Notes under the pieces: generated by a model
The model's database searches: none
Seen by the model: the letters and a program-made list of their open reading frames with translations, nothing else
What the model was told of the DNA's origin: nothing
Program-made: the position numbers and the translations under genes
IMG/VR virus record: IMGVR_UViG_3300021255_004427
Coordinates: 64,001 to 128,000 of that record
Length of the DNA stretch: 64,000 nucleotides
Direction: 5' to 3' (one strand)
Origin: a virus
Lineage: Duplodnaviria > Caudoviricetes
Shown here: piece after piece, positions 1-64,000 of the stretch
Numbering within the stretch: position 1 is the first letter of the stretch
Layout of the letters: each line of letters begins with the position of its first letter

Positions 1-13
1 GAGCACAAGAGGC

Positions 14-3000
14 TTGACGCTGCCTATGCTCAGTGCTCTCGAAAATGTGGCGAGAGAAACCGCTGCTCAGGACGGTAGAGACGCCCTTGAAATTATCAGC
101 CTCCTAAGACTAAATAATGGTGAACAAATTCTTGACGGCGTAAAAGCCATGGTTGGAGCTCATGGCGGTACAGATGGCGCGTTTTTGAATAACCGTCTTA
201 ATCGACTGGTAAGCAAATTCGCACGAAACGAATCCGCAACAAAGGGATCTGTCGAACTTTTAGAAGACATTTCTGGTGCTTGGACTGATGATATTTCCGC
301 TGCCGGTGGCTTAGATTTTTATGGGCAGCTACAGAGAGAGCTGTCTAAAGAAGCGTTAATGCGTATGGCAGAAAACTCTCGTGACGAGGCCGGCGGCTTA
401 TACAATGCGATAAAAGGTGTTATTGAAAAAAGCAGCATGTCTCACGCTGACGAGGAAGCCGCAAAAAGACTGGCCTATACGTCAATCTTGGATAATGAAA
501 CCATGAATGCGTTTACCGGCTTCGGGAAATATCAGCGTAGCGAGTATGATGTTGTCGATCCGATAACCAACCAGTCCTTACTGGAGAGCCTTATCGCAAA
601 ATATACCACTGTTGCGGGCGGAAAAACTACGCGGGCAGGCGAACAAGATGCGTCCAGGGTTATCCAGGATATGGTTAATGATGGCCATGAATGGCAGATG
701 CTGCATGCTAATGGACGCAACCATGAGAGTGATATACCCGAGCAGTACATTGAATCCGACTATGCAATACTCCGCAAAAGCTCCGGGCCTTTGGAAATTC
801 TAAAAGCCATAAATCAATCCATAACGGATAGTTCGTTAGATGCACTCAAAGATGAAGGAATGAACTTCATTAATCAGCTCAAGGCTGGCGGACATGATGC
901 TGGGAATCTATCCAGAATGACGATGGTTCCGTATTTCTTCTTGCGGCGCTTAGGTGGAGACGATCTGCCTCCTTTCTTACAGTTTTCAAACGAGGCTCTT
1001 GATAGCACATGGGGGTTAACAAAAGCAATAGCTAAAAGAATCGCTCCTGTGGCTATCGGAGAAACTTATCTTGAGTGGGGCGACGATACTGTAGGTGCAG
1101 TTACCGGTGTCAGACCAAGTGCGGGATTCGTAAACACTCTGGATTACATGGATATTGGCGCGAGGACTATGCTGGATATGACCGGGATAGGTGGCTTTCT
1201 TGAAAGCGAATCTTACGTCAATCCTATCATGCAATATTGGGGTGGCCGGGATGGCTATTATGATGCCGATGAAGAACGTGATTTTATTGCCAATGGATAT
1301 GAAGCGGTAAGGCGCGGGCGTTATTGGTCATTTGGTTCGGTAAATGAGTTCCGTGGTTCGACAGTCGAGTATTATCAGCCAACACTTACCAGACGACTTA
1401 ATAGCGACTACTACAATAAATCATTGTATAGTGGTTATTGGGATAAATGGGGGCATTCTCTGTTACCTACGCCAACAGCACCATTTTCCCCGCTCGTTTA
1501 TTTAATGGACCCGTACTATCTCGAGGAAGAGCATAAGGAAGATCGCCCATACACGGTTTCCGGCACAATGTTTGATAAAGAAACTCCTTGGGGTATCGTC
1601 CTTAATCCTACAATCGGTGAACTTGTAAAACCGGTTGTTAAGATGAACCAGGACAGGCTGACGGATGGCGGGCAAGATGTAAAAGCCATTATCTATGGTA
1701 TAAACCAGCATATCCGTGATACTGCTCAGGGTGACCACGCATACGCCATGGTATTCGACCGCGAACAGATTACCGCCGGCGAATATACTTCATACGCATC
1801 TCCCTCGCTTGGCCAGTATAATATCCGTATTGGTAAGGATCGTGGGGAGCAGATGCATCAGGAGCAGCTTGATGCTCTTGGCGGGCCGATGGAACCAGAG
1901 CGTCGCGAAACTCTTTATGAGGGCGGCGGTTCTGGTGATGGCTCTGGTAGCGGATTAGGATTCGGCGGTTCTGGTGGCGGAGGTTCTTTTGGTGGGCAAT
2001 ATCCGCTTGACCTTTTAGGACAGACAAATCGAAAAATATACGTAGCTGCCGCCCGCAATGAAAACAAAGGCGGCATGATCACCACCGACTATATTCGCCA
2101 TAGTAAAGTAGACGAAATCCTCGGCAACGAAGATATGGGTGACCTGATTAACGCCGGAGCTGGTGGCGATCTTGTTCACGAGACAGCTCAGTCGCTAAGA
2201 TTAATTGGCGGTATCTATGGTTATGGCGCAAACAGAGCGTTTGGATTCGGCGAGCGTGATGGAAAGCAAATTGCAGATGCCGGAGACATTGACTCTTTTA
2301 GTCGTTCATTCTGGGATGAATCCGTTGGTGGTATTGGCGGCGGCGTAGCAGAAATTGGGCGTCGTTTTATCCCGGAATACAGGCGAAACATACGTGTCAA
2401 TCCGCTCTTAAATACGATGCCAGATTGGCTTCCAGAGAAGCTAAGATTCGGGGACCCGTATGCGCAATTGCCTAAAGGAGAGGCTCGTCTTCCCGGCAAA
2501 GGGTATGAAGCGTTAAATGAATTACACCCGGACTCCTATGGAATTTATGGCAGCTACGACCGTTATAAGATTTTGGCTGACGTCGCTCCAAATTCAACAG
2601 AGTTTAAGGTCTGGAAAAAGATTGCGAACGCTACGGTTACTGACCCTGTTCTAAAAAAGGACATGGAAAAAATCCAAGAGCGCGTGAACGAACAAAACAA
2701 ACAGCACGATTTTTACGACTATCGGATTCTCGGTAAAGACGTGGATTATCAGGACGCTATTATCCAAGAGGTCAACAAGGATGGTTCATTCCGCATTCGT
2801 GGGTCGAATAGATTATTAACTCTTGCAGGCATTGAGTTTGATAAAACGACCGCGATGAGTGGGGCTGGTAATCAGATTATGGCCGAGTATTTACATCCCG
2901 GCCAGAGTGTAACCATCGCAACAGATTCGAATGAGTATAACAGAGACAATCCTGACGGTACAAATAATGGGGAAGGCACTGTAAATGCAGCTGTATTTGT

Positions 3001-5092
3001 TGACGATGAAAGTGTCAGTGAGCTTTTACTTAATGAACACAAGGACGTAATCAAAAAGAAAAAAGACCATCTTAATGCTGCGGACGTATATGCCCTAACA
3101 AGTACATTTGACCGCGTGCTTGGCGGTGCTGCAGAGATTGTTGCTCATGCCGATCTGCCGTTAATCCATGATCGGTGGTTACGTGTAAGAAGCCCGCTTG
3201 AATCGTATAATGCAGAACAAGTATACGGCACGCCATACCAAACATGGTCAGACGTGTGGGGGACGTATATCCAACCGGCTATGGAGAGGGCAGTGTCGGA
3301 TCATTGGGGTGTAATCCGTGGTGCCGCAGAATGGTTCGCTCTAAATAACTTGCAGGCCAGAGAAGGTATTGGTAAAACAAAGAAAATGCTGCTATCTGGA
3401 GCGGCCGCGCTAATGGATAGAGGGGCGTTTATTGGCAGTAGTATTGCTACGTTCTTCCGTCCTGGTGATGGCGAATTGTTCCAGAAAGGCGGTAAAATAG
3501 GCTTAGGCTTGTCGCTCCTTGGCAATCTGTATACCAGCGCGCAGTCAAGCCCAACAGAGGCAGCCGCGAGCTATGCCACGGTTGGTTGGATGGCTGCAGA
3601 TGTGCTGGATACAGAAAAAGAAAAATTCACCAAAGCGCTTAGCGGTTCTATAGAGAAGTTTTTCCGAAATGAAGAATCGTGGAAGTTTAGAACAAAAGGT
3701 GCGTTTATTGGCGCGGCTGCCGGCGTGGCCATGTCTGGCTTATTTGGCCCATCACTTGAAAGTGGAGAGCGTGCCCATTGGACTCCGGACAGGATAAAAC
3801 AAAAGTGGGAACTTGAAGATTACTTTGACCGTCTGACATATATAAAATATACGGGGCTCTATAACCGCGCAGCAGAACTTGCCAAGAGCGAAGAAGGCAC
3901 GGATGTAAAGAAGATTTTTGATGACTATGAAGAATGGAGCGATTGGCGCCGCGAAATTATGCAGGACTCGGACGTAAACAACACCGAGTTCACCCATCTA
4001 GCCAAGAAGAGAATCCAGCGAGCATTAGATGGTCTTCATGATGAAATCTTCGGCAGTAATGATGAGAATAACCATCGTTTTGAATATAGCAATGGCTTTT
4101 CGATAAACGATCTGCCGGGTGTCCGCAATGGTGTATTCCATTCTGAAGAAGTATCCGAGGAAGAACGGCTTTATACACTGAATGCTTTGGTAACGATGGG
4201 TGTTCGATACAATAAACCGGGCACGTCGCGCACTCAGGAAGATCGTGACATGAGCCAGCTCAGAGAATTTGAGCGCGTGTATGGAACTAAAATTCCGGAC
4301 TACTATCAGGTACATCACATTGTAGAGTTCTCAGAAAACGGTGCGGATGACCCATCTAATATGATTGCTCTCAACCCGGACGATCATCAGTATATCACCG
4401 AACAGCAAAAGAAAATCTCGGAGGGCGATTTTACTGCTGCTGAAATTGGTGCAAGAACTGCCATGCGTATCGGCGAATATGGACGGGCAGCACTGCTCTA
4501 CAAGAAGGCTGCGGAATCCACTATGTATGGTTTGCGGGCGGATGCTAGGTGGACAGATGTTGTAAAAGCCTTGCCGAAATACGAGCGAGATTATTTCACT
4601 GAGTTCATGCGTGAAAACGATCCTGAAAAGCGCGAGGAAATTCTGCAGACCGTATCGCCATTTTTAAGGCGAGCATTGAAGCAGGTCTGGAAGATGGACT
4701 ACGAATCTGATAAAGGGCCGGACAATGAAGAATATTTTCAGAGTCATAATCTGCCAAACTTCCAGTGGGAAGGGTGGGATCCGGATTCTGACTTGAACAA
4801 GGTAAAAGCAAAGACCATTAAAAACGAAGGCATGCTTTTCTCCGATTTTGGAATATACGAATCTACGTATCGTGACCAAGAAGTTATCAATGCGCCAAAT
4901 CTATCGCCTAAAGGTGGAGACGATCCGATAACAGTACAGGCAAATCTGCAGGCAACTTTGTCTGGTTTGGGACTTGTGGGTGTCGAAGTTTCTGTCGAGC
5001 CAAAGTCCACAAAAGGTATTACCTCGGTAATTAACGTCACGAAGGTAACATCGTATAAGCTGGGAGAAACGGTTGATAACCTATTCTCCTGA
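14..5092 (+). CDS. Giant virion-associated protein, 5'-truncated by the window edge, with an HNH nuclease domain near the C-terminus
   Basis: The frame is open back to base 2, so the true start is upstream of the window. HNH-type motif YQVHHIVEFSENGADDPSNMIALNPDDH at ~4292-4400. Gly-rich linker and hydrophobic segments. First of three giant genes preceding baseplate genes. Confidence 0.6.
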   Translation: MTLPMLSALENVARETAAQDGRDALEIISLLRLNNGEQILDGVKAMVGAHGGTDGAFLNNRLNRLVSKFARNESATKGSVELLEDISGAWTDDISAAGGLDFYGQLQRELSKEALMRMAENSRDEAGGLYNAIKGVIEKSSMSHADEEAAKRLAYTSILDNETMNAFTGFGKYQRSEYDVVDPITNQSLLESLIAKYTTVAGGKTTRAGEQDASRVIQDMVNDGHEWQMLHANGRNHESDIPEQYIESDYAILRKSSGPLEILKAINQSITDSSLDALKDEGMNFINQLKAGGHDAGNLSRMTMVPYFFLRRLGGDDLPPFLQFSNEALDSTWGLTKAIAKRIAPVAIGETYLEWGDDTVGAVTGVRPSAGFVNTLDYMDIGARTMLDMTGIGGFLESESYVNPIMQYWGGRDGYYDADEERDFIANGYEAVRRGRYWSFGSVNEFRGSTVEYYQPTLTRRLNSDYYNKSLYSGYWDKWGHSLLPTPTAPFSPLVYLMDPYYLEEEHKEDRPYTVSGTMFDKETPWGIVLNPTIGELVKPVVKMNQDRLTDGGQDVKAIIYGINQHIRDTAQGDHAYAMVFDREQITAGEYTSYASPSLGQYNIRIGKDRGEQMHQEQLDALGGPMEPERRETLYEGGGSGDGSGSGLGFGGSGGGGSFGGQYPLDLLGQTNRKIYVAAARNENKGGMITTDYIRHSKVDEILGNEDMGDLINAGAGGDLVHETAQSLRLIGGIYGYGANRAFGFGERDGKQIADAGDIDSFSRSFWDESVGGIGGGVAEIGRRFIPEYRRNIRVNPLLNTMPDWLPEKLRFGDPYAQLPKGEARLPGKGYEALNELHPDSYGIYGSYDRYKILADVAPNSTEFKVWKKIANATVTDPVLKKDMEKIQERVNEQNKQHDFYDYRILGKDVDYQDAIIQEVNKDGSFRIRGSNRLLTLAGIEFDKTTAMSGAGNQIMAEYLHPGQSVTIATDSNEYNRDNPDGTNNGEGTVNAAVFVDDESVSELLLNEHKDVIKKKKDHLNAADVYALTSTFDRVLGGAAEIVAHADLPLIHDRWLRVRSPLESYNAEQVYGTPYQTWSDVWGTYIQPAMERAVSDHWGVIRGAAEWFALNNLQAREGIGKTKKMLLSGAAALMDRGAFIGSSIATFFRPGDGELFQKGGKIGLGLSLLGNLYTSAQSSPTEAAASYATVGWMAADVLDTEKEKFTKALSGSIEKFFRNEESWKFRTKGAFIGAAAGVAMSGLFGPSLESGERAHWTPDRIKQKWELEDYFDRLTYIKYTGLYNRAAELAKSEEGTDVKKIFDDYEEWSDWRREIMQDSDVNNTEFTHLAKKRIQRALDGLHDEIFGSNDENNHRFEYSNGFSINDLPGVRNGVFHSEEVSEEERLYTLNALVTMGVRYNKPGTSRTQEDRDMSQLREFERVYGTKIPDYYQVHHIVEFSENGADDPSNMIALNPDDHQYITEQQKKISEGDFTAAEIGARTAMRIGEYGRAALLYKKAAESTMYGLRADARWTDVVKALPKYERDYFTEFMRENDPEKREEILQTVSPFLRRALKQVWKMDYESDKGPDNEEYFQSHNLPNFQWEGWDPDSDLNKVKAKTIKNEGMLFSDFGIYESTYRDQEVINAPNLSPKGGDDPITVQANLQATLSGLGLVGVEVSVEPKSTKGITSVINVTKVTSYKLGETVDNLFS

Positions 5093-5101
5093 GTAATTTT
5101 T

Positions 5102-5134
5102 GACGACTGTAATCTTGCAGTCGTCTTTTGTTTT
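5102..5134 (+). terminator. Intrinsic terminator-like hairpin
   Basis: GACGACTG-TAATCTTG-CAGTCGTC followed by TTTTGTTTT, just after the stop of the first giant gene. Confidence 0.65.
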
Positions 5135-5147
5135 AGGAGAATAATTA

Positions 5148-8100
5148 ATGGCAAATAACATTTATTCCAATCGGGCGACATCCCGACTTGCAAATAGAGA
5201 AAGACAGAATCGGGCGGCAGAAGACCGTTTAATTAAAAGAAGCAGTCAACAATATTCAGAAGAGCTTAGGCAGTACAATGAAGACAAAAAGGCTTCAAAA
5301 AGTGTGACTGACAATTCGTTGGTGAAGCCGGTATTTCAGCACCCAATAGACTTAGAGATAGAACTTGAGATCTTAAATAACCAAGCGCTGATTCCATCCA
5401 TGTCTAGAATTGCTAATTTTGACTGGGCGGGCGCAAATGCAGTTTATGGGGCGCTCCCAAAGCGCTTTAATGAGCGAGGGGAAGTAAGTACTGAAGTAGC
5501 AAATATATATGAACAAAAATTCCTGCCCGTAGTGGGAGAGCTGTTAAATAGCGTACAATCCCCTACGCAGTTAAGCACGGTGCAATCTGGTGATGAATTA
5601 TTAAAACGCACAATCATTCAGGATGCCCAGCTTAACTATGCCTTCAATCACAATGCCCTTGTAAAAACGAATATGCAAAAACAAAAGAAAGTTGTTGAGC
5701 ATATCCAGAAGACCGGGAAATTTATTGAGTATGACCTCGAGGGTATTGGAAACGATATAACCGAATTCTCCTTTATTGAATTTGACACCAAGGCCAAGAC
5801 CGGCACGCCGGTAAAGAAATGGATGACCGGCCTTACTGGTGTTAATCCGGAAACCGCAAAAGAACTTCAGTCATTAATTGACGATTATAGACAGTTCGGT
5901 TTCAAACATGGTGACCAAAAAAATGGTGTATCCGAAGCAGATCGTTACAAACTGGAAACCATTGCTAAGCGTGGGCATAAAAAGACGGTTGTAGAAAATA
6001 AGGATGGCATTAACATCCTTAAAAGTTATGCTGTTAACGAAGACGTTTTGATTCCACAGGTCGAAGATTTAGAGCGCGGTCTGCAAGGGCTCATTGATGA
6101 CTATAATGTAATCCACAGTGCAAAACCCAAAACATATAGTTTTGACGGGAGACAGTACCAGCTCTATCGCGACGACTATATGATGCTACGCATGCTTTAC
6201 GACGCAAAAAAGCGCAATATAGCCCTGTCAGGTCTCAACGTTTTTGGTTACGACAACGCCCAGATAAACCGCAAATTCAACCAGGCTACTGGTGACGCAT
6301 ATTTGCTATGGAAGCAGATAACCGGCACGGGCGATATGAATGACGCATTCCTCATTATGGATAAAACAATGATCCATCGTGAGAAAAACGACCCCGCAAA
6401 AATTCTGGCAAATGTTAATGGCGCTCTCGAAGATATTGTGGCGAACCCAGGGAATACATTAAATACATCCCGGGGGCAGCAGGCAAGATACGGTAATACG
6501 ATTGACCCGGCAACCGGGAAAATCATAAATGGCCCCGACCGTTACCAGCAGATGATGCATGAGCTGTTTAATGGCGTAATCTATGCGCAGCACGCAGCTT
6601 TCTCGGATACAGCTATTCAAGGTTTCACAACTATTGATATGCTGAAGGATAGCTCTTTTACGGCTACAGTAAAAGATGAGAACGGGAAGAACGTAGCAAA
6701 CCCTGATTATATATTCAGCAATAGCAAAATGGAACCCGAAAGACTCGCTAAGGCCGGGGATATCTTTTATGTCCAAAAGGGTGTTATGGGGAATACCGCT
6801 GCTGGCGGCATGAGCTTCGTTGTTGACGGATTATCTGGCGATATAAGATTTGACGGAGTAAGATTTGATGCTCAGGGAAAACTCCTGACAAAAGAGAATC
6901 TGGTAGCACCGGCGCTAAAGAGTAATACTTATGCCATGCTTGCTGGCGTAAAAGAGATATCTGTTGACAGCGCTATCGGAAGAGAATATGGAAAAATCAA
7001 AGGCACGGCCGGGGCGGAAAATCTCGTAGCCTTGATGTTCTATCAGTATGGCGAGGCATATAAAGGAGACGCAGAAGGAAGATTAAAGGACTTAAATGTC
7101 TGGGTAGGCACAAAAACCGAAGCGGAGGAATTTCTCGGTTCTAACCCGTATGTAGGTTCTGTTGTCCCTCAAAGCGCTCCAAAGACACTCGAAGATTGGC
7201 GCACCATATCTTCGACAAACGGGCATATTGATACAACAGGAGTGTCTCCCTCTGTAAATGAAAAATTTGGCAAGAGGCATGAAGATGGCTCTATAGCAGA
7301 CTTAAGTGAGGCTGTAGAAGAATCTAATATAACAAAGCAGCGGGATTCTGCAAGTAATTGGCTCCGCAGCCTCAATTATAATAAGGCGAAAAACGCACTG
7401 AAATATATAAAGGCTCTAAATGAGGAAAAAGAGAACCGCAAAGCAGGGGGGAGTATTTCAGAGTTTGCAGTTCAGCGCCTTAAAGAAGTTGCGGGAGATC
7501 GTAAAGCCCTGGAAAAAGCATATGGAATGCTTAAACCGTACGAGGACGCCGAAGAAGTATTAACACAAACTATTGCTAATGCGACTTACTCAGCAGGATA
7601 TTTGGATAAAGTAAAAGATATTCTGGAAGAGTCTCTGGAGTTGACCGATAAGCTGGCTGGCGCAAATGCGAAAAAAGAAGTTAAGGATCAGTATTTTGTA
7701 CAAATCTACGAACATGCGCTGAGTGTATTAGCTGAAGAAACTGAAGGGGAGAAAGCTAAAGCACAGGCCGGCAAACAGGCAGCAGGTGGGCACCCAAAGG
7801 TCGATAATGAACTCAGGACTTACACACCGGCTCAGGCATATGGACAAACAGCCGAAGGACAGCTTAGAACTGGCAAGCAGGCTCGATCTATCTTGTTGGA
7901 TATTTCCAGTATCATGCCAGAAAACCGCAGTCATAATGCGGGGCTCAACAGTCAAACCGGTACATTCTTTGAGATTGATCCAAACGAAACTGAGCCTCAC
8001 TGGGGGGCCAGACTGTCTAAGCTCCTCGGAACGGAGAATAGGGCTGTGGCGGTGCGCAAACTAGGCGCTCTTATTTCTAAGCAGTATGGAGAAATTAAAG

Positions 8101-11100
8101 GCGTCAAGAGACTTTCGCGCGATTTAGAAAATATGCCTGCAGAACCCTCGGCAATGATGCTGAGGGTAAACCAGACGCTGGATATGATCCAAAGATTCCG
8201 ACCGGAAATACTAAGAAATCCAGAAACAAAATATCTGGATACAGTTAACGGTCCGGCCTCTGTCGATACTCTTAATGGCCTTTCTGAAGAAAAGCAGAAA
8301 GCTATTAAAGAGAAGATGTATGATGTCAGCGGTATTGAAAAAGTATACAGTGGCAAGGAAAAAATAGAAAATCTCGTCGAGAAAATCACAGAGTCTATTT
8401 TTGAGCCAACCAGCTTATTCAATCTGAAAGATAATAAAGTTACAAAAGCCGCACAAGACGAATTAGTTAAGCATGGATATTCCCCGTGGGAAGCAGAAGA
8501 AATTATTCGTGACCGTGATAAGCGGATGGGGGCAACCAAGAGGTATTTGCGTAATGCTCTGACCCCGATTCTTAGTGCGGGTAATCAGGTAACGCACAGG
8601 TTCGATTTAAGCAGAAAACGGCTTGAGCTTATTGATGATTCCAACGGCAACGTGTTTGATATTTCTTATCTGTTGCCGATAGAACGTTATGATTCTAAGA
8701 CAGGCCGGTTCTATACACAGTTAGGCAATTCCCAAATTGCTACGCTTAAAACGCTGGGCCGTAGTATGAATGACGAAACCGGTGCGCTAGGGGATTTTGG
8801 ATTACGTACACAAATCGACATCGCGGCAGACCATTTGGCGCGATACGCAAGATACGCCAATAATACGGGGCGCACAGCAAGCGAAAACATCAGTACACTG
8901 CAGTGGGTGATGAAAAAAGCAGTTGAGCTTATTCGTCCCGACAGTGTAACAAGATACGACCATCAGGATAAACGTTTTGGCTTGATGCTCGACTTTATGC
9001 CGCTGGTAAAAGAGTTTGGCTATTTTAAGCAGACTGGTGCGTTTACCGACCTAAGCCTTAGTGAGGGGACAACTAAAGCTCTAAATGCCATGGCGAAGCG
9101 GCTCGCAAAAGAAAACGAGAACGTAGAAGCCGGCAAAAAGTCTATGGCTGTTAACGATGTAAAACCGGATGAACTCGAAGCCATTTATAAAGACTTCGAT
9201 ACCATTTTCGGCGCCTTAGCAGAAGATAGTAAGTTTTCACAAGCTGTATTTGGCAATCTGCCACAAAGCAAAAAAGAATACGCACAATCCAGATTAGCTC
9301 ATATCAACAGGCATGCCGTCAAAGATCCGAGCAGAGCGCTGGCTTCATTTACAAACACGGGGTATGATGCAACGGCTTTCGCTGGCAAAGATAATCGTTC
9401 TGTAACTGTTGTTACGGCCAGAGCTCGGACGATGGACGTAGACAGCTTCTTACGTGAAGATAAGAGTCGAAAAGAGCTTGTCCGTGGCGGCAGGATTCTC
9501 CTTACCGAAGCTGAAGAAGCCGACATGACGCATGGGCGCTACGGAACCATTCGCACGAGAGCACTGAATATTGATACTTCAGTTTACGAGTCTGTGATTG
9601 CCGCCCGCCTTGAAGACGAAGCAAGCGGTAAGGTTCAAAAGGTATTATCCAGCCTTAAAGATTCGGACGAAGTAGTCCGCTTTTTAAACGAGAATGGCTC
9701 AATAGCTAATCCGCGGCTTCTGCATTTATTCCCGAAAAATATTAATCAGAAACATCTGACGGATGGCCTTATTGATATAGATGAGCTCCAAGGCACTGCA
9801 ACTATAGAGGCAATAGAAAACGAGAAGAAGGTTCGTCGTGCCACAGAAGAAGTGGTAGAGCTTGTCCGGGAAGCGGATAAAGTCGCCTTTAAATATGCGG
9901 CTGATGGTCGCGGCTGGGAATATGTCCAGCGCGGCGATATTATTGCCTGGGATAAAAGTTATGCCGGTACTCCGTCAAAAGTACGAGCAGAGCGAGAGGG
10001 ATATCTTTATAAGCGCTACTTCATGGGAGGACGTGAAGTAGATGAAGCCGAAATCAATGATGTCCTCAATAAACATTTTGACAAATTCAAAGAGTATGGT
10101 AGGGGTGCATCTTCTAAAACCAATGCTGAAATCAGGCAAATAGCGGCAGAGATTTTATCCGGAGAAGGGTACACGCTCCGCTACATTGTTAAGTCTGGAG
10201 ACGCTCTTGGGTATCAGAAGCTCATAGACAATAAAGAAAAAGCCGTAAACGACTTTTTACTGGCCGGTCTCGGTGAAGCCGATGAAGACATTAAAAAGCT
10301 TTTAGTCCCCAAAGAAGGCGGCGTGGCGAAAAAAGTTCTTCGTCCGTCACCAGAGGCCCTGAAGGATATCGAGCACTTTAATGCTTATCTGGAAGCAAAT
10401 GGGTATCGAGCAATTGACAAAAAATCTATTGCGGATTGGGGCGAATTTAAGAAAAAGGTTATCGCCGAACAGTCAGTTAAATTTGATGCGGTAACACAAT
10501 CGTTACAAGACGCTGGCTTTGTAGATAAAGACACAATCAAAAACGGCGTGAATCGCCTCGGTATTGTTAGCACGGCAATGCTTGAACAAATGAAAGGTTC
10601 ACACCGGGAAAATGACCGTATCGAATCCCGCATTGCCGATGCAATCGACGCGCATGCTAGAGCAATAGAAGCTGACGAAAAAGCTAAGGCTAAAGCAAAA
10701 GGGATTGAGTATGCCGGTTCTTTTGAAGCTGCCTACCAAAAAGCATCCGAAGAGATCCTTGGCCAATTGCAGCAGAAAGCTGTATTTAAGGACAGGGACG
10801 GCAATAATCTTCTCGCTGGCATGGACTTGTCAGCTGAAAGAGGGCATGACGGCATTGTCCTTAGCAATGATTTGTACACCGTCGATATTAACAAGCTGGA
10901 TAAAATCGTTGGCCAATATGTAAAGGAAAACCGCGTTACGGCGGATGGTGTTAGCGAAAGTGTTCGAAAAGCGATAGCTTCTTCCATCGAGTACAACGCC
11001 GGTGTAGAGATGGATAAAAAGGAATCGGCGTTCAGGGAAGGCCGCCTATCGCAAGAAGCATACGATAAAGCAAAAGGCGATTTTCAGGATCAAATAAAAA

Positions 11101-14100
11101 AGGCTGAAAGAGTTGCCGGCGGTGACAAAAACGAAGTTCTTGGCTATCAAAAAGTATCAGGACTATCCGTAGCCGCAGATGCTGATGAGGTAGGCCTCAA
11201 TAACGGCAGCAACAGCAAAGGCGTAAAGATGACACGCCGTCTTGCCCAGAACCTTAACCAGGAGGTCATGGATGAGAAAGGGCTCGATTCGGTTCGCCTG
11301 GCTTATGAAAAGATGTTGCAGAATGCCTCAGGGGAAGAACAGCAGCAGGAGATTCTTGACCGCTTTAACAGGCGCTATAAAGACTTTGGCGTATCCGCAA
11401 AATGGAATGCGGAAGATGGCAAGCTAACGGCCACTTACAGCGAGCCGGGAAAACTACATCGCATAAATGCAGACATAATCAAGAACATGGAAGAGGAAAT
11501 AATCCGTGGTCAGGGATTTGGAGCTATATGGGGTGATGGTGTTAGTACTGGCGGGGTTCGCGGTGTTATCATAGACGGGCATGTTCACGCAGATGATATG
11601 CGCGAACTTAAACAACGTGGCATCAGTGAGAAGTCCATCAATACAATGATTAAAGCTTATGAAGAAGCCCACGGAGCTAAAATCATTGGCATGAATAACT
11701 TCCTTAACCAGTATTCTTATCAGTCTAGTGCCGCGGCCAATGAATTCAACGCCCAGATGGGAAAAGCCGAAACAGAAGCTGAACGCGCTGAATTAATCGA
11801 GCGGTTTACCAAAAACAATCCTGATTTTAATGTAAGAGGAATCTGGGAACTAAACACAGATAAGCAGTTCTTCCAAAATGACCCCCTAAACCCAAATAAT
11901 CGTAATATGATTATTGATATGGGCGAAGGCGCAGTTCAGCGCTACGTTGCTGTGCCAATGGAAAACCTTTCCATGATGGATGCAGCAAATGGAGAAGGAG
12001 TAATATCTGGTTCGGCTGTCCGCGACAATATTAGCAGCCTCCACCACTATTTCGAAGAGCAAAGATATCGCGGCGCTACAGTAAGCGAGTTTTATAAGAA
12101 CAAGTACAATGAAGGAATTAGCGATCTTCTAAAATCAATAGTAAATCTCTCGGTTCACAAAGAAGGCGCTGCAGCTCAGGTAACAAGCGATTATATTACG
12201 GGGTCTGGCACATTCAAGTCTGATATTATCCGTATGACCGCAGACAATAATTTTGAGACCATTGTTCGTAATGAAGCGGGCGAAGTTATAAACGGCAAAA
12301 AGAAAGCCTTTGGTTTGATGAATACAGCCAAAGTAGATGGGATAAGTCTTGCTGATCATATCAGGGCCGGGCACAATATTAACGCTACATTCCTTGGTGA
12401 AGACTTCTTTGTAAATGCCTTGCAGGATGACAGTTTGTCTGGAATTTTGGGGCAACTTGGTATAAAAGATAATAAAAAAATAGTCAATGACTTCCTCGAT
12501 AATATAAACGATGGCGGCGGATTAGGCTTGCAGATGAGACAGCCTGCCGAGTATAATACGTCAGTCGGTGGTTCGTATTTATTTCTTGACAGAAGCCTTT
12601 CTCGTAACCAGGCAAGAATAACGCAAAGTACGCTTGCCGGCCAGAACGGCGATAAGGATGGTGACTTGGTTTATGCACTGCTTGCCCGTGCAGATGCACA
12701 AATTAAAGTTACCGGTGTAAACGAGGACGGAGAAGAAGTTGTATTAAAATCCTTCAATGCTCGCATTAACAACCTGCAGAAAAACCTGATAGAAAATAAT
12801 CTGGATGTCGGGAATCTTGGCATTAAAGACCTGGAGAATTTCTCGGACGTAAAGATAAGTGTGGGTTTTTCCGGGAAAAACCCGTTTGAGGCATACGCAC
12901 GTTCAGCGGAAGTGATTGGTACGTCTTCACTCACAGGTATAAAAAGGGATGTACTAACGCTTAAAGACCTAGACAAAGCTATCAAGATCCGTAACGAAAA
13001 AGCAGAGACAATGGTCGCCGGCAGGGTTTGGAATTCAAATCAGTTAAGCGTGAGCGACCGCAATAAATTCAATGAAGCTTTTGAGCAGGAAATTCAGGGC
13101 AGCAAGGAATTTAACCAAGCTATTGAGGAGTACAACAAAGAGAATGGTAAATCAATAACTGCCGAAACCCTGACGGCAGATAGTTTAGCTACAAATTCTG
13201 ACGGACAGGGCATTGCAGACAGATACTTGAAAATTCGATACGGTAAAGACACTACGTCGGATGAGTATAATGCAGAGGCCGAAATTCTGGCCAACAGGGT
13301 AAATAAGCTGAATATGGATGATGAAATTGCAGCACATATGGGCAAAGAAAGAGCTGGTATTTTTAATATGAATACCTACCGCATGACCCAGGTTGCACAT
13401 ATTATCCGCGATCACGGTTTAGACAATGGCTTAACCGATGCTGACTTAAATATAATCAACCAGTTCATGGTCCATGTCAAGGAAGCTGGTCAGGTTCCTA
13501 AAAACGCGACAGCGACAGCTTCTAGTCTGGAAGGGCTCGACACGGCGCTGAAAGACTTCTGGGGTATTGGCACGGGCCGGGATGGAGTAGTCTATCAAAA
13601 ACAGGCAGACCCGACAAAGTTAAACGAACTCATTGATGAAGTTTACGCTGGAGGCATTAAGGAGTTTAAAAAACTTCCGGAACGGATGAAGGATCCGGAA
13701 ACCGGCACTGTGAGTGCTGACAGGATTAAGGAAGCTTTCAGCCATCTTATGTCTGAGGGCAATTCCCTTAATGGTGAGCTTTACAAAGCTTTGCGTGTCG
13801 GCTATGCGATGGATATGTCGTACACCAATATTGGTACGCCAGATGAAGGCGATATGCTCTACCGTGCTAATCAGATTAAAGATAAGTGGGTAGAAGACAT
13901 TGGGTTTGAAGATGCCAAGACGCAGCACGTCGATATTATGACAACTCCGTCAAGGATCGCGGGAACCTCTGAATTTAGCGACACACCGTATACCCCGGAC
14001 GAAATGATTGGAGATCTTCCGGAAGGCGAGCTGACAATGGGAGATCAGGTGCGAGGCCTGTTAAGTTCGATAAAAAAGAACTTCAAGGGGCATGGTGCGA

Positions 14101-14456
14101 TGGCCATGCTCGGTTTTGCCGGAGCCACAATGGCAATCGGTATGGCGGGTGGAGCACCTACCGCACCAACACCGACTCAAGGGCAGGCGCAGGGGATACA
14201 GCAAGAAAATGCGATTTATGAAATCCCCAGCACGATGAGTATGCAGGGGGTTCAGAGCGGGGCTAACCAGTCATACATTATCAACGTAAATGCATCCACA
14301 GATAAGGGGCGCGACTTTGCAACAAATGTAATTAATCAAGCGTTTGCCAATATGCCGCAAGGTGCCGGCGGCAACACCATGACTATGAATATCAAAGACT
14401 CGTCTAGTAATATCGGCTACAGTGATATTGCTTCATATGTCTCAGACATGTTATAG
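5148..14456 (+). CDS. Putative single-chain two-barrel (virion) RNA polymerase with an N-terminal DEDDh exonuclease domain
   Basis: beta'-like MRQP (12534-12545) and NGDKDGD (12645-12665). beta-like LNENGSIANPRL, YVQRGDII and QKLIDNKEKAV. N-terminal YDLEG / GLNVFGYD / HAAFSD exonuclease motifs. RBS AGGAG upstream. Confidence 0.72.
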   Translation: MANNIYSNRATSRLANRERQNRAAEDRLIKRSSQQYSEELRQYNEDKKASKSVTDNSLVKPVFQHPIDLEIELEILNNQALIPSMSRIANFDWAGANAVYGALPKRFNERGEVSTEVANIYEQKFLPVVGELLNSVQSPTQLSTVQSGDELLKRTIIQDAQLNYAFNHNALVKTNMQKQKKVVEHIQKTGKFIEYDLEGIGNDITEFSFIEFDTKAKTGTPVKKWMTGLTGVNPETAKELQSLIDDYRQFGFKHGDQKNGVSEADRYKLETIAKRGHKKTVVENKDGINILKSYAVNEDVLIPQVEDLERGLQGLIDDYNVIHSAKPKTYSFDGRQYQLYRDDYMMLRMLYDAKKRNIALSGLNVFGYDNAQINRKFNQATGDAYLLWKQITGTGDMNDAFLIMDKTMIHREKNDPAKILANVNGALEDIVANPGNTLNTSRGQQARYGNTIDPATGKIINGPDRYQQMMHELFNGVIYAQHAAFSDTAIQGFTTIDMLKDSSFTATVKDENGKNVANPDYIFSNSKMEPERLAKAGDIFYVQKGVMGNTAAGGMSFVVDGLSGDIRFDGVRFDAQGKLLTKENLVAPALKSNTYAMLAGVKEISVDSAIGREYGKIKGTAGAENLVALMFYQYGEAYKGDAEGRLKDLNVWVGTKTEAEEFLGSNPYVGSVVPQSAPKTLEDWRTISSTNGHIDTTGVSPSVNEKFGKRHEDGSIADLSEAVEESNITKQRDSASNWLRSLNYNKAKNALKYIKALNEEKENRKAGGSISEFAVQRLKEVAGDRKALEKAYGMLKPYEDAEEVLTQTIANATYSAGYLDKVKDILEESLELTDKLAGANAKKEVKDQYFVQIYEHALSVLAEETEGEKAKAQAGKQAAGGHPKVDNELRTYTPAQAYGQTAEGQLRTGKQARSILLDISSIMPENRSHNAGLNSQTGTFFEIDPNETEPHWGARLSKLLGTENRAVAVRKLGALISKQYGEIKGVKRLSRDLENMPAEPSAMMLRVNQTLDMIQRFRPEILRNPETKYLDTVNGPASVDTLNGLSEEKQKAIKEKMYDVSGIEKVYSGKEKIENLVEKITESIFEPTSLFNLKDNKVTKAAQDELVKHGYSPWEAEEIIRDRDKRMGATKRYLRNALTPILSAGNQVTHRFDLSRKRLELIDDSNGNVFDISYLLPIERYDSKTGRFYTQLGNSQIATLKTLGRSMNDETGALGDFGLRTQIDIAADHLARYARYANNTGRTASENISTLQWVMKKAVELIRPDSVTRYDHQDKRFGLMLDFMPLVKEFGYFKQTGAFTDLSLSEGTTKALNAMAKRLAKENENVEAGKKSMAVNDVKPDELEAIYKDFDTIFGALAEDSKFSQAVFGNLPQSKKEYAQSRLAHINRHAVKDPSRALASFTNTGYDATAFAGKDNRSVTVVTARARTMDVDSFLREDKSRKELVRGGRILLTEAEEADMTHGRYGTIRTRALNIDTSVYESVIAARLEDEASGKVQKVLSSLKDSDEVVRFLNENGSIANPRLLHLFPKNINQKHLTDGLIDIDELQGTATIEAIENEKKVRRATEEVVELVREADKVAFKYAADGRGWEYVQRGDIIAWDKSYAGTPSKVRAEREGYLYKRYFMGGREVDEAEINDVLNKHFDKFKEYGRGASSKTNAEIRQIAAEILSGEGYTLRYIVKSGDALGYQKLIDNKEKAVNDFLLAGLGEADEDIKKLLVPKEGGVAKKVLRPSPEALKDIEHFNAYLEANGYRAIDKKSIADWGEFKKKVIAEQSVKFDAVTQSLQDAGFVDKDTIKNGVNRLGIVSTAMLEQMKGSHRENDRIESRIADAIDAHARAIEADEKAKAKAKGIEYAGSFEAAYQKASEEILGQLQQKAVFKDRDGNNLLAGMDLSAERGHDGIVLSNDLYTVDINKLDKIVGQYVKENRVTADGVSESVRKAIASSIEYNAGVEMDKKESAFREGRLSQEAYDKAKGDFQDQIKKAERVAGGDKNEVLGYQKVSGLSVAADADEVGLNNGSNSKGVKMTRRLAQNLNQEVMDEKGLDSVRLAYEKMLQNASGEEQQQEILDRFNRRYKDFGVSAKWNAEDGKLTATYSEPGKLHRINADIIKNMEEEIIRGQGFGAIWGDGVSTGGVRGVIIDGHVHADDMRELKQRGISEKSINTMIKAYEEAHGAKIIGMNNFLNQYSYQSSAAANEFNAQMGKAETEAERAELIERFTKNNPDFNVRGIWELNTDKQFFQNDPLNPNNRNMIIDMGEGAVQRYVAVPMENLSMMDAANGEGVISGSAVRDNISSLHHYFEEQRYRGATVSEFYKNKYNEGISDLLKSIVNLSVHKEGAAAQVTSDYITGSGTFKSDIIRMTADNNFETIVRNEAGEVINGKKKAFGLMNTAKVDGISLADHIRAGHNINATFLGEDFFVNALQDDSLSGILGQLGIKDNKKIVNDFLDNINDGGGLGLQMRQPAEYNTSVGGSYLFLDRSLSRNQARITQSTLAGQNGDKDGDLVYALLARADAQIKVTGVNEDGEEVVLKSFNARINNLQKNLIENNLDVGNLGIKDLENFSDVKISVGFSGKNPFEAYARSAEVIGTSSLTGIKRDVLTLKDLDKAIKIRNEKAETMVAGRVWNSNQLSVSDRNKFNEAFEQEIQGSKEFNQAIEEYNKENGKSITAETLTADSLATNSDGQGIADRYLKIRYGKDTTSDEYNAEAEILANRVNKLNMDDEIAAHMGKERAGIFNMNTYRMTQVAHIIRDHGLDNGLTDADLNIINQFMVHVKEAGQVPKNATATASSLEGLDTALKDFWGIGTGRDGVVYQKQADPTKLNELIDEVYAGGIKEFKKLPERMKDPETGTVSADRIKEAFSHLMSEGNSLNGELYKALRVGYAMDMSYTNIGTPDEGDMLYRANQIKDKWVEDIGFEDAKTQHVDIMTTPSRIAGTSEFSDTPYTPDEMIGDLPEGELTMGDQVRGLLSSIKKNFKGHGAMAMLGFAGATMAIGMAGGAPTAPTPTQGQAQGIQQENAIYEIPSTMSMQGVQSGANQSYIINVNASTDKGRDFATNVINQAFANMPQGAGGNTMTMNIKDSSSNIGYSDIASYVSDML

Positions 14457-14465
14457 ACTTTACAA

Positions 14466-14499
14466 AAGACCAGGGCAATAGTTTCTGGTCTTCTTTTTT
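14466..14499 (+). terminator. Intrinsic terminator-like hairpin
   Basis: AAGACCAG-GGCAATAGTTT-CTGGTCTT followed by CTTTTTT, after the RNAP-like gene. Confidence 0.65.
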
Positions 14500-14522
14500 A
14501 TAGAAAACTCGGAGGAAATAAA

Positions 14523-17500
14523 GTGGTAACTGATTTTATAAACCCCGCAATCGGCTTGCCGGATATGGGGGATTTTTACTACGATGCACCTGATCAGGAA
14601 TCGTATTTTGGCGAAATGGATAAAAACCTCAACTCTGTTAGGCGTGACAGAGCCAATTCTGCGGAAGCGTACAGATTCTATCAGGAAGACCCTCCGCAGC
14701 CCGGCGCCGATGAACAGGGAAAAGTCTATGTTTTTGACGTAGAACTTGGCGCAAAAGGTATCGGCGATGACAGTGAAGAAGTGGCTGGCATTAAAGTAGA
14801 CGACGGCGACACGCTTGCAATCCCCGTCGGAAGTATTCATCCAGCCGACGAGAAAAGTGAAAAATACCTGAGCTATATAAAGGGGTATACCAGCACTCAT
14901 AATAGCAGTGGAGAGGCCACGGCTGTAAATGTTCGTTTTGCGGGACTCGATACAAAGGAATTGCCCCATTATCGCAAGATTGGCATGGACGAGCTCAACC
15001 AAAAAGAGCTGTCTCAGGTAGACCTCGGCACAGCCCTTGGGAATAAAAATTATATGGTGTCCAAGTACAAAAGCTGGATGCAGACTCGCAAAACATTGGA
15101 CAAAGCTTACGACGGCTACAAAACCAAAGGCACGTTCTTTGACTATGCGCAGCCCAGTGATAGTGTTGTAAATGTGGTAAAACTGGACGACGATAAATAC
15201 CATCAGTATTTTTCTGATGGTACAAACGGCTATGTCCTTGTAGCAAATGCAACAAATGATTACAGTCCGGAAACCATTGCTGATGCAGGCATTGGTCGTG
15301 ATGTTGTAGTAAATGCGCTAAACGATGCAGAAGCTATGCGTATTGTGGTGGATGGTACGCAGATTACCCGTGATGGCGGCAACATCAAAACAATGTTTAA
15401 CACAGAACTGTACGGATCGGGATTCGAAAATGAAGCAAGACGCCAATTAGATATGCTTTTTGACTCCTATACAAAACACCAGCGCCCCGGTTTTAATACA
15501 TGGGGGCAGGATGCGTATGGCCGCTGTATTAGCGCTGTCTATGTCAAAATTAAGGGCCAGTGGATTAACCTTAACAAACTGGTTATTGCCGATACAAACA
15601 TGACGGAGATTAACAAGTATAATGATGGCGATCAGGCTTCCACAGCAATTAATCTGGATAGCTACGAATATGACAAGAAAGCCTATGCCGATAGTTTGTA
15701 CGCCGACACGAGCAAGTTTGACGATCGTGAACAGGTGCAGAAACAGATTTTTGGACAAACCTGGAAAGCCCTGAAAGATTGGACGGTTACAATTGGTGAT
15801 GTGACGCTTTTTGTACCGCCGACCAGTATTCGCACACTTACACAGACTAAGGCTGAAAGAATGCCGCTTATCCGTGCAAAAGGGTCTATGGCAAAAAGCT
15901 CGACAAAGAACCAGCGAATCATTGAGATGGACTTGTATTTCAATGAAGACCGCGGCATTAACGGCTATGAATATAAAACCAATACCCGTCCGGATAATAA
16001 AGGTAAGAATGTCACATACTGGATGAATGGGCTGCGCGCGCTGTATGCTCAGTTTCGTGTAGCACCATTTTTGCCAATAGAAAGCTATTACATCAATACT
16101 GTGTTAGGTGTAGATGCAGTTTCGCTTGTGAGTTTCTCCTGCGAGACGGTTCCTAATTTTCCTAAGCTGATAAAAGCCACAATCCAGTTGTCTGAGTTTG
16201 AGTATCGCATTTATATGCCGGAAATCCCCTTTGATGACGGCAGCGATGATGATACGGAGGTTCGTAATTACTTTAGTAAGCAGATAAACTATCCGCTGTT
16301 CCGCTACTATTACCAACGACTGCTGCGGAACGGCGAAGAGTTGAGAGGGGTTAAATTCCTCGACAAAAAGTACATCACCAGCACCTTTGGCAACAAAACA
16401 TGCCTTGTCCCAGCTAACTTCGTAGATCCGTACATTCGATTCTATGTGCCGAACAAAAATCAGTTGGAAAGATTAAAGAAGGCAAAGCTTGAACGCATGG
16501 CTCGCCCCAACACAGTTCGTGACATAACGAAGACTGAGCTTAACTTTGCCGATGAGATGGCAAAAGTAAAAAATGAGATAGATTATATTAATACCTCACA
16601 GTCGCCACTCGATAAGGTCAATGATTATTTAAAGGCGCCGGAGCTCGATGGCTATGTTCTTGCTGGCGTTAACAACCGGATGGTGATTGGTAAAGCTGGC
16701 GCGGCCGGCACTTTTGTACCGGATGAAGAGAAGACAAGAGAATTAGAAAGCCTGCTTAGTGAGGCAACAACCTACTATGAAGTGGGACTTACTTCTTTAA
16801 AAAGAGAAGATGGCCAGCCTCTTTGCCAAAAACAAGGGGCAACAACATTCGGTCCGTCTAATTCTGACGGTTCTATTTACGGCGCCTACTTTTCAATCAA
16901 TGTTGAATATCCGGATATATCCGAAGACTCTCTTAACAACTTGAGGACATTATCTTCGATTTCAGGCGTTGCCTCTGCGGACGAAACCTTTGTTAACAGA
17001 AACCTTCGTCTTAGAATGTCTGTAGACTTTGGGGAGAGTAATCTGACGTATGCGTCAAATTTGTTAAAAGGCGCCGCGCTCGGTAAGGGCGAATCCTTAT
17101 TCTACTTTGATGTTAATGCAGACTCGAGCTTCTTAAATTTCCTTGCCGAAGTAAACAATAAACAGGGGGTAGGTGGTAACGAAGACGCTAACGGCGCAAA
17201 AGCGTTAGTTGATTTTGTAAGTTCTGCTACATTAGAATTTGAGCCGTATAATGATGATGAAGACTTCTTGGTAGAAGCTATTCATATCAACACCAGCAAC
17301 ACATTTGCTCAGGTAACTCTGCAGGAAACGTCAGGGTATGCTCCTCAGTATATGGGAGGAACAGATGTATCTCTTCAGATTAGTATGTATACGCAGAGTA
17401 AAAAGGCAGCCTCTGCAATTAATGCGTTGCCGCATGTATCGGCGGAATTTGCCCGCAATTATCGATTGGTTCTGGCAGCGTGGCCATTAAAAATCGAAAC

Positions 17501-20500
17501 GGAGTTTACTAAGCTGTTTGGCATCACCGATGTAATGGTGGAAGCTTGTGAAGTGGATACGGTTCCGAATTATCCTGGGCTTTATCATATTACAATGAGC
17601 CTGGTATCCGTAGACAGGTCCCTGCGTAATAGAGAATCTCTACAACAGAAAGATATGAAAAACTTCCACAACCTGTCTGTGCAGGGTGTCGCTCGTGAAC
17701 GCAGATGGTCCTACGCGCAGATGACAGAATATCTTTCTGAGGCAGAATTGTATCCGGATCTTGAATTACCAACTCTTAAGGAGCTGGCAGAGAATGGTTT
17801 TAATTTTATCCGCTACTCAAATACAAAGCGTGTTTATCCTGATCCGGATTTCTACTTCACGTACAGCTATGTCTTGATGAGCCAGCTTATTCGAGAAGCT
17901 GTGCTTAATTCGCTTAACTCCGATGCGTGCCAGACGGTAATTAAAGATACGACGGGCAAGGAAATCAGCGGCAGTCTTGCAAACCGCATGGGCTCCTGGA
18001 ATCGAAATTATGAATTATCCAGAGGGTGGGATAAGGACCTTAGTTCCGTATTCCAGAATGACGACCTTATTACCGCCCGCATTATTTCTGATTACGAGAA
18101 TGTTGCTGATGACGAACGCGATGAAACATGGACAATAGCACCAAATGTGAAGGTGGCCATGATGGAAAAGCGTATGCTTAACCGTATTAACGATTCTTCC
18201 AAGCAAAGCTATCAGGAAAAGAACGGAGCAAATATTCATTCGTCTACGACATATGATAATGCGGATGGAATAAAGAAACCAGTGACTGGTCAAACAACCG
18301 AAACCGATAAAGACGGCAATGTGACCGAGTTAAAGGATGCGCCGGACAATACCGGTAATACTGGATTGTCAAATGAAGACAATAAGGGAAATCTCGAAAG
18401 GTTAAAGCAGCAGCAACAGGATATCAAAGATGAAAAAGCTACAGGTAAATATTCCTCTGCCATGTATAAAAAGAACGAGGAAATTTCCAATCGTATAAAC
18501 GGTGTTATTAAACATTATCAAAACACGTCGATTGACGAAATGGGCGGCAGTATTGGAGATGCCGTACAGCAACTGGTTGCTGCGTTCAATACTTGCCCCA
18601 AATACAATAACTCGCACATAGAAGGCGTTCCAGGACAAGGCAGGAGCGAAATACCAAACGGGTTGTTTGGTAAAATCCCCGCATTCTTGGATGCGGCTGC
18701 TGATGCCATTTGCAGCAATAACGGTGTTGACTACAGTGAAGAGACGGCAGACCATTTAAACGCCGCCGCTACGGCATTTGGAGGTACAGTTGCAACATCA
18801 ATGGGTGTCGGTGCAGCGATAGGTTCGGTTGCAACACCAGTGGGAACAGTAGCAGGTGTAGCAGCTGGTGCTGCAGTGGGAACAGTAGCTGGTACAGTAG
18901 CAGCTGTCGCATCAGTAGCGACAGGAGCGCACTCTAAAAATGAAAAAGCTCCGTGGAGACACAGCACTAAGTATCGCGGGCGGCTTAAAATCGATGGCGT
19001 AGAACAAGTGTGGGCTTTCGATGACAAGGATCCGAAAAAGGATTACAAAATCGAAATGATTGCAAAGAACGCTACCGAGTTTGGGTATTTTAACTTCAAG
19101 TTCTATACACCGGAAGAATTAGAAGATCGGTTTGGTTACTATGGCCATATCGAACGGGACAACACGGTAGAAAATAGCGAAACTGTTGTAGAGGCTCATC
19201 CTCGTGTTGGAAAGTACTTGGCTGACCCGTATTATCGGTATGCAAACGCAGAAGTGCAAGAAGCGTATGTTAAGAAGTGCCTAACTGATTATGATTTTGC
19301 CAAAAAAGCATTCCTTAGAATCTGTATGCTGTATATGCAGGTGTTGGTAAGCTACAGCATTTTCCCGTCGTTCTCTTATGACGTAATGCGGGATGCTTTT
19401 ACCAATGAAGAAAATATGCGAAAAGTTTTGGCTGGCGTTGAAGAACTGCGAGCAAAGAAAGCTGCAGAGGAAAGAACTAAATCCGAAACGCAAAAACAGT
19501 ACGGCACGTCCAAGAAGTATTCTCAGAAAAAACAGCCAGGAGAAGTGAAAAAGGATGCTGCCAGCGTAGTATCATATGTTGGTGATGCCATCCCTGAGGG
19601 AGAAAAAGGCAAAGAAGCAGAAGGTAAGGATACAGAAGCCAAAGAAGGGAACGCACAAGAGAATAACGGCGATAAAAAATCGAGTACAGACAAGGCTGCT
19701 ACCGAGCAAGCCACGACAGATTCTGCCAATGCTAAAAAGACGGCAGCGCTTAATAAGTCGTTATCGGATTATGCCAAGAAGATTAACGAGAACAAAGAAG
19801 CTATGGACAATGGCAAACTGTTCCTCATGTGCGCCATGGGTGTTGTCGATGGAGATAAGAATTTCCTCAAACTTCTTCTTAACAGAGAATACGATTCCTT
19901 GAATGCAATCGCAATGGCAGCATGTAGCGGAAAAACGTCTCCAAATAAGAAGGATGCTACGTACGAAACGCGCCTTCGGAGCTTTATTCGGGCATTGGCC
20001 GGTGAAAATGTTATTGACAACTCGTTGATTGGTTCTGGTGAAACTGAGGCACCGGCAGCCGTTTTAGGGGAGAATAACTCCCGTTATAACTGCTCGGCTG
20101 CTGCTGAAGACCCGACCATGTATATGGTGCACAGCTTCTATGATATGGTCGTCCATGATTGCCGTGGGAGAATGCTTCGAGCCTTCCCAACATTCTATAT
20201 GTTTTTCATTGATGAAGGACGCAAGATTGGTAAGTTCAGGCTTCATGACAACTTCTACAACATAAATGCAATCTCCAGTATAACGATTTCAAAGTCACGC
20301 AAAAACCCTACTGACGTAGCGGAAGTCGTAATGACCAACTTCTTTAATACATTTACAACAGAAGATGAAGATTTGAATATGAACTATTCGACGAATTTTA
20401 CGGATGTATTTAAATCTTTGTGGCTGCCTACCTTGCAGTCCTATGCTGTAGATGAAGAAGAGCGCCGCACAAACGCCCCTAAGGCTGAACGATTCAGGTT

Positions 20501-23291
20501 ACGACCGGGCGCAAGGGTTCATATCCGTATTGGCTATGGCGCCGATGCTTCTCATCTGCCGATTAGTTTTAATGGGATGATTGCGGAAGTAGATAACGGC
20601 GATGTAGTAAAACTCATTTGTCAAAGCGATGGCGGAGAAATCTGTAAGCCCATTCTTCTAGAAAAGAAAGCGTCAGAACTTCAGGGGATTGATGGCGTTG
20701 GTTGGTCATCCGTTGCTGAAAACGGCGATACCCCGAAGAGTATTATGCGTAGCCTGATGTGCTTAAAAGGCGGGCTTATCAATTCCTATATGCATGATAA
20801 GGGCTGGGATGACGCAGCAAATCTTATTGGTACGCCAATAAACCCGCTAGGGATTTATCACTTCGGTAATCCCGACATGGCATATGCCGGAGACCCCGAA
20901 CCAGTACAAAACATCTTCGAGATTGGTCTTAAGGCAGGTTCGGACCGATACCTAAACGTCTCGGGGGATGACCATAAAGAAGGCGTGCTTGAGGGAATGG
21001 CAAATACCTTTAAAGGCAAGGACGAGGATATTGCAACGCACCTGCAGTTCGAAGTGTTCGGTAAAACTGTCTGGGATGTAGCAAATATCTGCCGGAGTAC
21101 CGATCCGGAATACTACGCGGCTGTTCGGCCATTCCATATGCGTTCTACATTATTTATCGGGCGCGCGCATGACTACTATGCTTATGATTATGAGCAAAAA
21201 GGCGGCACATGGATTGAAAAGCGCAAGCCATTCCAGCAGGCGCATATCTATACGTCACTCTCTGATATTATTGACAATCGGCTGGCGGTTTCTCCAAAAG
21301 ACATCAAGACGTGCGCCATTGGCATGTATGAAGTAGAAGGTTTTATGAATGCCAAGGTACAGAAGAAAACCGACCCGCAGTGGGTGGATGCGGCAATATA
21401 TCCGGAGTACCAGAAAACAATGTATGTAGATACAAAACTCTTCGGTGAAGCATCTAGAAAGCTTGGCATCATAAGTGATGTTACTGGGTGGTTTACCAAT
21501 GGTGTATTCAATAGCTGGCTGGATCGTGGTTTTGACAAGGAGGGCGATGCGCAAAATCATCATGCTCTCGCAGTAAAGATGACCATTAGTGCCCTTAAGG
21601 ACGCGATGAAAGAAATGTATCAAGGGAATATTGTTGTTATTGGCGACCCAACAGTACAGCCTAACGATCGCATAATCCTAAACGATACATACAATTACAT
21701 CAACGGGCAGTGCCTTGTCCGCGATGTAGTTCAAGTATTCTCCAGTGAAAATGGTTTTAGAACAGTGCTTACACCGGATCTCATCACCACACAGGTGGGG
21801 GATGCGTCTGCTGGGGAATCTAAAAATCAGTCCTTTGGCTGTCTTGGTGTAAATACTGTAGTTGGCACACTGGGCGCGATTTGCGGAGCGAAGCTTATGC
21901 AGGGGGCAGCATCAGGATTGTTTAAAAGCCTGCAGAGCATAAAAAACAGCGAGAATGCTGTAAAAGTTGGTAACTTAATCAAAAGCACAGGCTCTGCTAT
22001 AAATGAAAGCAAGGTTGTGCAGGTCGGTAAAAATGTTCTTGGTGGGTTTTCGAAATTTGGCAATGCTTTAAGTAAGATTGGAAGTGTTGCTCGTGCAGTT
22101 TCAACTGTAGCCAGTGGAGCTGAAGCAGTAGCTGGCGCAGTGGCCGGCGGCGCAGAGGCTGTAGCCGCTGCGGTCACGGCTGGAGGCGCGGCAACGGCGG
22201 CGGCAATTGCTGCTCCACTTGTTCCGGTATTTATATTGGGGCTTGGTGCCATAGAAGATATTGTGGCAAGTAAATTCAATAGCAGGAAGACGCTGGTAAT
22301 ATTCCCGTTAATGAAATACAACAAGCCATATGTTGGCGGAATTGATGGCCACGTTGGTTCTGTGTACGGAGCACCAAACTTTGGATCTGAAGATGCAATA
22401 CAGTCTATATTTACGACGCTGTCGAATGCAAGCAACTACCCCTATTTTTCGAAAGTGGTAAACGCCCTGTTCGGAAAAGACGGTATTATGGATATTCATC
22501 AGAGCTTTGGTTTGGATGAGTGCCAGAAGATTGCTAACGATGAAGGTCTTGCGCAAACTGCATATCGCCAAATAAACAATAGCCAAATAAACAACTTCTC
22601 GAAAGCATCTTTTAACCCGCTTAAGCCGCGCATGTCTGTACGGAGTAACAATGCCATTCAAAAAGCAAAAGCCCTTTATGGCGTAACCGGAAAAACTCCT
22701 GACGATATAAATGCGGATACAAAGATGAAGGAAATGAAGAGCGTTATTCATGACGAGACATTGAAACAATACTTCACTAATGGGTTCTTCCGTGTAGCAG
22801 CACACGAGAAAGGTTTTACAGCAGATATCAGTGACAAGATTGAATGTATCTGTATTAAAAATCCAGACAGTGAAGAATACTACTACATTAATGCTATCCT
22901 GGACAGTAATGGGTGCTATGACATACCATTTGTACACAAAGAAGCGGCGGGAGTCCTGCATGATATCATTGTGAGGTCGTTTGTTTTTATGGCTGGTACA
23001 GAACAAGAACGCGATGCATATAAATGGTATGAAGACAATAAAGGGTCATTCATAACACTGACTTCGGCCTTAAAGTGTGGCTCGTCCAAGAATTATGAAT
23101 CCACAGGCTTCTCGTTTGTATTAACCGCCTCGGACGATAAATCTCAAAAGGCGCTTTCTAGTGCTATTGATTTTATCAATCGCCAAATGGCGGAAACGCA
23201 TAATAAGATGGAGGCTGTACCAGAGGCAGTAATGACTAAGAAGGAAAGTGGCCGAGATGTATTTATTGTAGTGCATCCGCCACAGAGGTAA
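14523..23291 (+). CDS. Giant baseplate hub-like virion protein with an N-terminal thermonuclease (SNase-like) domain
   Basis: SNase motifs VDDGDTL, VRFAGLDTKE, DAYGRCISAVY, INLNKLVI. Hub (gp27/gpD-like) signatures LRPGARVHIRIGYG...FNGMIAEV and YQGNIVVIGDPTVQPNDRIILND...VRDVVQVFSSENGFRTVLTP. GTG start with GGAGG RBS. Confidence 0.65.
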   Translation: MVTDFINPAIGLPDMGDFYYDAPDQESYFGEMDKNLNSVRRDRANSAEAYRFYQEDPPQPGADEQGKVYVFDVELGAKGIGDDSEEVAGIKVDDGDTLAIPVGSIHPADEKSEKYLSYIKGYTSTHNSSGEATAVNVRFAGLDTKELPHYRKIGMDELNQKELSQVDLGTALGNKNYMVSKYKSWMQTRKTLDKAYDGYKTKGTFFDYAQPSDSVVNVVKLDDDKYHQYFSDGTNGYVLVANATNDYSPETIADAGIGRDVVVNALNDAEAMRIVVDGTQITRDGGNIKTMFNTELYGSGFENEARRQLDMLFDSYTKHQRPGFNTWGQDAYGRCISAVYVKIKGQWINLNKLVIADTNMTEINKYNDGDQASTAINLDSYEYDKKAYADSLYADTSKFDDREQVQKQIFGQTWKALKDWTVTIGDVTLFVPPTSIRTLTQTKAERMPLIRAKGSMAKSSTKNQRIIEMDLYFNEDRGINGYEYKTNTRPDNKGKNVTYWMNGLRALYAQFRVAPFLPIESYYINTVLGVDAVSLVSFSCETVPNFPKLIKATIQLSEFEYRIYMPEIPFDDGSDDDTEVRNYFSKQINYPLFRYYYQRLLRNGEELRGVKFLDKKYITSTFGNKTCLVPANFVDPYIRFYVPNKNQLERLKKAKLERMARPNTVRDITKTELNFADEMAKVKNEIDYINTSQSPLDKVNDYLKAPELDGYVLAGVNNRMVIGKAGAAGTFVPDEEKTRELESLLSEATTYYEVGLTSLKREDGQPLCQKQGATTFGPSNSDGSIYGAYFSINVEYPDISEDSLNNLRTLSSISGVASADETFVNRNLRLRMSVDFGESNLTYASNLLKGAALGKGESLFYFDVNADSSFLNFLAEVNNKQGVGGNEDANGAKALVDFVSSATLEFEPYNDDEDFLVEAIHINTSNTFAQVTLQETSGYAPQYMGGTDVSLQISMYTQSKKAASAINALPHVSAEFARNYRLVLAAWPLKIETEFTKLFGITDVMVEACEVDTVPNYPGLYHITMSLVSVDRSLRNRESLQQKDMKNFHNLSVQGVARERRWSYAQMTEYLSEAELYPDLELPTLKELAENGFNFIRYSNTKRVYPDPDFYFTYSYVLMSQLIREAVLNSLNSDACQTVIKDTTGKEISGSLANRMGSWNRNYELSRGWDKDLSSVFQNDDLITARIISDYENVADDERDETWTIAPNVKVAMMEKRMLNRINDSSKQSYQEKNGANIHSSTTYDNADGIKKPVTGQTTETDKDGNVTELKDAPDNTGNTGLSNEDNKGNLERLKQQQQDIKDEKATGKYSSAMYKKNEEISNRINGVIKHYQNTSIDEMGGSIGDAVQQLVAAFNTCPKYNNSHIEGVPGQGRSEIPNGLFGKIPAFLDAAADAICSNNGVDYSEETADHLNAAATAFGGTVATSMGVGAAIGSVATPVGTVAGVAAGAAVGTVAGTVAAVASVATGAHSKNEKAPWRHSTKYRGRLKIDGVEQVWAFDDKDPKKDYKIEMIAKNATEFGYFNFKFYTPEELEDRFGYYGHIERDNTVENSETVVEAHPRVGKYLADPYYRYANAEVQEAYVKKCLTDYDFAKKAFLRICMLYMQVLVSYSIFPSFSYDVMRDAFTNEENMRKVLAGVEELRAKKAAEERTKSETQKQYGTSKKYSQKKQPGEVKKDAASVVSYVGDAIPEGEKGKEAEGKDTEAKEGNAQENNGDKKSSTDKAATEQATTDSANAKKTAALNKSLSDYAKKINENKEAMDNGKLFLMCAMGVVDGDKNFLKLLLNREYDSLNAIAMAACSGKTSPNKKDATYETRLRSFIRALAGENVIDNSLIGSGETEAPAAVLGENNSRYNCSAAAEDPTMYMVHSFYDMVVHDCRGRMLRAFPTFYMFFIDEGRKIGKFRLHDNFYNINAISSITISKSRKNPTDVAEVVMTNFFNTFTTEDEDLNMNYSTNFTDVFKSLWLPTLQSYAVDEEERRTNAPKAERFRLRPGARVHIRIGYGADASHLPISFNGMIAEVDNGDVVKLICQSDGGEICKPILLEKKASELQGIDGVGWSSVAENGDTPKSIMRSLMCLKGGLINSYMHDKGWDDAANLIGTPINPLGIYHFGNPDMAYAGDPEPVQNIFEIGLKAGSDRYLNVSGDDHKEGVLEGMANTFKGKDEDIATHLQFEVFGKTVWDVANICRSTDPEYYAAVRPFHMRSTLFIGRAHDYYAYDYEQKGGTWIEKRKPFQQAHIYTSLSDIIDNRLAVSPKDIKTCAIGMYEVEGFMNAKVQKKTDPQWVDAAIYPEYQKTMYVDTKLFGEASRKLGIISDVTGWFTNGVFNSWLDRGFDKEGDAQNHHALAVKMTISALKDAMKEMYQGNIVVIGDPTVQPNDRIILNDTYNYINGQCLVRDVVQVFSSENGFRTVLTPDLITTQVGDASAGESKNQSFGCLGVNTVVGTLGAICGAKLMQGAASGLFKSLQSIKNSENAVKVGNLIKSTGSAINESKVVQVGKNVLGGFSKFGNALSKIGSVARAVSTVASGAEAVAGAVAGGAEAVAAAVTAGGAATAAAIAAPLVPVFILGLGAIEDIVASKFNSRKTLVIFPLMKYNKPYVGGIDGHVGSVYGAPNFGSEDAIQSIFTTLSNASNYPYFSKVVNALFGKDGIMDIHQSFGLDECQKIANDEGLAQTAYRQINNSQINNFSKASFNPLKPRMSVRSNNAIQKAKALYGVTGKTPDDINADTKMKEMKSVIHDETLKQYFTNGFFRVAAHEKGFTADISDKIECICIKNPDSEEYYYINAILDSNGCYDIPFVHKEAAGVLHDIIVRSFVFMAGTEQERDAYKWYEDNKGSFITLTSALKCGSSKNYESTGFSFVLTASDDKSQKALSSAIDFINRQMAETHNKMEAVPEAVMTKKESGRDVFIVVHPPQR

Positions 23292-23295
23292 ATAA

Positions 23296-23658
23296 ATGGG
23301 AGTACTTGGAAATGCAATGAAAAATGGTGTCATTGGCGAAGCTATGCGCTCCGCCAATCGGGACCAACAGACTGTTGCCAAAGTACTCAGCGCAGATGAG
23401 TCCAACAATCAGTGTACTGTAGAGTACATGGATAGGGACGGAAGTAAGGTAAAAATAGATAAGGCTATGGTGGATCTGCGGAATAAGGACTGGTTCCCCA
23501 GCAAGGGGGACATAGTCCTTATCCGTGTATCTGGCCGTTCTGCGCTAGTGGAGCAGCAGTACACAGAAGATTATAATGCGGATGTCCGTAGTAAACAGAA
23601 GTTAAGTAACGACGTCACCCCGGATGGTGACGGAACTGTAGCAGGTTCAATTTTTTGA
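23296..23658 (+). CDS. Putative baseplate spike / gpV-gp5-like OB-fold protein
   Basis: VAKVLSAD...CTVEY...WFPSKGDIVLI pattern is typical of spike N-terminal OB folds; lies directly after the hub gene. Confidence 0.5.
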   Translation: MGVLGNAMKNGVIGEAMRSANRDQQTVAKVLSADESNNQCTVEYMDRDGSKVKIDKAMVDLRNKDWFPSKGDIVLIRVSGRSALVEQQYTEDYNADVRSKQKLSNDVTPDGDGTVAGSIF

Positions 23659-23665
23659 GGAAATT

Positions 23666-24751
23666 ATGGCAGAAAATAAATCAGAAAAGTTTGCACTGCA
23701 GGTTGGTGCGGTAAAGCCAGACTTGCGGGCAAATATCAATGCACTGAGAAAGCGGGCGGATTATGCTGACCGTTCCACTGACTCAGCTATGGTGGGCAAT
23801 AACGGCAATGCCTCTCTACGCCTGTTCGATAAGAAAATAAATCAGGCAGCATCCCAGAATTCGTCCCAAAAGATGACAGATAAGCAAAATATCACCACAT
23901 CTTTTGAGGAACGTCATGTGACCAACAGATATAGTTTGGAAGCCTATGACTTTATCTTTAATGGTCATAAGCTCAATCCTAACCTCTGGGAATATAGCGA
24001 TTTTAAGAAGTATACGGATATGTATGGGCAGGAACATGCAGTCGGCGGTTTTACCATGATGGGTACTATTCTTACCCCGTCATGGGATGAACAGCTGCAT
24101 CGGTATGTTCTCATCCGACGTCAGACACGTATGCCGTTCTTCTCGCCGAAGAATAATGTGCCGGAAATCTTAAAGACCCTGAATATTGACGACCCGACCA
24201 AAGTCGCCTACAAATACGGCGTAAAGCAGTCGTCCGAAACGGCACAACAGTATTATGAACGCGTAGGCAAGAACTTCGACCAGAAAAAATATTACACTGG
24301 CGCTACCGCACCGAATCCAAATGGTGGCGGCGCTGGCACTGCTACGGCAGAGATTATTGAAAAGGCTGTTCAATGGTGTATTAAGATTGCTAACGATGAG
24401 GATGGTCAGATTCATCACTATTCCCAGCAGAACAGACAAGGCCCGGATTATGATTGTACGTCTTTCGTATGTGCTGGTTTGCAAGCGGGTGGACTGGATA
24501 TTCCGTTTTTGGGTGGCGGAGATTTTGATAATGCAATCTTAAACTATGGTTTTGAACGACTCCCATTCCCCGGTCTTGAGGGGTTGCAGCGCGGGGATAT
24601 CATGAGCAATCCGTCGCATGTTGAATGGTATATCGGTAACAACCAGCGTTGCGGTGCGCATACCGATAGTAAGCCTGCTGAAAAACAGATTAGTGTAGAG
24701 CAATATTGGGAAGGTCAGGGGTGGACAGATATTTTCCGATATAAAGGGTGA
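23666..24751 (+). CDS. Tail-associated peptidoglycan hydrolase with a C-terminal NlpC/P60 (CHAP-like amidase) domain
   Basis: YSQQNRQGPDYDCTSFV...LQRGDI...SHVEWYIG...GAH supplies Cys/His catalytic motifs, after a PNPNGGGAG linker. Confidence 0.8.
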   Translation: MAENKSEKFALQVGAVKPDLRANINALRKRADYADRSTDSAMVGNNGNASLRLFDKKINQAASQNSSQKMTDKQNITTSFEERHVTNRYSLEAYDFIFNGHKLNPNLWEYSDFKKYTDMYGQEHAVGGFTMMGTILTPSWDEQLHRYVLIRRQTRMPFFSPKNNVPEILKTLNIDDPTKVAYKYGVKQSSETAQQYYERVGKNFDQKKYYTGATAPNPNGGGAGTATAEIIEKAVQWCIKIANDEDGQIHHYSQQNRQGPDYDCTSFVCAGLQAGGLDIPFLGGGDFDNAILNYGFERLPFPGLEGLQRGDIMSNPSHVEWYIGNNQRCGAHTDSKPAEKQISVEQYWEGQGWTDIFRYKG

Positions 24752-24754
24752 TTA

Positions 24755-26509
24755 GTGATGGCGCAGATACCTAGCTATAATAAAATAGATTATCAAAACG
24801 ATTCCAAGCTTGTCGTATATGCAAAACAGCAGGCGATAGCGAAGGCGATGTCAAAGACATCGCCCGCTGTTGCTGCAAAGACGAGCATTATTGCAGGAAA
24901 TCAATCCAGCAGCACAAGGTACGAAGTTCCGGAATATAACAAGATTGACTACAAAAATGATTCTTTGGCGGTTATTACCGCGAAGCAAAAGGCGATTGTA
25001 AAGGCGCAGGGGGCGTCCTTACCTATAGCCAAGACGAATAACACCACCAGCGCTCCAGCAAAAAAAACGAGTGCTCCGCAGTATGAGATACCCAGCTACA
25101 ATAAAATAGACTACGCTAACGACTCACTAGCAGTAATTCAGGCGAAGAGACTGGCAATTGCCAATGCGCAGGGAGCTAACGGTCAAGAAGCAAAAACTCC
25201 AACAGTTAGTGTGTCGGTTAGTGAAGAAGCAGTCACAGTGATTTCGCCTAAAACCGAAAACGCAGTAAAAACCGAAGCCGAGAAAAAGAGTGAAGAAGCT
25301 AAAGCAAAAAAACTCAAAGAGGCTGAGGATCGAAAAAAGAAACGGGATAAAGAGTTTCAGGAGAAAACAGCTGTTGTTCAAAAGAATAGTGAAGAAGCCG
25401 CCAAAAATGTACAAAAGTATGTCGCCGAGCAATTAAAAGCCAACACCGAGAAGAAAAAGGACAAGGATAAGGACAAGGTAGCATCTTCATCTGAAGCGCT
25501 GAAAGAGATGAAAGATAACGTAAAAGGTGTATGGAAGAACTTGGTATCCCCCCTTAGCGGTTCTCTCAGCGACGCTGCAAAAAATATAAAATCAGATGAA
25601 GCCGCGAAAAGCATTATCGGTGAAATCAAAAAGACCTCGCAAGGGATAGGTAAGATAGAGGATTTTCTTAAAGGCGCAAGCGGCTTATCAAACGAAGACC
25701 TTATTAAACTCAGCACAAAATCTATTCTGGATTTCCAAAAAGATATTCTCAGTCAAAATTTAACCCAGCAAGCTATCCTGGATAGCATAACAAAACGCAT
25801 TGCCGAGCAGGAAGGCAATATAGCTAAGCTGGCTCAGAATATAGCAGACCAGTACCTTGTCCAAAAAGCGTATATTAATACATATCTGAAAAATACCCTT
25901 GGCAATCCGGAGTTTATGGAAAATATGTCGAAGACAATTGGCGGCCAGGTTAATGACTACATTGATGCATTATCAAACGAAAAAATTAATTCGGTAAATA
26001 ATCGGATTAATACAACCATCGACAATACATTCAACCGTATAACAAGCCAGGTAGAATCGACAACACAAAAGATAAACACAAAACTGGATGACCTGCTGAA
26101 GTTGGACATTGTAAATGACCTTAACCAAAAGCTTGAGAAAAGCATTTCTCTAGAGGCGTTTGAGAAGCGGTTGAACGCAAATCCGTTAACACAGGTATTG
26201 TCACCGAGTATTATGGCGATTTGTCAAGCAGGCAAGTTATCTGTTCTTAACTCCTTTAAGCAACCGAAGATGCTTGAAACAATTACAAAGGTTCAAACCA
26301 AGATTAAGGCGGTTCAAGAAAACCTTAATAAAGCAAAAGAATTCATTGCGAACAAAACAAAGCAGCTCAAGGAGTACGTGGACAATCTTAAAAAGAAAGC
26401 TACAGAAGCAGTTAAGCAGTTTGCCAATAAAGTTGTAGCGGACATAAAGAATAAGATTTCAGTAGCAATATCGGGAGCGCTAGGCAGTGTGGCCGGAGGT
26501 CTACTTTAA
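24755..26509 (+). CDS. Coiled-coil protein with three N-terminal ~27-aa repeats, function unknown
   Basis: Three copies of (I/V)PxYNKIDYxNDSxxVxxAKxxAIxxA, then a Lys/Glu-rich helical region. ATG at 24758 is an alternative start. Confidence 0.6.
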   Translation: MMAQIPSYNKIDYQNDSKLVVYAKQQAIAKAMSKTSPAVAAKTSIIAGNQSSSTRYEVPEYNKIDYKNDSLAVITAKQKAIVKAQGASLPIAKTNNTTSAPAKKTSAPQYEIPSYNKIDYANDSLAVIQAKRLAIANAQGANGQEAKTPTVSVSVSEEAVTVISPKTENAVKTEAEKKSEEAKAKKLKEAEDRKKKRDKEFQEKTAVVQKNSEEAAKNVQKYVAEQLKANTEKKKDKDKDKVASSSEALKEMKDNVKGVWKNLVSPLSGSLSDAAKNIKSDEAAKSIIGEIKKTSQGIGKIEDFLKGASGLSNEDLIKLSTKSILDFQKDILSQNLTQQAILDSITKRIAEQEGNIAKLAQNIADQYLVQKAYINTYLKNTLGNPEFMENMSKTIGGQVNDYIDALSNEKINSVNNRINTTIDNTFNRITSQVESTTQKINTKLDDLLKLDIVNDLNQKLEKSISLEAFEKRLNANPLTQVLSPSIMAICQAGKLSVLNSFKQPKMLETITKVQTKIKAVQENLNKAKEFIANKTKQLKEYVDNLKKKATEAVKQFANKVVADIKNKISVAISGALGSVAGGLL

Positions 26510-26521
26510 GGTGGTGGAAGA

Positions 26522-27046
26522 ATGCTAGATTTAGAAATGACGGACAATGGAGATCTTGCATGGTCTTCGGTGTCGAGCTCGGGCGCTTTTCATTTAAGGT
26601 TTGCGCTGGCAGATTACAAAACGCAGCATATACATTTTCTTTGTAGGCCGACAAGCCGTTTGCAAAACAAACATCGCAAGGGGCAGCGCATTCGCTTCTG
26701 TTTTGCGGAACCAGGAGAAGAGTTTAAGGTACAAACCGGCTTGGTTCAGAATGAAGATGAACGACTACAAGCACTCTACATTGCACTTCGCACAGAGCTT
26801 GGCGATGTAAATGACGATACGGTGGGTTCTGATTTCTATAAAGAGGCTCACCATATCATAGCAGATGCTAATGATTTATCGACTATCCGTGATAAAGCTG
26901 CGGAAGTAGTTGAACGCTTCTTTCCGGGCTCAGTCCTCGAAGCTGAATACTCAATATGTCCAGAGGCAAAAAACTTTAAGTATCAGTCAGTGAAGTTTAC
27001 AATAAAAGATAAAGACAACGAGGTTGTAGCTTCGTTTGTATTCTGA
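26522..27046 (+). CDS. Putative baseplate wedge protein (gp25/GPW-like)
   Basis: N-terminal MLDLEMTDNGDL and LQALYIALRTELGD...VGSDF resemble gp25/W-like proteins; position between lysin and baseplate J. Confidence 0.5.
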   Translation: MLDLEMTDNGDLAWSSVSSSGAFHLRFALADYKTQHIHFLCRPTSRLQNKHRKGQRIRFCFAEPGEEFKVQTGLVQNEDERLQALYIALRTELGDVNDDTVGSDFYKEAHHIIADANDLSTIRDKAAEVVERFFPGSVLEAEYSICPEAKNFKYQSVKFTIKDKDNEVVASFVF

Positions 27047-27072
27047 GAGAGCGAAAGCTCTCTATTTTTTTT
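27046..27072 (+). terminator. Intrinsic terminator upstream of the NAD cassette
   Basis: AGAGAGC-GAAA-GCTCTCT followed by ATTTTTTTT. Confidence 0.85.
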
Positions 27073-27102
27073 GAAAAAATTTGCTTTGCTGTAAAAATAG
27101 TC

Positions 27103-27131
27103 TTGACAAATGTGGTAATGTGTACTACGAT
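27103..27131 (+). promoter_or_regulatory. sigmaA/sigma70-type promoter of the NAD operon
   Basis: TTGACA (27103-27108), 17-nt spacer, TACGAT (27126-27131); AT-rich upstream; RBS AGAGG at ~27158. Confidence 0.8.
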
Positions 27132-27154
27132 TAATGTAGTACAAGATACCACAA
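27110..27154. promoter_or_regulatory. Two NrtR-type operator sites
   Basis: ATGTG-GT-AATGTGT-AC-TACGA (27110-27130) and ATGTA-GT-ACAAGAT-AC-CACAA (27134-27154). Both are 21-bp imperfect palindromes with the GT-N7-AC core known for NrtR. Confidence 0.75.
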
Positions 27155-27170
27155 AAAAGAGGTTGATTAT

Positions 27171-27956
27171 ATGTCAGATACACAAGAAGAGAAGGAATTT
27201 CTCAAGAACTACGATGCGGCACAGTATGAAAGACCATCCGTAACAGCAGATGTTGTTATTTTTACTGTAGACAGAGATAACGAATTAAGTATCCTGTTGA
27301 TAAAGCGCGGAGGGCATCCTTTTAAGGACCATTGGGCTATCCCAGGTGGATTTCTTGAGGCTGGAAAAGAATCCATTGATGAGGCAGCCGCCCGCGAGCT
27401 GTACGAGGAAACGGGAATAAAGGTTTCTAATGGTATTGAACTTAGGCAGCTTATCACAGTTGGTGAACCGGATCGCGACCCGAGAACACATGTCGTAAGC
27501 GTAGTTTATACGGCATTGGTTCCCAAAGGGCTTCTGCATATAAAAGCAGGGGATGATGCAAAAGAAGCACAGCTTTTTAAAATCCGCAGTTGGTTCGACG
27601 AAGAAGGAAACCGCAGGCTGCGTCTTGTTGGTGATAAGATTTCACTTACCACGGATAACCTTGCATTCGATCATGCCCGCATTATAAAAATTGCATTGGA
27701 AAGGCTTAGGGGGCGGTTAGAATATACGGACGACGCCTTCGCAATGCTCAAGAATAAAAAATGTTTTAAGATTTACGAGCTCAAGAAAATTCACGAAACC
27801 ATTTTACAAAAAGTAATCGACAGAGCGAACTTCCGTAAAATGTTTATTCGAAACTTTGTCGATACCGGTAAAGTTAGAGAATTAAAAAAAGATGAAGTTG
27901 AAGGTGCTGTAAAAACAGCAATGTATATGTATGTTGGAGGAAATGAGCATGAGTAA
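27171..27956 (+). CDS. nrtR: NrtR-family regulator (Nudix domain plus winged HTH)
   Basis: YERPSVTADVVIF, LLIKRGGHPFKDHWAIPGGF, RELYEETG, RDPRTHVVSVVY, LAFDHARII; C-terminal FKIYELKKIHETIL...DRANFRK wHTH. Confidence 0.9.
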   Translation: MSDTQEEKEFLKNYDAAQYERPSVTADVVIFTVDRDNELSILLIKRGGHPFKDHWAIPGGFLEAGKESIDEAAARELYEETGIKVSNGIELRQLITVGEPDRDPRTHVVSVVYTALVPKGLLHIKAGDDAKEAQLFKIRSWFDEEGNRRLRLVGDKISLTTDNLAFDHARIIKIALERLRGRLEYTDDAFAMLKNKKCFKIYELKKIHETILQKVIDRANFRKMFIRNFVDTGKVRELKKDEVEGAVKTAMYMYVGGNEHE

Positions 27957-28500
27957 AAAAGTATTGATTGTTGTTGACATGCAGAACGATTTTATCGATG
28001 GTGCGCTGGGCACTAAAGAAGCCGAGGCCATTGTCGATAACGTAGCCAAGAAGGTTGCGGAGGCAAAAAAGAACGGCGATATCATTATCTTCACGCAGGA
28101 TACACATACGGAAGATTACCTCAACACGCAGGAAGGTAAGAATCTGCCGGTGCCTCACTGTATTAAAGGAACAGATGGCTGGAAGATAACCAACAAGATT
28201 GACATTCCTGAAGAACACCTGATATACGAAAAAGGCTCCTTCGGCTCTGGTGAACTTGGCAAAGACCTCTCCAATAGCGAGAAGGAAATCAGTGCGATTG
28301 AATTTGTCGGGCTTTGCACAGATATCTGCGTACTGTCCAACGCAGTAATTGCAAAAGCGGCACTGCCGGAAGTTCCCATCACAGTAGATGCTGCATGCTG
28401 CGCAGGCGTAACGCCGAAGAGCCATGATGAAGCTCTTGGCGCATTGCAGATGATTCAGGTAAAAGTCGTAAACCAAGGGCAGGAACCCTGGAGGGCATAA
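27949..28500 (+). CDS. pncA: Nicotinamidase (isochorismatase/cysteine hydrolase family)
   Basis: LIVVDMQNDFIDGALG, TQDTH, HCIKGTDGW, EKGSFGS, VGLCTDICVLSNA. Start moved from 27931 to the ATG at 27949, 8 nt after GGAGG. Confidence 0.88.
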   Translation: MSKKVLIVVDMQNDFIDGALGTKEAEAIVDNVAKKVAEAKKNGDIIIFTQDTHTEDYLNTQEGKNLPVPHCIKGTDGWKITNKIDIPEEHLIYEKGSFGSGELGKDLSNSEKEISAIEFVGLCTDICVLSNAVIAKAALPEVPITVDAACCAGVTPKSHDEALGALQMIQVKVVNQGQEPWRA

Positions 28501-28501
28501 A

Positions 28502-29038
28502 ATGCGCGTCGGAATTTACTTTGGTTGCTTTATCCCGCTTCATAAGGGACATGAAGCAATAATTAAAACAGCCCTAGCCGAAAATGACCATTTAATTCTG
28601 GGCGTTTGTGGGTATGATAATGACCGTGGCCATGATTATGTTCCGTTTCGGCAGCGTATCAATCTTATATCAAAGATATATGGCCGGCGCAAGAATATGA
28701 CTCTAGCGGTTGTAGATGATAAGAAAATCGGCCTTAAAGGGACATTTAGTTTAAACGCCTGGGAAATCTGGTGCAACGAACTATTCAAAAACTCTGGGTT
28801 TGACCCTAGTGACAAGGCAAATCAATACGTCTGGTATTCTGGCGAAAAGGATTATCTGGAGAAGATACAACAGCTATATCCCAGCCACGAAATGCGGCTC
28901 ATTTCCAGAGACGTAATTCCGATTTCGGGAACGGAAATCAGGGCCAATACCAGTAAATATATCACGCATATTAATCCGTTATTTGCTTTGTACTTAGCAG
29001 CACGGGAATTATTGGAGGACAATAAACATGAAGTTTAA
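28502..29038 (+). CDS. Stand-alone NadR/NadM-like nucleotidyltransferase, probable NaMN/NMN adenylyltransferase
   Basis: GIYFGCFIPLHKGH (HxGH) and ISGTEIR motifs; no kinase domain; sits between pncA and pncB. Confidence 0.75.
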   Translation: MRVGIYFGCFIPLHKGHEAIIKTALAENDHLILGVCGYDNDRGHDYVPFRQRINLISKIYGRRKNMTLAVVDDKKIGLKGTFSLNAWEIWCNELFKNSGFDPSDKANQYVWYSGEKDYLEKIQQLYPSHEMRLISRDVIPISGTEIRANTSKYITHINPLFALYLAARELLEDNKHEV

Positions 29039-30245
29039 TCAGATTATCAATTCTCTCTTGGAAACTGACCTTTACAAATTTAGCATGGGGCAGGCAATTT
29101 TCCATCAGGCCAGCGAATATGAAACCACTTGGTCTTTTAAATGCCGCAATAAAGACGTATTCTTTACGCCGGAAATGGTTGAAGAAATCCGTGAGCAGAT
29201 AAAAGCATTCTGCGGCCTGCGTTTCACGGAGGATGAGCTTCAGTATCTGGCCGGAATCAAATGGCTAAAGAAGTCTTATATCAACCATCTGCGCCTGTGG
29301 CGGCCCAACTTTGAGGATTTCGATATCAAGGCGGGCGGCGAAAAGGGCCTTATTCTTGAGGCCAAAGGCACGCTTCTGGATACATCTATGTATGAAATCC
29401 CGACTCTGGCCATTGTCAACGAGGTATATTACCGGTTCCGTGACGACTACGCATTGCTCGTTGAAGACTCCAAGGCTCGTACGCGGGCAAAAGCAGAAAA
29501 GATTCAGATGGGCAAGTATTGGCTGCCGGTATTCTCTGAATTCGGTCTGCGCCGCCGTCTTTGTGCAGAAGCGCAGGAATTTGCTGTAGAAACATTCTCC
29601 AAGCTGGATTGCCATGATGTTCTGCGCTCCTATTTTGTCGGCACCTCCAACGTTTATCTGGCCAAGAAATATGGCGTAACGCCGGTAGGCACGATGGCAC
29701 ATGAATGGATTATGTGCATGGGACAGGGCAATCACCTGTACAATCCTTCCTATTCTAACAAAGTAGCATTGGAAGCCTGGGTAAGAGAGTACGGCGTAGA
29801 TAATGGTATCGCACTTACCGATACGATTACGACGGACTGTTTCCTGCGCGATTTCAACAAGACGCTGGCTACGCTTTTCAGCGGTGTGCGCCATGACTCC
29901 GGTGACCCGTTTGTATGGGGCGACAAGATGATTGACCACTACACTCGCCTTGGCATTGACCCGATGACAAAGACGCTGTTGTTCTCTGATTCTCTGAACT
30001 TTGAGAAGGCAGATAAGATTGCTCATTATTTCGATGGCAAGGCTAAAGTAGCTTTCGGTATTGGTACATTTATTGCCAACGACACCTATGCTGAGCCCTT
30101 GAACATTGTCATGAAAGTGACGGAATGCAATGGCAGCCCGGTTGCAAAAATCTCCGATACCGTCGGCAAAGGGATGTGCAAGAGTCAGGAATATGTGGAC
30201 TACCTGCAGAGAGCTATTGACTGGCGCCTGAAGAATAAAGACTAA
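29028..30245 (+). CDS. pncB: Nicotinate phosphoribosyltransferase
   Basis: SLLETDLYKFSM, YEIPTLAIVNE, FSEFGLRRR, GTSNVYLAK, GTMAHEW, GVRHDSGDP, FSDSL, FGIGT, LNIVMK, AKISD..GK. Confidence 0.93.
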   Translation: MKFNQIINSLLETDLYKFSMGQAIFHQASEYETTWSFKCRNKDVFFTPEMVEEIREQIKAFCGLRFTEDELQYLAGIKWLKKSYINHLRLWRPNFEDFDIKAGGEKGLILEAKGTLLDTSMYEIPTLAIVNEVYYRFRDDYALLVEDSKARTRAKAEKIQMGKYWLPVFSEFGLRRRLCAEAQEFAVETFSKLDCHDVLRSYFVGTSNVYLAKKYGVTPVGTMAHEWIMCMGQGNHLYNPSYSNKVALEAWVREYGVDNGIALTDTITTDCFLRDFNKTLATLFSGVRHDSGDPFVWGDKMIDHYTRLGIDPMTKTLLFSDSLNFEKADKIAHYFDGKAKVAFGIGTFIANDTYAEPLNIVMKVTECNGSPVAKISDTVGKGMCKSQEYVDYLQRAIDWRLKNKD

Positions 30246-30248
30246 GGG

Positions 30249-31028
30249 GTGTTTTACTTGTATCCTGAATTTGATGCGAAGAAAGATAAAGAAAAGATTA
30301 TCAGCTTTTTGAGAAATTGGTTTGCCGAAAACGGCACACCGGAAACAAAAGCTGTAATAGGTATTTCCGGAGGCAAGGATTCCTCTATTGCTGCAGCACT
30401 TTGCGTAGAAGCGCTGGGGGAAGATAATGTCATCGGAGTTCTTATGCCCAATGGCATCCAGCCAGACATTGACGATGCGCTTGAGGTGGTAAAACATCTT
30501 GGTATCAAATATCGCATTGTCAATATTGAATCGTCGTACAAAGCTATGCTTAAAGCGCTGCAGTATACCGAGGCTAAAGTTGACAACAACTTCCATTTTT
30601 CAGTTACAGACCAGCTTCTTCAGAATCTTGCGCCAAGGTTACGGATGGCAACGTTATATGCTATAGCGCAGGGAGTAGAAGGTGGTGGTCGAGTTATCAA
30701 TACCTGCAATCGTTCTGAAGATTATGTAGGTTATTCGACAAAGTTCGGTGATAGCGCCGGCGACGTTTCCCCGCTTGGCGCTTATACTGTAGATGAAGTC
30801 CTGGCCATCGGAGCACTTTTGGACATTCCGGAAAGACTGGTACACAAAGCACCGTCTGACGGGCTTTGTGGTAAAACCGATGAAGATAACCTGGGCTTTA
30901 CCTATGCTGTTTTGGACAAGTACATAAAAACCGGCGAATGTGAGGATGAGCTGGTGCAGAAGCGAATTGACGAGCTGCATTATATCAATCTTCACAAACT
31001 CAAGCCAATGCCAATGGTTAAACGGTAA
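30249..31028 (+). CDS. nadE: NH3-dependent NAD+ synthetase
   Basis: VIGISGGKDS P-loop, NLAPRLRMATLY, NTCNRSEDYVGYSTKFGD, KAPSDGL, TDEDNLGFTY, HK. No glutaminase domain. TTG at 30258 may be the true start. Confidence 0.93.
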   Translation: MFYLYPEFDAKKDKEKIISFLRNWFAENGTPETKAVIGISGGKDSSIAAALCVEALGEDNVIGVLMPNGIQPDIDDALEVVKHLGIKYRIVNIESSYKAMLKALQYTEAKVDNNFHFSVTDQLLQNLAPRLRMATLYAIAQGVEGGGRVINTCNRSEDYVGYSTKFGDSAGDVSPLGAYTVDEVLAIGALLDIPERLVHKAPSDGLCGKTDEDNLGFTYAVLDKYIKTGECEDELVQKRIDELHYINLHKLKPMPMVKR

Positions 31029-31033
31029 TCAGC

Positions 31034-31065
31034 AAAAAGCTTCTATCGAATGATAGAGGCTTTTT
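31034..31065. terminator. Likely bidirectional intrinsic terminator closing the NAD operon
   Basis: AAAAAGCTTCTATC-GAAT-GATAGAGGCTTTTT. Confidence 0.85.
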
Positions 31066-31090
31066 ATTTATCCGTGGACTAAAGCATTCC

Positions 31091-31100
31091 AGATGGTAAT
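31091..31100 (+). promoter_or_regulatory. Candidate phage late-promoter motif (AGATGGTAAT)
   Basis: The same RGTAAT(A) motif recurs upstream of structural gene blocks at 42598, 46846, 53151 and 58566. Confidence 0.4.
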
Positions 31101-31147
31101 GTCTGGACTAGATAAAATTCGGAAAATACCAGATAGGAAGGAAAACA

Positions 31148-31936
31148 ATGCGTACAGCTGAAGATATAAATTTAAGTATAAAAGATAGTTTTTATAAGTT
31201 AACCGGGCGGGAATACCGGTCGGGAAGCGCACTGGGGTTTATTACGGACGCTGTGTCGCGCGAAATGGAAACGGCTCATCTTGAAATCGAGCGCAATAAG
31301 AATCCCCATATCTATACAAATCTATACGGGGAAGACCTTGATAAAATGGGGACATTTGTAAATGTTCCTCGCGAAGCCGGCGAAGATGATATGACATACC
31401 TGTACAGGATTATGAATTGGACATATTTAAAAGCAGGGGCAAATAATATTGCTGTAAACGACTCTTTGCTTAACCTGGAGTATGCTTCCGATGCCCAATA
31501 CTATCCGAAACTTCATGGCGCGGGAACGGGTGTTATTTACATTATCCCAACAGAGTATAGCGACGATATTATGGCAAAGGCGTTGGCCGAGGTAAAAAAG
31601 CGGGTTGAAAATGTTATTTCGCCAGAGTCTTATACGGAATATATTATTCCCACGGCGGTGCCGGTTAATCTGGTATGCCACTTAGAAGTAAACGGCGGCG
31701 ATGTTTCTTACATTAAGGATAAGATTTCAGAGGCGCTAAAAGAATACATCAATGGGATTGCTCCAAACACCTACCTGTCCGTCGGCGAAATGAACCGGAT
31801 TGGGCTGGAAATGGATAATGTTGATTTCTTCTCGATAGATGGAGTCTATCTTAACGAGGAATACAATACTGATACAAAAATACTGCAAGAGCTAGAAACT
31901 AAAATGTTATTTCAGGAAATAAGCTGGGAGGATTAA
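31148..31936 (+). CDS. Baseplate J-like protein (short form)
   Basis: GEDLDKMG...PREAGEDDMTYLYRI, GAGTGVIYIIP, IKDKISEALKEYINGIAP...LSVGEM pattern. Confidence 0.7.
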   Translation: MRTAEDINLSIKDSFYKLTGREYRSGSALGFITDAVSREMETAHLEIERNKNPHIYTNLYGEDLDKMGTFVNVPREAGEDDMTYLYRIMNWTYLKAGANNIAVNDSLLNLEYASDAQYYPKLHGAGTGVIYIIPTEYSDDIMAKALAEVKKRVENVISPESYTEYIIPTAVPVNLVCHLEVNGGDVSYIKDKISEALKEYINGIAPNTYLSVGEMNRIGLEMDNVDFFSIDGVYLNEEYNTDTKILQELETKMLFQEISWED

Positions 31937-31941
31937 AACAC

Positions 31942-34900
31942 ATGAGCTTGTCTATGGAATCTGTCTTGCCGAGCATGAAGCGAAGCTTCCCCAGCTGGTC
32001 AGACATTCGTAAGCGCACAGACAAATCGATTGGCGGCGCGCTGGTAAAATCATATGCAAGAGAAGCAGACTATATTCAGGATGCGATAAATGACTATCGT
32101 AAGATATTCTTCCTGTTAAACTACAAGGGACACGAAGATGAGTTTGCGGACTATCTTTATCTCGCAACTGTGGGTAAACAGGATGCAATTAATATAGTTG
32201 GCTTCGAATGCAGAGTGACCAAAGACGACAACGAATTTTACGGCAACATGGACAAGATGGCCTTATATCGGGATGACTATCTTATGTTTCATGAAAAAGT
32301 CCTGCCAGAGGGCGCTGAACAGAAAACCATCCAATACCAGATTGAAAGTGGCAGCGTCTACGAGGTAGAACTTCATAAAGAGCATATCTGGAATGCCTTT
32401 GATGAATTTGCCTTATTTGCCGGATTAACACGGTATGGCAATGAAACAAACAAAGAGCTTGCCGAAAGAACCGTCCAGGTTTTCAAGGAGTTCCCAAATC
32501 CGACCCGAACCGGTATTGGTAACGCCATACAGGATGCAATAACTCCTCACGATACCATTCTTGACGAAGATATCGATGTTTATAAAATCAGTGATGAAAA
32601 GTTCGATCTTGGCCGTGAGGATCACAAAGCAATATACGAAGATTTGGTTCAGCTGAACAGAGATATCTTCCGAGCCAAAACATGGAATCGCGATACATGG
32701 GAACATGGCTTTCAAAAGACGGATTATATCCCTCATGTATGGGATGCTCCGATGGAAGCCATCCAAAACGGTGTAGGGTATAACGATTCGCTGCGGACGG
32801 ACTATATTAAACGATTAGGACAGAGCGAGACAACAGATATTGAAGTCAACGCCTATAAGAAAGACTTCGAAAAAATCCGCCAATATATTGGCCGCACAAA
32901 TATAGAGGCGTCTATCCAGTTAACGTTAACTAAATATACTGATGTGGTTAATCCGAAAAATGTGGAATTCTGTATCAGGGCATATGACGTTCTCAAGATA
33001 CCTAACCCGAAAGATATTCATGTGCTTGGTACGAGAAAACAGAATGGCGAAAAACGCTACTATGTGGATGACCTTGCAACGGAAACGCATGGCGTAACCC
33101 GTATCGCAAATAATAGGCTGGAGAAGAATACTTCATACAAGCTTCGTTTTACACCAAAAGATACATTCTCAGGAATGAGTGTTGAAAAATGCAGACTGGC
33201 GTATGACGGCGGCGATAAGGACTTGCGTAGGGAATATTCTTATTACAAGTTGAAAGACGGCAGTATTGTAAATCAGAATGTTGCTGCACATATCACATCT
33301 ACATCACAAGTTACAACAAACCATAATATTGAAGATTGCAGTACAGGGGTCACTGTTGGCCACAGTGATACAAAAGGGTCGTTCGGAGTAGATGTTACCG
33401 GCATGGCCAAAGAAATGATTAACTATAGTGTAAGCTGCCGGCGTATTGATATCACGTCGTCAAGCTATGTAGAAGGGCGCAACGGATTTGAGTTATCCTC
33501 AGACGGTAAGTCACTTTTTAATAATCGCCCAGATTCTTTGGGACAGATTATTATTGGAGGTCAGGGCAGGGAACTTAGCTGCAACTCATACTCTTTTACA
33601 CTGGAAGCTTCTGCAATCCCTGCGCTCCAGGGGGCAATAACGGTTACGGAAATCGTTGATGGACAGATAACACAAATGACTTATCGTCAACCACAAGAAG
33701 TGGTTCGCGAATTTAAGAAGCGCTCGGAAGTCCAGGTTATTATCCAGAAATATGGTCAGAACCCTGTGAAAATCAAGAACATCGCTATGGCAAGCTATGA
33801 TGTTCACATCGGCATGTCTGATGGCACACCTTTGGTGGTGGCCGGGAAAAATACGCGATTGCCGGAAAATGTGGATGGAAAAATACTCACGGTAGAACTT
33901 ATTCCGCACACAGCGGCGTATCCTGTACTTGAATATCTACATATTGGCGGAAGCTTAAAGGGCGCCCGTTACGAAATCGATTTTGATACCAACGGGAAGA
34001 ATAATCCGGAGCTAGATATCGACACAGATTGTAACGTCACACTGTATAAAAAAGTGGGTGGCAGTAGTGTTTTAGTTGGAAGTGAAAATAGGTATACCAC
34101 AAAGGCTGTATTCAGAAATACCTCTTCCTCCTCGTTTGGGCAAATTGTTTTAGACTTGGGAAATTTTGCTTCTATATCCAGTGCAAGCCGAAAGATTAAT
34201 GACCAGTACAGTGGTACGAATAAGAAGTATATCGAGCTGGCTCCCGGCGAAGAAATTTTTGAGATGGACATTGCCGGCGAGGTAATCCGGCAAATTACCA
34301 ATAAGCCGTTAACAGAATACCTGTTTGGTGCAAATACGCAAAATAAAGAGGTATATGCTACCCGGGGGACAAGCGGGTACATTTTAGTAAAAGACGTTGC
34401 AAGTGGCCAGATAAAAAAAGTAACAATTCCGTATGCGGATTTGGATGGCCGTGCTGACACGTATCAGTTAACAGGATTGCCAAGAGAGCTATCCGCAGAA
34501 TTTGTGACATCCAATGGCGAGATCAGGGAAGTATCCAATTCCGGTAATGGTAGCGTATTTGACCATCTTGGTATTGCTTATAAACAAGCATCAGAATATG
34601 TTGCCTATAACACGGTTTCAATGATCAAAGAAAAACAGGCCGGTGTTGAAATGGTTAATACATTTACACCGGTTATGTCTTTGACGGAACTGCGATACTA
34701 TGTTATTGCCGCCACAAAAAACATTAGTGACAACATGGTGGTATTTGGTACATCAAAAGATAATTGGAGTCTGGGTGTTGATCCTAAAGGAATAGATGTC
34801 AGCACGACGCTGGAAACAAAGAATGCGGATTCTTGGATCATTAGTATTAACAATGTCAGCAACAGATATATTCTTGCAAATGAAGTGCCATTAGAGGAAA

Positions 34901-36978
34901 GATACTTCATTGAACAGGATGGGCTATATCACGACCTTCGCGAATATATGGTTACAACAGAACCCGGCTTAAAAATTAACTACGAGATTGAGCCAGGAAT
35001 CGAAGAAAATATAACCGTAAAGAGTAAGCTGGTAAATAAGCTAAGATACTCTAATATAAACGAAATTAAAATCTACCAAGGGACAGCAATAATTAGCAGC
35101 GGTTTTGAAGTGCTAAAAGATGAAGGACTTATTGTCTGGTCGGATGGGCGGTATTTGGGTGTACCTTTGAAGGTTGTTTATTCGATAAAAAGACCGTCCA
35201 CAGTATCTTATACCAGGGAGTATGAAGACAAGCTGTACAAACTGGTTAGTTTTTCGGCTGAAGCCTACAAGCTTATCGGGACAAAAGTTTATAAAAACTG
35301 TCCAGATGGCGCACAGTATACCCTTCGCTTCGAAGAAGAGCCCGATAAGATAATCACGTCCTGCACAAACGCTTCGTTTAATACATCTGTGCTGAACGGA
35401 GTATTGACGGCGGCCCGAGTAACAGATGAGGACAAGATAGCCGTACACAATGGTTACATTTATGACCAAGGGCGGGAATACTATTTCTTTAGCGACGTAT
35501 TCAATGACCGTGTTGATGTGTTCAGTAATATCGAAATGCATGATGTTACGCGTCTTAATGGGGAACTATTATTCCACATGCGCTCTACAAACTACCTGCC
35601 CTATTCTAGTATGAAAACGTCTGTTATGGCAGACCTCTGTTCTATTGACCTAACTAAGAGGCTCCCGCCGGGGATAAGCAAGGCTAATCATTTAACTGCA
35701 TGTGAGGGGTACAACCTTTGGCACACGGTTAATATGAAAATTGCTTTGGCGGAAAATGGGCTGAACGGCTATGCCTTGGCATTAAAATCTCTCGATAAAA
35801 CTGGGGGATATGCAGCATTAGATGTCACTTCTTTTTATGTCGAAGGGAATGCTATATCTCTTCAAGTTACCGGCGATTTACAGGCGGAGATTATCAAAGA
35901 AACACAACTGGACGGCCTCACAATGACCAAGTCTGTATTCCTTGAGAGAGAAAATGGGAAAACGTTGGTTATGGATGATGATATTGCGTATACCATCTGC
36001 GGGGAGCCAGAAAAGAATTGCCGATATTTTATAGTTCTTTCTGGCACAAACGGCGTCATTGACGATCTTGTATCTTTGCCATATGTGGATTTAAGGGCCA
36101 TGAAAGCTACGCACAAAAAGAATATAAGCAAACTGAACTTTAACATAACTGAGAAAATGCCAGAGAAGTATGAATACGACCTCGAATTTGATGTCGTAGG
36201 TGCTTCGTACAAAGACCTCAATATTCACAGTCAGACAAGGGAAATTGAAACCACGGCAGATGTAGAATATGGACTCACGCTTGTGGAATCCGTAGACCTT
36301 GAAAAGTGCATGATTTCAAGAATGCAGATAACAAAAGGTACGATTGTGGCTACACTTAATGAGGGGTACGCAAAGACGCCCATATTCTTTACACATACGA
36401 AATCTTCAGTGTACGCCTTGTATGTAAAAATCAATGATATCATTGAAGGCCGCTACAAAGGGTTTACTATAAAGCTCTATGGCTCTAATACGAGAAGCGG
36501 TGGATACACCCTGCTTGCAACAGAGGAGAATACAAACATTCTTTCAATTCCCCACAATCTCGTACGAAACTACTACTATGTGGAAGTTATTGCTGATAAA
36601 AATAAAGTAATTCATAGCATAGATGTTTACGCAAGATATGCTGAAACCGAAGACGGCGGAAAGCTTGCGCCAACGAGAATTGAAAAAGGCACGTTTATTA
36701 GCAAGATATATGACGTTGGAGAAACAGCAAATTATATCCTCCAGGATATTGACTATGTGACAAACAACCATGACGACGATATTGAGTTTTATGTCCGCGG
36801 CGTGCGTGAGGGGAAGAACAGTTTAGTATTTACCCCTTGGAGAAAATACGTGGCAAACGCAGATAAGTTAAAACAGATTCGCTATGATGGTTATTCTCTG
36901 TTCCAGTTTAAGATAAATGTCAATAGCCCCGCAGCAACCCTTAAGGTGAATAAATTTAGAATGGTGGTCGCATCGTAA
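31942..36978 (+). CDS. Large virion structural protein (probable baseplate wedge)
   Basis: 1678-aa beta-rich ORF directly after baseplate J; N-terminal WNAFDEFALFAGLTRYGNETNKEL...NPTRTGIGNAI resembles wedge proteins. Confidence 0.5.
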   Translation: MSLSMESVLPSMKRSFPSWSDIRKRTDKSIGGALVKSYAREADYIQDAINDYRKIFFLLNYKGHEDEFADYLYLATVGKQDAINIVGFECRVTKDDNEFYGNMDKMALYRDDYLMFHEKVLPEGAEQKTIQYQIESGSVYEVELHKEHIWNAFDEFALFAGLTRYGNETNKELAERTVQVFKEFPNPTRTGIGNAIQDAITPHDTILDEDIDVYKISDEKFDLGREDHKAIYEDLVQLNRDIFRAKTWNRDTWEHGFQKTDYIPHVWDAPMEAIQNGVGYNDSLRTDYIKRLGQSETTDIEVNAYKKDFEKIRQYIGRTNIEASIQLTLTKYTDVVNPKNVEFCIRAYDVLKIPNPKDIHVLGTRKQNGEKRYYVDDLATETHGVTRIANNRLEKNTSYKLRFTPKDTFSGMSVEKCRLAYDGGDKDLRREYSYYKLKDGSIVNQNVAAHITSTSQVTTNHNIEDCSTGVTVGHSDTKGSFGVDVTGMAKEMINYSVSCRRIDITSSSYVEGRNGFELSSDGKSLFNNRPDSLGQIIIGGQGRELSCNSYSFTLEASAIPALQGAITVTEIVDGQITQMTYRQPQEVVREFKKRSEVQVIIQKYGQNPVKIKNIAMASYDVHIGMSDGTPLVVAGKNTRLPENVDGKILTVELIPHTAAYPVLEYLHIGGSLKGARYEIDFDTNGKNNPELDIDTDCNVTLYKKVGGSSVLVGSENRYTTKAVFRNTSSSSFGQIVLDLGNFASISSASRKINDQYSGTNKKYIELAPGEEIFEMDIAGEVIRQITNKPLTEYLFGANTQNKEVYATRGTSGYILVKDVASGQIKKVTIPYADLDGRADTYQLTGLPRELSAEFVTSNGEIREVSNSGNGSVFDHLGIAYKQASEYVAYNTVSMIKEKQAGVEMVNTFTPVMSLTELRYYVIAATKNISDNMVVFGTSKDNWSLGVDPKGIDVSTTLETKNADSWIISINNVSNRYILANEVPLEERYFIEQDGLYHDLREYMVTTEPGLKINYEIEPGIEENITVKSKLVNKLRYSNINEIKIYQGTAIISSGFEVLKDEGLIVWSDGRYLGVPLKVVYSIKRPSTVSYTREYEDKLYKLVSFSAEAYKLIGTKVYKNCPDGAQYTLRFEEEPDKIITSCTNASFNTSVLNGVLTAARVTDEDKIAVHNGYIYDQGREYYFFSDVFNDRVDVFSNIEMHDVTRLNGELLFHMRSTNYLPYSSMKTSVMADLCSIDLTKRLPPGISKANHLTACEGYNLWHTVNMKIALAENGLNGYALALKSLDKTGGYAALDVTSFYVEGNAISLQVTGDLQAEIIKETQLDGLTMTKSVFLERENGKTLVMDDDIAYTICGEPEKNCRYFIVLSGTNGVIDDLVSLPYVDLRAMKATHKKNISKLNFNITEKMPEKYEYDLEFDVVGASYKDLNIHSQTREIETTADVEYGLTLVESVDLEKCMISRMQITKGTIVATLNEGYAKTPIFFTHTKSSVYALYVKINDIIEGRYKGFTIKLYGSNTRSGGYTLLATEENTNILSIPHNLVRNYYYVEVIADKNKVIHSIDVYARYAETEDGGKLAPTRIEKGTFISKIYDVGETANYILQDIDYVTNNHDDDIEFYVRGVREGKNSLVFTPWRKYVANADKLKQIRYDGYSLFQFKINVNSPAATLKVNKFRMVVAS

Positions 36979-38846
36979 TGCAGGAAATATTTCAAACAAA
37001 TGGCCGCATAGAAAGCATGGATGGAATGCACTTCTACGAGCAGGACATTGTTATGCTAAACTACATATATACCGGTGATGTGACAATCGAAGCGGAGATC
37101 GACTATGCTATGCCGGGATTTGGTTTTGTGTTTGCTTCGTACAGCATTGGTTTTACCAGTGCTGACGAGGCACGCAATGCCATATTGGTTAAAGTTGGCG
37201 GCTTAGATTTCTCCGTATATAAGAAGAGTCTTGGAACGCAAAGCCGGTTATACGATTCCAGTTGTCCTTTTTCTCCGGATAAGAAAACGCATAAACTGAA
37301 GTTCCAGAAAACTGGGACATATGTTTATTGCTACGAGGTTATCGGGGAAAAAGAACAGGAGCTTGGGCACTTTAATACAAAAACCGATATTGATAAGTTC
37401 TATATCGGCGTGTATTCCAATAAAGGTAACACAGTGACGCGGATGGACATTTATGATAACCGTCCGCAACATTGGTTCACCAATATACGAAATACTAATG
37501 GCGGTAGAATTTCTTTTGAACAGAATGCGTTCAAGGTTGAAAATGCCGAAAAGGATGCCGAAATCGACCAGGAACTTATCTTTTTAAAGCGAGGAAGATA
37601 TTTCCTTGACTACAAGGAAGAGCCTGTAAATGGTGATTTAGATAAACGCGTGTTTGTTTTTAATTCGGCTGAGCCGAGAATAAAGGCGCCGGAAAAGACA
37701 AAACTGAAATTTGACAAACTTAGGTATGGGGAAATCCCGTACTTTGACATGGATACGGATGGTTACGTAAACATTCTATGGCAAATTGCGTCGGGGAAAA
37801 TTTCTGATATTGCAATTAAAGATGACCATCGTCAGGATTTTGTGCCAACGGGAGACACCATAGAAGAGCGAGAAGGCAGCTATATTTTAGTTCGAATGAA
37901 AGGGTTGAAGAAAGTTGATTGGACAGGTGTTGTCGAAAAAATACCGGCATCTGCACTGACACAAAAGATACCATACAGTTTGTTCAGCTACGATGGCTCG
38001 ACTCTGAGTATAGATACTGCAGGAGTAAAGCTCAACAAGTCATACAATTATCTGTTTGAAAACATTGCGACAGATACATGGAAGCTTACAGTAACCGAAG
38101 ACTTTGGGAAAGAACCAAGAGTTGTTTATGCACATACCTATACTTCTAAAAATCAGACCGCTAGAATTTTCGACGCGGTTTCGGCGAAAATCACCGGCCT
38201 GACAATTGTAAAAGAAGATGGCGAAGAAATTGACATCATTAACCGGCGTTCCATCCGCAAAATTGTGCCTGCAGCAGTAAAAGGGCCGATTATTGTTACA
38301 GATAGCGACAATATTCCATTGGACTTGTCTGCTTCCTACAGGGTACTCCCTGATGAGCGGATTGTATTCACGAACTATGAACGGGAAGTCTTTGACGTTG
38401 AGGAATCCTTCTTGCTAAATAAGGTTGCCAGTGAAAACACGGACATCATTTTGTACGGTGTCTATGGCGACATAGATAAAAGCCAGATGTATCATATTCG
38501 GGATGAAGCGATGATTTCCGACATAAGTTACGCCGTGCAAAGATACGATATTATTAGTAGTGACTTGTTTAAGGTTCAAGATAGGCAGCTTATTGTCCCG
38601 GATAACAGCGTGCTGCAGCGCGGGTATAGCTCCTTCATTGTAGAGTATTTGAAGGAAGACAGTTATTGTATTAACACATCGGCTGATGGAACCGAGTATG
38701 TGGTAGATATTGTTACAAAGTCACCGGTTATCAATACGATGTATGACATGACTGAAGATGGCCGTGTCAGAACATATAAGATTGATGACACACTAAAACC
38801 TGGAGACAATAGTTATCTTGTATTGAGAAAGGATGAATTAAGCTGA
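36978..38846 (+). CDS. Putative structural protein
   Basis: 622-aa ORF; TAATG overlap with the upstream stop; beta-rich. Confidence 0.5.
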   Translation: MQEIFQTNGRIESMDGMHFYEQDIVMLNYIYTGDVTIEAEIDYAMPGFGFVFASYSIGFTSADEARNAILVKVGGLDFSVYKKSLGTQSRLYDSSCPFSPDKKTHKLKFQKTGTYVYCYEVIGEKEQELGHFNTKTDIDKFYIGVYSNKGNTVTRMDIYDNRPQHWFTNIRNTNGGRISFEQNAFKVENAEKDAEIDQELIFLKRGRYFLDYKEEPVNGDLDKRVFVFNSAEPRIKAPEKTKLKFDKLRYGEIPYFDMDTDGYVNILWQIASGKISDIAIKDDHRQDFVPTGDTIEEREGSYILVRMKGLKKVDWTGVVEKIPASALTQKIPYSLFSYDGSTLSIDTAGVKLNKSYNYLFENIATDTWKLTVTEDFGKEPRVVYAHTYTSKNQTARIFDAVSAKITGLTIVKEDGEEIDIINRRSIRKIVPAAVKGPIIVTDSDNIPLDLSASYRVLPDERIVFTNYEREVFDVEESFLLNKVASENTDIILYGVYGDIDKSQMYHIRDEAMISDISYAVQRYDIISSDLFKVQDRQLIVPDNSVLQRGYSSFIVEYLKEDSYCINTSADGTEYVVDIVTKSPVINTMYDMTEDGRVRTYKIDDTLKPGDNSYLVLRKDELS

Positions 38847-40615
38847 AGATATACCCATCCCCGCATGTTGTGCGGGCTACAAAAAAACCGGGCTTTTTAG
38901 ACATCCCACTTTCTCATGTTGAAAAAGAATTTCATCCGGAAAGAATTATCACGGAAATATCCTCGGACTTTGCGGTAAGCAAAAGCGAGTATATAGCTCC
39001 GTACCAGTGGTTCACAACCAACAAGTTTATTGCGTTTAACGAAGATAAGCAGGTGGCAGAACTGCCGTTGCGATACAACAACCATAAGTATACCTACGAA
39101 CCGGCAGGATACAAAGAGTTTATGCCGGAAACATTCGATTTCTCCTTTATGGCAAAAAGAGATGATTCCTACTCCAGTATAGAAGACTATGACTTGAAAG
39201 TGGGTGTGTATGACCAGGTAGGCGCAAAGGATTTTGCATCGCAGTTAATGGCGATTTTTGGCGACGCTTCGTACAGAGGTGTGTCGCCGGCCAATGTAAA
39301 GGTCAATGGGCGGGATAAAAATCCGGAAAAGCTGCTCGTTAAAAATACAGAGAATCTCGACTGGCTCATTGTACAGACAAAGGATGCTGTAACCACAAAA
39401 GATGGAAGCGTTGCTGCTATAAACTATAGCGACCTTATGAAAACAGGTTGCAATATATGGGTTACGCTTTCCGATGAGGGAATGAGCGCGTTTATGAAAA
39501 AGAGCGAAGCCCCATATAAGCTAAAGGCAAAAGATATTGGTTTGAACGAACTGGGGGGAGAGAGAGAATATCTGTTTACCAGTAGTTATTCGTACCAAGC
39601 CAAGACAAATAATGATTATGATGGACTAGACGCAGGGCAACTCAAGATTATACTGGATGGGCGAATAAATTCCCCGATAATCATTCTTGAGAAAAATGCG
39701 CGAGGGTATATTGTTATTTCCCACGAAAGAATGTTCTCGGAAAAAGTGCTTAAATATCACGCCTCATTCATTTACAATATTTTGGTATCCGGCTACTTAA
39801 AGGGGTATGTGTTTACTCAGAATAAAGAGCTATGGATAACAAATGATGTAGTGGACTATATGGGGTCGGTAAAAACACCGCTCAGAAAAACACATCCCAG
39901 TGTCAATACGCAGGATATGATAAATGGACGGGCAAAAAAATTTAGCATAGCAGAGTATACTATCAGTAAACCGGACGTAATGCTCGAAATGATTGATACT
40001 AATGGCAACGTGCATTTTAACAAGATACTGACAACGGATCCGAAAAGACAGAACGGCGAGGTGTCGGTGTATACGACACAGGGCACAGTTATGTTCTATA
40101 AGCAGGATGAATATCTGCTAGTAGAAGATGAGGTACATTTCTTTTCCGAGATTGACGACGAAGAAAACTGTTATGTAACTATAGAGCCTTTTGTTTCGTC
40201 AAGCAACAGGTTGGTTGTAAGTCGGCCCAAGAAAATGAAGATTGAGTATCTTGATATTCAGTATGATGTTTATGCGCTCCCAATTGGTGTGGATGGCGAA
40301 TCAGAAGTTATGCTGATTGAGCACAGCAAGTGGAAAACAATGGGGGCGGCAGTAAAAATTGCCAGCATCCATGTGGAGTTTCAAGGGGAGCCGGCAGCCT
40401 ACGATATTCGGTTGTTGGGCGGCGGGTTACCATCAGAATATACAGACTACGAAATGATGGATATCGGCCACGTTAAAGGCAGGCCGTATCGTGTGGGTGT
40501 AGCAGCTGTAATAGAGCTCCCTAAAAAGTATCAGATTTATGACGAACGCATTAAGGAATCTGTAGACCGCTATAAAGTGGCTGCAGACCAAATGTACGTA
40601 ACCTATAAGGATTGA
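38843..40615 (+). CDS. Putative structural protein (start probably CTG 38843; ORF track gives GTG 38870)
   Basis: Long ORF with C-terminal DIRLLGGGLP...DIGHVKGRPYR; RBS GAAAGGA at 38827-38833 fits the CTG. Confidence 0.5.
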   Translation: MKIYPSPHVVRATKKPGFLDIPLSHVEKEFHPERIITEISSDFAVSKSEYIAPYQWFTTNKFIAFNEDKQVAELPLRYNNHKYTYEPAGYKEFMPETFDFSFMAKRDDSYSSIEDYDLKVGVYDQVGAKDFASQLMAIFGDASYRGVSPANVKVNGRDKNPEKLLVKNTENLDWLIVQTKDAVTTKDGSVAAINYSDLMKTGCNIWVTLSDEGMSAFMKKSEAPYKLKAKDIGLNELGGEREYLFTSSYSYQAKTNNDYDGLDAGQLKIILDGRINSPIIILEKNARGYIVISHERMFSEKVLKYHASFIYNILVSGYLKGYVFTQNKELWITNDVVDYMGSVKTPLRKTHPSVNTQDMINGRAKKFSIAEYTISKPDVMLEMIDTNGNVHFNKILTTDPKRQNGEVSVYTTQGTVMFYKQDEYLLVEDEVHFFSEIDDEENCYVTIEPFVSSSNRLVVSRPKKMKIEYLDIQYDVYALPIGVDGESEVMLIEHSKWKTMGAAVKIASIHVEFQGEPAAYDIRLLGGGLPSEYTDYEMMDIGHVKGRPYRVGVAAVIELPKKYQIYDERIKESVDRYKVAADQMYVTYKD

Positions 40616-40625
40616 GGCATTTTGA

Positions 40626-42587
40626 ATGATAGAGAACAAACTAAAAGTTATTGACTTCTCTGCAGCCCTGCGGTCAGAACCTCTGAACTACAACTTTGAC
40701 ATTGTTAAAGGTTGGGTAGATCGGGAAAGGCTCAGGACTGGCGGATACGGGCTGGTTGAGGGTTTTGACATTTCCTATGCGGGAAATTACTTTGTGGATA
40801 TCAGCGAAGGTATTCTAATTGACCGTGTTGGCGAGGAAATTATCGTACCGGCTACGAGAATTCAGTTTGCTCCGCCAACATACGAGAAGATTATGGAGCG
40901 GGTACAGGTTTCCGACGATGGCGAAATCCTGCTGAAGTATTGTCCATATTCTCCGAGCGCGGAGGGGCTAATCTCCGTCAATGCATACCGGGCGACAAAC
41001 TATAAAACAGAAGAACTGGTTATTAGCGACCCTAGTGGTACATTAGGAAACCTGAAGCCGATTAACGTAGACGGTCGGAAGGTGGGCGTAACCACAAGAT
41101 CCGCAGGACTCATTGTTGAGGTGGAGTATTTTTACTGCAATGACCGTATCGATGCGATTATGATTAATGACCAAGCGCAGTACAGCACGGAGTTTGGCAT
41201 TAACGCGGAGTCGCCAAGTGTGGCGAATATTGATTTGGGACCACGCTTTTTAATCGCTTTTGCCCATTGGATTGTTGGTGAGACGATTGATGTAGAGTTT
41301 ATTGTTGACGAAAGAACGTATCGCAAGGTTTACGTCGACAAGCTGAACAGACTCTTCTTAAATGGCAAGCTTTATCAGGAACCCAAGTTTATCTATTTTG
41401 TTGAACCGGAATCCCCTGAAGAAAACGATGTTTGGTATGACTACAAGAGCAATACACTGAATATCTGGTCGCAGAACGGCGGTGTGTGGGGCTGGAGAAT
41501 TATGAATGACTTCACTAATGTGCCGCTGCGCAGCGTAAAAATGTGGACGGAGAAAGATTTCCCCAGCGATGCACAGACGTTTTTGTTTAAGGATGACGAA
41601 ACGAATTTCCGATATATCCCTAACACAAACGCTCTGGAAATCATAATCGACCAGCAAACCGTAATGAAAGACCAGTTTACGGAAGTGGTGCAGGCCGGGG
41701 CGAAGCCATACCTGTCCTCTGGTATCGGCTTCAAACTGATTGAGCCCCTGGATAGACCGACAGTCGTGCAGTGTATTGTTCATCATGTGGTGAAGAACGC
41801 GCCACTTAGAAATGTATTCCAGCGGGCGGCTATATTTACGACGGAGAATTTCTTCCCCTATAACGCGACGACAAATCCTCAAAAGATTTTCATCACAGAT
41901 TTGCCCTATGTAATTAAGGCAACGCAGCTTGAAGTATTTCTTGAAGGTAGGCGGCTTACCCGCGACGTTGATTTTGCTGAAATGGTGACTAACGAGAAAA
42001 ACGCCACGGATGCAGATAAGGATAAGACGACAAAATATTTCCGGATCATGTGCAATGTTGCGGATGGCCAGCGAATTTCATATAAGATTTCGCGTTATGT
42101 TTGGAGCTATGACCAACTTAACGAGATGATGGATGAAATTGAACAGAAGGCCGATAAGGCGCTAAAGAACACAGCAACCTTAAACGATAAGGTCGATACG
42201 ATGTCAAGTAACATTGGTACGGTATTAGATTCGCTTAAGGGGCGCTTGCAGCAAGCAGAAGAAAAGCTTGATACATTGAAGGATTATCGAAAGACTGCAG
42301 AAAAGATTAAGCTTGCAGATTTGGATAGCGATCTGCGCAAGAGTCTCGTAAAATCGCGCGCGCAGCTTGTATTCAATGCTTCTAACGTTGACAACATTAT
42401 AAATGATTGCAAGAAGGAAGACTACGTAAGTATAGTCTGTGTCAATAGCGAAGGAATAACACCTCTTAACGAGGACTCTGAATACAGCCTTACTTACAAC
42501 AACGGTAAGGCCACAATAGAACTGGAGTCTGAATGGATGTCTCCAGACAATACTTTGTATGTAAACATCATCCGTATAGGGCGATGA
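40626..42587 (+). CDS. Putative tail/baseplate structural protein with C-terminal coiled coil
   Basis: 653 aa; GYGLVEGF...ISEGILID; PESPEENDVWYD; LEVFLEGRRL; coiled coil ending YRKTAEKIKLADLD. Confidence 0.5.
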   Translation: MIENKLKVIDFSAALRSEPLNYNFDIVKGWVDRERLRTGGYGLVEGFDISYAGNYFVDISEGILIDRVGEEIIVPATRIQFAPPTYEKIMERVQVSDDGEILLKYCPYSPSAEGLISVNAYRATNYKTEELVISDPSGTLGNLKPINVDGRKVGVTTRSAGLIVEVEYFYCNDRIDAIMINDQAQYSTEFGINAESPSVANIDLGPRFLIAFAHWIVGETIDVEFIVDERTYRKVYVDKLNRLFLNGKLYQEPKFIYFVEPESPEENDVWYDYKSNTLNIWSQNGGVWGWRIMNDFTNVPLRSVKMWTEKDFPSDAQTFLFKDDETNFRYIPNTNALEIIIDQQTVMKDQFTEVVQAGAKPYLSSGIGFKLIEPLDRPTVVQCIVHHVVKNAPLRNVFQRAAIFTTENFFPYNATTNPQKIFITDLPYVIKATQLEVFLEGRRLTRDVDFAEMVTNEKNATDADKDKTTKYFRIMCNVADGQRISYKISRYVWSYDQLNEMMDEIEQKADKALKNTATLNDKVDTMSSNIGTVLDSLKGRLQQAEEKLDTLKDYRKTAEKIKLADLDSDLRKSLVKSRAQLVFNASNVDNIINDCKKEDYVSIVCVNSEGITPLNEDSEYSLTYNNGKATIELESEWMSPDNTLYVNIIRIGR

Positions 42588-42613
42588 CTGGTTTAGAGGG
42601 GTAATATTGGAAT

Positions 42614-43063
42614 ATGAAAAAACCTTCAATAACATGGTTTGTGCGGCGAGACCCAGAAGATAGTTATGAGGAAACAAGTGACTTCTATGCAGGGTCGTAC
42701 AACCAGGAAGATAGCCTGGAAATAGAGTTCATGGTTTGGAATAACCGATACGGTACAGAAAGAGTGTCTGACCTTAAAGACTTCGGCGTGACTGTTTCGT
42801 TTGATCACGAGGAAGACAGCACTCTGTTGAAATATTGTCAATTTTTATTAAATGGCGGATACTATCTTATCCCGGAAGTAAATGGCAATGAAGCGACGGT
42901 TCAGTTCCCGAAGGATATAGTGCTTAGTGGCGCTGTTAACAATGGGGAATTGGGTAGCACAGATAACTACCTGACGCTTAAGATGATATTAACCGTGCCG
43001 GCCAGCAAAAAGCTGAAAATGAATGATATTAAAGGCATGACGTTTAATGTAACAAACTTATAA
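42614..43063 (+). CDS. Hypothetical structural protein
   Basis: 149-aa ORF, co-oriented within the tail gene block. Confidence 0.5.
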   Translation: MKKPSITWFVRRDPEDSYEETSDFYAGSYNQEDSLEIEFMVWNNRYGTERVSDLKDFGVTVSFDHEEDSTLLKYCQFLLNGGYYLIPEVNGNEATVQFPKDIVLSGAVNNGELGSTDNYLTLKMILTVPASKKLKMNDIKGMTFNVTNL

Positions 43064-43068
43064 AGGGG

Positions 43069-45912
43069 ATGCAGTTTTTGAGTAAAACTACAATTGGTTT
43101 TAGTGATAATAAACAGAATATCGGCGGTGTCAGTATCATCGACAAATACATAGCTGACAAAAAGCTGACGGATTTGGATTTGCGCTTGGCGGCAGAAGGT
43201 ATGCCCAAGACACTTAATCAGAAAACATTGGCATATGATCCCGCAAGCGGCCAGATTTATATCGGCGATAGCGCAGGCAAACCGATTACGGTTTCGAACA
43301 TCAAAGTTATTGTGTCCATGGATGAACTGCCTGCAACCGGCGTTGACAATGTTTTGTATGTTGGCCTCAATGAGAAAGCATTTGCGGTTTGGGACAGCAG
43401 CAACAACGCCTGGGTTAAAATGGCTTCGGATGGCTCCGGCAGTGCTGTATTGGATAAATCGGTAGAAGTATATCCGACAAAAGCAAATTTCCCGCTCGAA
43501 GGTAAGAAAGATAAATTATACATCACAAACGATGCGAAATGTTACTTCTTTGCCGACGGTGAATACAAGCCCATGTTTGAGGGTAAGGCAGACACCTATA
43601 CAAAAGCAGAGGCAGATGCTAAGTTTATTCAGGCTGCAGTTTTGGATAAAAAGGCAAATGCTGCTGACGTATACAGTAAAGCAGATGTGGACAGCTTGCT
43701 TGAAAGTGTACAAGGTGTAAAGGGTGACCGTGGTGAACAGGGCTTGCAGGGTGAACCCGGTAAGGACGGCGCTCCTGGTAAAGATGGTAAGGATGGCGTA
43801 GATGGTAAGAACGGCAAATCAGCCTATGATATTGCGGTCGAAAATGGGTTCGGTGGCAACCAGACTGCATGGCTACAGTCATTAAAAGGCGAGACTGGCG
43901 ATAAAGGCGAAACCGGAGCACAGGGACCTCAGGGCGAACAGGGTAAACAAGGTTTGCCAGGTGCTGACGGTGTAGATGGTAAAGATGGCAAAGACGGAGC
44001 AGAAGGAAAATCTGCTTACGAAATTGCTGTGAAAAATGGTTTCGATGGCACAGAACAGGAATGGTTAGACTCCCTTAAAGGTGTAGATGGCGTTCAAGGC
44101 CCGAAAGGTGAGCAAGGTATTCAGGGTGTTCAAGGTGAACAGGGCGCTCAGGGTATTCAAGGTGAAATTGGCCCGCAGGGTCCGCAAGGTGAAGTTGGCC
44201 CACAGGGTGAGAAAGGCGCTGATGGTAAATCAGCTTACGAGATTGCTGTAGCAAACGGCTTCGTTGGTTCCGAATCAGACTGGCTGGTGTCTCTTAAGGG
44301 TGAAAGTCTTAATCCTGAAAGCTACTACAGCAAAGCAGAAGTTGATCAGAAAATTGCTGACGCTGCTGCAGGCGAAGAAGTAGACCTTAGCGGATATGCA
44401 AAGGCGGATGCCCTGAATGATAAAGCTGACAAAAACGATGTTTATAGCGTTGCTGCTGCTGATGCTAAGTTTGCCACAATAAAAACGGTTGAAGAAAAAC
44501 TCGCAGAAGTATCCACCATTAAAGGCGATAAGGGTGACCAAGGCGAAGTTGGTCCTCAAGGGCCGCAGGGTGAACAGGGCATCCAAGGTATTCAGGGTGA
44601 GCAAGGTATCCAGGGGCCGCAGGGCGAAGCAGGCAAAGACGGTAAAGACGGTGCAAGCGGAAAAAGCGCTTACGAGATTGCCGTAGCTAATGGTTTTGTT
44701 GGTGGCGAAGAAGCTTGGCTTGAATCGCTCAAGGGCGAAAAAGGTGTCGACGGTAAAGACGGTAAAGATGGCGAACAAGGCCCGCAAGGTGAAGCTGGTG
44801 AACAAGGACCGAAAGGTGATCCTGGACAGGATGGTCGTGATGGTGTAGACGGTAAGGACGGCCAGAACGGCAAAGATGGCAAAGATGGTAAGAGCGCCTA
44901 CGAAATTGCTCAGGAAAATGGTTTTACGGGCACGGAAGCAGAATGGGTAGAATCCCTCAAGGGCGCAGATGCAGAACCTGTAGATACCTCTAAATTTGCT
45001 CAGAAGTCTGATTTAGAAGGACTCGCAAAAGCCGAAGATATTCCTGACGTAAGCAACCTCGCTACGAAAGATGACATTCCTGACGTAAGCGTATTGGCTA
45101 AAAAGAGTGACATCCCCGATGTGTCTAACTTGGCTACTAAAGATGATATTCCTGACCTCACCGGCTACGCTAAGACCGAGGATATCCCCAAGCAGAAAAC
45201 TCTGGCAGAACTCGGCGGCGTAACGCAGGCAGGCGTTGAGTCCATTATTCAGGCGAAAGATTTTACTTCTACTGATGTAGTACGTCAGATGATTGCCGAT
45301 GCTATAGCAAAAGCTTTAAAAGATAATGAAAATAGCGGCGGCAGCGCTACTCCTTCTGACCCCACTCCAGCAGATCCCACTCCGACTACTCCAGATACAC
45401 CGGCTGAAGAACCGAGCGATAGTGATTGGAAGTGGACGAAATATCTCGTAATGCCGGCTGGAACTACGGACATTACTGAAGACATGGATACCTTCTTCGG
45501 CGAGAAATTTAACCACCCGGATGAATTCGTTGGCGCCGACATGGATATGAAAAATACCACAACTGAATTCCGCTTTATCGGAACCTTACGTTCTCGTCAG
45601 TCTGACAAGCCCGCTTATTTAGTTGACAGTATTGATCAGGCTCCTGCAATTGGTGTAGATTACAGCAAGAAGTTTAAAGACGGCATGAGAGTTCCTATCG
45701 ATGGATTCGAAGACGAAGGAAAAGCCGCATTTGATGAAGCCCTCAAAGAAGAAAACATCATTACGACAGGTATCATGCAGTATGACGGAGAAGCGGTTTT
45801 GAACCTCAGCTACACCAGCGTTGCTTGTGACCAGTTGTATATGGTTCGTAAGATTAAAGACGGCAAGGTTATTCCTGAATTCTCGTTAGGAGAAAGAATT
45901 GACGGGAAATAA
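43069..45912 (+). CDS. Collagen-like tail fibre / appendage protein
   Basis: Multiple Gly-X-Y tracts; five GKSAY(E/D)IAxxNGFxGxxxxWxxSLKG motifs; DIPDVSNLATK repeats; Pro/Thr/Asp linker before a C-terminal domain. TTG at 43078 is the better-spaced start. Confidence 0.75.
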   Translation: MQFLSKTTIGFSDNKQNIGGVSIIDKYIADKKLTDLDLRLAAEGMPKTLNQKTLAYDPASGQIYIGDSAGKPITVSNIKVIVSMDELPATGVDNVLYVGLNEKAFAVWDSSNNAWVKMASDGSGSAVLDKSVEVYPTKANFPLEGKKDKLYITNDAKCYFFADGEYKPMFEGKADTYTKAEADAKFIQAAVLDKKANAADVYSKADVDSLLESVQGVKGDRGEQGLQGEPGKDGAPGKDGKDGVDGKNGKSAYDIAVENGFGGNQTAWLQSLKGETGDKGETGAQGPQGEQGKQGLPGADGVDGKDGKDGAEGKSAYEIAVKNGFDGTEQEWLDSLKGVDGVQGPKGEQGIQGVQGEQGAQGIQGEIGPQGPQGEVGPQGEKGADGKSAYEIAVANGFVGSESDWLVSLKGESLNPESYYSKAEVDQKIADAAAGEEVDLSGYAKADALNDKADKNDVYSVAAADAKFATIKTVEEKLAEVSTIKGDKGDQGEVGPQGPQGEQGIQGIQGEQGIQGPQGEAGKDGKDGASGKSAYEIAVANGFVGGEEAWLESLKGEKGVDGKDGKDGEQGPQGEAGEQGPKGDPGQDGRDGVDGKDGQNGKDGKDGKSAYEIAQENGFTGTEAEWVESLKGADAEPVDTSKFAQKSDLEGLAKAEDIPDVSNLATKDDIPDVSVLAKKSDIPDVSNLATKDDIPDLTGYAKTEDIPKQKTLAELGGVTQAGVESIIQAKDFTSTDVVRQMIADAIAKALKDNENSGGSATPSDPTPADPTPTTPDTPAEEPSDSDWKWTKYLVMPAGTTDITEDMDTFFGEKFNHPDEFVGADMDMKNTTTEFRFIGTLRSRQSDKPAYLVDSIDQAPAIGVDYSKKFKDGMRVPIDGFEDEGKAAFDEALKEENIITTGIMQYDGEAVLNLSYTSVACDQLYMVRKIKDGKVIPEFSLGERIDGK

Positions 45913-45934
45913 TTAGAAAGGAGTTCATTTACTG

Positions 45935-46537
45935 ATGTATTCTCAAAATGACGAACCAACAAAAAGTTTTAATGAACTTCAGTCCGACATTCTAGGCGAA
46001 AAAATCACCAACAATCCGTTGATGAAGGCCAGTAAAATGGTCGCCAAAAACAAAGCGTTAAACACTAAACAAAAAACAGTGATTAACGCAATCAACGAAT
46101 TGCTTACAAATTTAGGAGGCTCACAAGCGCAGACCGAAAAAAGTTTAGCGCAAATGTATGATGTACTCGGCGATTTCGCTCAAAAACCCGAGTTAACTAA
46201 TGAGCTTACATCTCGCGGCGTAGAAACGGTTTTGGCCCTCGCCGCCAAAGCTTACGATGATGTGCAGGTTGTTAAGAATTTAGCTCAGGATGACTACGAA
46301 GATGTATTCCATATAGCTGAGGGACAAACTCAATCCGAGTTTGTCCTGACGCATAAGCCTATCGGGAAAATCCGTATGTATATAGATGGTATCCGGTACT
46401 TCCATGAATGCATTGAGTATAGTCCTGATACAAATACGGTCAAGTGGGTTAATGACTCCTCTAAAGAAGAGGGGTTTGACATCACCGATGCTGATGTAGT
46501 TATTGAATACGATTACAGCGCGAGCGAAGAAGCCTAG
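45935..46537 (+). CDS. Putative fibre-associated structural protein
   Basis: LNTKQKTVINAINEL fibre-type motif; C-terminal EGQTQSEFVLTHKP...MYIDGIR beta-domain; RBS GAAAGGAG. Confidence 0.5.
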   Translation: MYSQNDEPTKSFNELQSDILGEKITNNPLMKASKMVAKNKALNTKQKTVINAINELLTNLGGSQAQTEKSLAQMYDVLGDFAQKPELTNELTSRGVETVLALAAKAYDDVQVVKNLAQDDYEDVFHIAEGQTQSEFVLTHKPIGKIRMYIDGIRYFHECIEYSPDTNTVKWVNDSSKEEGFDITDADVVIEYDYSASEEA

Positions 46538-46546
46538 CAACTCGCG

Positions 46547-46829
46547 TTATTTAAAACTCGGAGGTTCGACACGACAAGGTTGGCGTACAACACCAATAAG
46601 TCACTGTTTTAGACCTCCGAGTTTTTTATATTATTTAAAGCTCGGAGGTTTGCAGTATTTGACCTCTGGTGTGAAAAGGCCTACAGAAATGGCGTATTGT
46701 CACAACTACTTTGAGCTACGGCCGCACAATACGCTTTCTTCTATGGATTATCAAGAGTAGCGGGCGGCTATAGTTGGCATATCGTTATGGAAAACTCGGA
46801 GGTTCAGAAAAACTACCTCCGAGTTTTTT
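46547..46829. repeat. Intergenic cluster of AAAACTCGGAGGT direct and inverted repeats
   Basis: Forward copies at 46553, 46637 (one mismatch) and 46791; reverse copies at 46613 and 46815. The last pair forms a 13-bp hairpin followed by a T-tract. Confidence 0.85.
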
Positions 46830-46896
46830 ATAATATCCGCCCCAAAGATAGTAATATTCGAGAAGATAATCTAACGTAGAAGCAAAGAAAGGATGG

Positions 46897-49299
46897 GTGG
46901 GCGCATTGGCCACTACTACCCGCGGCATACGCAAGGTAAGCGAAAATATACTCAGTCATGGTAGAGCAATTATCGTAACTGAGAAAGATAAAGACAAATA
47001 CAAATGGAGCGAAATCCCGGTAGGCTCCAAGTTCATAGACTCTGTTACCGGCATTGAAATGGTTAAGCTGGAGGGGGAAAGTGACTGGGTTCCCAAAGGC
47101 GTCAAAAACGACGGCACAATCAATGTTGTGAAAGATAGCCGTGTTAGTATCGAGACGTTTGTTATTAAACAGCTGGAAGTGCCAGGTACGAAACGGGAAT
47201 TTACTTATTATTATGACAGTCAAAAAGATGACGCACATGTTCGTCACGGTATCATCCTGTATAAGAACGCCATGGGGATGTGTGGTGAATATGGCCAGTA
47301 CGGCACGTACCCGACATGGACAGAATGTAAAAGATATTTAATTCTGGACAATAATGCGCCGGAGAACCAGTACAAAAACACACAAAGAGTAGGTTATGTG
47401 TTTAGCCTGGAGCGGGGTGATTACGCTATGTATCGCAACCACCTCAAGATCTCCATCGATGATGTGTTGCATCGCACCGTTAAGTCTGGCGGCGTAAAAG
47501 AAGTTAGTGAAACCCGCTTCTGTCTTACAGAAGACCTGCTGGAAAATGGTATGGAGGTTACGGCGGAGTATATCCATGCTTTTAGATTAGGCAATCCATA
47601 CCCGCGCACATTTATAAACCCGAACGAGCCGGACAAAACCGCTGCAGAAGTGGGTGATTTTTGGCTGGATACGGACGGTACGCTGGCCGACGATGACCCG
47701 CTGGGCGATTATATCGAAGATGACGGTATGATTGACTGGGCGCGCATTAGACCTAAGACACGCCCAACATCTTTGGCTGGCTACGGTATTCAGGATAAAG
47801 TATCCTATGTAGGACACACGCATGTTCCTAAGGACGTCCTGGGCATTGAAACGGTAAAAGTAAATAATGCAAGGCATGCCGATACGGCCGACGTAGCCAC
47901 AAATGCGGGTTTTGCTACTAACGCGGGACATGCTACCAATGCGGACAGTGCGACGAGCGCAACAAAGGCTGCTAATGCCGATAAGGCTGCTCTTGCTACG
48001 AGAGCTTTGGATGCAGATAACGCTTCGGAAGCAAAACACGCTGCCTCGGCAACAAAAGCAAATAGCGCCGATAACGCAGCAGAAGCTAATCATGCGGTTT
48101 CCGCTAATAAGGCAAAGACCGCAGAAAATGCAGATGAAGCAAAGCATGCTGCCACAGCTTCAAAAGCTGATTTAGCCACCAAAGCTACGAATGCGGACAA
48201 TGCTGCTGAAGCTAATCATGCTGCAACAGCGACTAAAGCTGATAACGCTACGAAAGCCGCGAATGCTGAAAAAGCCGCATACGCCGATAAAGCGGGCAGA
48301 GCTGATAAGGCCGACAAAGCAGATAATGCAACCAATGCTGAAAATGCCAATAATGCTAAAGAAGCTACTCATGCGGCTACAGCCTCCAAGGCAGATAGCG
48401 CAACAAAAGCGACTTCGGCAGAAAACGCTACGCGCGCTACCAATGCCGATAAAGCGGCAAGCGCTGAAAATGCCAATGAAGCTAAACATGCTCTAAATGC
48501 CGATAACGCCAAAGAAGCAAAACATGCCGCAACAGCAACTACGGCTGATAGTGCTGCCAAGGCGACCACAGCAGACACCGCTGCAAAGGCCAATAAGGCT
48601 ACAACGGCTGACACGGCCACTAGAGCATTAAATGCAGATAACGCTGAAGAAGCCAAACACGCGGCTTCCGCAAGCAAAGCCGACAATGCTACTAAAGCTA
48701 CTAGCGCAGATAACGCTGGTTATGCAACGAAAGCCGGTACTGCAGACAGCGCGGGTAAAGCGACTAATGCCGATAATGCTGGAAGAGCCACGAATGATGG
48801 AAATGGAAATAATATCGTAAACACCTATGCTACAAAAAGCGAATTAAATACGCAAAAAGGTAGGTTAGATGGAAAAGAGTTTGTAAAGAACGGAACCACG
48901 ACAAAAACTATATCTCTTAAGTATGAAACGGAAAACGGTAAAAACGTTGTTGCGCCTTACGTAGATGGGATCAGAATGCCCATTTCTACGAAAAATATTT
49001 TTGACGTTGCGACCGGAATAACGGGATGGGCGCAATTCGGCCCCATCTTGATGCAATGGGGATACCACGAGGGTGGTACATTAACATTCCCAAAGCCATT
49101 TCCTAATTCTTGCGATTCGCTTATTACAACAAGATACGCCTCGGAAACATTAACCTGGAATGGTGTTGGAATTATGCATATCAAAAGCTTGAGCAAAACC
49201 GGTGCAACATTCCATGGCGCATCGAATGATAACGACGGTGGTACGGGGTATAGTCCAGAAGCTGCTGGCAAGCACTATTGGTTAGCAATAGGACATTAA
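46897..49299 (+). CDS. Tail fibre with long Ala-rich (A-x-x)n repeats and a gp53-like C-terminal domain
   Basis: PTSLAGYGIQD fibre motif; ~300 aa of ADNA/ATKA/AKHA repeats; C-terminal GWAQFGPILMQWG...LTFPKPFPNSC...YWLAIGH. Confidence 0.75.
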   Translation: MGALATTTRGIRKVSENILSHGRAIIVTEKDKDKYKWSEIPVGSKFIDSVTGIEMVKLEGESDWVPKGVKNDGTINVVKDSRVSIETFVIKQLEVPGTKREFTYYYDSQKDDAHVRHGIILYKNAMGMCGEYGQYGTYPTWTECKRYLILDNNAPENQYKNTQRVGYVFSLERGDYAMYRNHLKISIDDVLHRTVKSGGVKEVSETRFCLTEDLLENGMEVTAEYIHAFRLGNPYPRTFINPNEPDKTAAEVGDFWLDTDGTLADDDPLGDYIEDDGMIDWARIRPKTRPTSLAGYGIQDKVSYVGHTHVPKDVLGIETVKVNNARHADTADVATNAGFATNAGHATNADSATSATKAANADKAALATRALDADNASEAKHAASATKANSADNAAEANHAVSANKAKTAENADEAKHAATASKADLATKATNADNAAEANHAATATKADNATKAANAEKAAYADKAGRADKADKADNATNAENANNAKEATHAATASKADSATKATSAENATRATNADKAASAENANEAKHALNADNAKEAKHAATATTADSAAKATTADTAAKANKATTADTATRALNADNAEEAKHAASASKADNATKATSADNAGYATKAGTADSAGKATNADNAGRATNDGNGNNIVNTYATKSELNTQKGRLDGKEFVKNGTTTKTISLKYETENGKNVVAPYVDGIRMPISTKNIFDVATGITGWAQFGPILMQWGYHEGGTLTFPKPFPNSCDSLITTRYASETLTWNGVGIMHIKSLSKTGATFHGASNDNDGGTGYSPEAAGKHYWLAIGH

Positions 49300-49341
49300 T
49301 GCTACATAATATAGATTAAAATAAGAAAGGTGTAATAAGTT

Positions 49342-51303
49342 ATGCCACAAAAAATACGCCTTCGTGACTTAGACCCCTCGCTTAGAGCGCTTATCGCCGG
49401 CGGGGAAACCACGGACGGACAATTAAACCTTCTTCTTTCTCAGTATAGGAAGAAGAGCGAAGTAATCAAGGAACAGGATATTGATGCGGACTACCGTAAT
49501 GGTATCTACTCCAGGATTAATGAAGTGAAATCTAAATTAGAGGCTCACTTGGCTCAAGCTCTTGTTGTCGCAGCCAAGGATTTAGACCCAGCTCTACTTC
49601 AGAGGATTAGCGGTCTGGAGGATAAGGTCGGCGCGATTAAACCTGGAAAAGATTATGAGGCTGAAATAAAAGCCCTGCAAAACAGCATTAAAGAGCTTCG
49701 CGACATTATTGACGCGCTAAATGTTGAGGGGATTAATCGCACACTTACTTCCTTATCAGCCTCAATCGACTCTGCTCAAAATGAAATTAATCAGATTAAG
49801 GTTCTGAACAATACATTTTTAAACAGGTTTTCTACTGTCGAAAACACATTAGCTAATAAAAGAGACAAAAATGTTTCGATTAAAGAGTCCGATTTGGATG
49901 CCGCCGTTGTCGATAAAATAAACAAAGGTGTAACGGCGTTAACAAAGACAGAAACGCTAACAAAAACAGTAAACGAAGGCTTAAATAAAAAGCGCGATAA
50001 GGACGTTCTAATTAGCGAAGACGACCTTGACTCTGGTGTTCGTAGTAAATTAAATACTCTAGCAGAAGTTAATGAAGCAGTTACTTCTCTGCCCGCGGAA
50101 ATACAACTACTGCTCGCGAAAAAACGAGATAAAGATGTCCCTATCGCAGAAATAGATTTAAATGACAGCATTAACGAACAACTTGCGCATATACGAGAAA
50201 TCGACAACACTATTTCCAATCTGTCTGTATCCATTGATAATAAGTTAAACGGAAAACGAGATAAAAGCGTTCTTATCGGCCGCAATGACTTAAGCAAGCC
50301 TGTCAATGACACATTAGACAAAATTGACTCTTTGGCTTCGCAAGTTAATACGTATAAGACAAATATGGAATCCGCACTTGCCAATAAACGAGATAAAGAC
50401 GTAACCATTAAGAAAAGTGACTTAGACTCAGAAGTGATTCAAGAGTTTAATCGTATTGATAATTTATCAAGCAAAATCGATACGGTGAAATCGGATATGA
50501 CAACGCTCCTCAACGGCAAAAGAGATAAGAACGTAGCGATTAAGAAAAACGATTTGGACTCAGCCGTAACTCAAGAGCTAGATAAAATCACACCGCTTGT
50601 TAACCGTTTTAATTCATTTGAAATATCAATCAATAATTCGTTGGATACTAAACGTAGCAAAAATGTGTTAATCAATGAAACAGATCTGGACTCAGCGCTT
50701 CAAAGCAAAATAAACCGTGGCGAGGTAGCTTTAAACTCCGTCAATGGATTGTCAGCCAGAATGAATAAATTTCCCCAAGTTGCGGTTGGCGACTACTTAT
50801 CATGCAATACAGAAGACGGGGTTGTACAGGGTAAAAAGCTTTTCAATCAAATGTATTCCGTAGCAGACGAAGCCGATAAGGGCGCGTTGGTAAGTAACGC
50901 TTCGGTTTCTACACTTTTTGTTCGTAGCACTGGAAAAGTGTATAAAAAAAAGAATGGAAGCTTTACTGAGAATGCTAGTTTCTTTAAAAACAATCCTAGT
51001 TATTGGAACGCTTTTATAACTGACCAGACTTCTAACGTTATAGTTGCTTACGTATTAAGTGGTGGACAAGTTCTCCGCTTTAACGTGAAAGAACAGAGAA
51101 AAACCGCTACGTTAAATGCAGGTGCAAGCATTTCATTTGCTTGTATAAATGCTATGTCGGTTCCAGTTCGGGTATTAGCTAAAGAATCTGGCGGCAAATA
51201 TACTCCAGCTGATGGAGTAATTAGCGTTTTGTATGAGGCCGGTTCTTATACACTCCGAAATGAATCCGATGAAAATTTAAGCGTTGTAGTTATAGAGGGA
51301 TAA
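49342..51303 (+). CDS. Fibre-like coiled-coil protein with seven 44-aa repeats
   Basis: KR(D/S)KxVxIxxxDL motif at exact 132-nt spacing from 49858 to 50650. Confidence 0.65.
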   Translation: MPQKIRLRDLDPSLRALIAGGETTDGQLNLLLSQYRKKSEVIKEQDIDADYRNGIYSRINEVKSKLEAHLAQALVVAAKDLDPALLQRISGLEDKVGAIKPGKDYEAEIKALQNSIKELRDIIDALNVEGINRTLTSLSASIDSAQNEINQIKVLNNTFLNRFSTVENTLANKRDKNVSIKESDLDAAVVDKINKGVTALTKTETLTKTVNEGLNKKRDKDVLISEDDLDSGVRSKLNTLAEVNEAVTSLPAEIQLLLAKKRDKDVPIAEIDLNDSINEQLAHIREIDNTISNLSVSIDNKLNGKRDKSVLIGRNDLSKPVNDTLDKIDSLASQVNTYKTNMESALANKRDKDVTIKKSDLDSEVIQEFNRIDNLSSKIDTVKSDMTTLLNGKRDKNVAIKKNDLDSAVTQELDKITPLVNRFNSFEISINNSLDTKRSKNVLINETDLDSALQSKINRGEVALNSVNGLSARMNKFPQVAVGDYLSCNTEDGVVQGKKLFNQMYSVADEADKGALVSNASVSTLFVRSTGKVYKKKNGSFTENASFFKNNPSYWNAFITDQTSNVIVAYVLSGGQVLRFNVKEQRKTATLNAGASISFACINAMSVPVRVLAKESGGKYTPADGVISVLYEAGSYTLRNESDENLSVVVIEG

Positions 51304-51307
51304 TTAA

Positions 51308-53056
51308 ATGGCACTATTAAAATGGTTTAAAGAACGGTTGGCAAATGGCACTCCCGTCTGGGAGGGTATTTATGATAACGCCATTCGCAATCGATTAAGA
51401 CGAGATAAAAATTTAGCTGATTTGACTGATAGAGCTGAGGCCCGAAAAAATCTGGATCTTGTTGGTGAAGTAGAAACTCACTGGCATGACACAAGATATA
51501 TGCCTCACATTAACAAACTTAGAACAGACGCAAACAACCTTCGCACAGATCTTACTGCTGATGAAAAAGTAATTAATAATAATGTCCAGAGACTTAATGG
51601 TCACGACACGGAAATCGATAAGTTAAAAAACAGAACTACCAAGGTTGAAGGAAGGGCCGGCGTTTTAGAAGGCAGGGCGGACTCCTTAGAATCGCGAGCC
51701 ACTAAGGTAGAAACCAGAGCTTCCTCCTTGGAAGGTCGGGCAGACAGTCTTGAAACAAGAACTTCCAAAGTGGAGGGGCGCTGCGGCACACTTGAAAACG
51801 ATGTATCTAACTTAAAAACTTCTAAGACAAATTTAGAAACTCGCGCCACCAAATTAGAAGGACGCGCAACTACATTAGAAGGACGCGCAACTACATTGGA
51901 AGGACGCGCAGATACACTAGATGGTGAAGTATCTACATTAAAAAACCGTGCTACCAAATTGGAAAGTCGAGCAACCGACTTAGAAACTAGAGCCACGAAA
52001 GTGGAGGGGCGCGCTTCTAAACTGGAATCAAGATGTGTTACTATTGAAGGTGACGCGGCAAAACTTACGAGTCGCGTCAGCTCTCTCGAAAAGAAAACAT
52101 GGATAGAAAAGGCCGGACATGCAACGTCGGCTGACTCGGCAACAACAGCTGGGTCGGCTACCACGGCATCTGAAGCTACCCACGCTTCTACGGCAGACAA
52201 AGCTGACTCGGCAACCACAGCAGGTTCTGCTAATAAAGCCAAAGAAGCTGATCATGCCTTATCGGCTGATAGTGCCACAAAAGCCAGTGAGGCCAATTAT
52301 GCTACTAAAGCCGGATCAGCAGACAGTGCAACCAAAGCTGGAAGTGCTACAAAAGCGGACTCGGCTGACAATGCTAAGGAAGCTGGTCATGCTGCTAAAG
52401 CAGACACTGCAACCAAAGCTGATAGTGCGACTAAAGCTACTAATGATGGTTCTAATCGAAATATCGCAAATACGTATGCAACAAAAGATGAGCTTAATTC
52501 TGTACAGCAAGCTATGATGTCCGCAGTACCTATTGGATGTATACTCCCGTATGCAGGTAGCCCACAGAGTATCCCTAGTGGATGGAAAATCTGTGATGGA
52601 AAAAATGGTACGCCGGACCTGCGTGATCGTTTCATTGTTGGAGCCGGTGGAAGCTTTAACATTAATACAAGAGGCGGAGAAATTACAAAGAAGCTTACCG
52701 TAGATATGCTGCCCGAGCATCGTCATACATTCTTCGCTGCAGGAAGTACAGACTCGGATGGTCACGGTGGAATTCATAGTGCAGTGCAAACAATATCTGA
52801 CGGTATTACTGGTGTAGCTATCACGAACGGTGTTTATGACGAAAAATCGCCTGTTGGTAGAGAGGCAGGCGGTGGTGGTCGTCAGAGCACCAATACGGGC
52901 GAACGTACGGGGTCTCTCTATAGAAATGGAACAAAATATTCTGGTGTTAACTCTAATGGTGATATTTCTTTGAATGGAGAAACAGCGAGCATACAGCAGG
53001 GCATAGATATTATGCCGCCGTATCATGCGCTCTACTACATCATGCACACGGGTTAA
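51308..53056 (+). CDS. Tail fibre with heptad coiled coil, Ala-rich repeats and a tail-collar domain
   Basis: NLADLTDRAEARKNL; LEGRAxx heptads; ADSA repeats; VPIGCILPYAGS...PSGWKICDGKNGTPDLRDRFIVGAG collar; MPPYHALYYIM terminus. Confidence 0.8.
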   Translation: MALLKWFKERLANGTPVWEGIYDNAIRNRLRRDKNLADLTDRAEARKNLDLVGEVETHWHDTRYMPHINKLRTDANNLRTDLTADEKVINNNVQRLNGHDTEIDKLKNRTTKVEGRAGVLEGRADSLESRATKVETRASSLEGRADSLETRTSKVEGRCGTLENDVSNLKTSKTNLETRATKLEGRATTLEGRATTLEGRADTLDGEVSTLKNRATKLESRATDLETRATKVEGRASKLESRCVTIEGDAAKLTSRVSSLEKKTWIEKAGHATSADSATTAGSATTASEATHASTADKADSATTAGSANKAKEADHALSADSATKASEANYATKAGSADSATKAGSATKADSADNAKEAGHAAKADTATKADSATKATNDGSNRNIANTYATKDELNSVQQAMMSAVPIGCILPYAGSPQSIPSGWKICDGKNGTPDLRDRFIVGAGGSFNINTRGGEITKKLTVDMLPEHRHTFFAAGSTDSDGHGGIHSAVQTISDGITGVAITNGVYDEKSPVGREAGGGGRQSTNTGERTGSLYRNGTKYSGVNSNGDISLNGETASIQQGIDIMPPYHALYYIMHTG

Positions 53057-53066
53057 CTGCAATGAC

Positions 53067-53100
53067 AGGCCGCTCATAAAACTGGGCGGCTTATTATTTT
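53067..53100 (+). terminator. Intrinsic terminator-like hairpin
   Basis: AGGCCGCTCA-TAAAAC-TGGGCGGCTT followed by ATTATTTT. Confidence 0.7.
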
Positions 53101-53219
53101 ACAACCTAAATGTGTAAAAGGACAATAACACTTGTTCAAAAATGACTCCGTAGTAGTAATATACGATCAGAATTAACCTCATAAAAACAAGCAAACGAAA
53201 AGAAAGTTGGTGTGCTTCA

Positions 53220-56200
53220 TTGACTCTCCCATATAGCCGGAAATTCAATTCTGGTCGACAGTCAGAGCAGTTCTATAATGAAGAGCTGCATAAAATATAT
53301 GAATCCACGAAGCATTTAACAGATAGCCCGCCAGCAAATCAAGAGCCCACGGCAAAGTTACATCGTTCCATGTGGCATGATGAAAAACATAACCAGCTCA
53401 AATGGTGGGATAAAATAAACAGCAAGTGGCGCACGTACTATGAAAAAGAATTCAAGATTACGGGCGAAATTATGTCCATATTGCCTCCGGAGGCACCGGT
53501 TTACGGGCAGCTCTGGTTACATAACGGAGTTCTTTGCTATTACGATGGCGTAAATTGGAATCCTGTAAAGGCTCTCCTACAGGATGGTTCTCAGTTCTCT
53601 TTGGATGTGTTCAAGAACTTTATTATGGTGTCCCCTCTGTGGAAAATTGGAGACACTATCGTCGGCGATAAAGAATTGGAAATGTTCATTAAGGAAGAGC
53701 GAAAATACCTCCAAGGGATCTTGGATGCAAAAACAGACTCTATGATAACAGGTGACGGAACGGAATGGGATCTTAAGTATCAGGCCGACGTAGACTATCC
53801 TCAATTGCCAGCCACACCTATAGATAAAAAAGTTCAGCTCCTCGTGCCAAATATCGATTACGGTAGGCTGTTTTTAGGACACCTTCTAGATTCGGATAAA
53901 TATGAAGAAATATCAAAGGTCTGTATCCAGTATCAGCGCAACGATATTATTAACAAGGGGCCGTCACTCATTCATTTGAACCCTGGGCGCATCACAAAAA
54001 TCACGAAGCGCTTGATTATGATTGACCGTGAAAATCCGCGCATACAAATTCTGGCAGGAAACACAGAGTTCTATGGTTTCCACGAAGGCAATCCTCTTGG
54101 CGATTTGTTGATTCCAGACCAGAACTACCAGAATGAAGATGGAACTCTCGGAAGTCTATTTAAAGACTATACTATGGTGGAAGACGGCATTCTGCTGTCA
54201 TATGATGCTGCGCAAAACTATGACTACGTTCTGGCTATCACATATGAATTCAGCTGGATGAAGAGCACAGGCAGAATGTCCCGGGGCAGCAACCATGATA
54301 ACAGTAACTGCTTCTATGTAGACAATTTTGTTGGTCCGTTGAACGTCTTTGTTGAAGGCTATGACCTGGAGGACCCGTATTTTGAAGAAGATGGAATGGA
54401 TCAAACCGTTACCGTCAAAGAAAAAGTGGATGGGCTTACGGTCTCCATGCTGCATACCCCTAGCCGAGAATATGGCTATATTCGCAGAATCGACGTTAAT
54501 AACAATGCAGTCATCCGCCCGCTAAGAAACTACAAACAGCCGCTGCTATTTGTAAACGGGCAAGCAATGCATCCCAAATACGACAATATCCAATGGAATT
54601 CGGATGGTACAATAACGATACCCGGCGGAAAGATGGATATGATGTGGAGCATCGTTGACCTTTCGGGTACGCAGGAAGACGGCGCGAATGGCATTGTTGA
54701 GTTCACCGCTCCGATAACTTCTGGTCTTGTTGGTCAGGACGGGAAAATTAGCTATGCTGCTGGTTTTATTCCGGACGCATCCGTAACCAATGCGGTACTC
54801 TTTATCGACGGTTTGTTGGTAAAAAAAGAAGACATCATTATAGAACGGGCAACCCGCAAGATAACGATTAGCGGCGGACTCAATCCTGGACAGGAATACA
54901 TCCTCATCTACGATAAGTATAATTGGCTTTACGACGAAAAGTATATCACGCCGGCATTGCCAGTAGGTAAGTTTACCGATTCCCTGGTATACATGAATGG
55001 GCATTTGCTTTGCAATGGCGAAGCTCTGGATGTGGTTGCAAAACCGTACCACCAGAAAATTGAGCCGGACGGCACGACAAGCATGGAACCGTACCCCGGC
55101 ATATTCAATGAAGTAAAATGCTTCAAAACAGTAACTTTGGCGGCAGATGGTTTTACCGAATTAGTTACGCGCGACTATCGTGTATATGATCCAAAAGAGC
55201 AAAAGTGGAATCCAATACAGTCTTACCAGGTTGCAGGTATTAAAGGATTTGCTTATAGCTATGAAGATATGCCTAAGAGCGTTCACCTCCTAATACCGTA
55301 CGACACCACAGATGATATAAGGATTTTTGCTTTTAACACTGCGAATTCGGTCGAACACCCTCTTATTGTTGGCAATATCCTGGCAGACAATGACCACCCC
55401 ATTCTCACTGTCGGTAACGGCAAATATTGGGACGCCAATCAAGGGAGAGAAGTTCCGTTCTCCGATCCAAACCGGAACAGACTTGCGACCCCGTTCATAT
55501 TTGGTAAGAACACGTTGCGTGTATGGTGTAACGGTATTCGTCAGTACCCGGCAGTAGAAAACAAATGTGACGGTATTGTTGAATACATGGACGGAAACGC
55601 AGAAGTGGATGGCAGCGGTAATGCATTCCGACTCCCAGAACCGTTTTCTGGTAAAATCACCTATGCAATAGAACTGCCAGATACTGGTGCTGGTAAATCG
55701 TGTTCCATGGAAGTGTTAAATCACAAAAACGTCCTTCCGGGGTACGTCAATATGTATAAGACAGAACTGCCAATGTTCCCTGGTAGGGTAACGATATATG
55801 TTAACGGAATTCGGTTGCCGGAAAACCAGTACAGTGTTATGGATAACCATACGATTCTTATTGATAACGAGCAGGCTCTTATTGGTAGCAGCCGTAATTA
55901 TCCCAAGGAAACATTGGTCGCTAACCGGAAAAAGTACACGCTTGAGCATAAGCAGGACGACTTAATTCTCGTAGAAGTGCGTCAGGACGAAAGAGTAGAA
56001 GCGACCATAGAATGCCAGGGGCATCCCGTATACGAGTTGCCTATCGAAAAATATGAGCTTGATCCGGCCGTGTTGGAGCCGGCTGACGAAATGATGATTT
56101 TTGTCAACGGACTGTACTTTGGCCCTAAAATGAATGATGGTTATAAGTGCAATGTACTTCGCGGCAGCATCTCGGTAACTCAGGAAGATACTTTAGAAAT

Positions 56201-56330
56201 CATGAACCATGACGAGGAGGATATTTTCCTGAAAGGTAACGAAGAATACCATAAGACAAATTATGCCGCGATGACCGATGGCAAAAGATATGAGCAAAAG
56301 AATGCCACGCTAACTTTAGAATGGAGATAA
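53220..56330 (+). CDS. Large virion structural protein with repeated beta-domains
   Basis: 1036 aa, TTG start; recurring (V/L)(F/Y)(V/I)(N/D)G motifs (LFVNGQ, LFIDGL, VYMNGH, VWCNGI, IYVNGI, IFVNGL). Confidence 0.55.
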   Translation: MTLPYSRKFNSGRQSEQFYNEELHKIYESTKHLTDSPPANQEPTAKLHRSMWHDEKHNQLKWWDKINSKWRTYYEKEFKITGEIMSILPPEAPVYGQLWLHNGVLCYYDGVNWNPVKALLQDGSQFSLDVFKNFIMVSPLWKIGDTIVGDKELEMFIKEERKYLQGILDAKTDSMITGDGTEWDLKYQADVDYPQLPATPIDKKVQLLVPNIDYGRLFLGHLLDSDKYEEISKVCIQYQRNDIINKGPSLIHLNPGRITKITKRLIMIDRENPRIQILAGNTEFYGFHEGNPLGDLLIPDQNYQNEDGTLGSLFKDYTMVEDGILLSYDAAQNYDYVLAITYEFSWMKSTGRMSRGSNHDNSNCFYVDNFVGPLNVFVEGYDLEDPYFEEDGMDQTVTVKEKVDGLTVSMLHTPSREYGYIRRIDVNNNAVIRPLRNYKQPLLFVNGQAMHPKYDNIQWNSDGTITIPGGKMDMMWSIVDLSGTQEDGANGIVEFTAPITSGLVGQDGKISYAAGFIPDASVTNAVLFIDGLLVKKEDIIIERATRKITISGGLNPGQEYILIYDKYNWLYDEKYITPALPVGKFTDSLVYMNGHLLCNGEALDVVAKPYHQKIEPDGTTSMEPYPGIFNEVKCFKTVTLAADGFTELVTRDYRVYDPKEQKWNPIQSYQVAGIKGFAYSYEDMPKSVHLLIPYDTTDDIRIFAFNTANSVEHPLIVGNILADNDHPILTVGNGKYWDANQGREVPFSDPNRNRLATPFIFGKNTLRVWCNGIRQYPAVENKCDGIVEYMDGNAEVDGSGNAFRLPEPFSGKITYAIELPDTGAGKSCSMEVLNHKNVLPGYVNMYKTELPMFPGRVTIYVNGIRLPENQYSVMDNHTILIDNEQALIGSSRNYPKETLVANRKKYTLEHKQDDLILVEVRQDERVEATIECQGHPVYELPIEKYELDPAVLEPADEMMIFVNGLYFGPKMNDGYKCNVLRGSISVTQEDTLEIMNHDEEDIFLKGNEEYHKTNYAAMTDGKRYEQKNATLTLEWR

Positions 56331-56334
56331 TAAC

Positions 56335-58503
56335 ATGATTAAACCAGGACATACAAGCCTGAACATGGAAGACATTTCGGAGGACTTACGCGTTGTCCAT
56401 CGCCACATTGCTAAGGTGGCTCCTTCAACAACAGACCCTAACACGGGTGCTGAGGTCTTTATGCGTCAGGATGGGGATATTAACAAGCCTGTCCTCCCGA
56501 ACTATCGTAATAAAATTGTCAAAGCAGATGATGTAGATCTCGTTGGCGGGATTGAAGCGGGAAGAATCGCGGTTGCTGTAAGCAAGGACAATCGAACAAC
56601 TATAGATAACGCCATGAAGCTCAATGGCCATCCTGCTGAAGACTTTACGACAGCAGAAAAGGGCAGGAAGATGGAAGAGGCCACGGAGCAGGTTACGCTG
56701 CATTACGGCAATGACATCGCCTCAATTCGCGATGAGCTTTACCAGCTTAAACACGCACTTGAGAAAAACGGCCTTATCCACTTAACCAATGAGCATTTTG
56801 GCTATAACGATACGTTCCGAAATGGACATAAACCGTATGAATATGAAGAGCTGGGACGGCCGACAATTGACTGTCCCTCGGCCGACAAAATCCGTCTTGA
56901 CGAAGAAGCAGTTAAGAAGCTCGATGTAGGCGACTTTATTGCTATCTACTTCCGTGACGAAGAAAAAGTGGATGTTGTTCAGATTGCATCCATCGGAGCT
57001 GATGGCCAGACTCTGACATTGGATGAGGGTATGACGCATGGCAACATGACTAAGGAAAACATCATTGTTTATAAAAGCTATGGTGTATCCCGCGACGGCA
57101 ACTTCTATTTCGCTCGCGACGTAGAATTTAAAGTCGGTGATGAAAATATTTGGACGGGACTTGACGACGATACCACGGTATCTCTTTACCGCCCCGTATC
57201 TGAGGAGCAGAGTTCCTATGGCTACGGATTCCGAATTCCGGAAAGTAAACAGGGCTTCCTGACCAAGTTCCAGATTTACGCACACGCCATTGGAACGCCG
57301 ACGCTTACCTGCTACATTTTTGATGAACAGGATATTGGCAATTTTAAGAATCCGGTACAGGCAGAAAACCTCTATAAAAGTGGTGATGTGAACGCAGATG
57401 GCGAACCGAAGATGCACTTCTTCGCAAAATCCAACCCTGTAAATCTTGACCCTACGCTGGGTGAGCATATTGTTACATTCGATTTCTGGAATGCAGAGTC
57501 TGAATCTTATCCTCTTGTAATGCGTAAGGATACGCCGACAAATCGCGTCCGTTATGTAGCAGTTATTTGCGGGACCTTTGTGGATGACAATAACTATGCA
57601 AATGTACGATTCATTATGAATGCTGGAGGAAAAGGCGGCGACCTGGAAACCAACAATAAGGTATACCGCTACACCGAGCAGCTGGATACTTCCGTAACGC
57701 CGGCACTTTCACACAACACGGAAGATGACGGCAAGGACATGTATTATGCGGTCATTATGCGAGAAGCAATTGAGCACGAGATGGACGCACAGAACCGTGG
57801 TTTGTATTCGGCCATCATAACCAGTCCAAAAGGTATGCCGGTCTCAAGAGCAAGGCTTACCATGCGTATTAAGCGCGAAGGCGGACTTTGGGATGCAAAC
57901 ATCTCTGAACCAAACGTCTACGGCATTAGTGAAAGAGTATCATTCCCAACAGAAGTGTTTAAAAACTTCCCCGAAAGAAAGGCTTCCTTTAGAACAGCAG
58001 ACACTCTCGGCCTGCAAGATGATATTCGTTTGCCAATGGAGTTAAGAAATACTGCTGGCGTATATACGAGAAAACCTGATACCATTATCGGCAACAACAT
58101 CGTAAAAGGGACGCCAAATACGACCTCGATTGTTCCAAGTGAGCCGATCATCGTTAAACCGGACGATATGGTGTATCGCAATGCATACCAGGTTTCCGTA
58201 AAGGGTAAGATGTATGAATACGACGCAAACAAAAAACAGTTTGTTGTAACTTCACAGAGTAAGGTGTTCCTTAAGCCTATCGCCGTAATTCCGGACGGCT
58301 GCAAGGATAAGAAAGACGTATATTCTGACCGCATTATCTGGGAGGGCGACTTCCGGACAAAAGAAGGTAATCCTCTTTATTTTAACGAGTTGGAATTGCA
58401 GGTTTTCTGGCATAAGCCTGCGTTCTCTGAACTTACAACTGTTGCAACAGAACAGATGGGCGTTATTCACGACCTCATTTTCTCTACCGACAGAACGGTG
58501 TAA
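56335..58503 (+). CDS. Putative structural protein
   Basis: 722-aa ORF; DNAMKLNGHPAEDF fibre-like motif; co-oriented. Confidence 0.5.
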   Translation: MIKPGHTSLNMEDISEDLRVVHRHIAKVAPSTTDPNTGAEVFMRQDGDINKPVLPNYRNKIVKADDVDLVGGIEAGRIAVAVSKDNRTTIDNAMKLNGHPAEDFTTAEKGRKMEEATEQVTLHYGNDIASIRDELYQLKHALEKNGLIHLTNEHFGYNDTFRNGHKPYEYEELGRPTIDCPSADKIRLDEEAVKKLDVGDFIAIYFRDEEKVDVVQIASIGADGQTLTLDEGMTHGNMTKENIIVYKSYGVSRDGNFYFARDVEFKVGDENIWTGLDDDTTVSLYRPVSEEQSSYGYGFRIPESKQGFLTKFQIYAHAIGTPTLTCYIFDEQDIGNFKNPVQAENLYKSGDVNADGEPKMHFFAKSNPVNLDPTLGEHIVTFDFWNAESESYPLVMRKDTPTNRVRYVAVICGTFVDDNNYANVRFIMNAGGKGGDLETNNKVYRYTEQLDTSVTPALSHNTEDDGKDMYYAVIMREAIEHEMDAQNRGLYSAIITSPKGMPVSRARLTMRIKREGGLWDANISEPNVYGISERVSFPTEVFKNFPERKASFRTADTLGLQDDIRLPMELRNTAGVYTRKPDTIIGNNIVKGTPNTTSIVPSEPIIVKPDDMVYRNAYQVSVKGKMYEYDANKKQFVVTSQSKVFLKPIAVIPDGCKDKKDVYSDRIIWEGDFRTKEGNPLYFNELELQVFWHKPAFSELTTVATEQMGVIHDLIFSTDRTV

Positions 58504-58511
58504 ATCGAAAC

Positions 58512-58540
58512 AGCCGCCCTCTAAGTGGGCGGCTTTTGTT
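58512..58540 (+). terminator. Intrinsic terminator
   Basis: AGCCGCCC-TCTAAGT-GGGCGGCT followed by TTTGTT. Confidence 0.8.
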
Positions 58541-58605
58541 ATACCCGGACACAATAAAGCGGCAAAGATGGTAATACCACGATAGCACTAATTTTTGGAG
58601 GAAAT

Positions 58606-59460
58606 ATGGCGAACATAACGAATACCGACGAGCTTGTCGATAATATAAAGACCTTGACCACACCAATAGATTTGCCGGCGGGAACATTTAACGAAAAAAT
58701 GAGCGCCAGCGAAGTAAATGGTCTTTTCCAGGGCATAGAGACATGCCTAAACAAACTATATGAAAAACTCCGTATGCTGGAAGACCTACATACGTTTAGT
58801 GAAGAATATATTAAGAACGAATTTAATAAAGTGAAACCCGAGCTGGATGACGCTATTGTAAAACTTGACCAGGCAGAAGAAGATTATTCAAACACGAAAA
58901 CAAAGGCGAATTTGCTTACGTTTGTCGGCGGCAATGTAATGACAGATCGCGATGGCTCCTCAATAAACTCTGCACAGATAGTCGATGGAGATGTTATCCT
59001 GGCCGGCTCTGTTAATATCTTAGAAGCAATACCAGCGAAGGTGGTTGTCAACTCTTCGGATATCCCGTATAGAAGAAGTAAAATGCCGGCAGACAACTAC
59101 AAAACTTTTTATGCAATGGAGTCTATGCCGAGTGAGCCGGTTAAAGAGTCAATTGACCTCTTTTTTGCGCGCCCGACCATAATCAATTTTATGAAGACAT
59201 CCGCATTTAACTCCGCAATTAGTAATGTTGCAATCTATAAGTCGAATGATGATGTAGTTAATATTGATCCGGGTACAATGGTTTTTCCAGAATGTACGGC
59301 AACTGGCATACATATGGATTTAACAGGTGGTAAAATCGAGCCGGTTGTTACGGAGATAACTGGCGAGAAGGACACATTCTGTGACCTCGAAGAAGAATAT
59401 GAATTGGATGTGCTGGACAGCATATTTGAAAAACATGTAAAGGACAATGGTGGGGAATAA
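58606..59460 (+). CDS. Hypothetical (likely structural) protein
   Basis: 284 aa; RBS GGAGG; N-terminal coiled coil. Confidence 0.55.
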   Translation: MANITNTDELVDNIKTLTTPIDLPAGTFNEKMSASEVNGLFQGIETCLNKLYEKLRMLEDLHTFSEEYIKNEFNKVKPELDDAIVKLDQAEEDYSNTKTKANLLTFVGGNVMTDRDGSSINSAQIVDGDVILAGSVNILEAIPAKVVVNSSDIPYRRSKMPADNYKTFYAMESMPSEPVKESIDLFFARPTIINFMKTSAFNSAISNVAIYKSNDDVVNIDPGTMVFPECTATGIHMDLTGGKIEPVVTEITGEKDTFCDLEEEYELDVLDSIFEKHVKDNGGE

Positions 59461-60182
59461 TGTATATAAATCTGCTCAATGCCCAGTGTATTCCAAATGA
59501 GGCTGTCGTCAAAAAGACAAAAGAAGGACTCTTATACTTTGACGGCAACAGCTGGAAGTATTTAACAAAAAAAGAATACAGGGTATTGGAAGAAGGGGAC
59601 GGGTATAGTACCAAAAAAGTCGGCAAAAACACGTACGTAAATATATCGGAAGATGAGCTCGTGCCAGCAGAAAAGGTTGCGACCAAGACAGCGAGGTACT
59701 ATACAAACTACTTCGGGCTCAATGACTTAGTGATTGGCGACAGGAAGTTCTATCAAACCAGCGGCCTGTTAACGGATGATATTTATGTGGAAAAAGGAAA
59801 GCCCGTAAAATTAAAAGCTAATATCCGGGCGCGGGAATTTACAAGCGTCGAGTTTTCCATCATAGATGGTGGCGAAGAAATACCCGTTCTCTTGGACGGG
59901 GAGGATAAGGTTGTAGACGAAAGGTTGTTCTTTGGCTGCGACACACGAATGGTCGGTACAGGAAAGGTATATAAAAAGGATTTTAAATCCCTCACCCATG
60001 AACCGAACGATAGTGATTTTTTCAACAACTTCATTTTGACGGTTTCCTATATGCCGGATGAAAAATACCGAACGTATACACCTAAACATGATAAAGTCAA
60101 AGTTAAAGTTGTTATCCGGTTGTATAAGGAAAATGCATTGAGCCCTGAGATTTCCAACATAATACTTACACAGGAGGTGTAA
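59460..60182 (+). CDS. Hypothetical (likely structural) protein
   Basis: 240 aa; TAATG coupling to the upstream gene. Confidence 0.5.
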   Translation: MYINLLNAQCIPNEAVVKKTKEGLLYFDGNSWKYLTKKEYRVLEEGDGYSTKKVGKNTYVNISEDELVPAEKVATKTARYYTNYFGLNDLVIGDRKFYQTSGLLTDDIYVEKGKPVKLKANIRAREFTSVEFSIIDGGEEIPVLLDGEDKVVDERLFFGCDTRMVGTGKVYKKDFKSLTHEPNDSDFFNNFILTVSYMPDEKYRTYTPKHDKVKVKVVIRLYKENALSPEISNIILTQEV

Positions 60183-60184
60183 AG

Positions 60185-61672
60185 ATGGCGACAACGCAAT
60201 TATTAGACAACTCGCTTGAACTGCAGAAGGACTTATACAGCATTATCGTTCCTGAGGAAAGCATAATTAAGACAGCTGAGTTTCGCAAGGAATATGCAAA
60301 AGTAATCGCTGCGGCGCCATTTTCCGACGAGAGTCGCGCTGACGAAATTGTCGCCAGTAAAGATAACGAGCCAATTTTTGAAATCAAAAAGATGCATCCG
60401 GAAGACCAACCAAAACGGACAGACCTAGTTCAGATGGCTACCGATATAGCTGTAGACCTAACTACTGCAGATTATCAGGTTGTCAATACGGCAAACCGAT
60501 ACACGGCTCTTATCGCCGGCACAATTAACCGGATGAATGCCATTAAGGAGCGAATTCTTCGGAATAAAGAACGGCTGGAAGATATTAATTTTATTACGGC
60601 AGCGTATAAGGGATTAAGCGATTCTGTAATCATTACAGAGGATTTATGTTCCGGCTCATACTTGTATCATAACGGAGTGTATGGAGCGTTTTGCTCGCAA
60701 GCTCCGTCAGAAATAAAGAAGGACGTGCAAATCCTCTCTGTGGAAGGAAACGGATATGTAGGAAATGCGCATGTACTGACTCAGGGGGATAAGTATCTTG
60801 AAGATACTGATAATCGCGGAAACTTAGAGTATATCTCGGATGACAGCCCGCTGACAGTATTTGAATATTCCAGAATCTGCAGCAAGGACGTATCGCAATA
60901 CAGATTAAATAAAAGTACTGCGTATGATGTAAATCAGGATGACAAGGACGTCAATTGTATAATCACCCTGATGAGTAAAAATGCAAGCGGTATAAATATG
61001 GTGGACATTGATTCCGCCGGAGGCGCGGTTGTCATTAAGGATGTGTTGGTGTCCAGTGACAATATTAATTACCGCAGTATTTTGCAATCGGAAATCGATA
61101 TGCGTGTGGACATGTATCATGCAGCCAACCAGATTGCCGGCAGCGGAAAAGTTTGCTTTCCTACATCCCGCTATGTAAAACTTGTGCTTTCTTCCAGTTA
61201 TTGTGAGCCGGGGGAAGTCTTGGGGTATAGTGAAGTAGATTTAAGCGGAGAAAAACCGGAGGTGGTTATCCGCCGGCTAAAGAATGCAATGCGCAAAGTA
61301 ATTAAAATTGGCAGTTTGAATGCGTATGAGTGCGAATACGATATGGGCAATATATTGACCGGCGACCTTGCTCCTACCGAAGGCTGCAAAACAGTTGCAG
61401 TATTTGCCAATGAATGCGTTCCGTATGGCATAGAAAACCCTGAAGAAGCTGTAAAATATACACTTTACATAAATGGCGTGGAATATCCCGTAGTGCCGAT
61501 TAACAGCGACAAACCTGGCATAAAAATGATTTCTTGTACAGAAAGTCAGTTTGAAGGCGTTAATGTAAAGTTCATCGGAGAAAAGATAAAAACAATTCAG
61601 CTCAGGGTGAAGATTGAGAGTGGTAAAGGCATGACGCCATTTGTTGGCAATTTAAAACTTTGTATAGGATAA
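60185..61672 (+). CDS. Hypothetical (likely structural) protein
   Basis: 495 aa; RBS GGAGGT; helical N-terminus and beta-rich C-terminus. Confidence 0.55.
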   Translation: MATTQLLDNSLELQKDLYSIIVPEESIIKTAEFRKEYAKVIAAAPFSDESRADEIVASKDNEPIFEIKKMHPEDQPKRTDLVQMATDIAVDLTTADYQVVNTANRYTALIAGTINRMNAIKERILRNKERLEDINFITAAYKGLSDSVIITEDLCSGSYLYHNGVYGAFCSQAPSEIKKDVQILSVEGNGYVGNAHVLTQGDKYLEDTDNRGNLEYISDDSPLTVFEYSRICSKDVSQYRLNKSTAYDVNQDDKDVNCIITLMSKNASGINMVDIDSAGGAVVIKDVLVSSDNINYRSILQSEIDMRVDMYHAANQIAGSGKVCFPTSRYVKLVLSSSYCEPGEVLGYSEVDLSGEKPEVVIRRLKNAMRKVIKIGSLNAYECEYDMGNILTGDLAPTEGCKTVAVFANECVPYGIENPEEAVKYTLYINGVEYPVVPINSDKPGIKMISCTESQFEGVNVKFIGEKIKTIQLRVKIESGKGMTPFVGNLKLCIG

Positions 61673-61678
61673 AACAAT

Positions 61679-62869
61679 ATGTATCTAGAAAGATTAAAGA
61701 AGTTAAAGGAACTAAAGGAGCTTACGGAGCGCGCTCTTTTACAACAGGGAGAATTTCCGGACAAGATGTACGTGAAGCAGCTGCTCGGCGGAATGGATAC
61801 CCGGTATGCGATATTTAAATATGATAATGTTCAGCCGGACACAGGATTCGACCTTGAAAAAATGATTAATGATTTGCGCTGCATCCAAAAAGACCTGAAT
61901 ATCATTTATGAAATCGTTGACGAGCTGGCACGGGAAAAGTACACCAGACTGGAGTCTTTTGTTAATGGGTATCTGTCTTCGCTGGAGAATATTGCAGACA
62001 GAGCCGATAAAAAGGCAATGGAGAAAATTGAAACGACATCTCTTGGTGCTTCAATTGTTTTCTTTACCAACGATGTGTCGGCCGTGCGCATTGAAGACAC
62101 GACAGCAAGTATACAGATTACAAATCTTAAATGTACCCCACAAAGCAAATTGTATGGTTCGATTATTGGTACGGGATTCAATGTTGAAGATGTCGTTTTT
62201 CAGATAGGTGAGCGTCGATTCTCTCCGTACACAGTAAATAGGAGTACGTTTAAAGTCGGCGGCGAACTGGAGTGTAACACATACACTTATGCTGTAAACG
62301 AAGAATATCCCGTTGGCAATGCATTTAAGATTCCAAATTCGACGATTGAAGCCAGTGAAAAGAACAAATACGAAGTGTATGGTGCGCGCGACAAAGTTAA
62401 AGTGGCGTCAAATACGCGTTTAGAATTGATACCGGTTACAAAACTGCAAGGTAGTATAGCTACAGAAACCACAACATATTCGTTCTACATTGGAAACGCA
62501 ACCAAGATCACATTTGATTTCTCGGCCGAGCCGACTTACAAGAACTTCAGCTCGTATGAGAATCAAAACCTGGATAAGAATAGGATATATCGCTTTGAGT
62601 TTACGGTTCCTGCGGGCACTTCTTTCTCGTGGGTTCATGACGGAACTATCTTTGCTACGAAGGAGAAAACGTCTATAAACGGTTCTGAGTTATGCATAGT
62701 GGAAAATACGATGGCCAAAGACTTTATCATTTACGAGTACGCACCAGGAGATAAGGTAGTGTATGACGATGTGAAAATTATCATACATAATATCAGGCAG
62801 GAAGTATTCCGCATTGAGTCTGTGGCCATAAAAGAAATTAGCGAGACGGGGGTGGCGGCGCCGGTATGA
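61679..62869 (+). CDS. Hypothetical (likely structural) protein
   Basis: 396 aa; helical N-terminus and beta-rich C-terminus like the neighbouring genes. Confidence 0.55.
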   Translation: MYLERLKKLKELKELTERALLQQGEFPDKMYVKQLLGGMDTRYAIFKYDNVQPDTGFDLEKMINDLRCIQKDLNIIYEIVDELAREKYTRLESFVNGYLSSLENIADRADKKAMEKIETTSLGASIVFFTNDVSAVRIEDTTASIQITNLKCTPQSKLYGSIIGTGFNVEDVVFQIGERRFSPYTVNRSTFKVGGELECNTYTYAVNEEYPVGNAFKIPNSTIEASEKNKYEVYGARDKVKVASNTRLELIPVTKLQGSIATETTTYSFYIGNATKITFDFSAEPTYKNFSSYENQNLDKNRIYRFEFTVPAGTSFSWVHDGTIFATKEKTSINGSELCIVENTMAKDFIIYEYAPGDKVVYDDVKIIIHNIRQEVFRIESVAIKEISETGVAAPV

Positions 62870-63090
62870 TTCTGTATAATATGCGATATCGCGGCCCGTA
62901 TGAATATGAGAAGTTCATTCTCAATGTTTTTCAATATCACAATGAGATACTGCGCATGAAAAAAGAGCTTAACGAGAAGAATGAACAAAATATAACAGAG
63001 CTCACCGCAAAACTGGATAAGCTCAGAGAAAAAGTAGATGAACTAAGCAACCAGATTTTGATATTGCGGGAAAAAGCTACAGCAGTATAA
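62866..63090 (+). CDS. Small coiled-coil hypothetical protein
   Basis: ATGA overlap with the upstream stop; RYRGPYEYEKF then a coiled coil. Confidence 0.55.
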   Translation: MILYNMRYRGPYEYEKFILNVFQYHNEILRMKKELNEKNEQNITELTAKLDKLREKVDELSNQILILREKATAV

Positions 63091-63101
63091 GAGGAAACGA
63101 A

Positions 63102-64000
63102 ATGATAGATAAACCAACAACAAGCGAAGTTATGGATATTTTTAATGCGGCCTATGATGATGCCAAAAAGATAGACCAGAACATTCGTGACACCAAAAAA
63201 GTGCTGAGTGAAAAACTTGAGCTTCTCAGTACACAAATGGAATACATGGCAAACCAGGTATTAACAGCATCCGAACAGACCGGTGTTGTAAAAGAAAAAA
63301 TCTTCTTGGCAGATGCGGATAAAGTTGGGCGATATGACCAGTTCGGAATGACTATCCACCCCAAGTTTGTAAAAGATCCGCGGGATTTATTCAATTACCG
63401 GTCCACAAAGGGGTATATGTTTAAAGGGAATGTAACCACGCTGATAAACGGCGAAGAGGATTCAGACTACACAGAATGTCTTAAGCAGGATACAGTGAAT
63501 GGTAAAAAATACACGATTAAGGAATATGACAGCAGCGATATCACGCTGACAATCCTCCCTAACCTGCGAGCGCCATTGGGCAGCTTACAGTTTAATATGC
63601 TCGAAATCATGCCTTATTTGCCGGGGTCGTTTAACATTGAATCGATCAAAGTGTTCTCCAGGGATAATCTGGAAGTCGAAACACAGGCTCTGGATAACGG
63701 TATTATCCGGGTTGGTGCGCAGCGGATTGTCTTCTCCGGAAAAACAGAGCTGGGTAAGATAGAGATTAAAATCCGCCTGCTGTATAAAAACTCATCCGGC
63801 AAGTATCCGTTTGGCTTAAAGCACTTGTATGTACAGGAGGCCGAATTTGAAGACGATTGCTACGTCATTGTCCGCGCCGACAAAACCAAAGCGATTTCCT
63901 ATATATATGATAGCATTGTGGTTAAAAATCAGTATGGCGTAGACACTTCGGCATCAAGCAAGGAATATGATATCCATTACTACGCTTTTTTTGACGGGGA
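63102..64000 (+). CDS. Hypothetical protein, 3'-truncated (absent from the ORF track)
   Basis: RBS GAGG at 63091; ATG at 63102 reads MIDKPTTSEVMDIF... and appears to stay open to the window end. Confidence 0.65.
   Translation, partial: MIDKPTTSEVMDIFNAAYDDAKKIDQNIRDTKKVLSEKLELLSTQMEYMANQVLTASEQTGVVKEKIFLADADKVGRYDQFGMTIHPKFVKDPRDLFNYRSTKGYMFKGNVTTLINGEEDSDYTECLKQDTVNGKKYTIKEYDSSDITLTILPNLRAPLGSLQFNMLEIMPYLPGSFNIESIKVFSRDNLEVETQALDNGIIRVGAQRIVFSGKTELGKIEIKIRLLYKNSSGKYPFGLKHLYVQEAEFEDDCYVIVRADKTKAISYIYDSIVVKNQYGVDTSASSKEYDIHYYAFFDG

Follow-up and report, generated by a model that had tools for sequence, protein, structure and literature searches.

Phages can rebuild NAD+ under NADase defence with ordinary salvage enzymes that they encode themselves, as do NARP2 (Nampt and Nmnat, Vibrio phage KVP40) and NARP3 (PnuC and NadR, Bas30), the latter published in 2026 as the third experimentally shown pathway (PMC13464706). 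Both are amidated two-gene routes that pass through NMN. Complete deamidating, Preiss-Handler clusters have also been published for jumbo phages (Li et al., Microbiome 2024; PMC11662467); an example is pncB-nadD-nadE in Kuafu_71, which uses NadD and for which no regulator is named, NrtR going unmentioned in that paper. In Pseudomonas aeruginosa, an NrtR that senses ADP-ribose represses the salvage pathway I genes pncB, nadD2 and nadE, the NAD-degrading toxin NatT derepresses them, and the pathway neutralises NatT (EMBO J 2024; PMC11535050).

The locus described here lies in a rumen phage (IMG/VR virus record of 224,101 bp; CheckV completeness 95%), of which the window, that is, the whole stretch of 64,000 nucleotides analysed, comprises positions 64001-128000. 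The phage is contractile-tailed, with PHROGs matches to portal, prohead protease, major head and tail sheath proteins, and the cassette sits between tail/baseplate genes; the adjoining gene on its 3' side has weak baseplate matches, and collagen-like tail fibres are encoded farther downstream. At window positions 27103-31070, one promoter is followed by five translationally coupled genes, nrtR, pncA, an adenylyltransferase gene, pncB and nadE, all on the + strand and joined by overlaps or by gaps of 1-3 nt (Table 1). The upstream terminator folds at -11.8 kcal/mol (z -2.68) and the downstream one at -17.3 kcal/mol (z -5.67), with none of 200 shuffles equally stable. Open reading frames, domains and terminator folds thus agree with the originally predicted coupled operon with its own promoter and flanking terminators in a phage tail region, and the gene content also upholds the predicted net chemistry from nicotinamide to NAD+.

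Table 1. Features of the NAD+ cassette and its boundaries (window positions)
Feature	Start	End	Strand	Remarks
Upstream intrinsic terminator	27046	27073	+	Stem 27046-27063, then T-run; terminator of the 174-aa structural-module gene that comes before; bounds the cassette upstream
Sigma-70-like host-type promoter	27103	27131	+	TTGACA 27103-27108, 17-nt spacer, TACGAT 27126-27131
NrtR box 1 (putative operator)	27112	27128	+	Inverted repeat GTGGTA-N5-TACTAC; fills the -35/-10 spacer
NrtR box 2 (putative operator)	27136	27152	+	GTAGTA-N5-TACCAC; over the start-site region
nrtR	27171	27956	+	Nudix and winged-helix repressor, 261 aa; RBS AAGAGG 27157-27162
pncA, nicotinamidase	27949	28500	+	183 aa from ATG 27949 (GGAGG 8 nt 5' of it); ORF opens 27931
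Stand-alone NadR-type (N)MN adenylyltransferase domain	28502	29038	+	178 aa; CTP_transf_like 31 bits
pncB, nicotinate phosphoribosyltransferase	29028	30245	+	405 aa
nadE, single-domain NH3-dependent NAD synthetase	30249	31028	+	259 aa from GTG 30249; TTG 30258 is the likelier start; RBS AGGGG 30245-30249
Downstream intrinsic terminator, strong	31034	31070	+	14-bp stem at 31034-31065; closes the cassette

This phage exhibits considerable similarity to the published NAD-jumbo phages, as it exceeds 200 kb, carries phage hallmark genes and clusters a complete deamidating route; all four enzyme types of the definition of Li et al. (2024) are present, the type of the adenylyltransferase being the caveat. 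As an observation, a deamidating NAD+ cluster in a phage is therefore not new, and the original claim of a new, "third" route does not hold: such jumbo-phage clusters were already in the literature, and third place belongs to NARP3. There are also differences. Unlike Kuafu_71, the present phage combines a NadR-type enzyme with NrtR, and it points to Selenomonas (Bacillota) as host, whereas the hosts of the Kuafu clade were assigned to Bacteroidota (PMC11662467). The P. aeruginosa pathway shares NrtR-type control of NAD salvage genes with the cassette, but it is chromosomal, acts against the bacterium's own toxin, uses a NadD paralogue and involves no phage (PMC11535050). In contrast to NARP2 and NARP3, the cassette proceeds via nicotinate and NaMN, needs NadE and has its own regulator, although the NARP3 enzyme and the cassette adenylyltransferase belong to the same NadR family. 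None of the three described pathways was found in the phage genome: for NARP1 (Adps and Namat) there is no Pribosyltran_N match, and the sole NAPRTase-family match is PncB; for NARP2 there is no Nampt, the sole PF04095 match being the PncB equivalog; and for NARP3 there is no NMN_transporter (PnuC) match, while the adenylyltransferase has only 178 aa and lacks a kinase domain.

The predicted promoter agrees with the consensus at 10 of 12 positions. Because promoter-like matches in the region are about as frequent as in shuffles (10 versus 9.1), this assignment leans on conservation: the -35 box, the spacing and the -10 position are kept in two sister phages (L004 and L005), where the remaining spacer region has diverged, and also in Selenomonas ruminantium S137 and in many Lachnospiraceae nrtR loci. 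The two putative NrtR boxes, 24 bp apart from centre to centre, contain the GT-N7-AC core of NrtR sites (Rodionov, 2008), and a strict pattern, [AG]T[AG]GTA-N5-TAC[CT]A[CT], has only two matches in the 224-kb genome, both here, where 0.4 would be expected. Both boxes are conserved in the sister phages despite the diverged spacer, S. ruminantium S137 (L098) has the very same half-sites, and the double-box architecture recurs across many Bacillota loci.

The phage NrtR comprises a Nudix domain (Pfam NUDIX, 74.4 bits, 1e-20) and a C-terminal winged-helix domain (NrtR_WHD, 27.0 bits, exactly at the cut-off), and aligns over its full length with its best solved relatives, the NrtR proteins of E. 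faecalis (2fml, 1.7e-33) and Shewanella (3gz5). It scores 135 bits against the NCBIfam equivalog NF050029, for which the cut-off is 400, and is therefore a member of the family rather than that equivalog. ADP-ribose is the published anti-repressor of NrtR, known for the Synechocystis and Shewanella proteins. As the two boxes cover the promoter, derepression by ADP-ribose is implied, and the phage NrtR would likewise be released from DNA by this ligand.

PncA (Pfam Isochorismatase, 92.8 bits, 3e-26) has the isochorismatase fold and, when aligned to P. horikoshii PncA 1im5, conserves both the metal site of nicotinamidases (D-x-H...H) and their Asp-Lys-Cys triad. PncB carries the NAPRTase domain (227 bits) and the N-terminal domain (99 bits), and exceeds the equivalog cut-offs of both TIGR01514 (412 bits against 269.55) and NF003704 (469.5 bits against 379). 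NadE (NAD_synthase, 179 bits; TIGR00552, 171.2 bits with a cut-off of 63.65) contains the P-loop SGGKDS, in keeping with the SGGxDS motif of NAD synthetases, and is of the NH3-dependent type because it lacks a glutaminase domain.

Four of the five genes have close counterparts in Selenomonas. S. ruminantium-type loci (L098-L101) encode nrtR-pncA-pncB-nadE in the same order, their TTGACA-N17 promoter holds the same pair of NrtR boxes, and their products are 60-86% identical to those of the phage: 66-69% for NrtR, 83-86% for PncB and 66-76% for the operon's NadE. The phage PncB clade is nested within Selenomonas with 100/100 support, and the phage also carries a 400-bp multi-copy Selenomonas repeat (96% nucleotide identity). 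By sequence comparison, the four genes and the whole promoter/operator are derived from a Selenomonas-type nrtR-pncA-pncB-nadE operon, relative to which the NadR-type adenylyltransferase gene between pncA and pncB appears as an addition; the phage copy also differs in lying amid tail/baseplate genes, bounded by terminators. In the PncB tree, cassettes from viral contigs, of which two are complete genomes bearing terminal repeats, are scattered over different clades of Lachnospiraceae and Selenomonas, which suggests several separate captures from hosts.

On balance, we favour, with moderate confidence, the reading of the cassette as a self-contained and probably ADP-ribose-induced unit for converting nicotinamide into NAD+, captured from the host by jumbo myophages infecting Selenomonas and completed with an adenylyltransferase from the phage pool. 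A lineage of such phages would have taken up a host-type nrtR-pncA-pncB-nadE operon together with its regulatory region, and the adenylyltransferase gene would have been added later from the phage gene pool. NrtR, that of the phage and probably also that of the host, would occupy the two boxes of a promoter served by host RNA polymerase, one in the -35/-10 spacer and one over the start site. Cleavage of NAD+ in the infected cell would then set free ADP-ribose, which would release NrtR and permit transcription, while PncA would deamidate the nicotinamide liberated by the same cleavage. PncB would combine nicotinate with host PRPP to give NaMN, and the NadR-type adenylyltransferase and NadE would convert NaMN to NAD+, most likely via NaAD. 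The benefit to the phage would be an NAD+ level upheld whatever the cleaver, be it a SIR2/TIR-type NADase defence of the host or the ADP-ribosyltransferase and glycohydrolase that the phage itself encodes. A Selenomonas host already has this operon and NadD, however, so that the gain to the phage may be only one of dosage or independence from host shut-off.

Why the phage keeps such a unit can be explained in two ways. The first, which we regard as possible but short of probable, is dedicated counter-defence: the cassette would be a fourth NAD+ reconstitution pathway that rescues the infection from NAD+-depleting immunity of the SIR2, TIR, DSR, SIR2-HerA or RES type, and NrtR would make it respond to a product of the defence. 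Nicotinamide and ADP-ribose, the products of NADases, match what the cassette uses, and the predicted operator overlies the promoter; NrtR-gated salvage neutralises a NADase toxin in P. aeruginosa, NARP1, NARP2 and NARP3 show that the principle works in phages, and all three are missing here. Among 24 Selenomonas species genomes, 5 encode SIR2_2 domains and 2 encode TIR_2 domains, and the separate captures suggested by the PncB tree also fit. However, the route is slow and costly. It takes four steps, consumes PRPP and several ATP and leaves the NADase itself in place, and whether it could keep pace with a fast NADase is uncertain. The NrtR switch is moreover not general among phage cassettes of this kind, as a search with the phage NrtR found nrtR at no more than 12 of the 80 phage loci with pncB, and the published reading of such clusters is NAD+ supply; our literature search found no paper testing a deamidating NAD+ route in a phage. 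The cassette is a plausible, if hypothetical, answer to NAD-destroying bacterial immunity, as proposed originally, and any effect on defence is one that we infer.

The second explanation, held just as tentatively, is an auxiliary metabolic module that provides NAD+ for a large, long infection and has no specific part in immunity, serving after host shut-off or covering the cost of ADP-ribosylation by the phage itself. Among the products of the phage genome are a transferase of the ADPrib_exo_Tox type (26.1 bits, cut-off 23.4) and an ADP-ribosylglycohydrolase with a strong match (167 bits); these two themselves yield nicotinamide and free ADP-ribose and could account for the cassette without any defence. 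NAD genes of jumbo phages are treated as resource supply by Li et al. (2024) and in a 2026 review, and the cassette is simply the homeostatic operon of the host. On the other hand, one classic phage NAD+ sink, an NAD-dependent DNA ligase, is absent from the phage genome, and mere supply leaves unexplained why a repressor was retained instead of constitutive expression.

Which of the two final reactions comes first depends on the adenylyltransferase. This enzyme, the sole HIGH-type adenylyltransferase in the phage genome, bears the motifs GxFxPxHxGH and ISGTEIR and matches TIGR01526 nadR_NMN_Atrans (1.5e-23, model positions 1-157 of 325); among solved structures, Lactococcus NadR comes closest (6gye, 2.8e-21, chain residues 15-178 of 379). 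It covers the NMNAT part of NadR only, without the ribosylnicotinamide kinase domain. Assignment to the NadD family was rejected (TIGR00482, 22 bits against a cut-off of 112). Its close relatives are metagenomic only, some of them on contigs of 232-340 kb, and the same slot is filled in other phage cassettes by NadD-type, NadM-type or NadR-type enzymes. The original prediction named an HxGH adenylyltransferase that makes NaAD; an adenylyltransferase is present, but because it is NadR-type and not NadD, we infer the step from NaMN to NaAD rather than read it from the family. NMNAT domains of the NadR type are known to prefer NMN, as in the NadR proteins of E. coli and H. influenzae, so that activity of the phage enzyme on NaMN is not assured. 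NaMN is nevertheless the only mononucleotide that the phage enzymes can make, since Nampt, PnuC and Prs are all lacking. This, the absence of any other HIGH-type enzyme and the shared slot in other cassettes speak for an adenylyltransferase that serves this route and would use NaMN, the order NaMN to NaAD to NAD+ being most likely.

Francisella tularensis follows another order, in which NadE* and NadM convert NaMN to NMN and then to NAD+. A comparable order here, with NadE amidating NaMN first and the NadR-type enzyme adenylylating the resulting NMN to NAD+, seems to us improbable. Besides the NMN preference of the family, the cassette shares with Francisella a short single-domain NadE beside a non-NadD adenylyltransferase, and the top solved relative of the phage NadE is PDB 3fiu (5.6e-34), the F. 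tularensis NMN synthetase; in one phage cassette (L035), the adenylyltransferase is fused to NadE. However, the adenylyltransferase is NadR-type and not NadM-type, and 3fiu barely outscores the ordinary NAD synthetase 2e18 (121 versus 117 bits; 7.7e-33 for the latter). The phage NadE is also close to the Selenomonas operon NadE, and Selenomonas genomes presumably use NaAD, because NadD is present in them. Most sister-type phage cassettes likewise have NadD in the adenylyltransferase slot. The host-derived phage NadE therefore probably acts on NaAD.

Finally, the cassette has been inserted into the phage lineage and is real and stable in phages. That Selenomonas DNA was wrongly joined to a phage contig, a possibility raised against the locus in the original prediction and suggested at most by the high identity of the two PncB proteins, has a negligible chance of being true and is refuted by identical junctions in five independent IMG/VR contigs (L002, L004-L007) from five other metagenomes, as well as by a cassette that has diverged along with its phage flanks, holds a gene missing from the host operon and has the G+C content of the phage (0.41-0.47). 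A sixth contig (L003) shares the cassette from just past nrtR onward and shows the downstream junction only. In a distant relative (L097), the site is empty, with the 174-aa gene directly 5' of the baseplate gene and no NAPRTase on its 71.7-kb contig. All five cassette genes are under purifying selection, with dN/dS values of 0.03-0.11 that are similar to those of the flanking structural genes.

The original prediction, of a promoter, five tightly coupled genes and flanking terminators lying together in a tail region, is borne out on the plus strand between 27046 and 31070. Upstream of this cassette, portal, prohead protease, major head protein and tail sheath genes are recognized (PHROGs); the gene directly after it has weak baseplate matches, with tail fibres containing collagen repeats beyond that gene. 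The window spans bases 64001-128000 of a 224,101-bp IMG/VR virus record (95% complete according to CheckV), whose portal, sheath, baseplate and fibre genes therefore indicate a jumbo contractile-tailed phage carrying the cassette in its tail/baseplate module. Because a nucleotide search of GenBank phage records (n = 50,697) returned a single short 68% match, the cassette is without a cultured relative.

Elements of the NAD+ salvage cassette and its control region
Feature	Position	Strand	Remarks
Terminator of preceding 174-aa gene		+	first element in the 27046-31070 span
Promoter TTGACA-N17-TACGAT (predicted)		+	between upstream terminator and gene 1
NrtR box 1 (putative)	27112-27128		fills the -35/-10 spacer
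NrtR box 2 (putative)	27136-27152		over the start-site region
Five genes: nrtR, pncA, adenylyltransferase, pncB, nadE		+	ends overlapping or 1-3 nt apart
Likely true pncA start (ATG)	27949		GGAGG 8 nt before
Perhaps true nadE start (TTG)	30258		
Strong terminator		+	closes cassette; span ends 31070
TGGTAAT-N8-TAGA motif	31094-31112		between cassette terminator and baseplate gene

The cassette lies between the same flanking genes in five IMG/VR contigs of sister phages from five other metagenomes (L002, L004-L007), and these shared junctions exclude misassembly, including the host-derived kind that the original prediction had named as its own undoing. A sixth contig, L003, begins to match only just past nrtR. 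All five genes show dN/dS values of 0.03-0.11 relative to sister phage L002, as compared with 0.02-0.03 for flanking structural genes, and the G+C content of the cassette is unremarkable for the phage. In the distant relative L097, whose baseplate protein is 52% identical, the homologue of the 174-aa gene is directly followed by the baseplate gene, and no NAPRTase was found on its 71.7-kb contig; this empty site therefore identifies the cassette as an insertion in the lineage of the present phage.

The source of the inserted genes is clear, and the acquisition is recent. The nearest cellular PncB proteins belong to Selenomonas ruminantium, S. caprae and Selenomonas sp. (83-86% identity), followed by a tier at 66-71% that is mostly Lachnospiraceae, and in a maximum-likelihood tree of PncB the phage clade falls inside the Selenomonas clade (support 100/100) as sister to S. 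ruminantium strain S137 (92/86). Selenomonas loci have the order nrtR-pncA-pncB-nadE, as in the phage, with no gene in the pncA-pncB gap, and identities between phage and Selenomonas are 66-69% for nrtR, 60-64% for pncA, 83-86% for pncB and 66-76% for nadE. Relatives of the adenylyltransferase are exclusively unnamed metagenomic sequences, some on contigs of 232-340 kb. Therefore, the phage operon consists of a host operon with a single addition from the phage gene pool. In addition, a non-coding repeat of about 400 bp at G000:C1:58637-59036 of the phage record (L182 637-1036), 5 kb before the window start, shares 96% nucleotide identity with an element found in many copies in Selenomonas genomes (as many as 13 matches in one genome), and provides independent support for Selenomonas as host. 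It matched no family in an Rfam search and looks like a small mobile repeat common to host and phage; beside it, on the minus strand, lies an ORF of 436 aa that weakly matches Rep3_N.

The first gene product is assigned to the NUDIX and NrtR winged-helix families, and its putative operator also resembles that of the host. Both 17-bp boxes follow the pattern [AG]T[AG]GTA-N5-TAC[CT]A[CT], with centres 24 bp apart, and they are the only two strict matches in the 224-kb genome, where 0.4 would be expected. In sister phages L004 and L005, boxes and hexamers are conserved while the remaining intergenic DNA has diverged; S. ruminantium S137 has a matching architecture with half-sites identical to those of the phage boxes, and the double-box design recurs in many Lachnospiraceae nrtR loci and in other phage cassettes (L048). 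The operator had first been read as one 18-nt inverted repeat, a reading replaced by two boxes upon comparison of other loci. Both boxes include GT-N7-AC, the core described for most NrtR sites in a study that also showed NrtR-DNA binding to be weakened by ADP-ribose (Rodionov et al., 2008). We infer from this arrangement that the operon would be autoregulated and derepressed by ADP-ribose, and that phage and host NrtR are probably able to read each other's operators. In the Nudix box of the phage NrtR, E-x7-REUxEExGU is retained, and one additional residue precedes the first Glu. That this near-intact box might be a phage speciality was rejected, as it is identical in host NrtRs and is thus a family trait.

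Among the enzymes, PncA has an isochorismatase fold with the Asp/Lys/Cys triad and the DxH...H metal site, PncB scores well above both NCBIfam cut-offs, and NadE is a single-domain protein above the nadE cut-off, with SGGKDS present. The 178-aa, HIGH-type adenylyltransferase contains GxFxPxHxGH and ISGTEIR, and is a stand-alone NadR-type NMNAT domain rather than NadD (TIGR01526, 1.5e-23; best solved relative Lactococcus NadR 6gye, 2.8e-21). Thus, of the route that had been proposed, through PncA, PncB, an HxGH adenylyltransferase and NadE, the gene families stand, and the NaAD-making step is putative. NadR enzymes prefer NMN. However, the phage's own enzymes make NaMN only, since no Nampt, PnuC or ribosylnicotinamide kinase domain was found in its genome; searches there for a second adenylyltransferase, Prs, Adps and a second Nudix were likewise negative. 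The adenylyltransferase slot of other viral cassettes is occupied by NadD-type (L040, L009), NadM-type (L017) or NadR-type (L008, L038, L048) enzymes, and Butyrivibrio has a five-gene order like that of the phage, with a NadR-type enzyme. The enzymes found in this slot elsewhere, the Butyrivibrio order and the NaMN-only enzymes tie the adenylyltransferase to the deamidated route. We regard the classical order, NaMN to NaAD to NAD+, as fairly probable. What speaks for the other order, NaMN to NMN to NAD+, is that the top solved match of the phage NadE is the Francisella tularensis NMN synthetase 3fiu. The score of 3fiu is, however, nearly equal to that of the ordinary NAD synthetase 2e18, and the phage NadE shares 66-76% identity with its counterpart in Selenomonas, which has NadD. 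Had Butyrivibrio, with its five-gene order, lacked NadD, its NadR-type enzyme would have had to use NaMN; it has NadD, and this comparison favours neither substrate.

Bacterial defences often act by depleting NAD+, and SIR2 and TIR NADases yield nicotinamide, which is the input of PncA, and ADP-ribose, which is the presumed inducer of NrtR. Of 24 Selenomonas species genomes, 5 encode SIR2_2 domains and 2 encode TIR_2 domains; the phage genome encodes none of NARP1, NARP2 and NARP3. In Pseudomonas aeruginosa, the NAD-degrading toxin NatT derepresses NrtR-controlled salvage I, which offsets NatT (PMC11535050), and NADase-triggered salvage logic therefore works in cells. With an ADP-ribose sensor retained from the host, and with an operator that host NrtR could probably read as well, the operon would stay silent until a NADase effector of the SIR2, TIR or RES type releases ADP-ribose, whereupon it would fire and restore NAD+ from the freed nicotinamide. 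A fourth pathway of NAD+ reconstitution, deamidating and inducible, whose trigger would be a product of the very immune response that it counters, is a tentative and, taken as a whole, rather unlikely reading. As the main selective reason for the cassette, counter-defence and metabolic supply carry equal weight, each a serious candidate with somewhat less than an even chance. Against a purely defensive role, two convergent genes of the phage overlap at G000:C1:171231-172780 (L085 11231-12780), one encoding an ADP-ribosyltransferase (ADPrib_exo_Tox, 26.1 bits) and the other a strongly matching ADP-ribosylglycohydrolase (167 bits), a pair that would itself consume NAD+ and could release nicotinamide and free ADP-ribose. 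Furthermore, the literature interprets the NAD genes of jumbo phages as a means of supplying resources, and nrtR is detectable in only 12 of 80 viral pncB loci with the NrtR of this phage as query. That the cassette might serve an NAD-dependent DNA ligase is dismissed, as no such gene was found in the phage genome. If the NrtR switch works as proposed, the phage would reuse a host metabolite sensor to time its counter-measure; with NAD+ supply as its sole role, the cassette would simply join the sets of auxiliary metabolic genes already catalogued in jumbo phages.

The claim that the route is new does not hold, because salvage or Preiss-Handler routes have been described in complete form in 174 'NAD-jumbo phages', including clustered pncB-nadD-nadE and a mention of phage pncA, in a text from which NrtR is absent (Li et al., 2024; PMC11662467). 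An earlier survey limited its viral coverage to NadV, NadM and NadR (Iyer et al., 2022); NARP1 and NARP2 were described and PnuC+NadR foreseen by Osterman et al., the latter becoming NARP3 in 2026. The deamidating route is not among these three NAD+-rebuilding phage pathways shown experimentally, and our literature search found no paper in which that route or an NrtR switch was tested in phage. The cassette therefore belongs to a published kind. Three features, all modest, distinguish this new member: its clear and recent origin in Selenomonas, the conservation of its NrtR operator and the replacement of NadD by a non-orthologous enzyme. Overall, the original observation stands, and its interpretation is supported in part.

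This compact locus of about 4 kb has a clear host, Selenomonas, and a promoter and operator defined by prediction from sequence, and its natural variants include an inserted homing endonuclease, NadD instead of the NadR-type enzyme, and the addition of genes for PnuC and a kinase. One viral cassette of greater size, headed by NrtR (L048 4655-10739, L052 4998-11961), comprises nrtR, a radical-SAM-like gene, a NadR-type adenylyltransferase, PnuC, a P-loop kinase, pncA, a second NadR-type adenylyltransferase, pncB and nadE, and thereby brings a split NARP3-like branch together with the deamidating one. Fusions also occur, namely adenylyltransferase-NadE (L035 15676-16917, 413 aa, the genome being 467 kb long and bearing terminal repeats) and NrtR-adenylyltransferase (L030 7930-9384, 484 aa). 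A Terminase_6C hallmark search of five other cassette-bearing viral records gave no matches; two of them have direct terminal repeats and four are 100% complete (CheckV), and it is such record metadata, not Terminase_6C, that support their viral nature. Among the sister phages, a 422-aa RRXRR and HNH endonuclease gene lies between nrtR and pncA in L004 (7604-8872) and L005, splitting the operon with the downstream genes retained. Starting just past nrtR, L003 (1-7297) shares 99.6% identity with L005, and its upstream part is unrelated to L005 or to the present phage. L003 is either recombinant or a chimeric assembly, with its breakpoint beside the endonuclease gene. The closest sister contig, L007, has about 200 extra bases between pncB and nadE (11219-11428) and a longer nadE ORF of 302 aa. 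Finally, if the TGGTAAT-N8-TAGA motif is a promoter, the baseplate gene's own promoter survived insertion of the cassette.

Follow-up and report, generated by a model that had tools for sequence, protein, structure and literature searches.

The locus described here raises the question of how a phage controls genes for NAD+ synthesis, and whether that control answers to attack by host immunity or to ordinary NAD+ metabolism. It lies in a 224-kb rumen phage with all long genes on the + strand, and the window that was analysed (64,000 nucleotides, bases 64001-128000 of one 224,101-bp virus record whose completeness is estimated by CheckV at 95%) includes giant ORFs that match no family, along with several tail-fibre proteins. 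The giant ORFs, of 3102, 2922 and 1678 aa, lie on either side of the NAD cassette (window 5148-23291 and 31942-36978), and neither the 2922-aa nor the 1678-aa product matches a Pfam family. A preliminary description of this DNA had proposed that two palindromes ahead of the first cassette gene are operators for the repressor NrtR, and that the resulting switch senses immune attack. The answer developed below is that a host-type sigma-70 promoter and two NrtR operators probably control a five-gene cassette that was captured, promoter included, from a Selenomonas-type chromosome.

The control region occupies a 124-bp spacer between a 174-aa ORF (orf174) and the 261-aa ORF of nrtR, and contains, in order, an intrinsic terminator, a promoter, two 21-bp boxes, and a ribosome-binding site followed by the ATG at 27171 (Table 1). 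The five genes nrtR, pncA, NMNAT, pncB and nadE are joined by short or overlapping junctions and bracketed by two terminators, and therefore constitute one operon. The left terminator is also found in the sister phage lineage L004, with compensatory changes, and the hairpin that follows nadE has a folding energy of -17.3 kcal/mol (z -4.9). With nrtR accompanied by pncA, pncB and nadE behind an NrtR site, the unit has, as far as sequence can tell, the composition of a Firmicutes-type NrtR-regulated Preiss-Handler operon.

Several details of the individual genes deserve mention. The first ATG of the pncA ORF is at 27931, but a GGAGG at 27936-27940 precedes an ATG at 27949 in a stretch that overlaps the nrtR stop codon (ATGAGTAA, window 27936-27956), and pncA therefore probably starts at 27949, an arrangement that suggests translational coupling of nrtR and pncA. 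The NMNAT gene product, which also aligns with the NadR-family NMNAT of PDB 6GYE (2.8e-21), has no kinase domain in its 178 aa. Two NadR-type NMNAT genes are present in the viral contigs L031 and L032 (L031:6290-6727 and 8609-9106). In the sister lineage L004, whose NrtR is 87% identical, a gene for a 422-aa RRXRR + HNH endonuclease (L004:7049-8317, also in L005 and L247) lies between nrtR and pncA, with a 270-bp gap after nrtR, an arrangement that resembles the insertion of a mobile endonuclease into the operon.

Table 1. Features of the NAD cassette and its control region (window positions)
Feature	Position	Strand	Remark
Intrinsic terminator of upstream structural gene orf174	27046..27073	+	Stem-loop and T-run; left cassette boundary
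-35 hexamer TTGACA	27103..27108	+	Homologous loci, Selenomonas-type and others, have the identical hexamer equally far from box 1
NrtR box 1, core GTGGTA-N5-TACTAC (27112-27128)	27110..27130	+	Over promoter spacer and most of the -10
-10 hexamer TACGAT	27126..27131	+	Overlapped by right half of box 1
NrtR box 2, core GTAGTA-N5-TACCAC (27136-27152)	27134..27154	+	Spans predicted start site and first part of leader
Ribosome-binding site AAAGAGG for nrtR	27156..27162	+	Read from sequence
nrtR, Nudix domain and NrtR winged-helix domain, 261 aa	27171..27956	+	Pfam, PDB alignments, predicted fold
pncA, nicotinamidase, isochorismatase family	27931..28500	+	Pfam PF00857, 3.4e-26
NadR-type nicotinamide/nicotinate mononucleotide adenylyltransferase (NMNAT) domain, 178 aa	28502..29038	+	TIGR01526, 1.5e-23
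pncB, nicotinate phosphoribosyltransferase	29028..30245	+	NF003704, 469 bits, above cut-off
nadE, NAD+ synthase	30249..31028	+	TIGR00552, 171 bits, above cut-off
Terminator hairpin 3' of nadE	31034..31069	+	14-bp stem, then U-rich tail; right cassette boundary

Since an operator presupposes its repressor, the identity of the first gene product matters, and Pfam, solved-structure matches and the predicted fold all make it clear that the 261-aa protein is an NrtR-family regulator, as had been claimed. The N-terminal Nudix-fold effector domain matches PF00293 (1.1e-20, 74.4 bits against a cut-off of 21.1), and the C-terminal NrtR-type winged helix-turn-helix matches PF21906 with 27.0 bits, exactly at the cut-off. 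Full-length alignments were obtained with PDB 2FML, an Enterococcus NrtR-family structure (1.7e-33), and with the Shewanella protein SoNrtR, PDB 3GZ5 (9e-25). An AF2 model built from 50 homologues (pLDDT 90.5) predicts helices at residues 201-212 and 218-230 and a hairpin wing; its fold resembles NrtR-family Nudix domains in Foldseek, where the top matches are 2FML, Bacteroides AraR (BtAraR) and the SoNrtR-DNA complex. The best-scoring NCBIfam model is NF050029, 'ADPR responsive transcriptional repressor', at 135 bits against an equivalog cut-off of 400, and function is therefore transferred at the family level only.

Published NrtR sites are palindromes of 21 bp, with GT-N7-AC at the core, found either across a promoter or directly downstream of it (PMC2330246). 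Both palindromes named in the preliminary description are present, box 1 as ATGTGGTAATGTGTACTACGA and box 2 as ATGTAGTACAAGATACCACAA; each carries GT-N7-AC, and their centres are 24 bp apart. They fit the published type, and their position and 24-bp phasing are kept in bacterial and phage homologues, so that the promoter of these NAD genes appears to hold a cognate operator. The -35 and -10 hexamers are separated by 17 nt, and box 1 covers the spacer and -10 just as had been described; the -10 reads TATGAT in L004 and TACAAT in L023. Box 2 does lie just upstream of nrtR, but it overlaps the expected start (~27138) and is not just past it. A consensus scan finds other sigma-70-like sites of equal score, and the idea that this promoter is the only such site of the phage was dropped.

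Because all four half-sites share GTRGTA, the conserved core can be written GTRGTA-N5-TACYAC. This pattern occurs twice in the whole 224-kb genome, both times at the nrtR promoter, and no third site appears genome-wide when one mismatch is allowed; window shuffles give an expectation of 0.32 matches at up to one mismatch. The 21-bp consensus of the preliminary description likewise matches only the two boxes in 224,101 bp, but its outer positions are not conserved in relatives. As the core pattern was derived from the boxes themselves, an independent weight matrix was built from bacterial homologues only (ten sites, symmetrised). Across ~224,000 genome positions this bacterial-only matrix ranks box 2 first with 21.5 bits and box 1 second with 17.2, the next best position scoring 12.2. 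Top scores of at least 17 bits also arise in about 4 of 20 shuffled genomes, and for that reason the weight of the matrix result lies in two matches, 24 bp apart, at a single predicted place. A wider regulon, which the preliminary description had raised, did not emerge: by pattern and by matrix, the whole genome has no site beyond the two boxes.

The strongest local palindrome, GTACTAC-N7-GTAGTAC at 27122-27142, is not an operator candidate in its own right, since it arises where the two boxes meet, from the right half of box 1 and the left half of box 2; its polarity is opposite to GT-N7-AC, and it would orphan the outer half-sites. A 16-mer from box 2, searched against viral and metagenome collections, gave mostly chance matches and, after filtering, only known phage relatives. 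A DNA search of the phage collection gave one weak 220-bp match, which was uninformative.

The closest named relatives of the phage NrtR belong to Selenomonas ruminantium, with 66-70% identity. The order nrtR-pncA-pncB-nadE recurs at L016-L019 (S. ruminantium protein clusters P0008 and P0021; one locus from a named assembly) and at L024, which carries a comparably close NrtR homologue, and L025 has nrtR-pncA followed by a partial nadE. Between the phage and these Selenomonas-type loci PncB is 83-85% identical, NadE 68-76% and PncA 59-64%, and the Selenomonas-type operons that were compared hold no counterpart of the NMNAT gene. The control region is shared as well. The bacterial layout consists of TTGACA, 1-3 nt, box 1 with its right half over the -10, 3 nt, box 2 and often a third box, and it precedes nrtR in L016-L019, in contigs L024 and L025, and in the Clostridia MAG L006. 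The same layout is seen in L031 (253 kb) and L032, large viral contigs that form a second group, with NrtR 57% identical. Box 1 occupies an equivalent position in L016, L024, L025, L006 and L031, and the box centres are 24 bp apart in every homologous locus compared.

The boxes themselves vary among the loci. L016 has GTGGTA-N5-TACTAT followed by ACAGTA-N5-TACCAC, and box 2 of L025 is identical to that of the phage at 20 of 20 bases. Box 1 of L025 is the exact reverse complement of its own box 2, and the two form a 45-bp hyper-palindrome over the promoter (upstream of 1419). The Selenomonas-type operons have a third, weaker box 24 bp further downstream (L016:6899-6963, L017:6890-6960, and upstream of 620 in L024) and a leader of 60-80 nt; the phage copies have two boxes only, and their leader is about 33 nt long. 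At L017-L019 (cluster P0021) and in a Lachnospiraceae MAG (L007) the boxes are TAGTC-N5-GACTA instead. The predicted recognition helix reads NFRK in all nine GTA-type loci and NFRR in both GTC-type loci, whose regulators belong to different branches; judged from these alignments, the covariation, which amounts to two switches, is of the kind expected for a true operator. In this NrtR clade, NFRK versus NFRR is a candidate determinant of specificity.

How did a chromosomal operon come to lie among phage structural genes? In a distant phage relative, L250 (orf262 52% identical), the two genes that flank the cassette are adjacent and the cassette is absent (L250:6431-7786), and this adjacency marks the insertion point of the NAD operon. 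The cassette is therefore a host operon with its own promoter and terminator that was inserted into the tail-gene region, with an adenylyltransferase gene added. Four other viral contigs from IMG/VR (L033, L034, L036 and L037, 43-165 kb) encode NrtR-like proteins of 37-43% identity beside pncB and/or nadE but lack an upstream spacer; they differ in layout and were apparently acquired independently.

A captured promoter need not remain in use, and it has to be asked whether the boxes are the decaying relic of one, or whether the palindromes serve an RNA element or a hairpin promoter for a phage polymerase. These readings are very improbable. A relic would agree with the inheritance of the architecture from bacteria rather than its evolution in the phage, with loss of the third box of the Selenomonas-type loci, and with the splitting of nrtR from pncA by the RRXRR-HNH gene in L004. 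The operator footprint, however, has been kept. It was compared among three phage lineages whose NrtR proteins are 84-97% identical, which amounts to few independent comparisons; from the -35 to the end of box 2, 46/51 to 47/50 positions are identical (90-94%), as against 61-81% in the spacer DNA beside this core, 77-79% in nrtR coding DNA and 49-63% at nrtR third codon positions. In these lineages the operator core is under stronger constraint than coding DNA, and its retention beside diverged flanks and synonymous sites argues against decay. So does the nature of the core substitutions, which mostly preserve the consensus (G/A at the R position, a better -10), and nrtR is intact in every phage copy. 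A riboswitch or other leader structure was ruled out by the absence of an Rfam match in the nrtR leader and of a stable fold (z = 0.6), and the central palindrome extends upstream of the predicted start site for half its length, which also speaks against these readings.

With functional operators the favoured reading, there is good support for occlusion of the promoter by an NrtR that regulates itself. NrtR dimers on box 1, over the spacer and -10, and on box 2, over the start site, would exclude host RNA polymerase, which is assumed to transcribe the operon, and the operon would in this way repress itself. Mycobacterial NrtR is an auto-repressor that is released by ADP-ribose (PMC6800001). 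By analogy, an NAD+ breakdown product, most likely ADP-ribose, would loosen the phage NrtR from DNA, and the nicotinamide-to-NAD+ route would then be made when NAD+ is being consumed. Because no phage NrtR is yet present when the genome enters the cell, the operon should be open at that time unless host NrtR binds. If the host has an NrtR of its own that works on near-identical boxes, this repressor could keep the operon closed on arrival, and such binding is plausible for L016- or L025-type bacteria. Encoding NrtR in cis would, in addition, keep the repressor level in step with phage genome copy number.

ADP-ribose is a reasonable choice of inducer at the level of the family, since the NrtR proteins of Shewanella, Synechocystis and Mycobacterium respond to it (PMC2330246, PMC6800001) and four of six ADP-ribose contacts of SoNrtR are kept. 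The contacts are those given in PMC4666351, mapped through the alignment of the two proteins: Tyr10 (phage Y14), Phe15 (Y19, still aromatic), Arg41 (R46) and Arg98 (R105) are kept, and Asn43 (G48) and Lys76 (E80) are lost. The change from Lys76 to Glu80 restores the canonical Nudix helix, RELYEETGI. Because the Nudix core REUxEExGU is thus intact, the phage NrtR, the product of the only Nudix gene of the genome, may also hydrolyse ADP-ribose rather than only sense it; intact signatures in family members have been linked to ADPR pyrophosphatase activity (PMC2330246).

Alternatively, NrtR may be mainly an ADPR pyrophosphatase with ligand-independent autoregulation, or the operator may answer to another ligand, such as NAD+ or NaAD, which would then govern repression in the manner of Corynebacterium NdnR. 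Both readings are unlikely. The canonical helix stands in place of the degenerate RKLAEKT of SoNrtR, and NaAD and related dinucleotides also weakened SoNrtR binding (PMC2330246); NAD for NdnR and L-arabinose for Bacteroides AraR are on record as family ligands (PMC4666351). Against these readings stand the G-to-E spacing of the Nudix box (GFLEAGKE), one residue above canonical, and the retention, alongside the four contacts, of the N-terminal NYD...Y motif, which stacks on adenine (PMC4666351). Furthermore, outside Corynebacterium a response to ADPR has been seen in every NAD-regulon NrtR studied by experiment (PMC2330246, PMC6800001).

If ADP-ribose is the inducer, the remaining question is which source of it matters to the phage. 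The preliminary description saw a phage-evolved sensor of host NADase immunity, active only under attack, and as stated this is not supported. In gene order and in the arrangement of promoter and operators, the circuit and its enzyme genes, three out of four, agree with the Selenomonas-type chromosomal housekeeping operon, with 59-85% protein identity; on this comparison the circuit is inherited and is not a phage invention, and its logic would therefore be that of ordinary NAD homeostasis, blind to the type of NAD+ consumer.

The counter-defence reading, in which the phage has kept the switch specifically to detect ADP-ribose from host NADase defences (Thoeris, SIR2, DSR, SEFIR and the like) and rebuilds NAD+ only under attack, is unlikely but has several observations in its favour. 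NADase defences yield ADPR and nicotinamide, respectively the presumed inducer and the entry substrate of the pathway (bioRxiv 10.1101/2024.02.11.579819; PMC13464706), and NAD genes linked to NrtR are found again in a number of large viral contigs that are unrelated. The constraint on the operator core among phage lineages points the same way, although gene order and operator layout follow the bacterial housekeeping operon and no phage-specific adaptation is visible. A search of the phage genome for the NAD consumers LigA (NAD-dependent ligase), Macro and SIR2 found none, so those families cannot explain a need for NAD+; yet NrtR cannot separate immune from metabolic NAD+ turnover. Nor does an operon that starts open at entry, unless host NrtR cross-binds, correspond to one expressed 'only when attacked', and the four-step route uses ATP and PRPP and is slow compared with NARP1.

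The known phage NAD+ reconstitution pathways were also looked for. For NARP1, which pairs the PRPP-synthetase-like Adps with Namat, the phage genome has no Pribosyltran_N match and PncB is its only NAPRTase-family gene. For NARP2, which pairs Nampt with a bifunctional NMNAT/Nudix protein, the single phosphoribosyltransferase is a nicotinate PRTase above cut-off, and NrtR accounts for the one Nudix gene. For NARP3, which pairs the PnuC transporter with a NadR-like NMNAT-kinase, the genome has no PnuC family match and the NMNAT is of the kinase-less form. The absence of NARP1-3 and of the NAD consumers searched for is compatible with a defence-related role, though no proof of one. It is possible, if rather doubtful, that the cassette acts as a damage sensor, in which NADase-released ADPR would lift repression, imposed at first by cross-binding host NrtR and later by phage NrtR, so that nicotinamide is recycled. 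If true, this would be a fourth, deamidating phage NAD+ reconstitution route and the first inducible, metabolite-gated phage counter-defence.

Gut jumbo phages with Preiss-Handler and salvage clusters have already been published (PMC11662467). NrtR, Nudix regulators and operators are not mentioned there; in the NARP papers, as in a survey of viral NAD/ADP-ribose systems, NrtR is either absent or named solely as a bacterial regulator, and a full-text literature search for NrtR and phage turned up no account of an NrtR switch carried by a phage. The searchable NARP papers treat phage NAD+ genes as simply expressed. In the jumbo phage described here, and in one or more other groups of large viral contigs, a repressor and operator accompany the enzymes. 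Because repressor and operator travel with the enzymes, and because the operator is more conserved than coding DNA, the data suggest metabolite control of NAD+ synthesis in at least some phages. The cassette is, moreover, a clean example of phage capture of a regulated host operon as a whole, promoter and terminator included. It provides a simple, testable promoter-repressor pair, and with boxes near-identical to those of bacterial L025 and L016, cross-talk between host and phage repressors is possible.

Among known systems, the chromosomal nrtR-pncA-pncB-nadE operon of S. ruminantium (L016-L019), together with the system described in 2008 (PMC2330246), comes closest, with nrtR as the first gene, an autoregulatory GT-N7-AC palindrome and, in the Selenomonas-type loci, the same box phasing and the protein similarity given above. 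Unlike the Selenomonas operon, the phage copy lies among tail-region genes, is bracketed by terminators, has two boxes rather than three and a shorter leader, and carries a NadR-type NMNAT gene between pncA and pncB. The Shewanella oneidensis NrtR, whose operators precede prs-nadV (PMC2330246; PDB 3GZ5, 3GZ6, 3GZ8), resembles the phage protein in its tandem sites, in the two-domain fold predicted for the phage protein (Foldseek TM 0.73-0.75 by target) and in the Tyr, Phe/Tyr and two Arg residues that meet ADPR. It differs in sequence (27-28% identity), in box sequence, in the genes regulated, and in having a degenerate Nudix helix where the phage NrtR has the canonical REUxEExGU.

The 'NAD-jumbo phages' of animal guts (Microbiome 2024, PMC11662467) are likewise ruminant-gut jumbo phages with clustered pncB, nadD and nadE, and the cluster described here differs from those, as described, in having its own repressor and operator. 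NARP1, NARP2 and NARP3 (bioRxiv 10.1101/2024.02.11.579819; PMC13464706) share with the present cassette the use of phage enzymes that remake NAD+ from breakdown products, and NARP3 a NadR-type NMNAT domain. In contrast to all three, the phage genome has no Adps/Namat, Nampt or PnuC and its route is the deamidating PncA-PncB-NadE one; it has a dedicated transcriptional switch, and any counter-defence role is putative. The phage operon is thus a phage-borne case of the well-known NrtR regulon, in which the operator reading is strongly supported by the sequence comparisons and the immune-sensor story has modest odds. The regulatory principle is textbook NrtR biology, and the advance lies in the context in which it is found, not in the mechanism.
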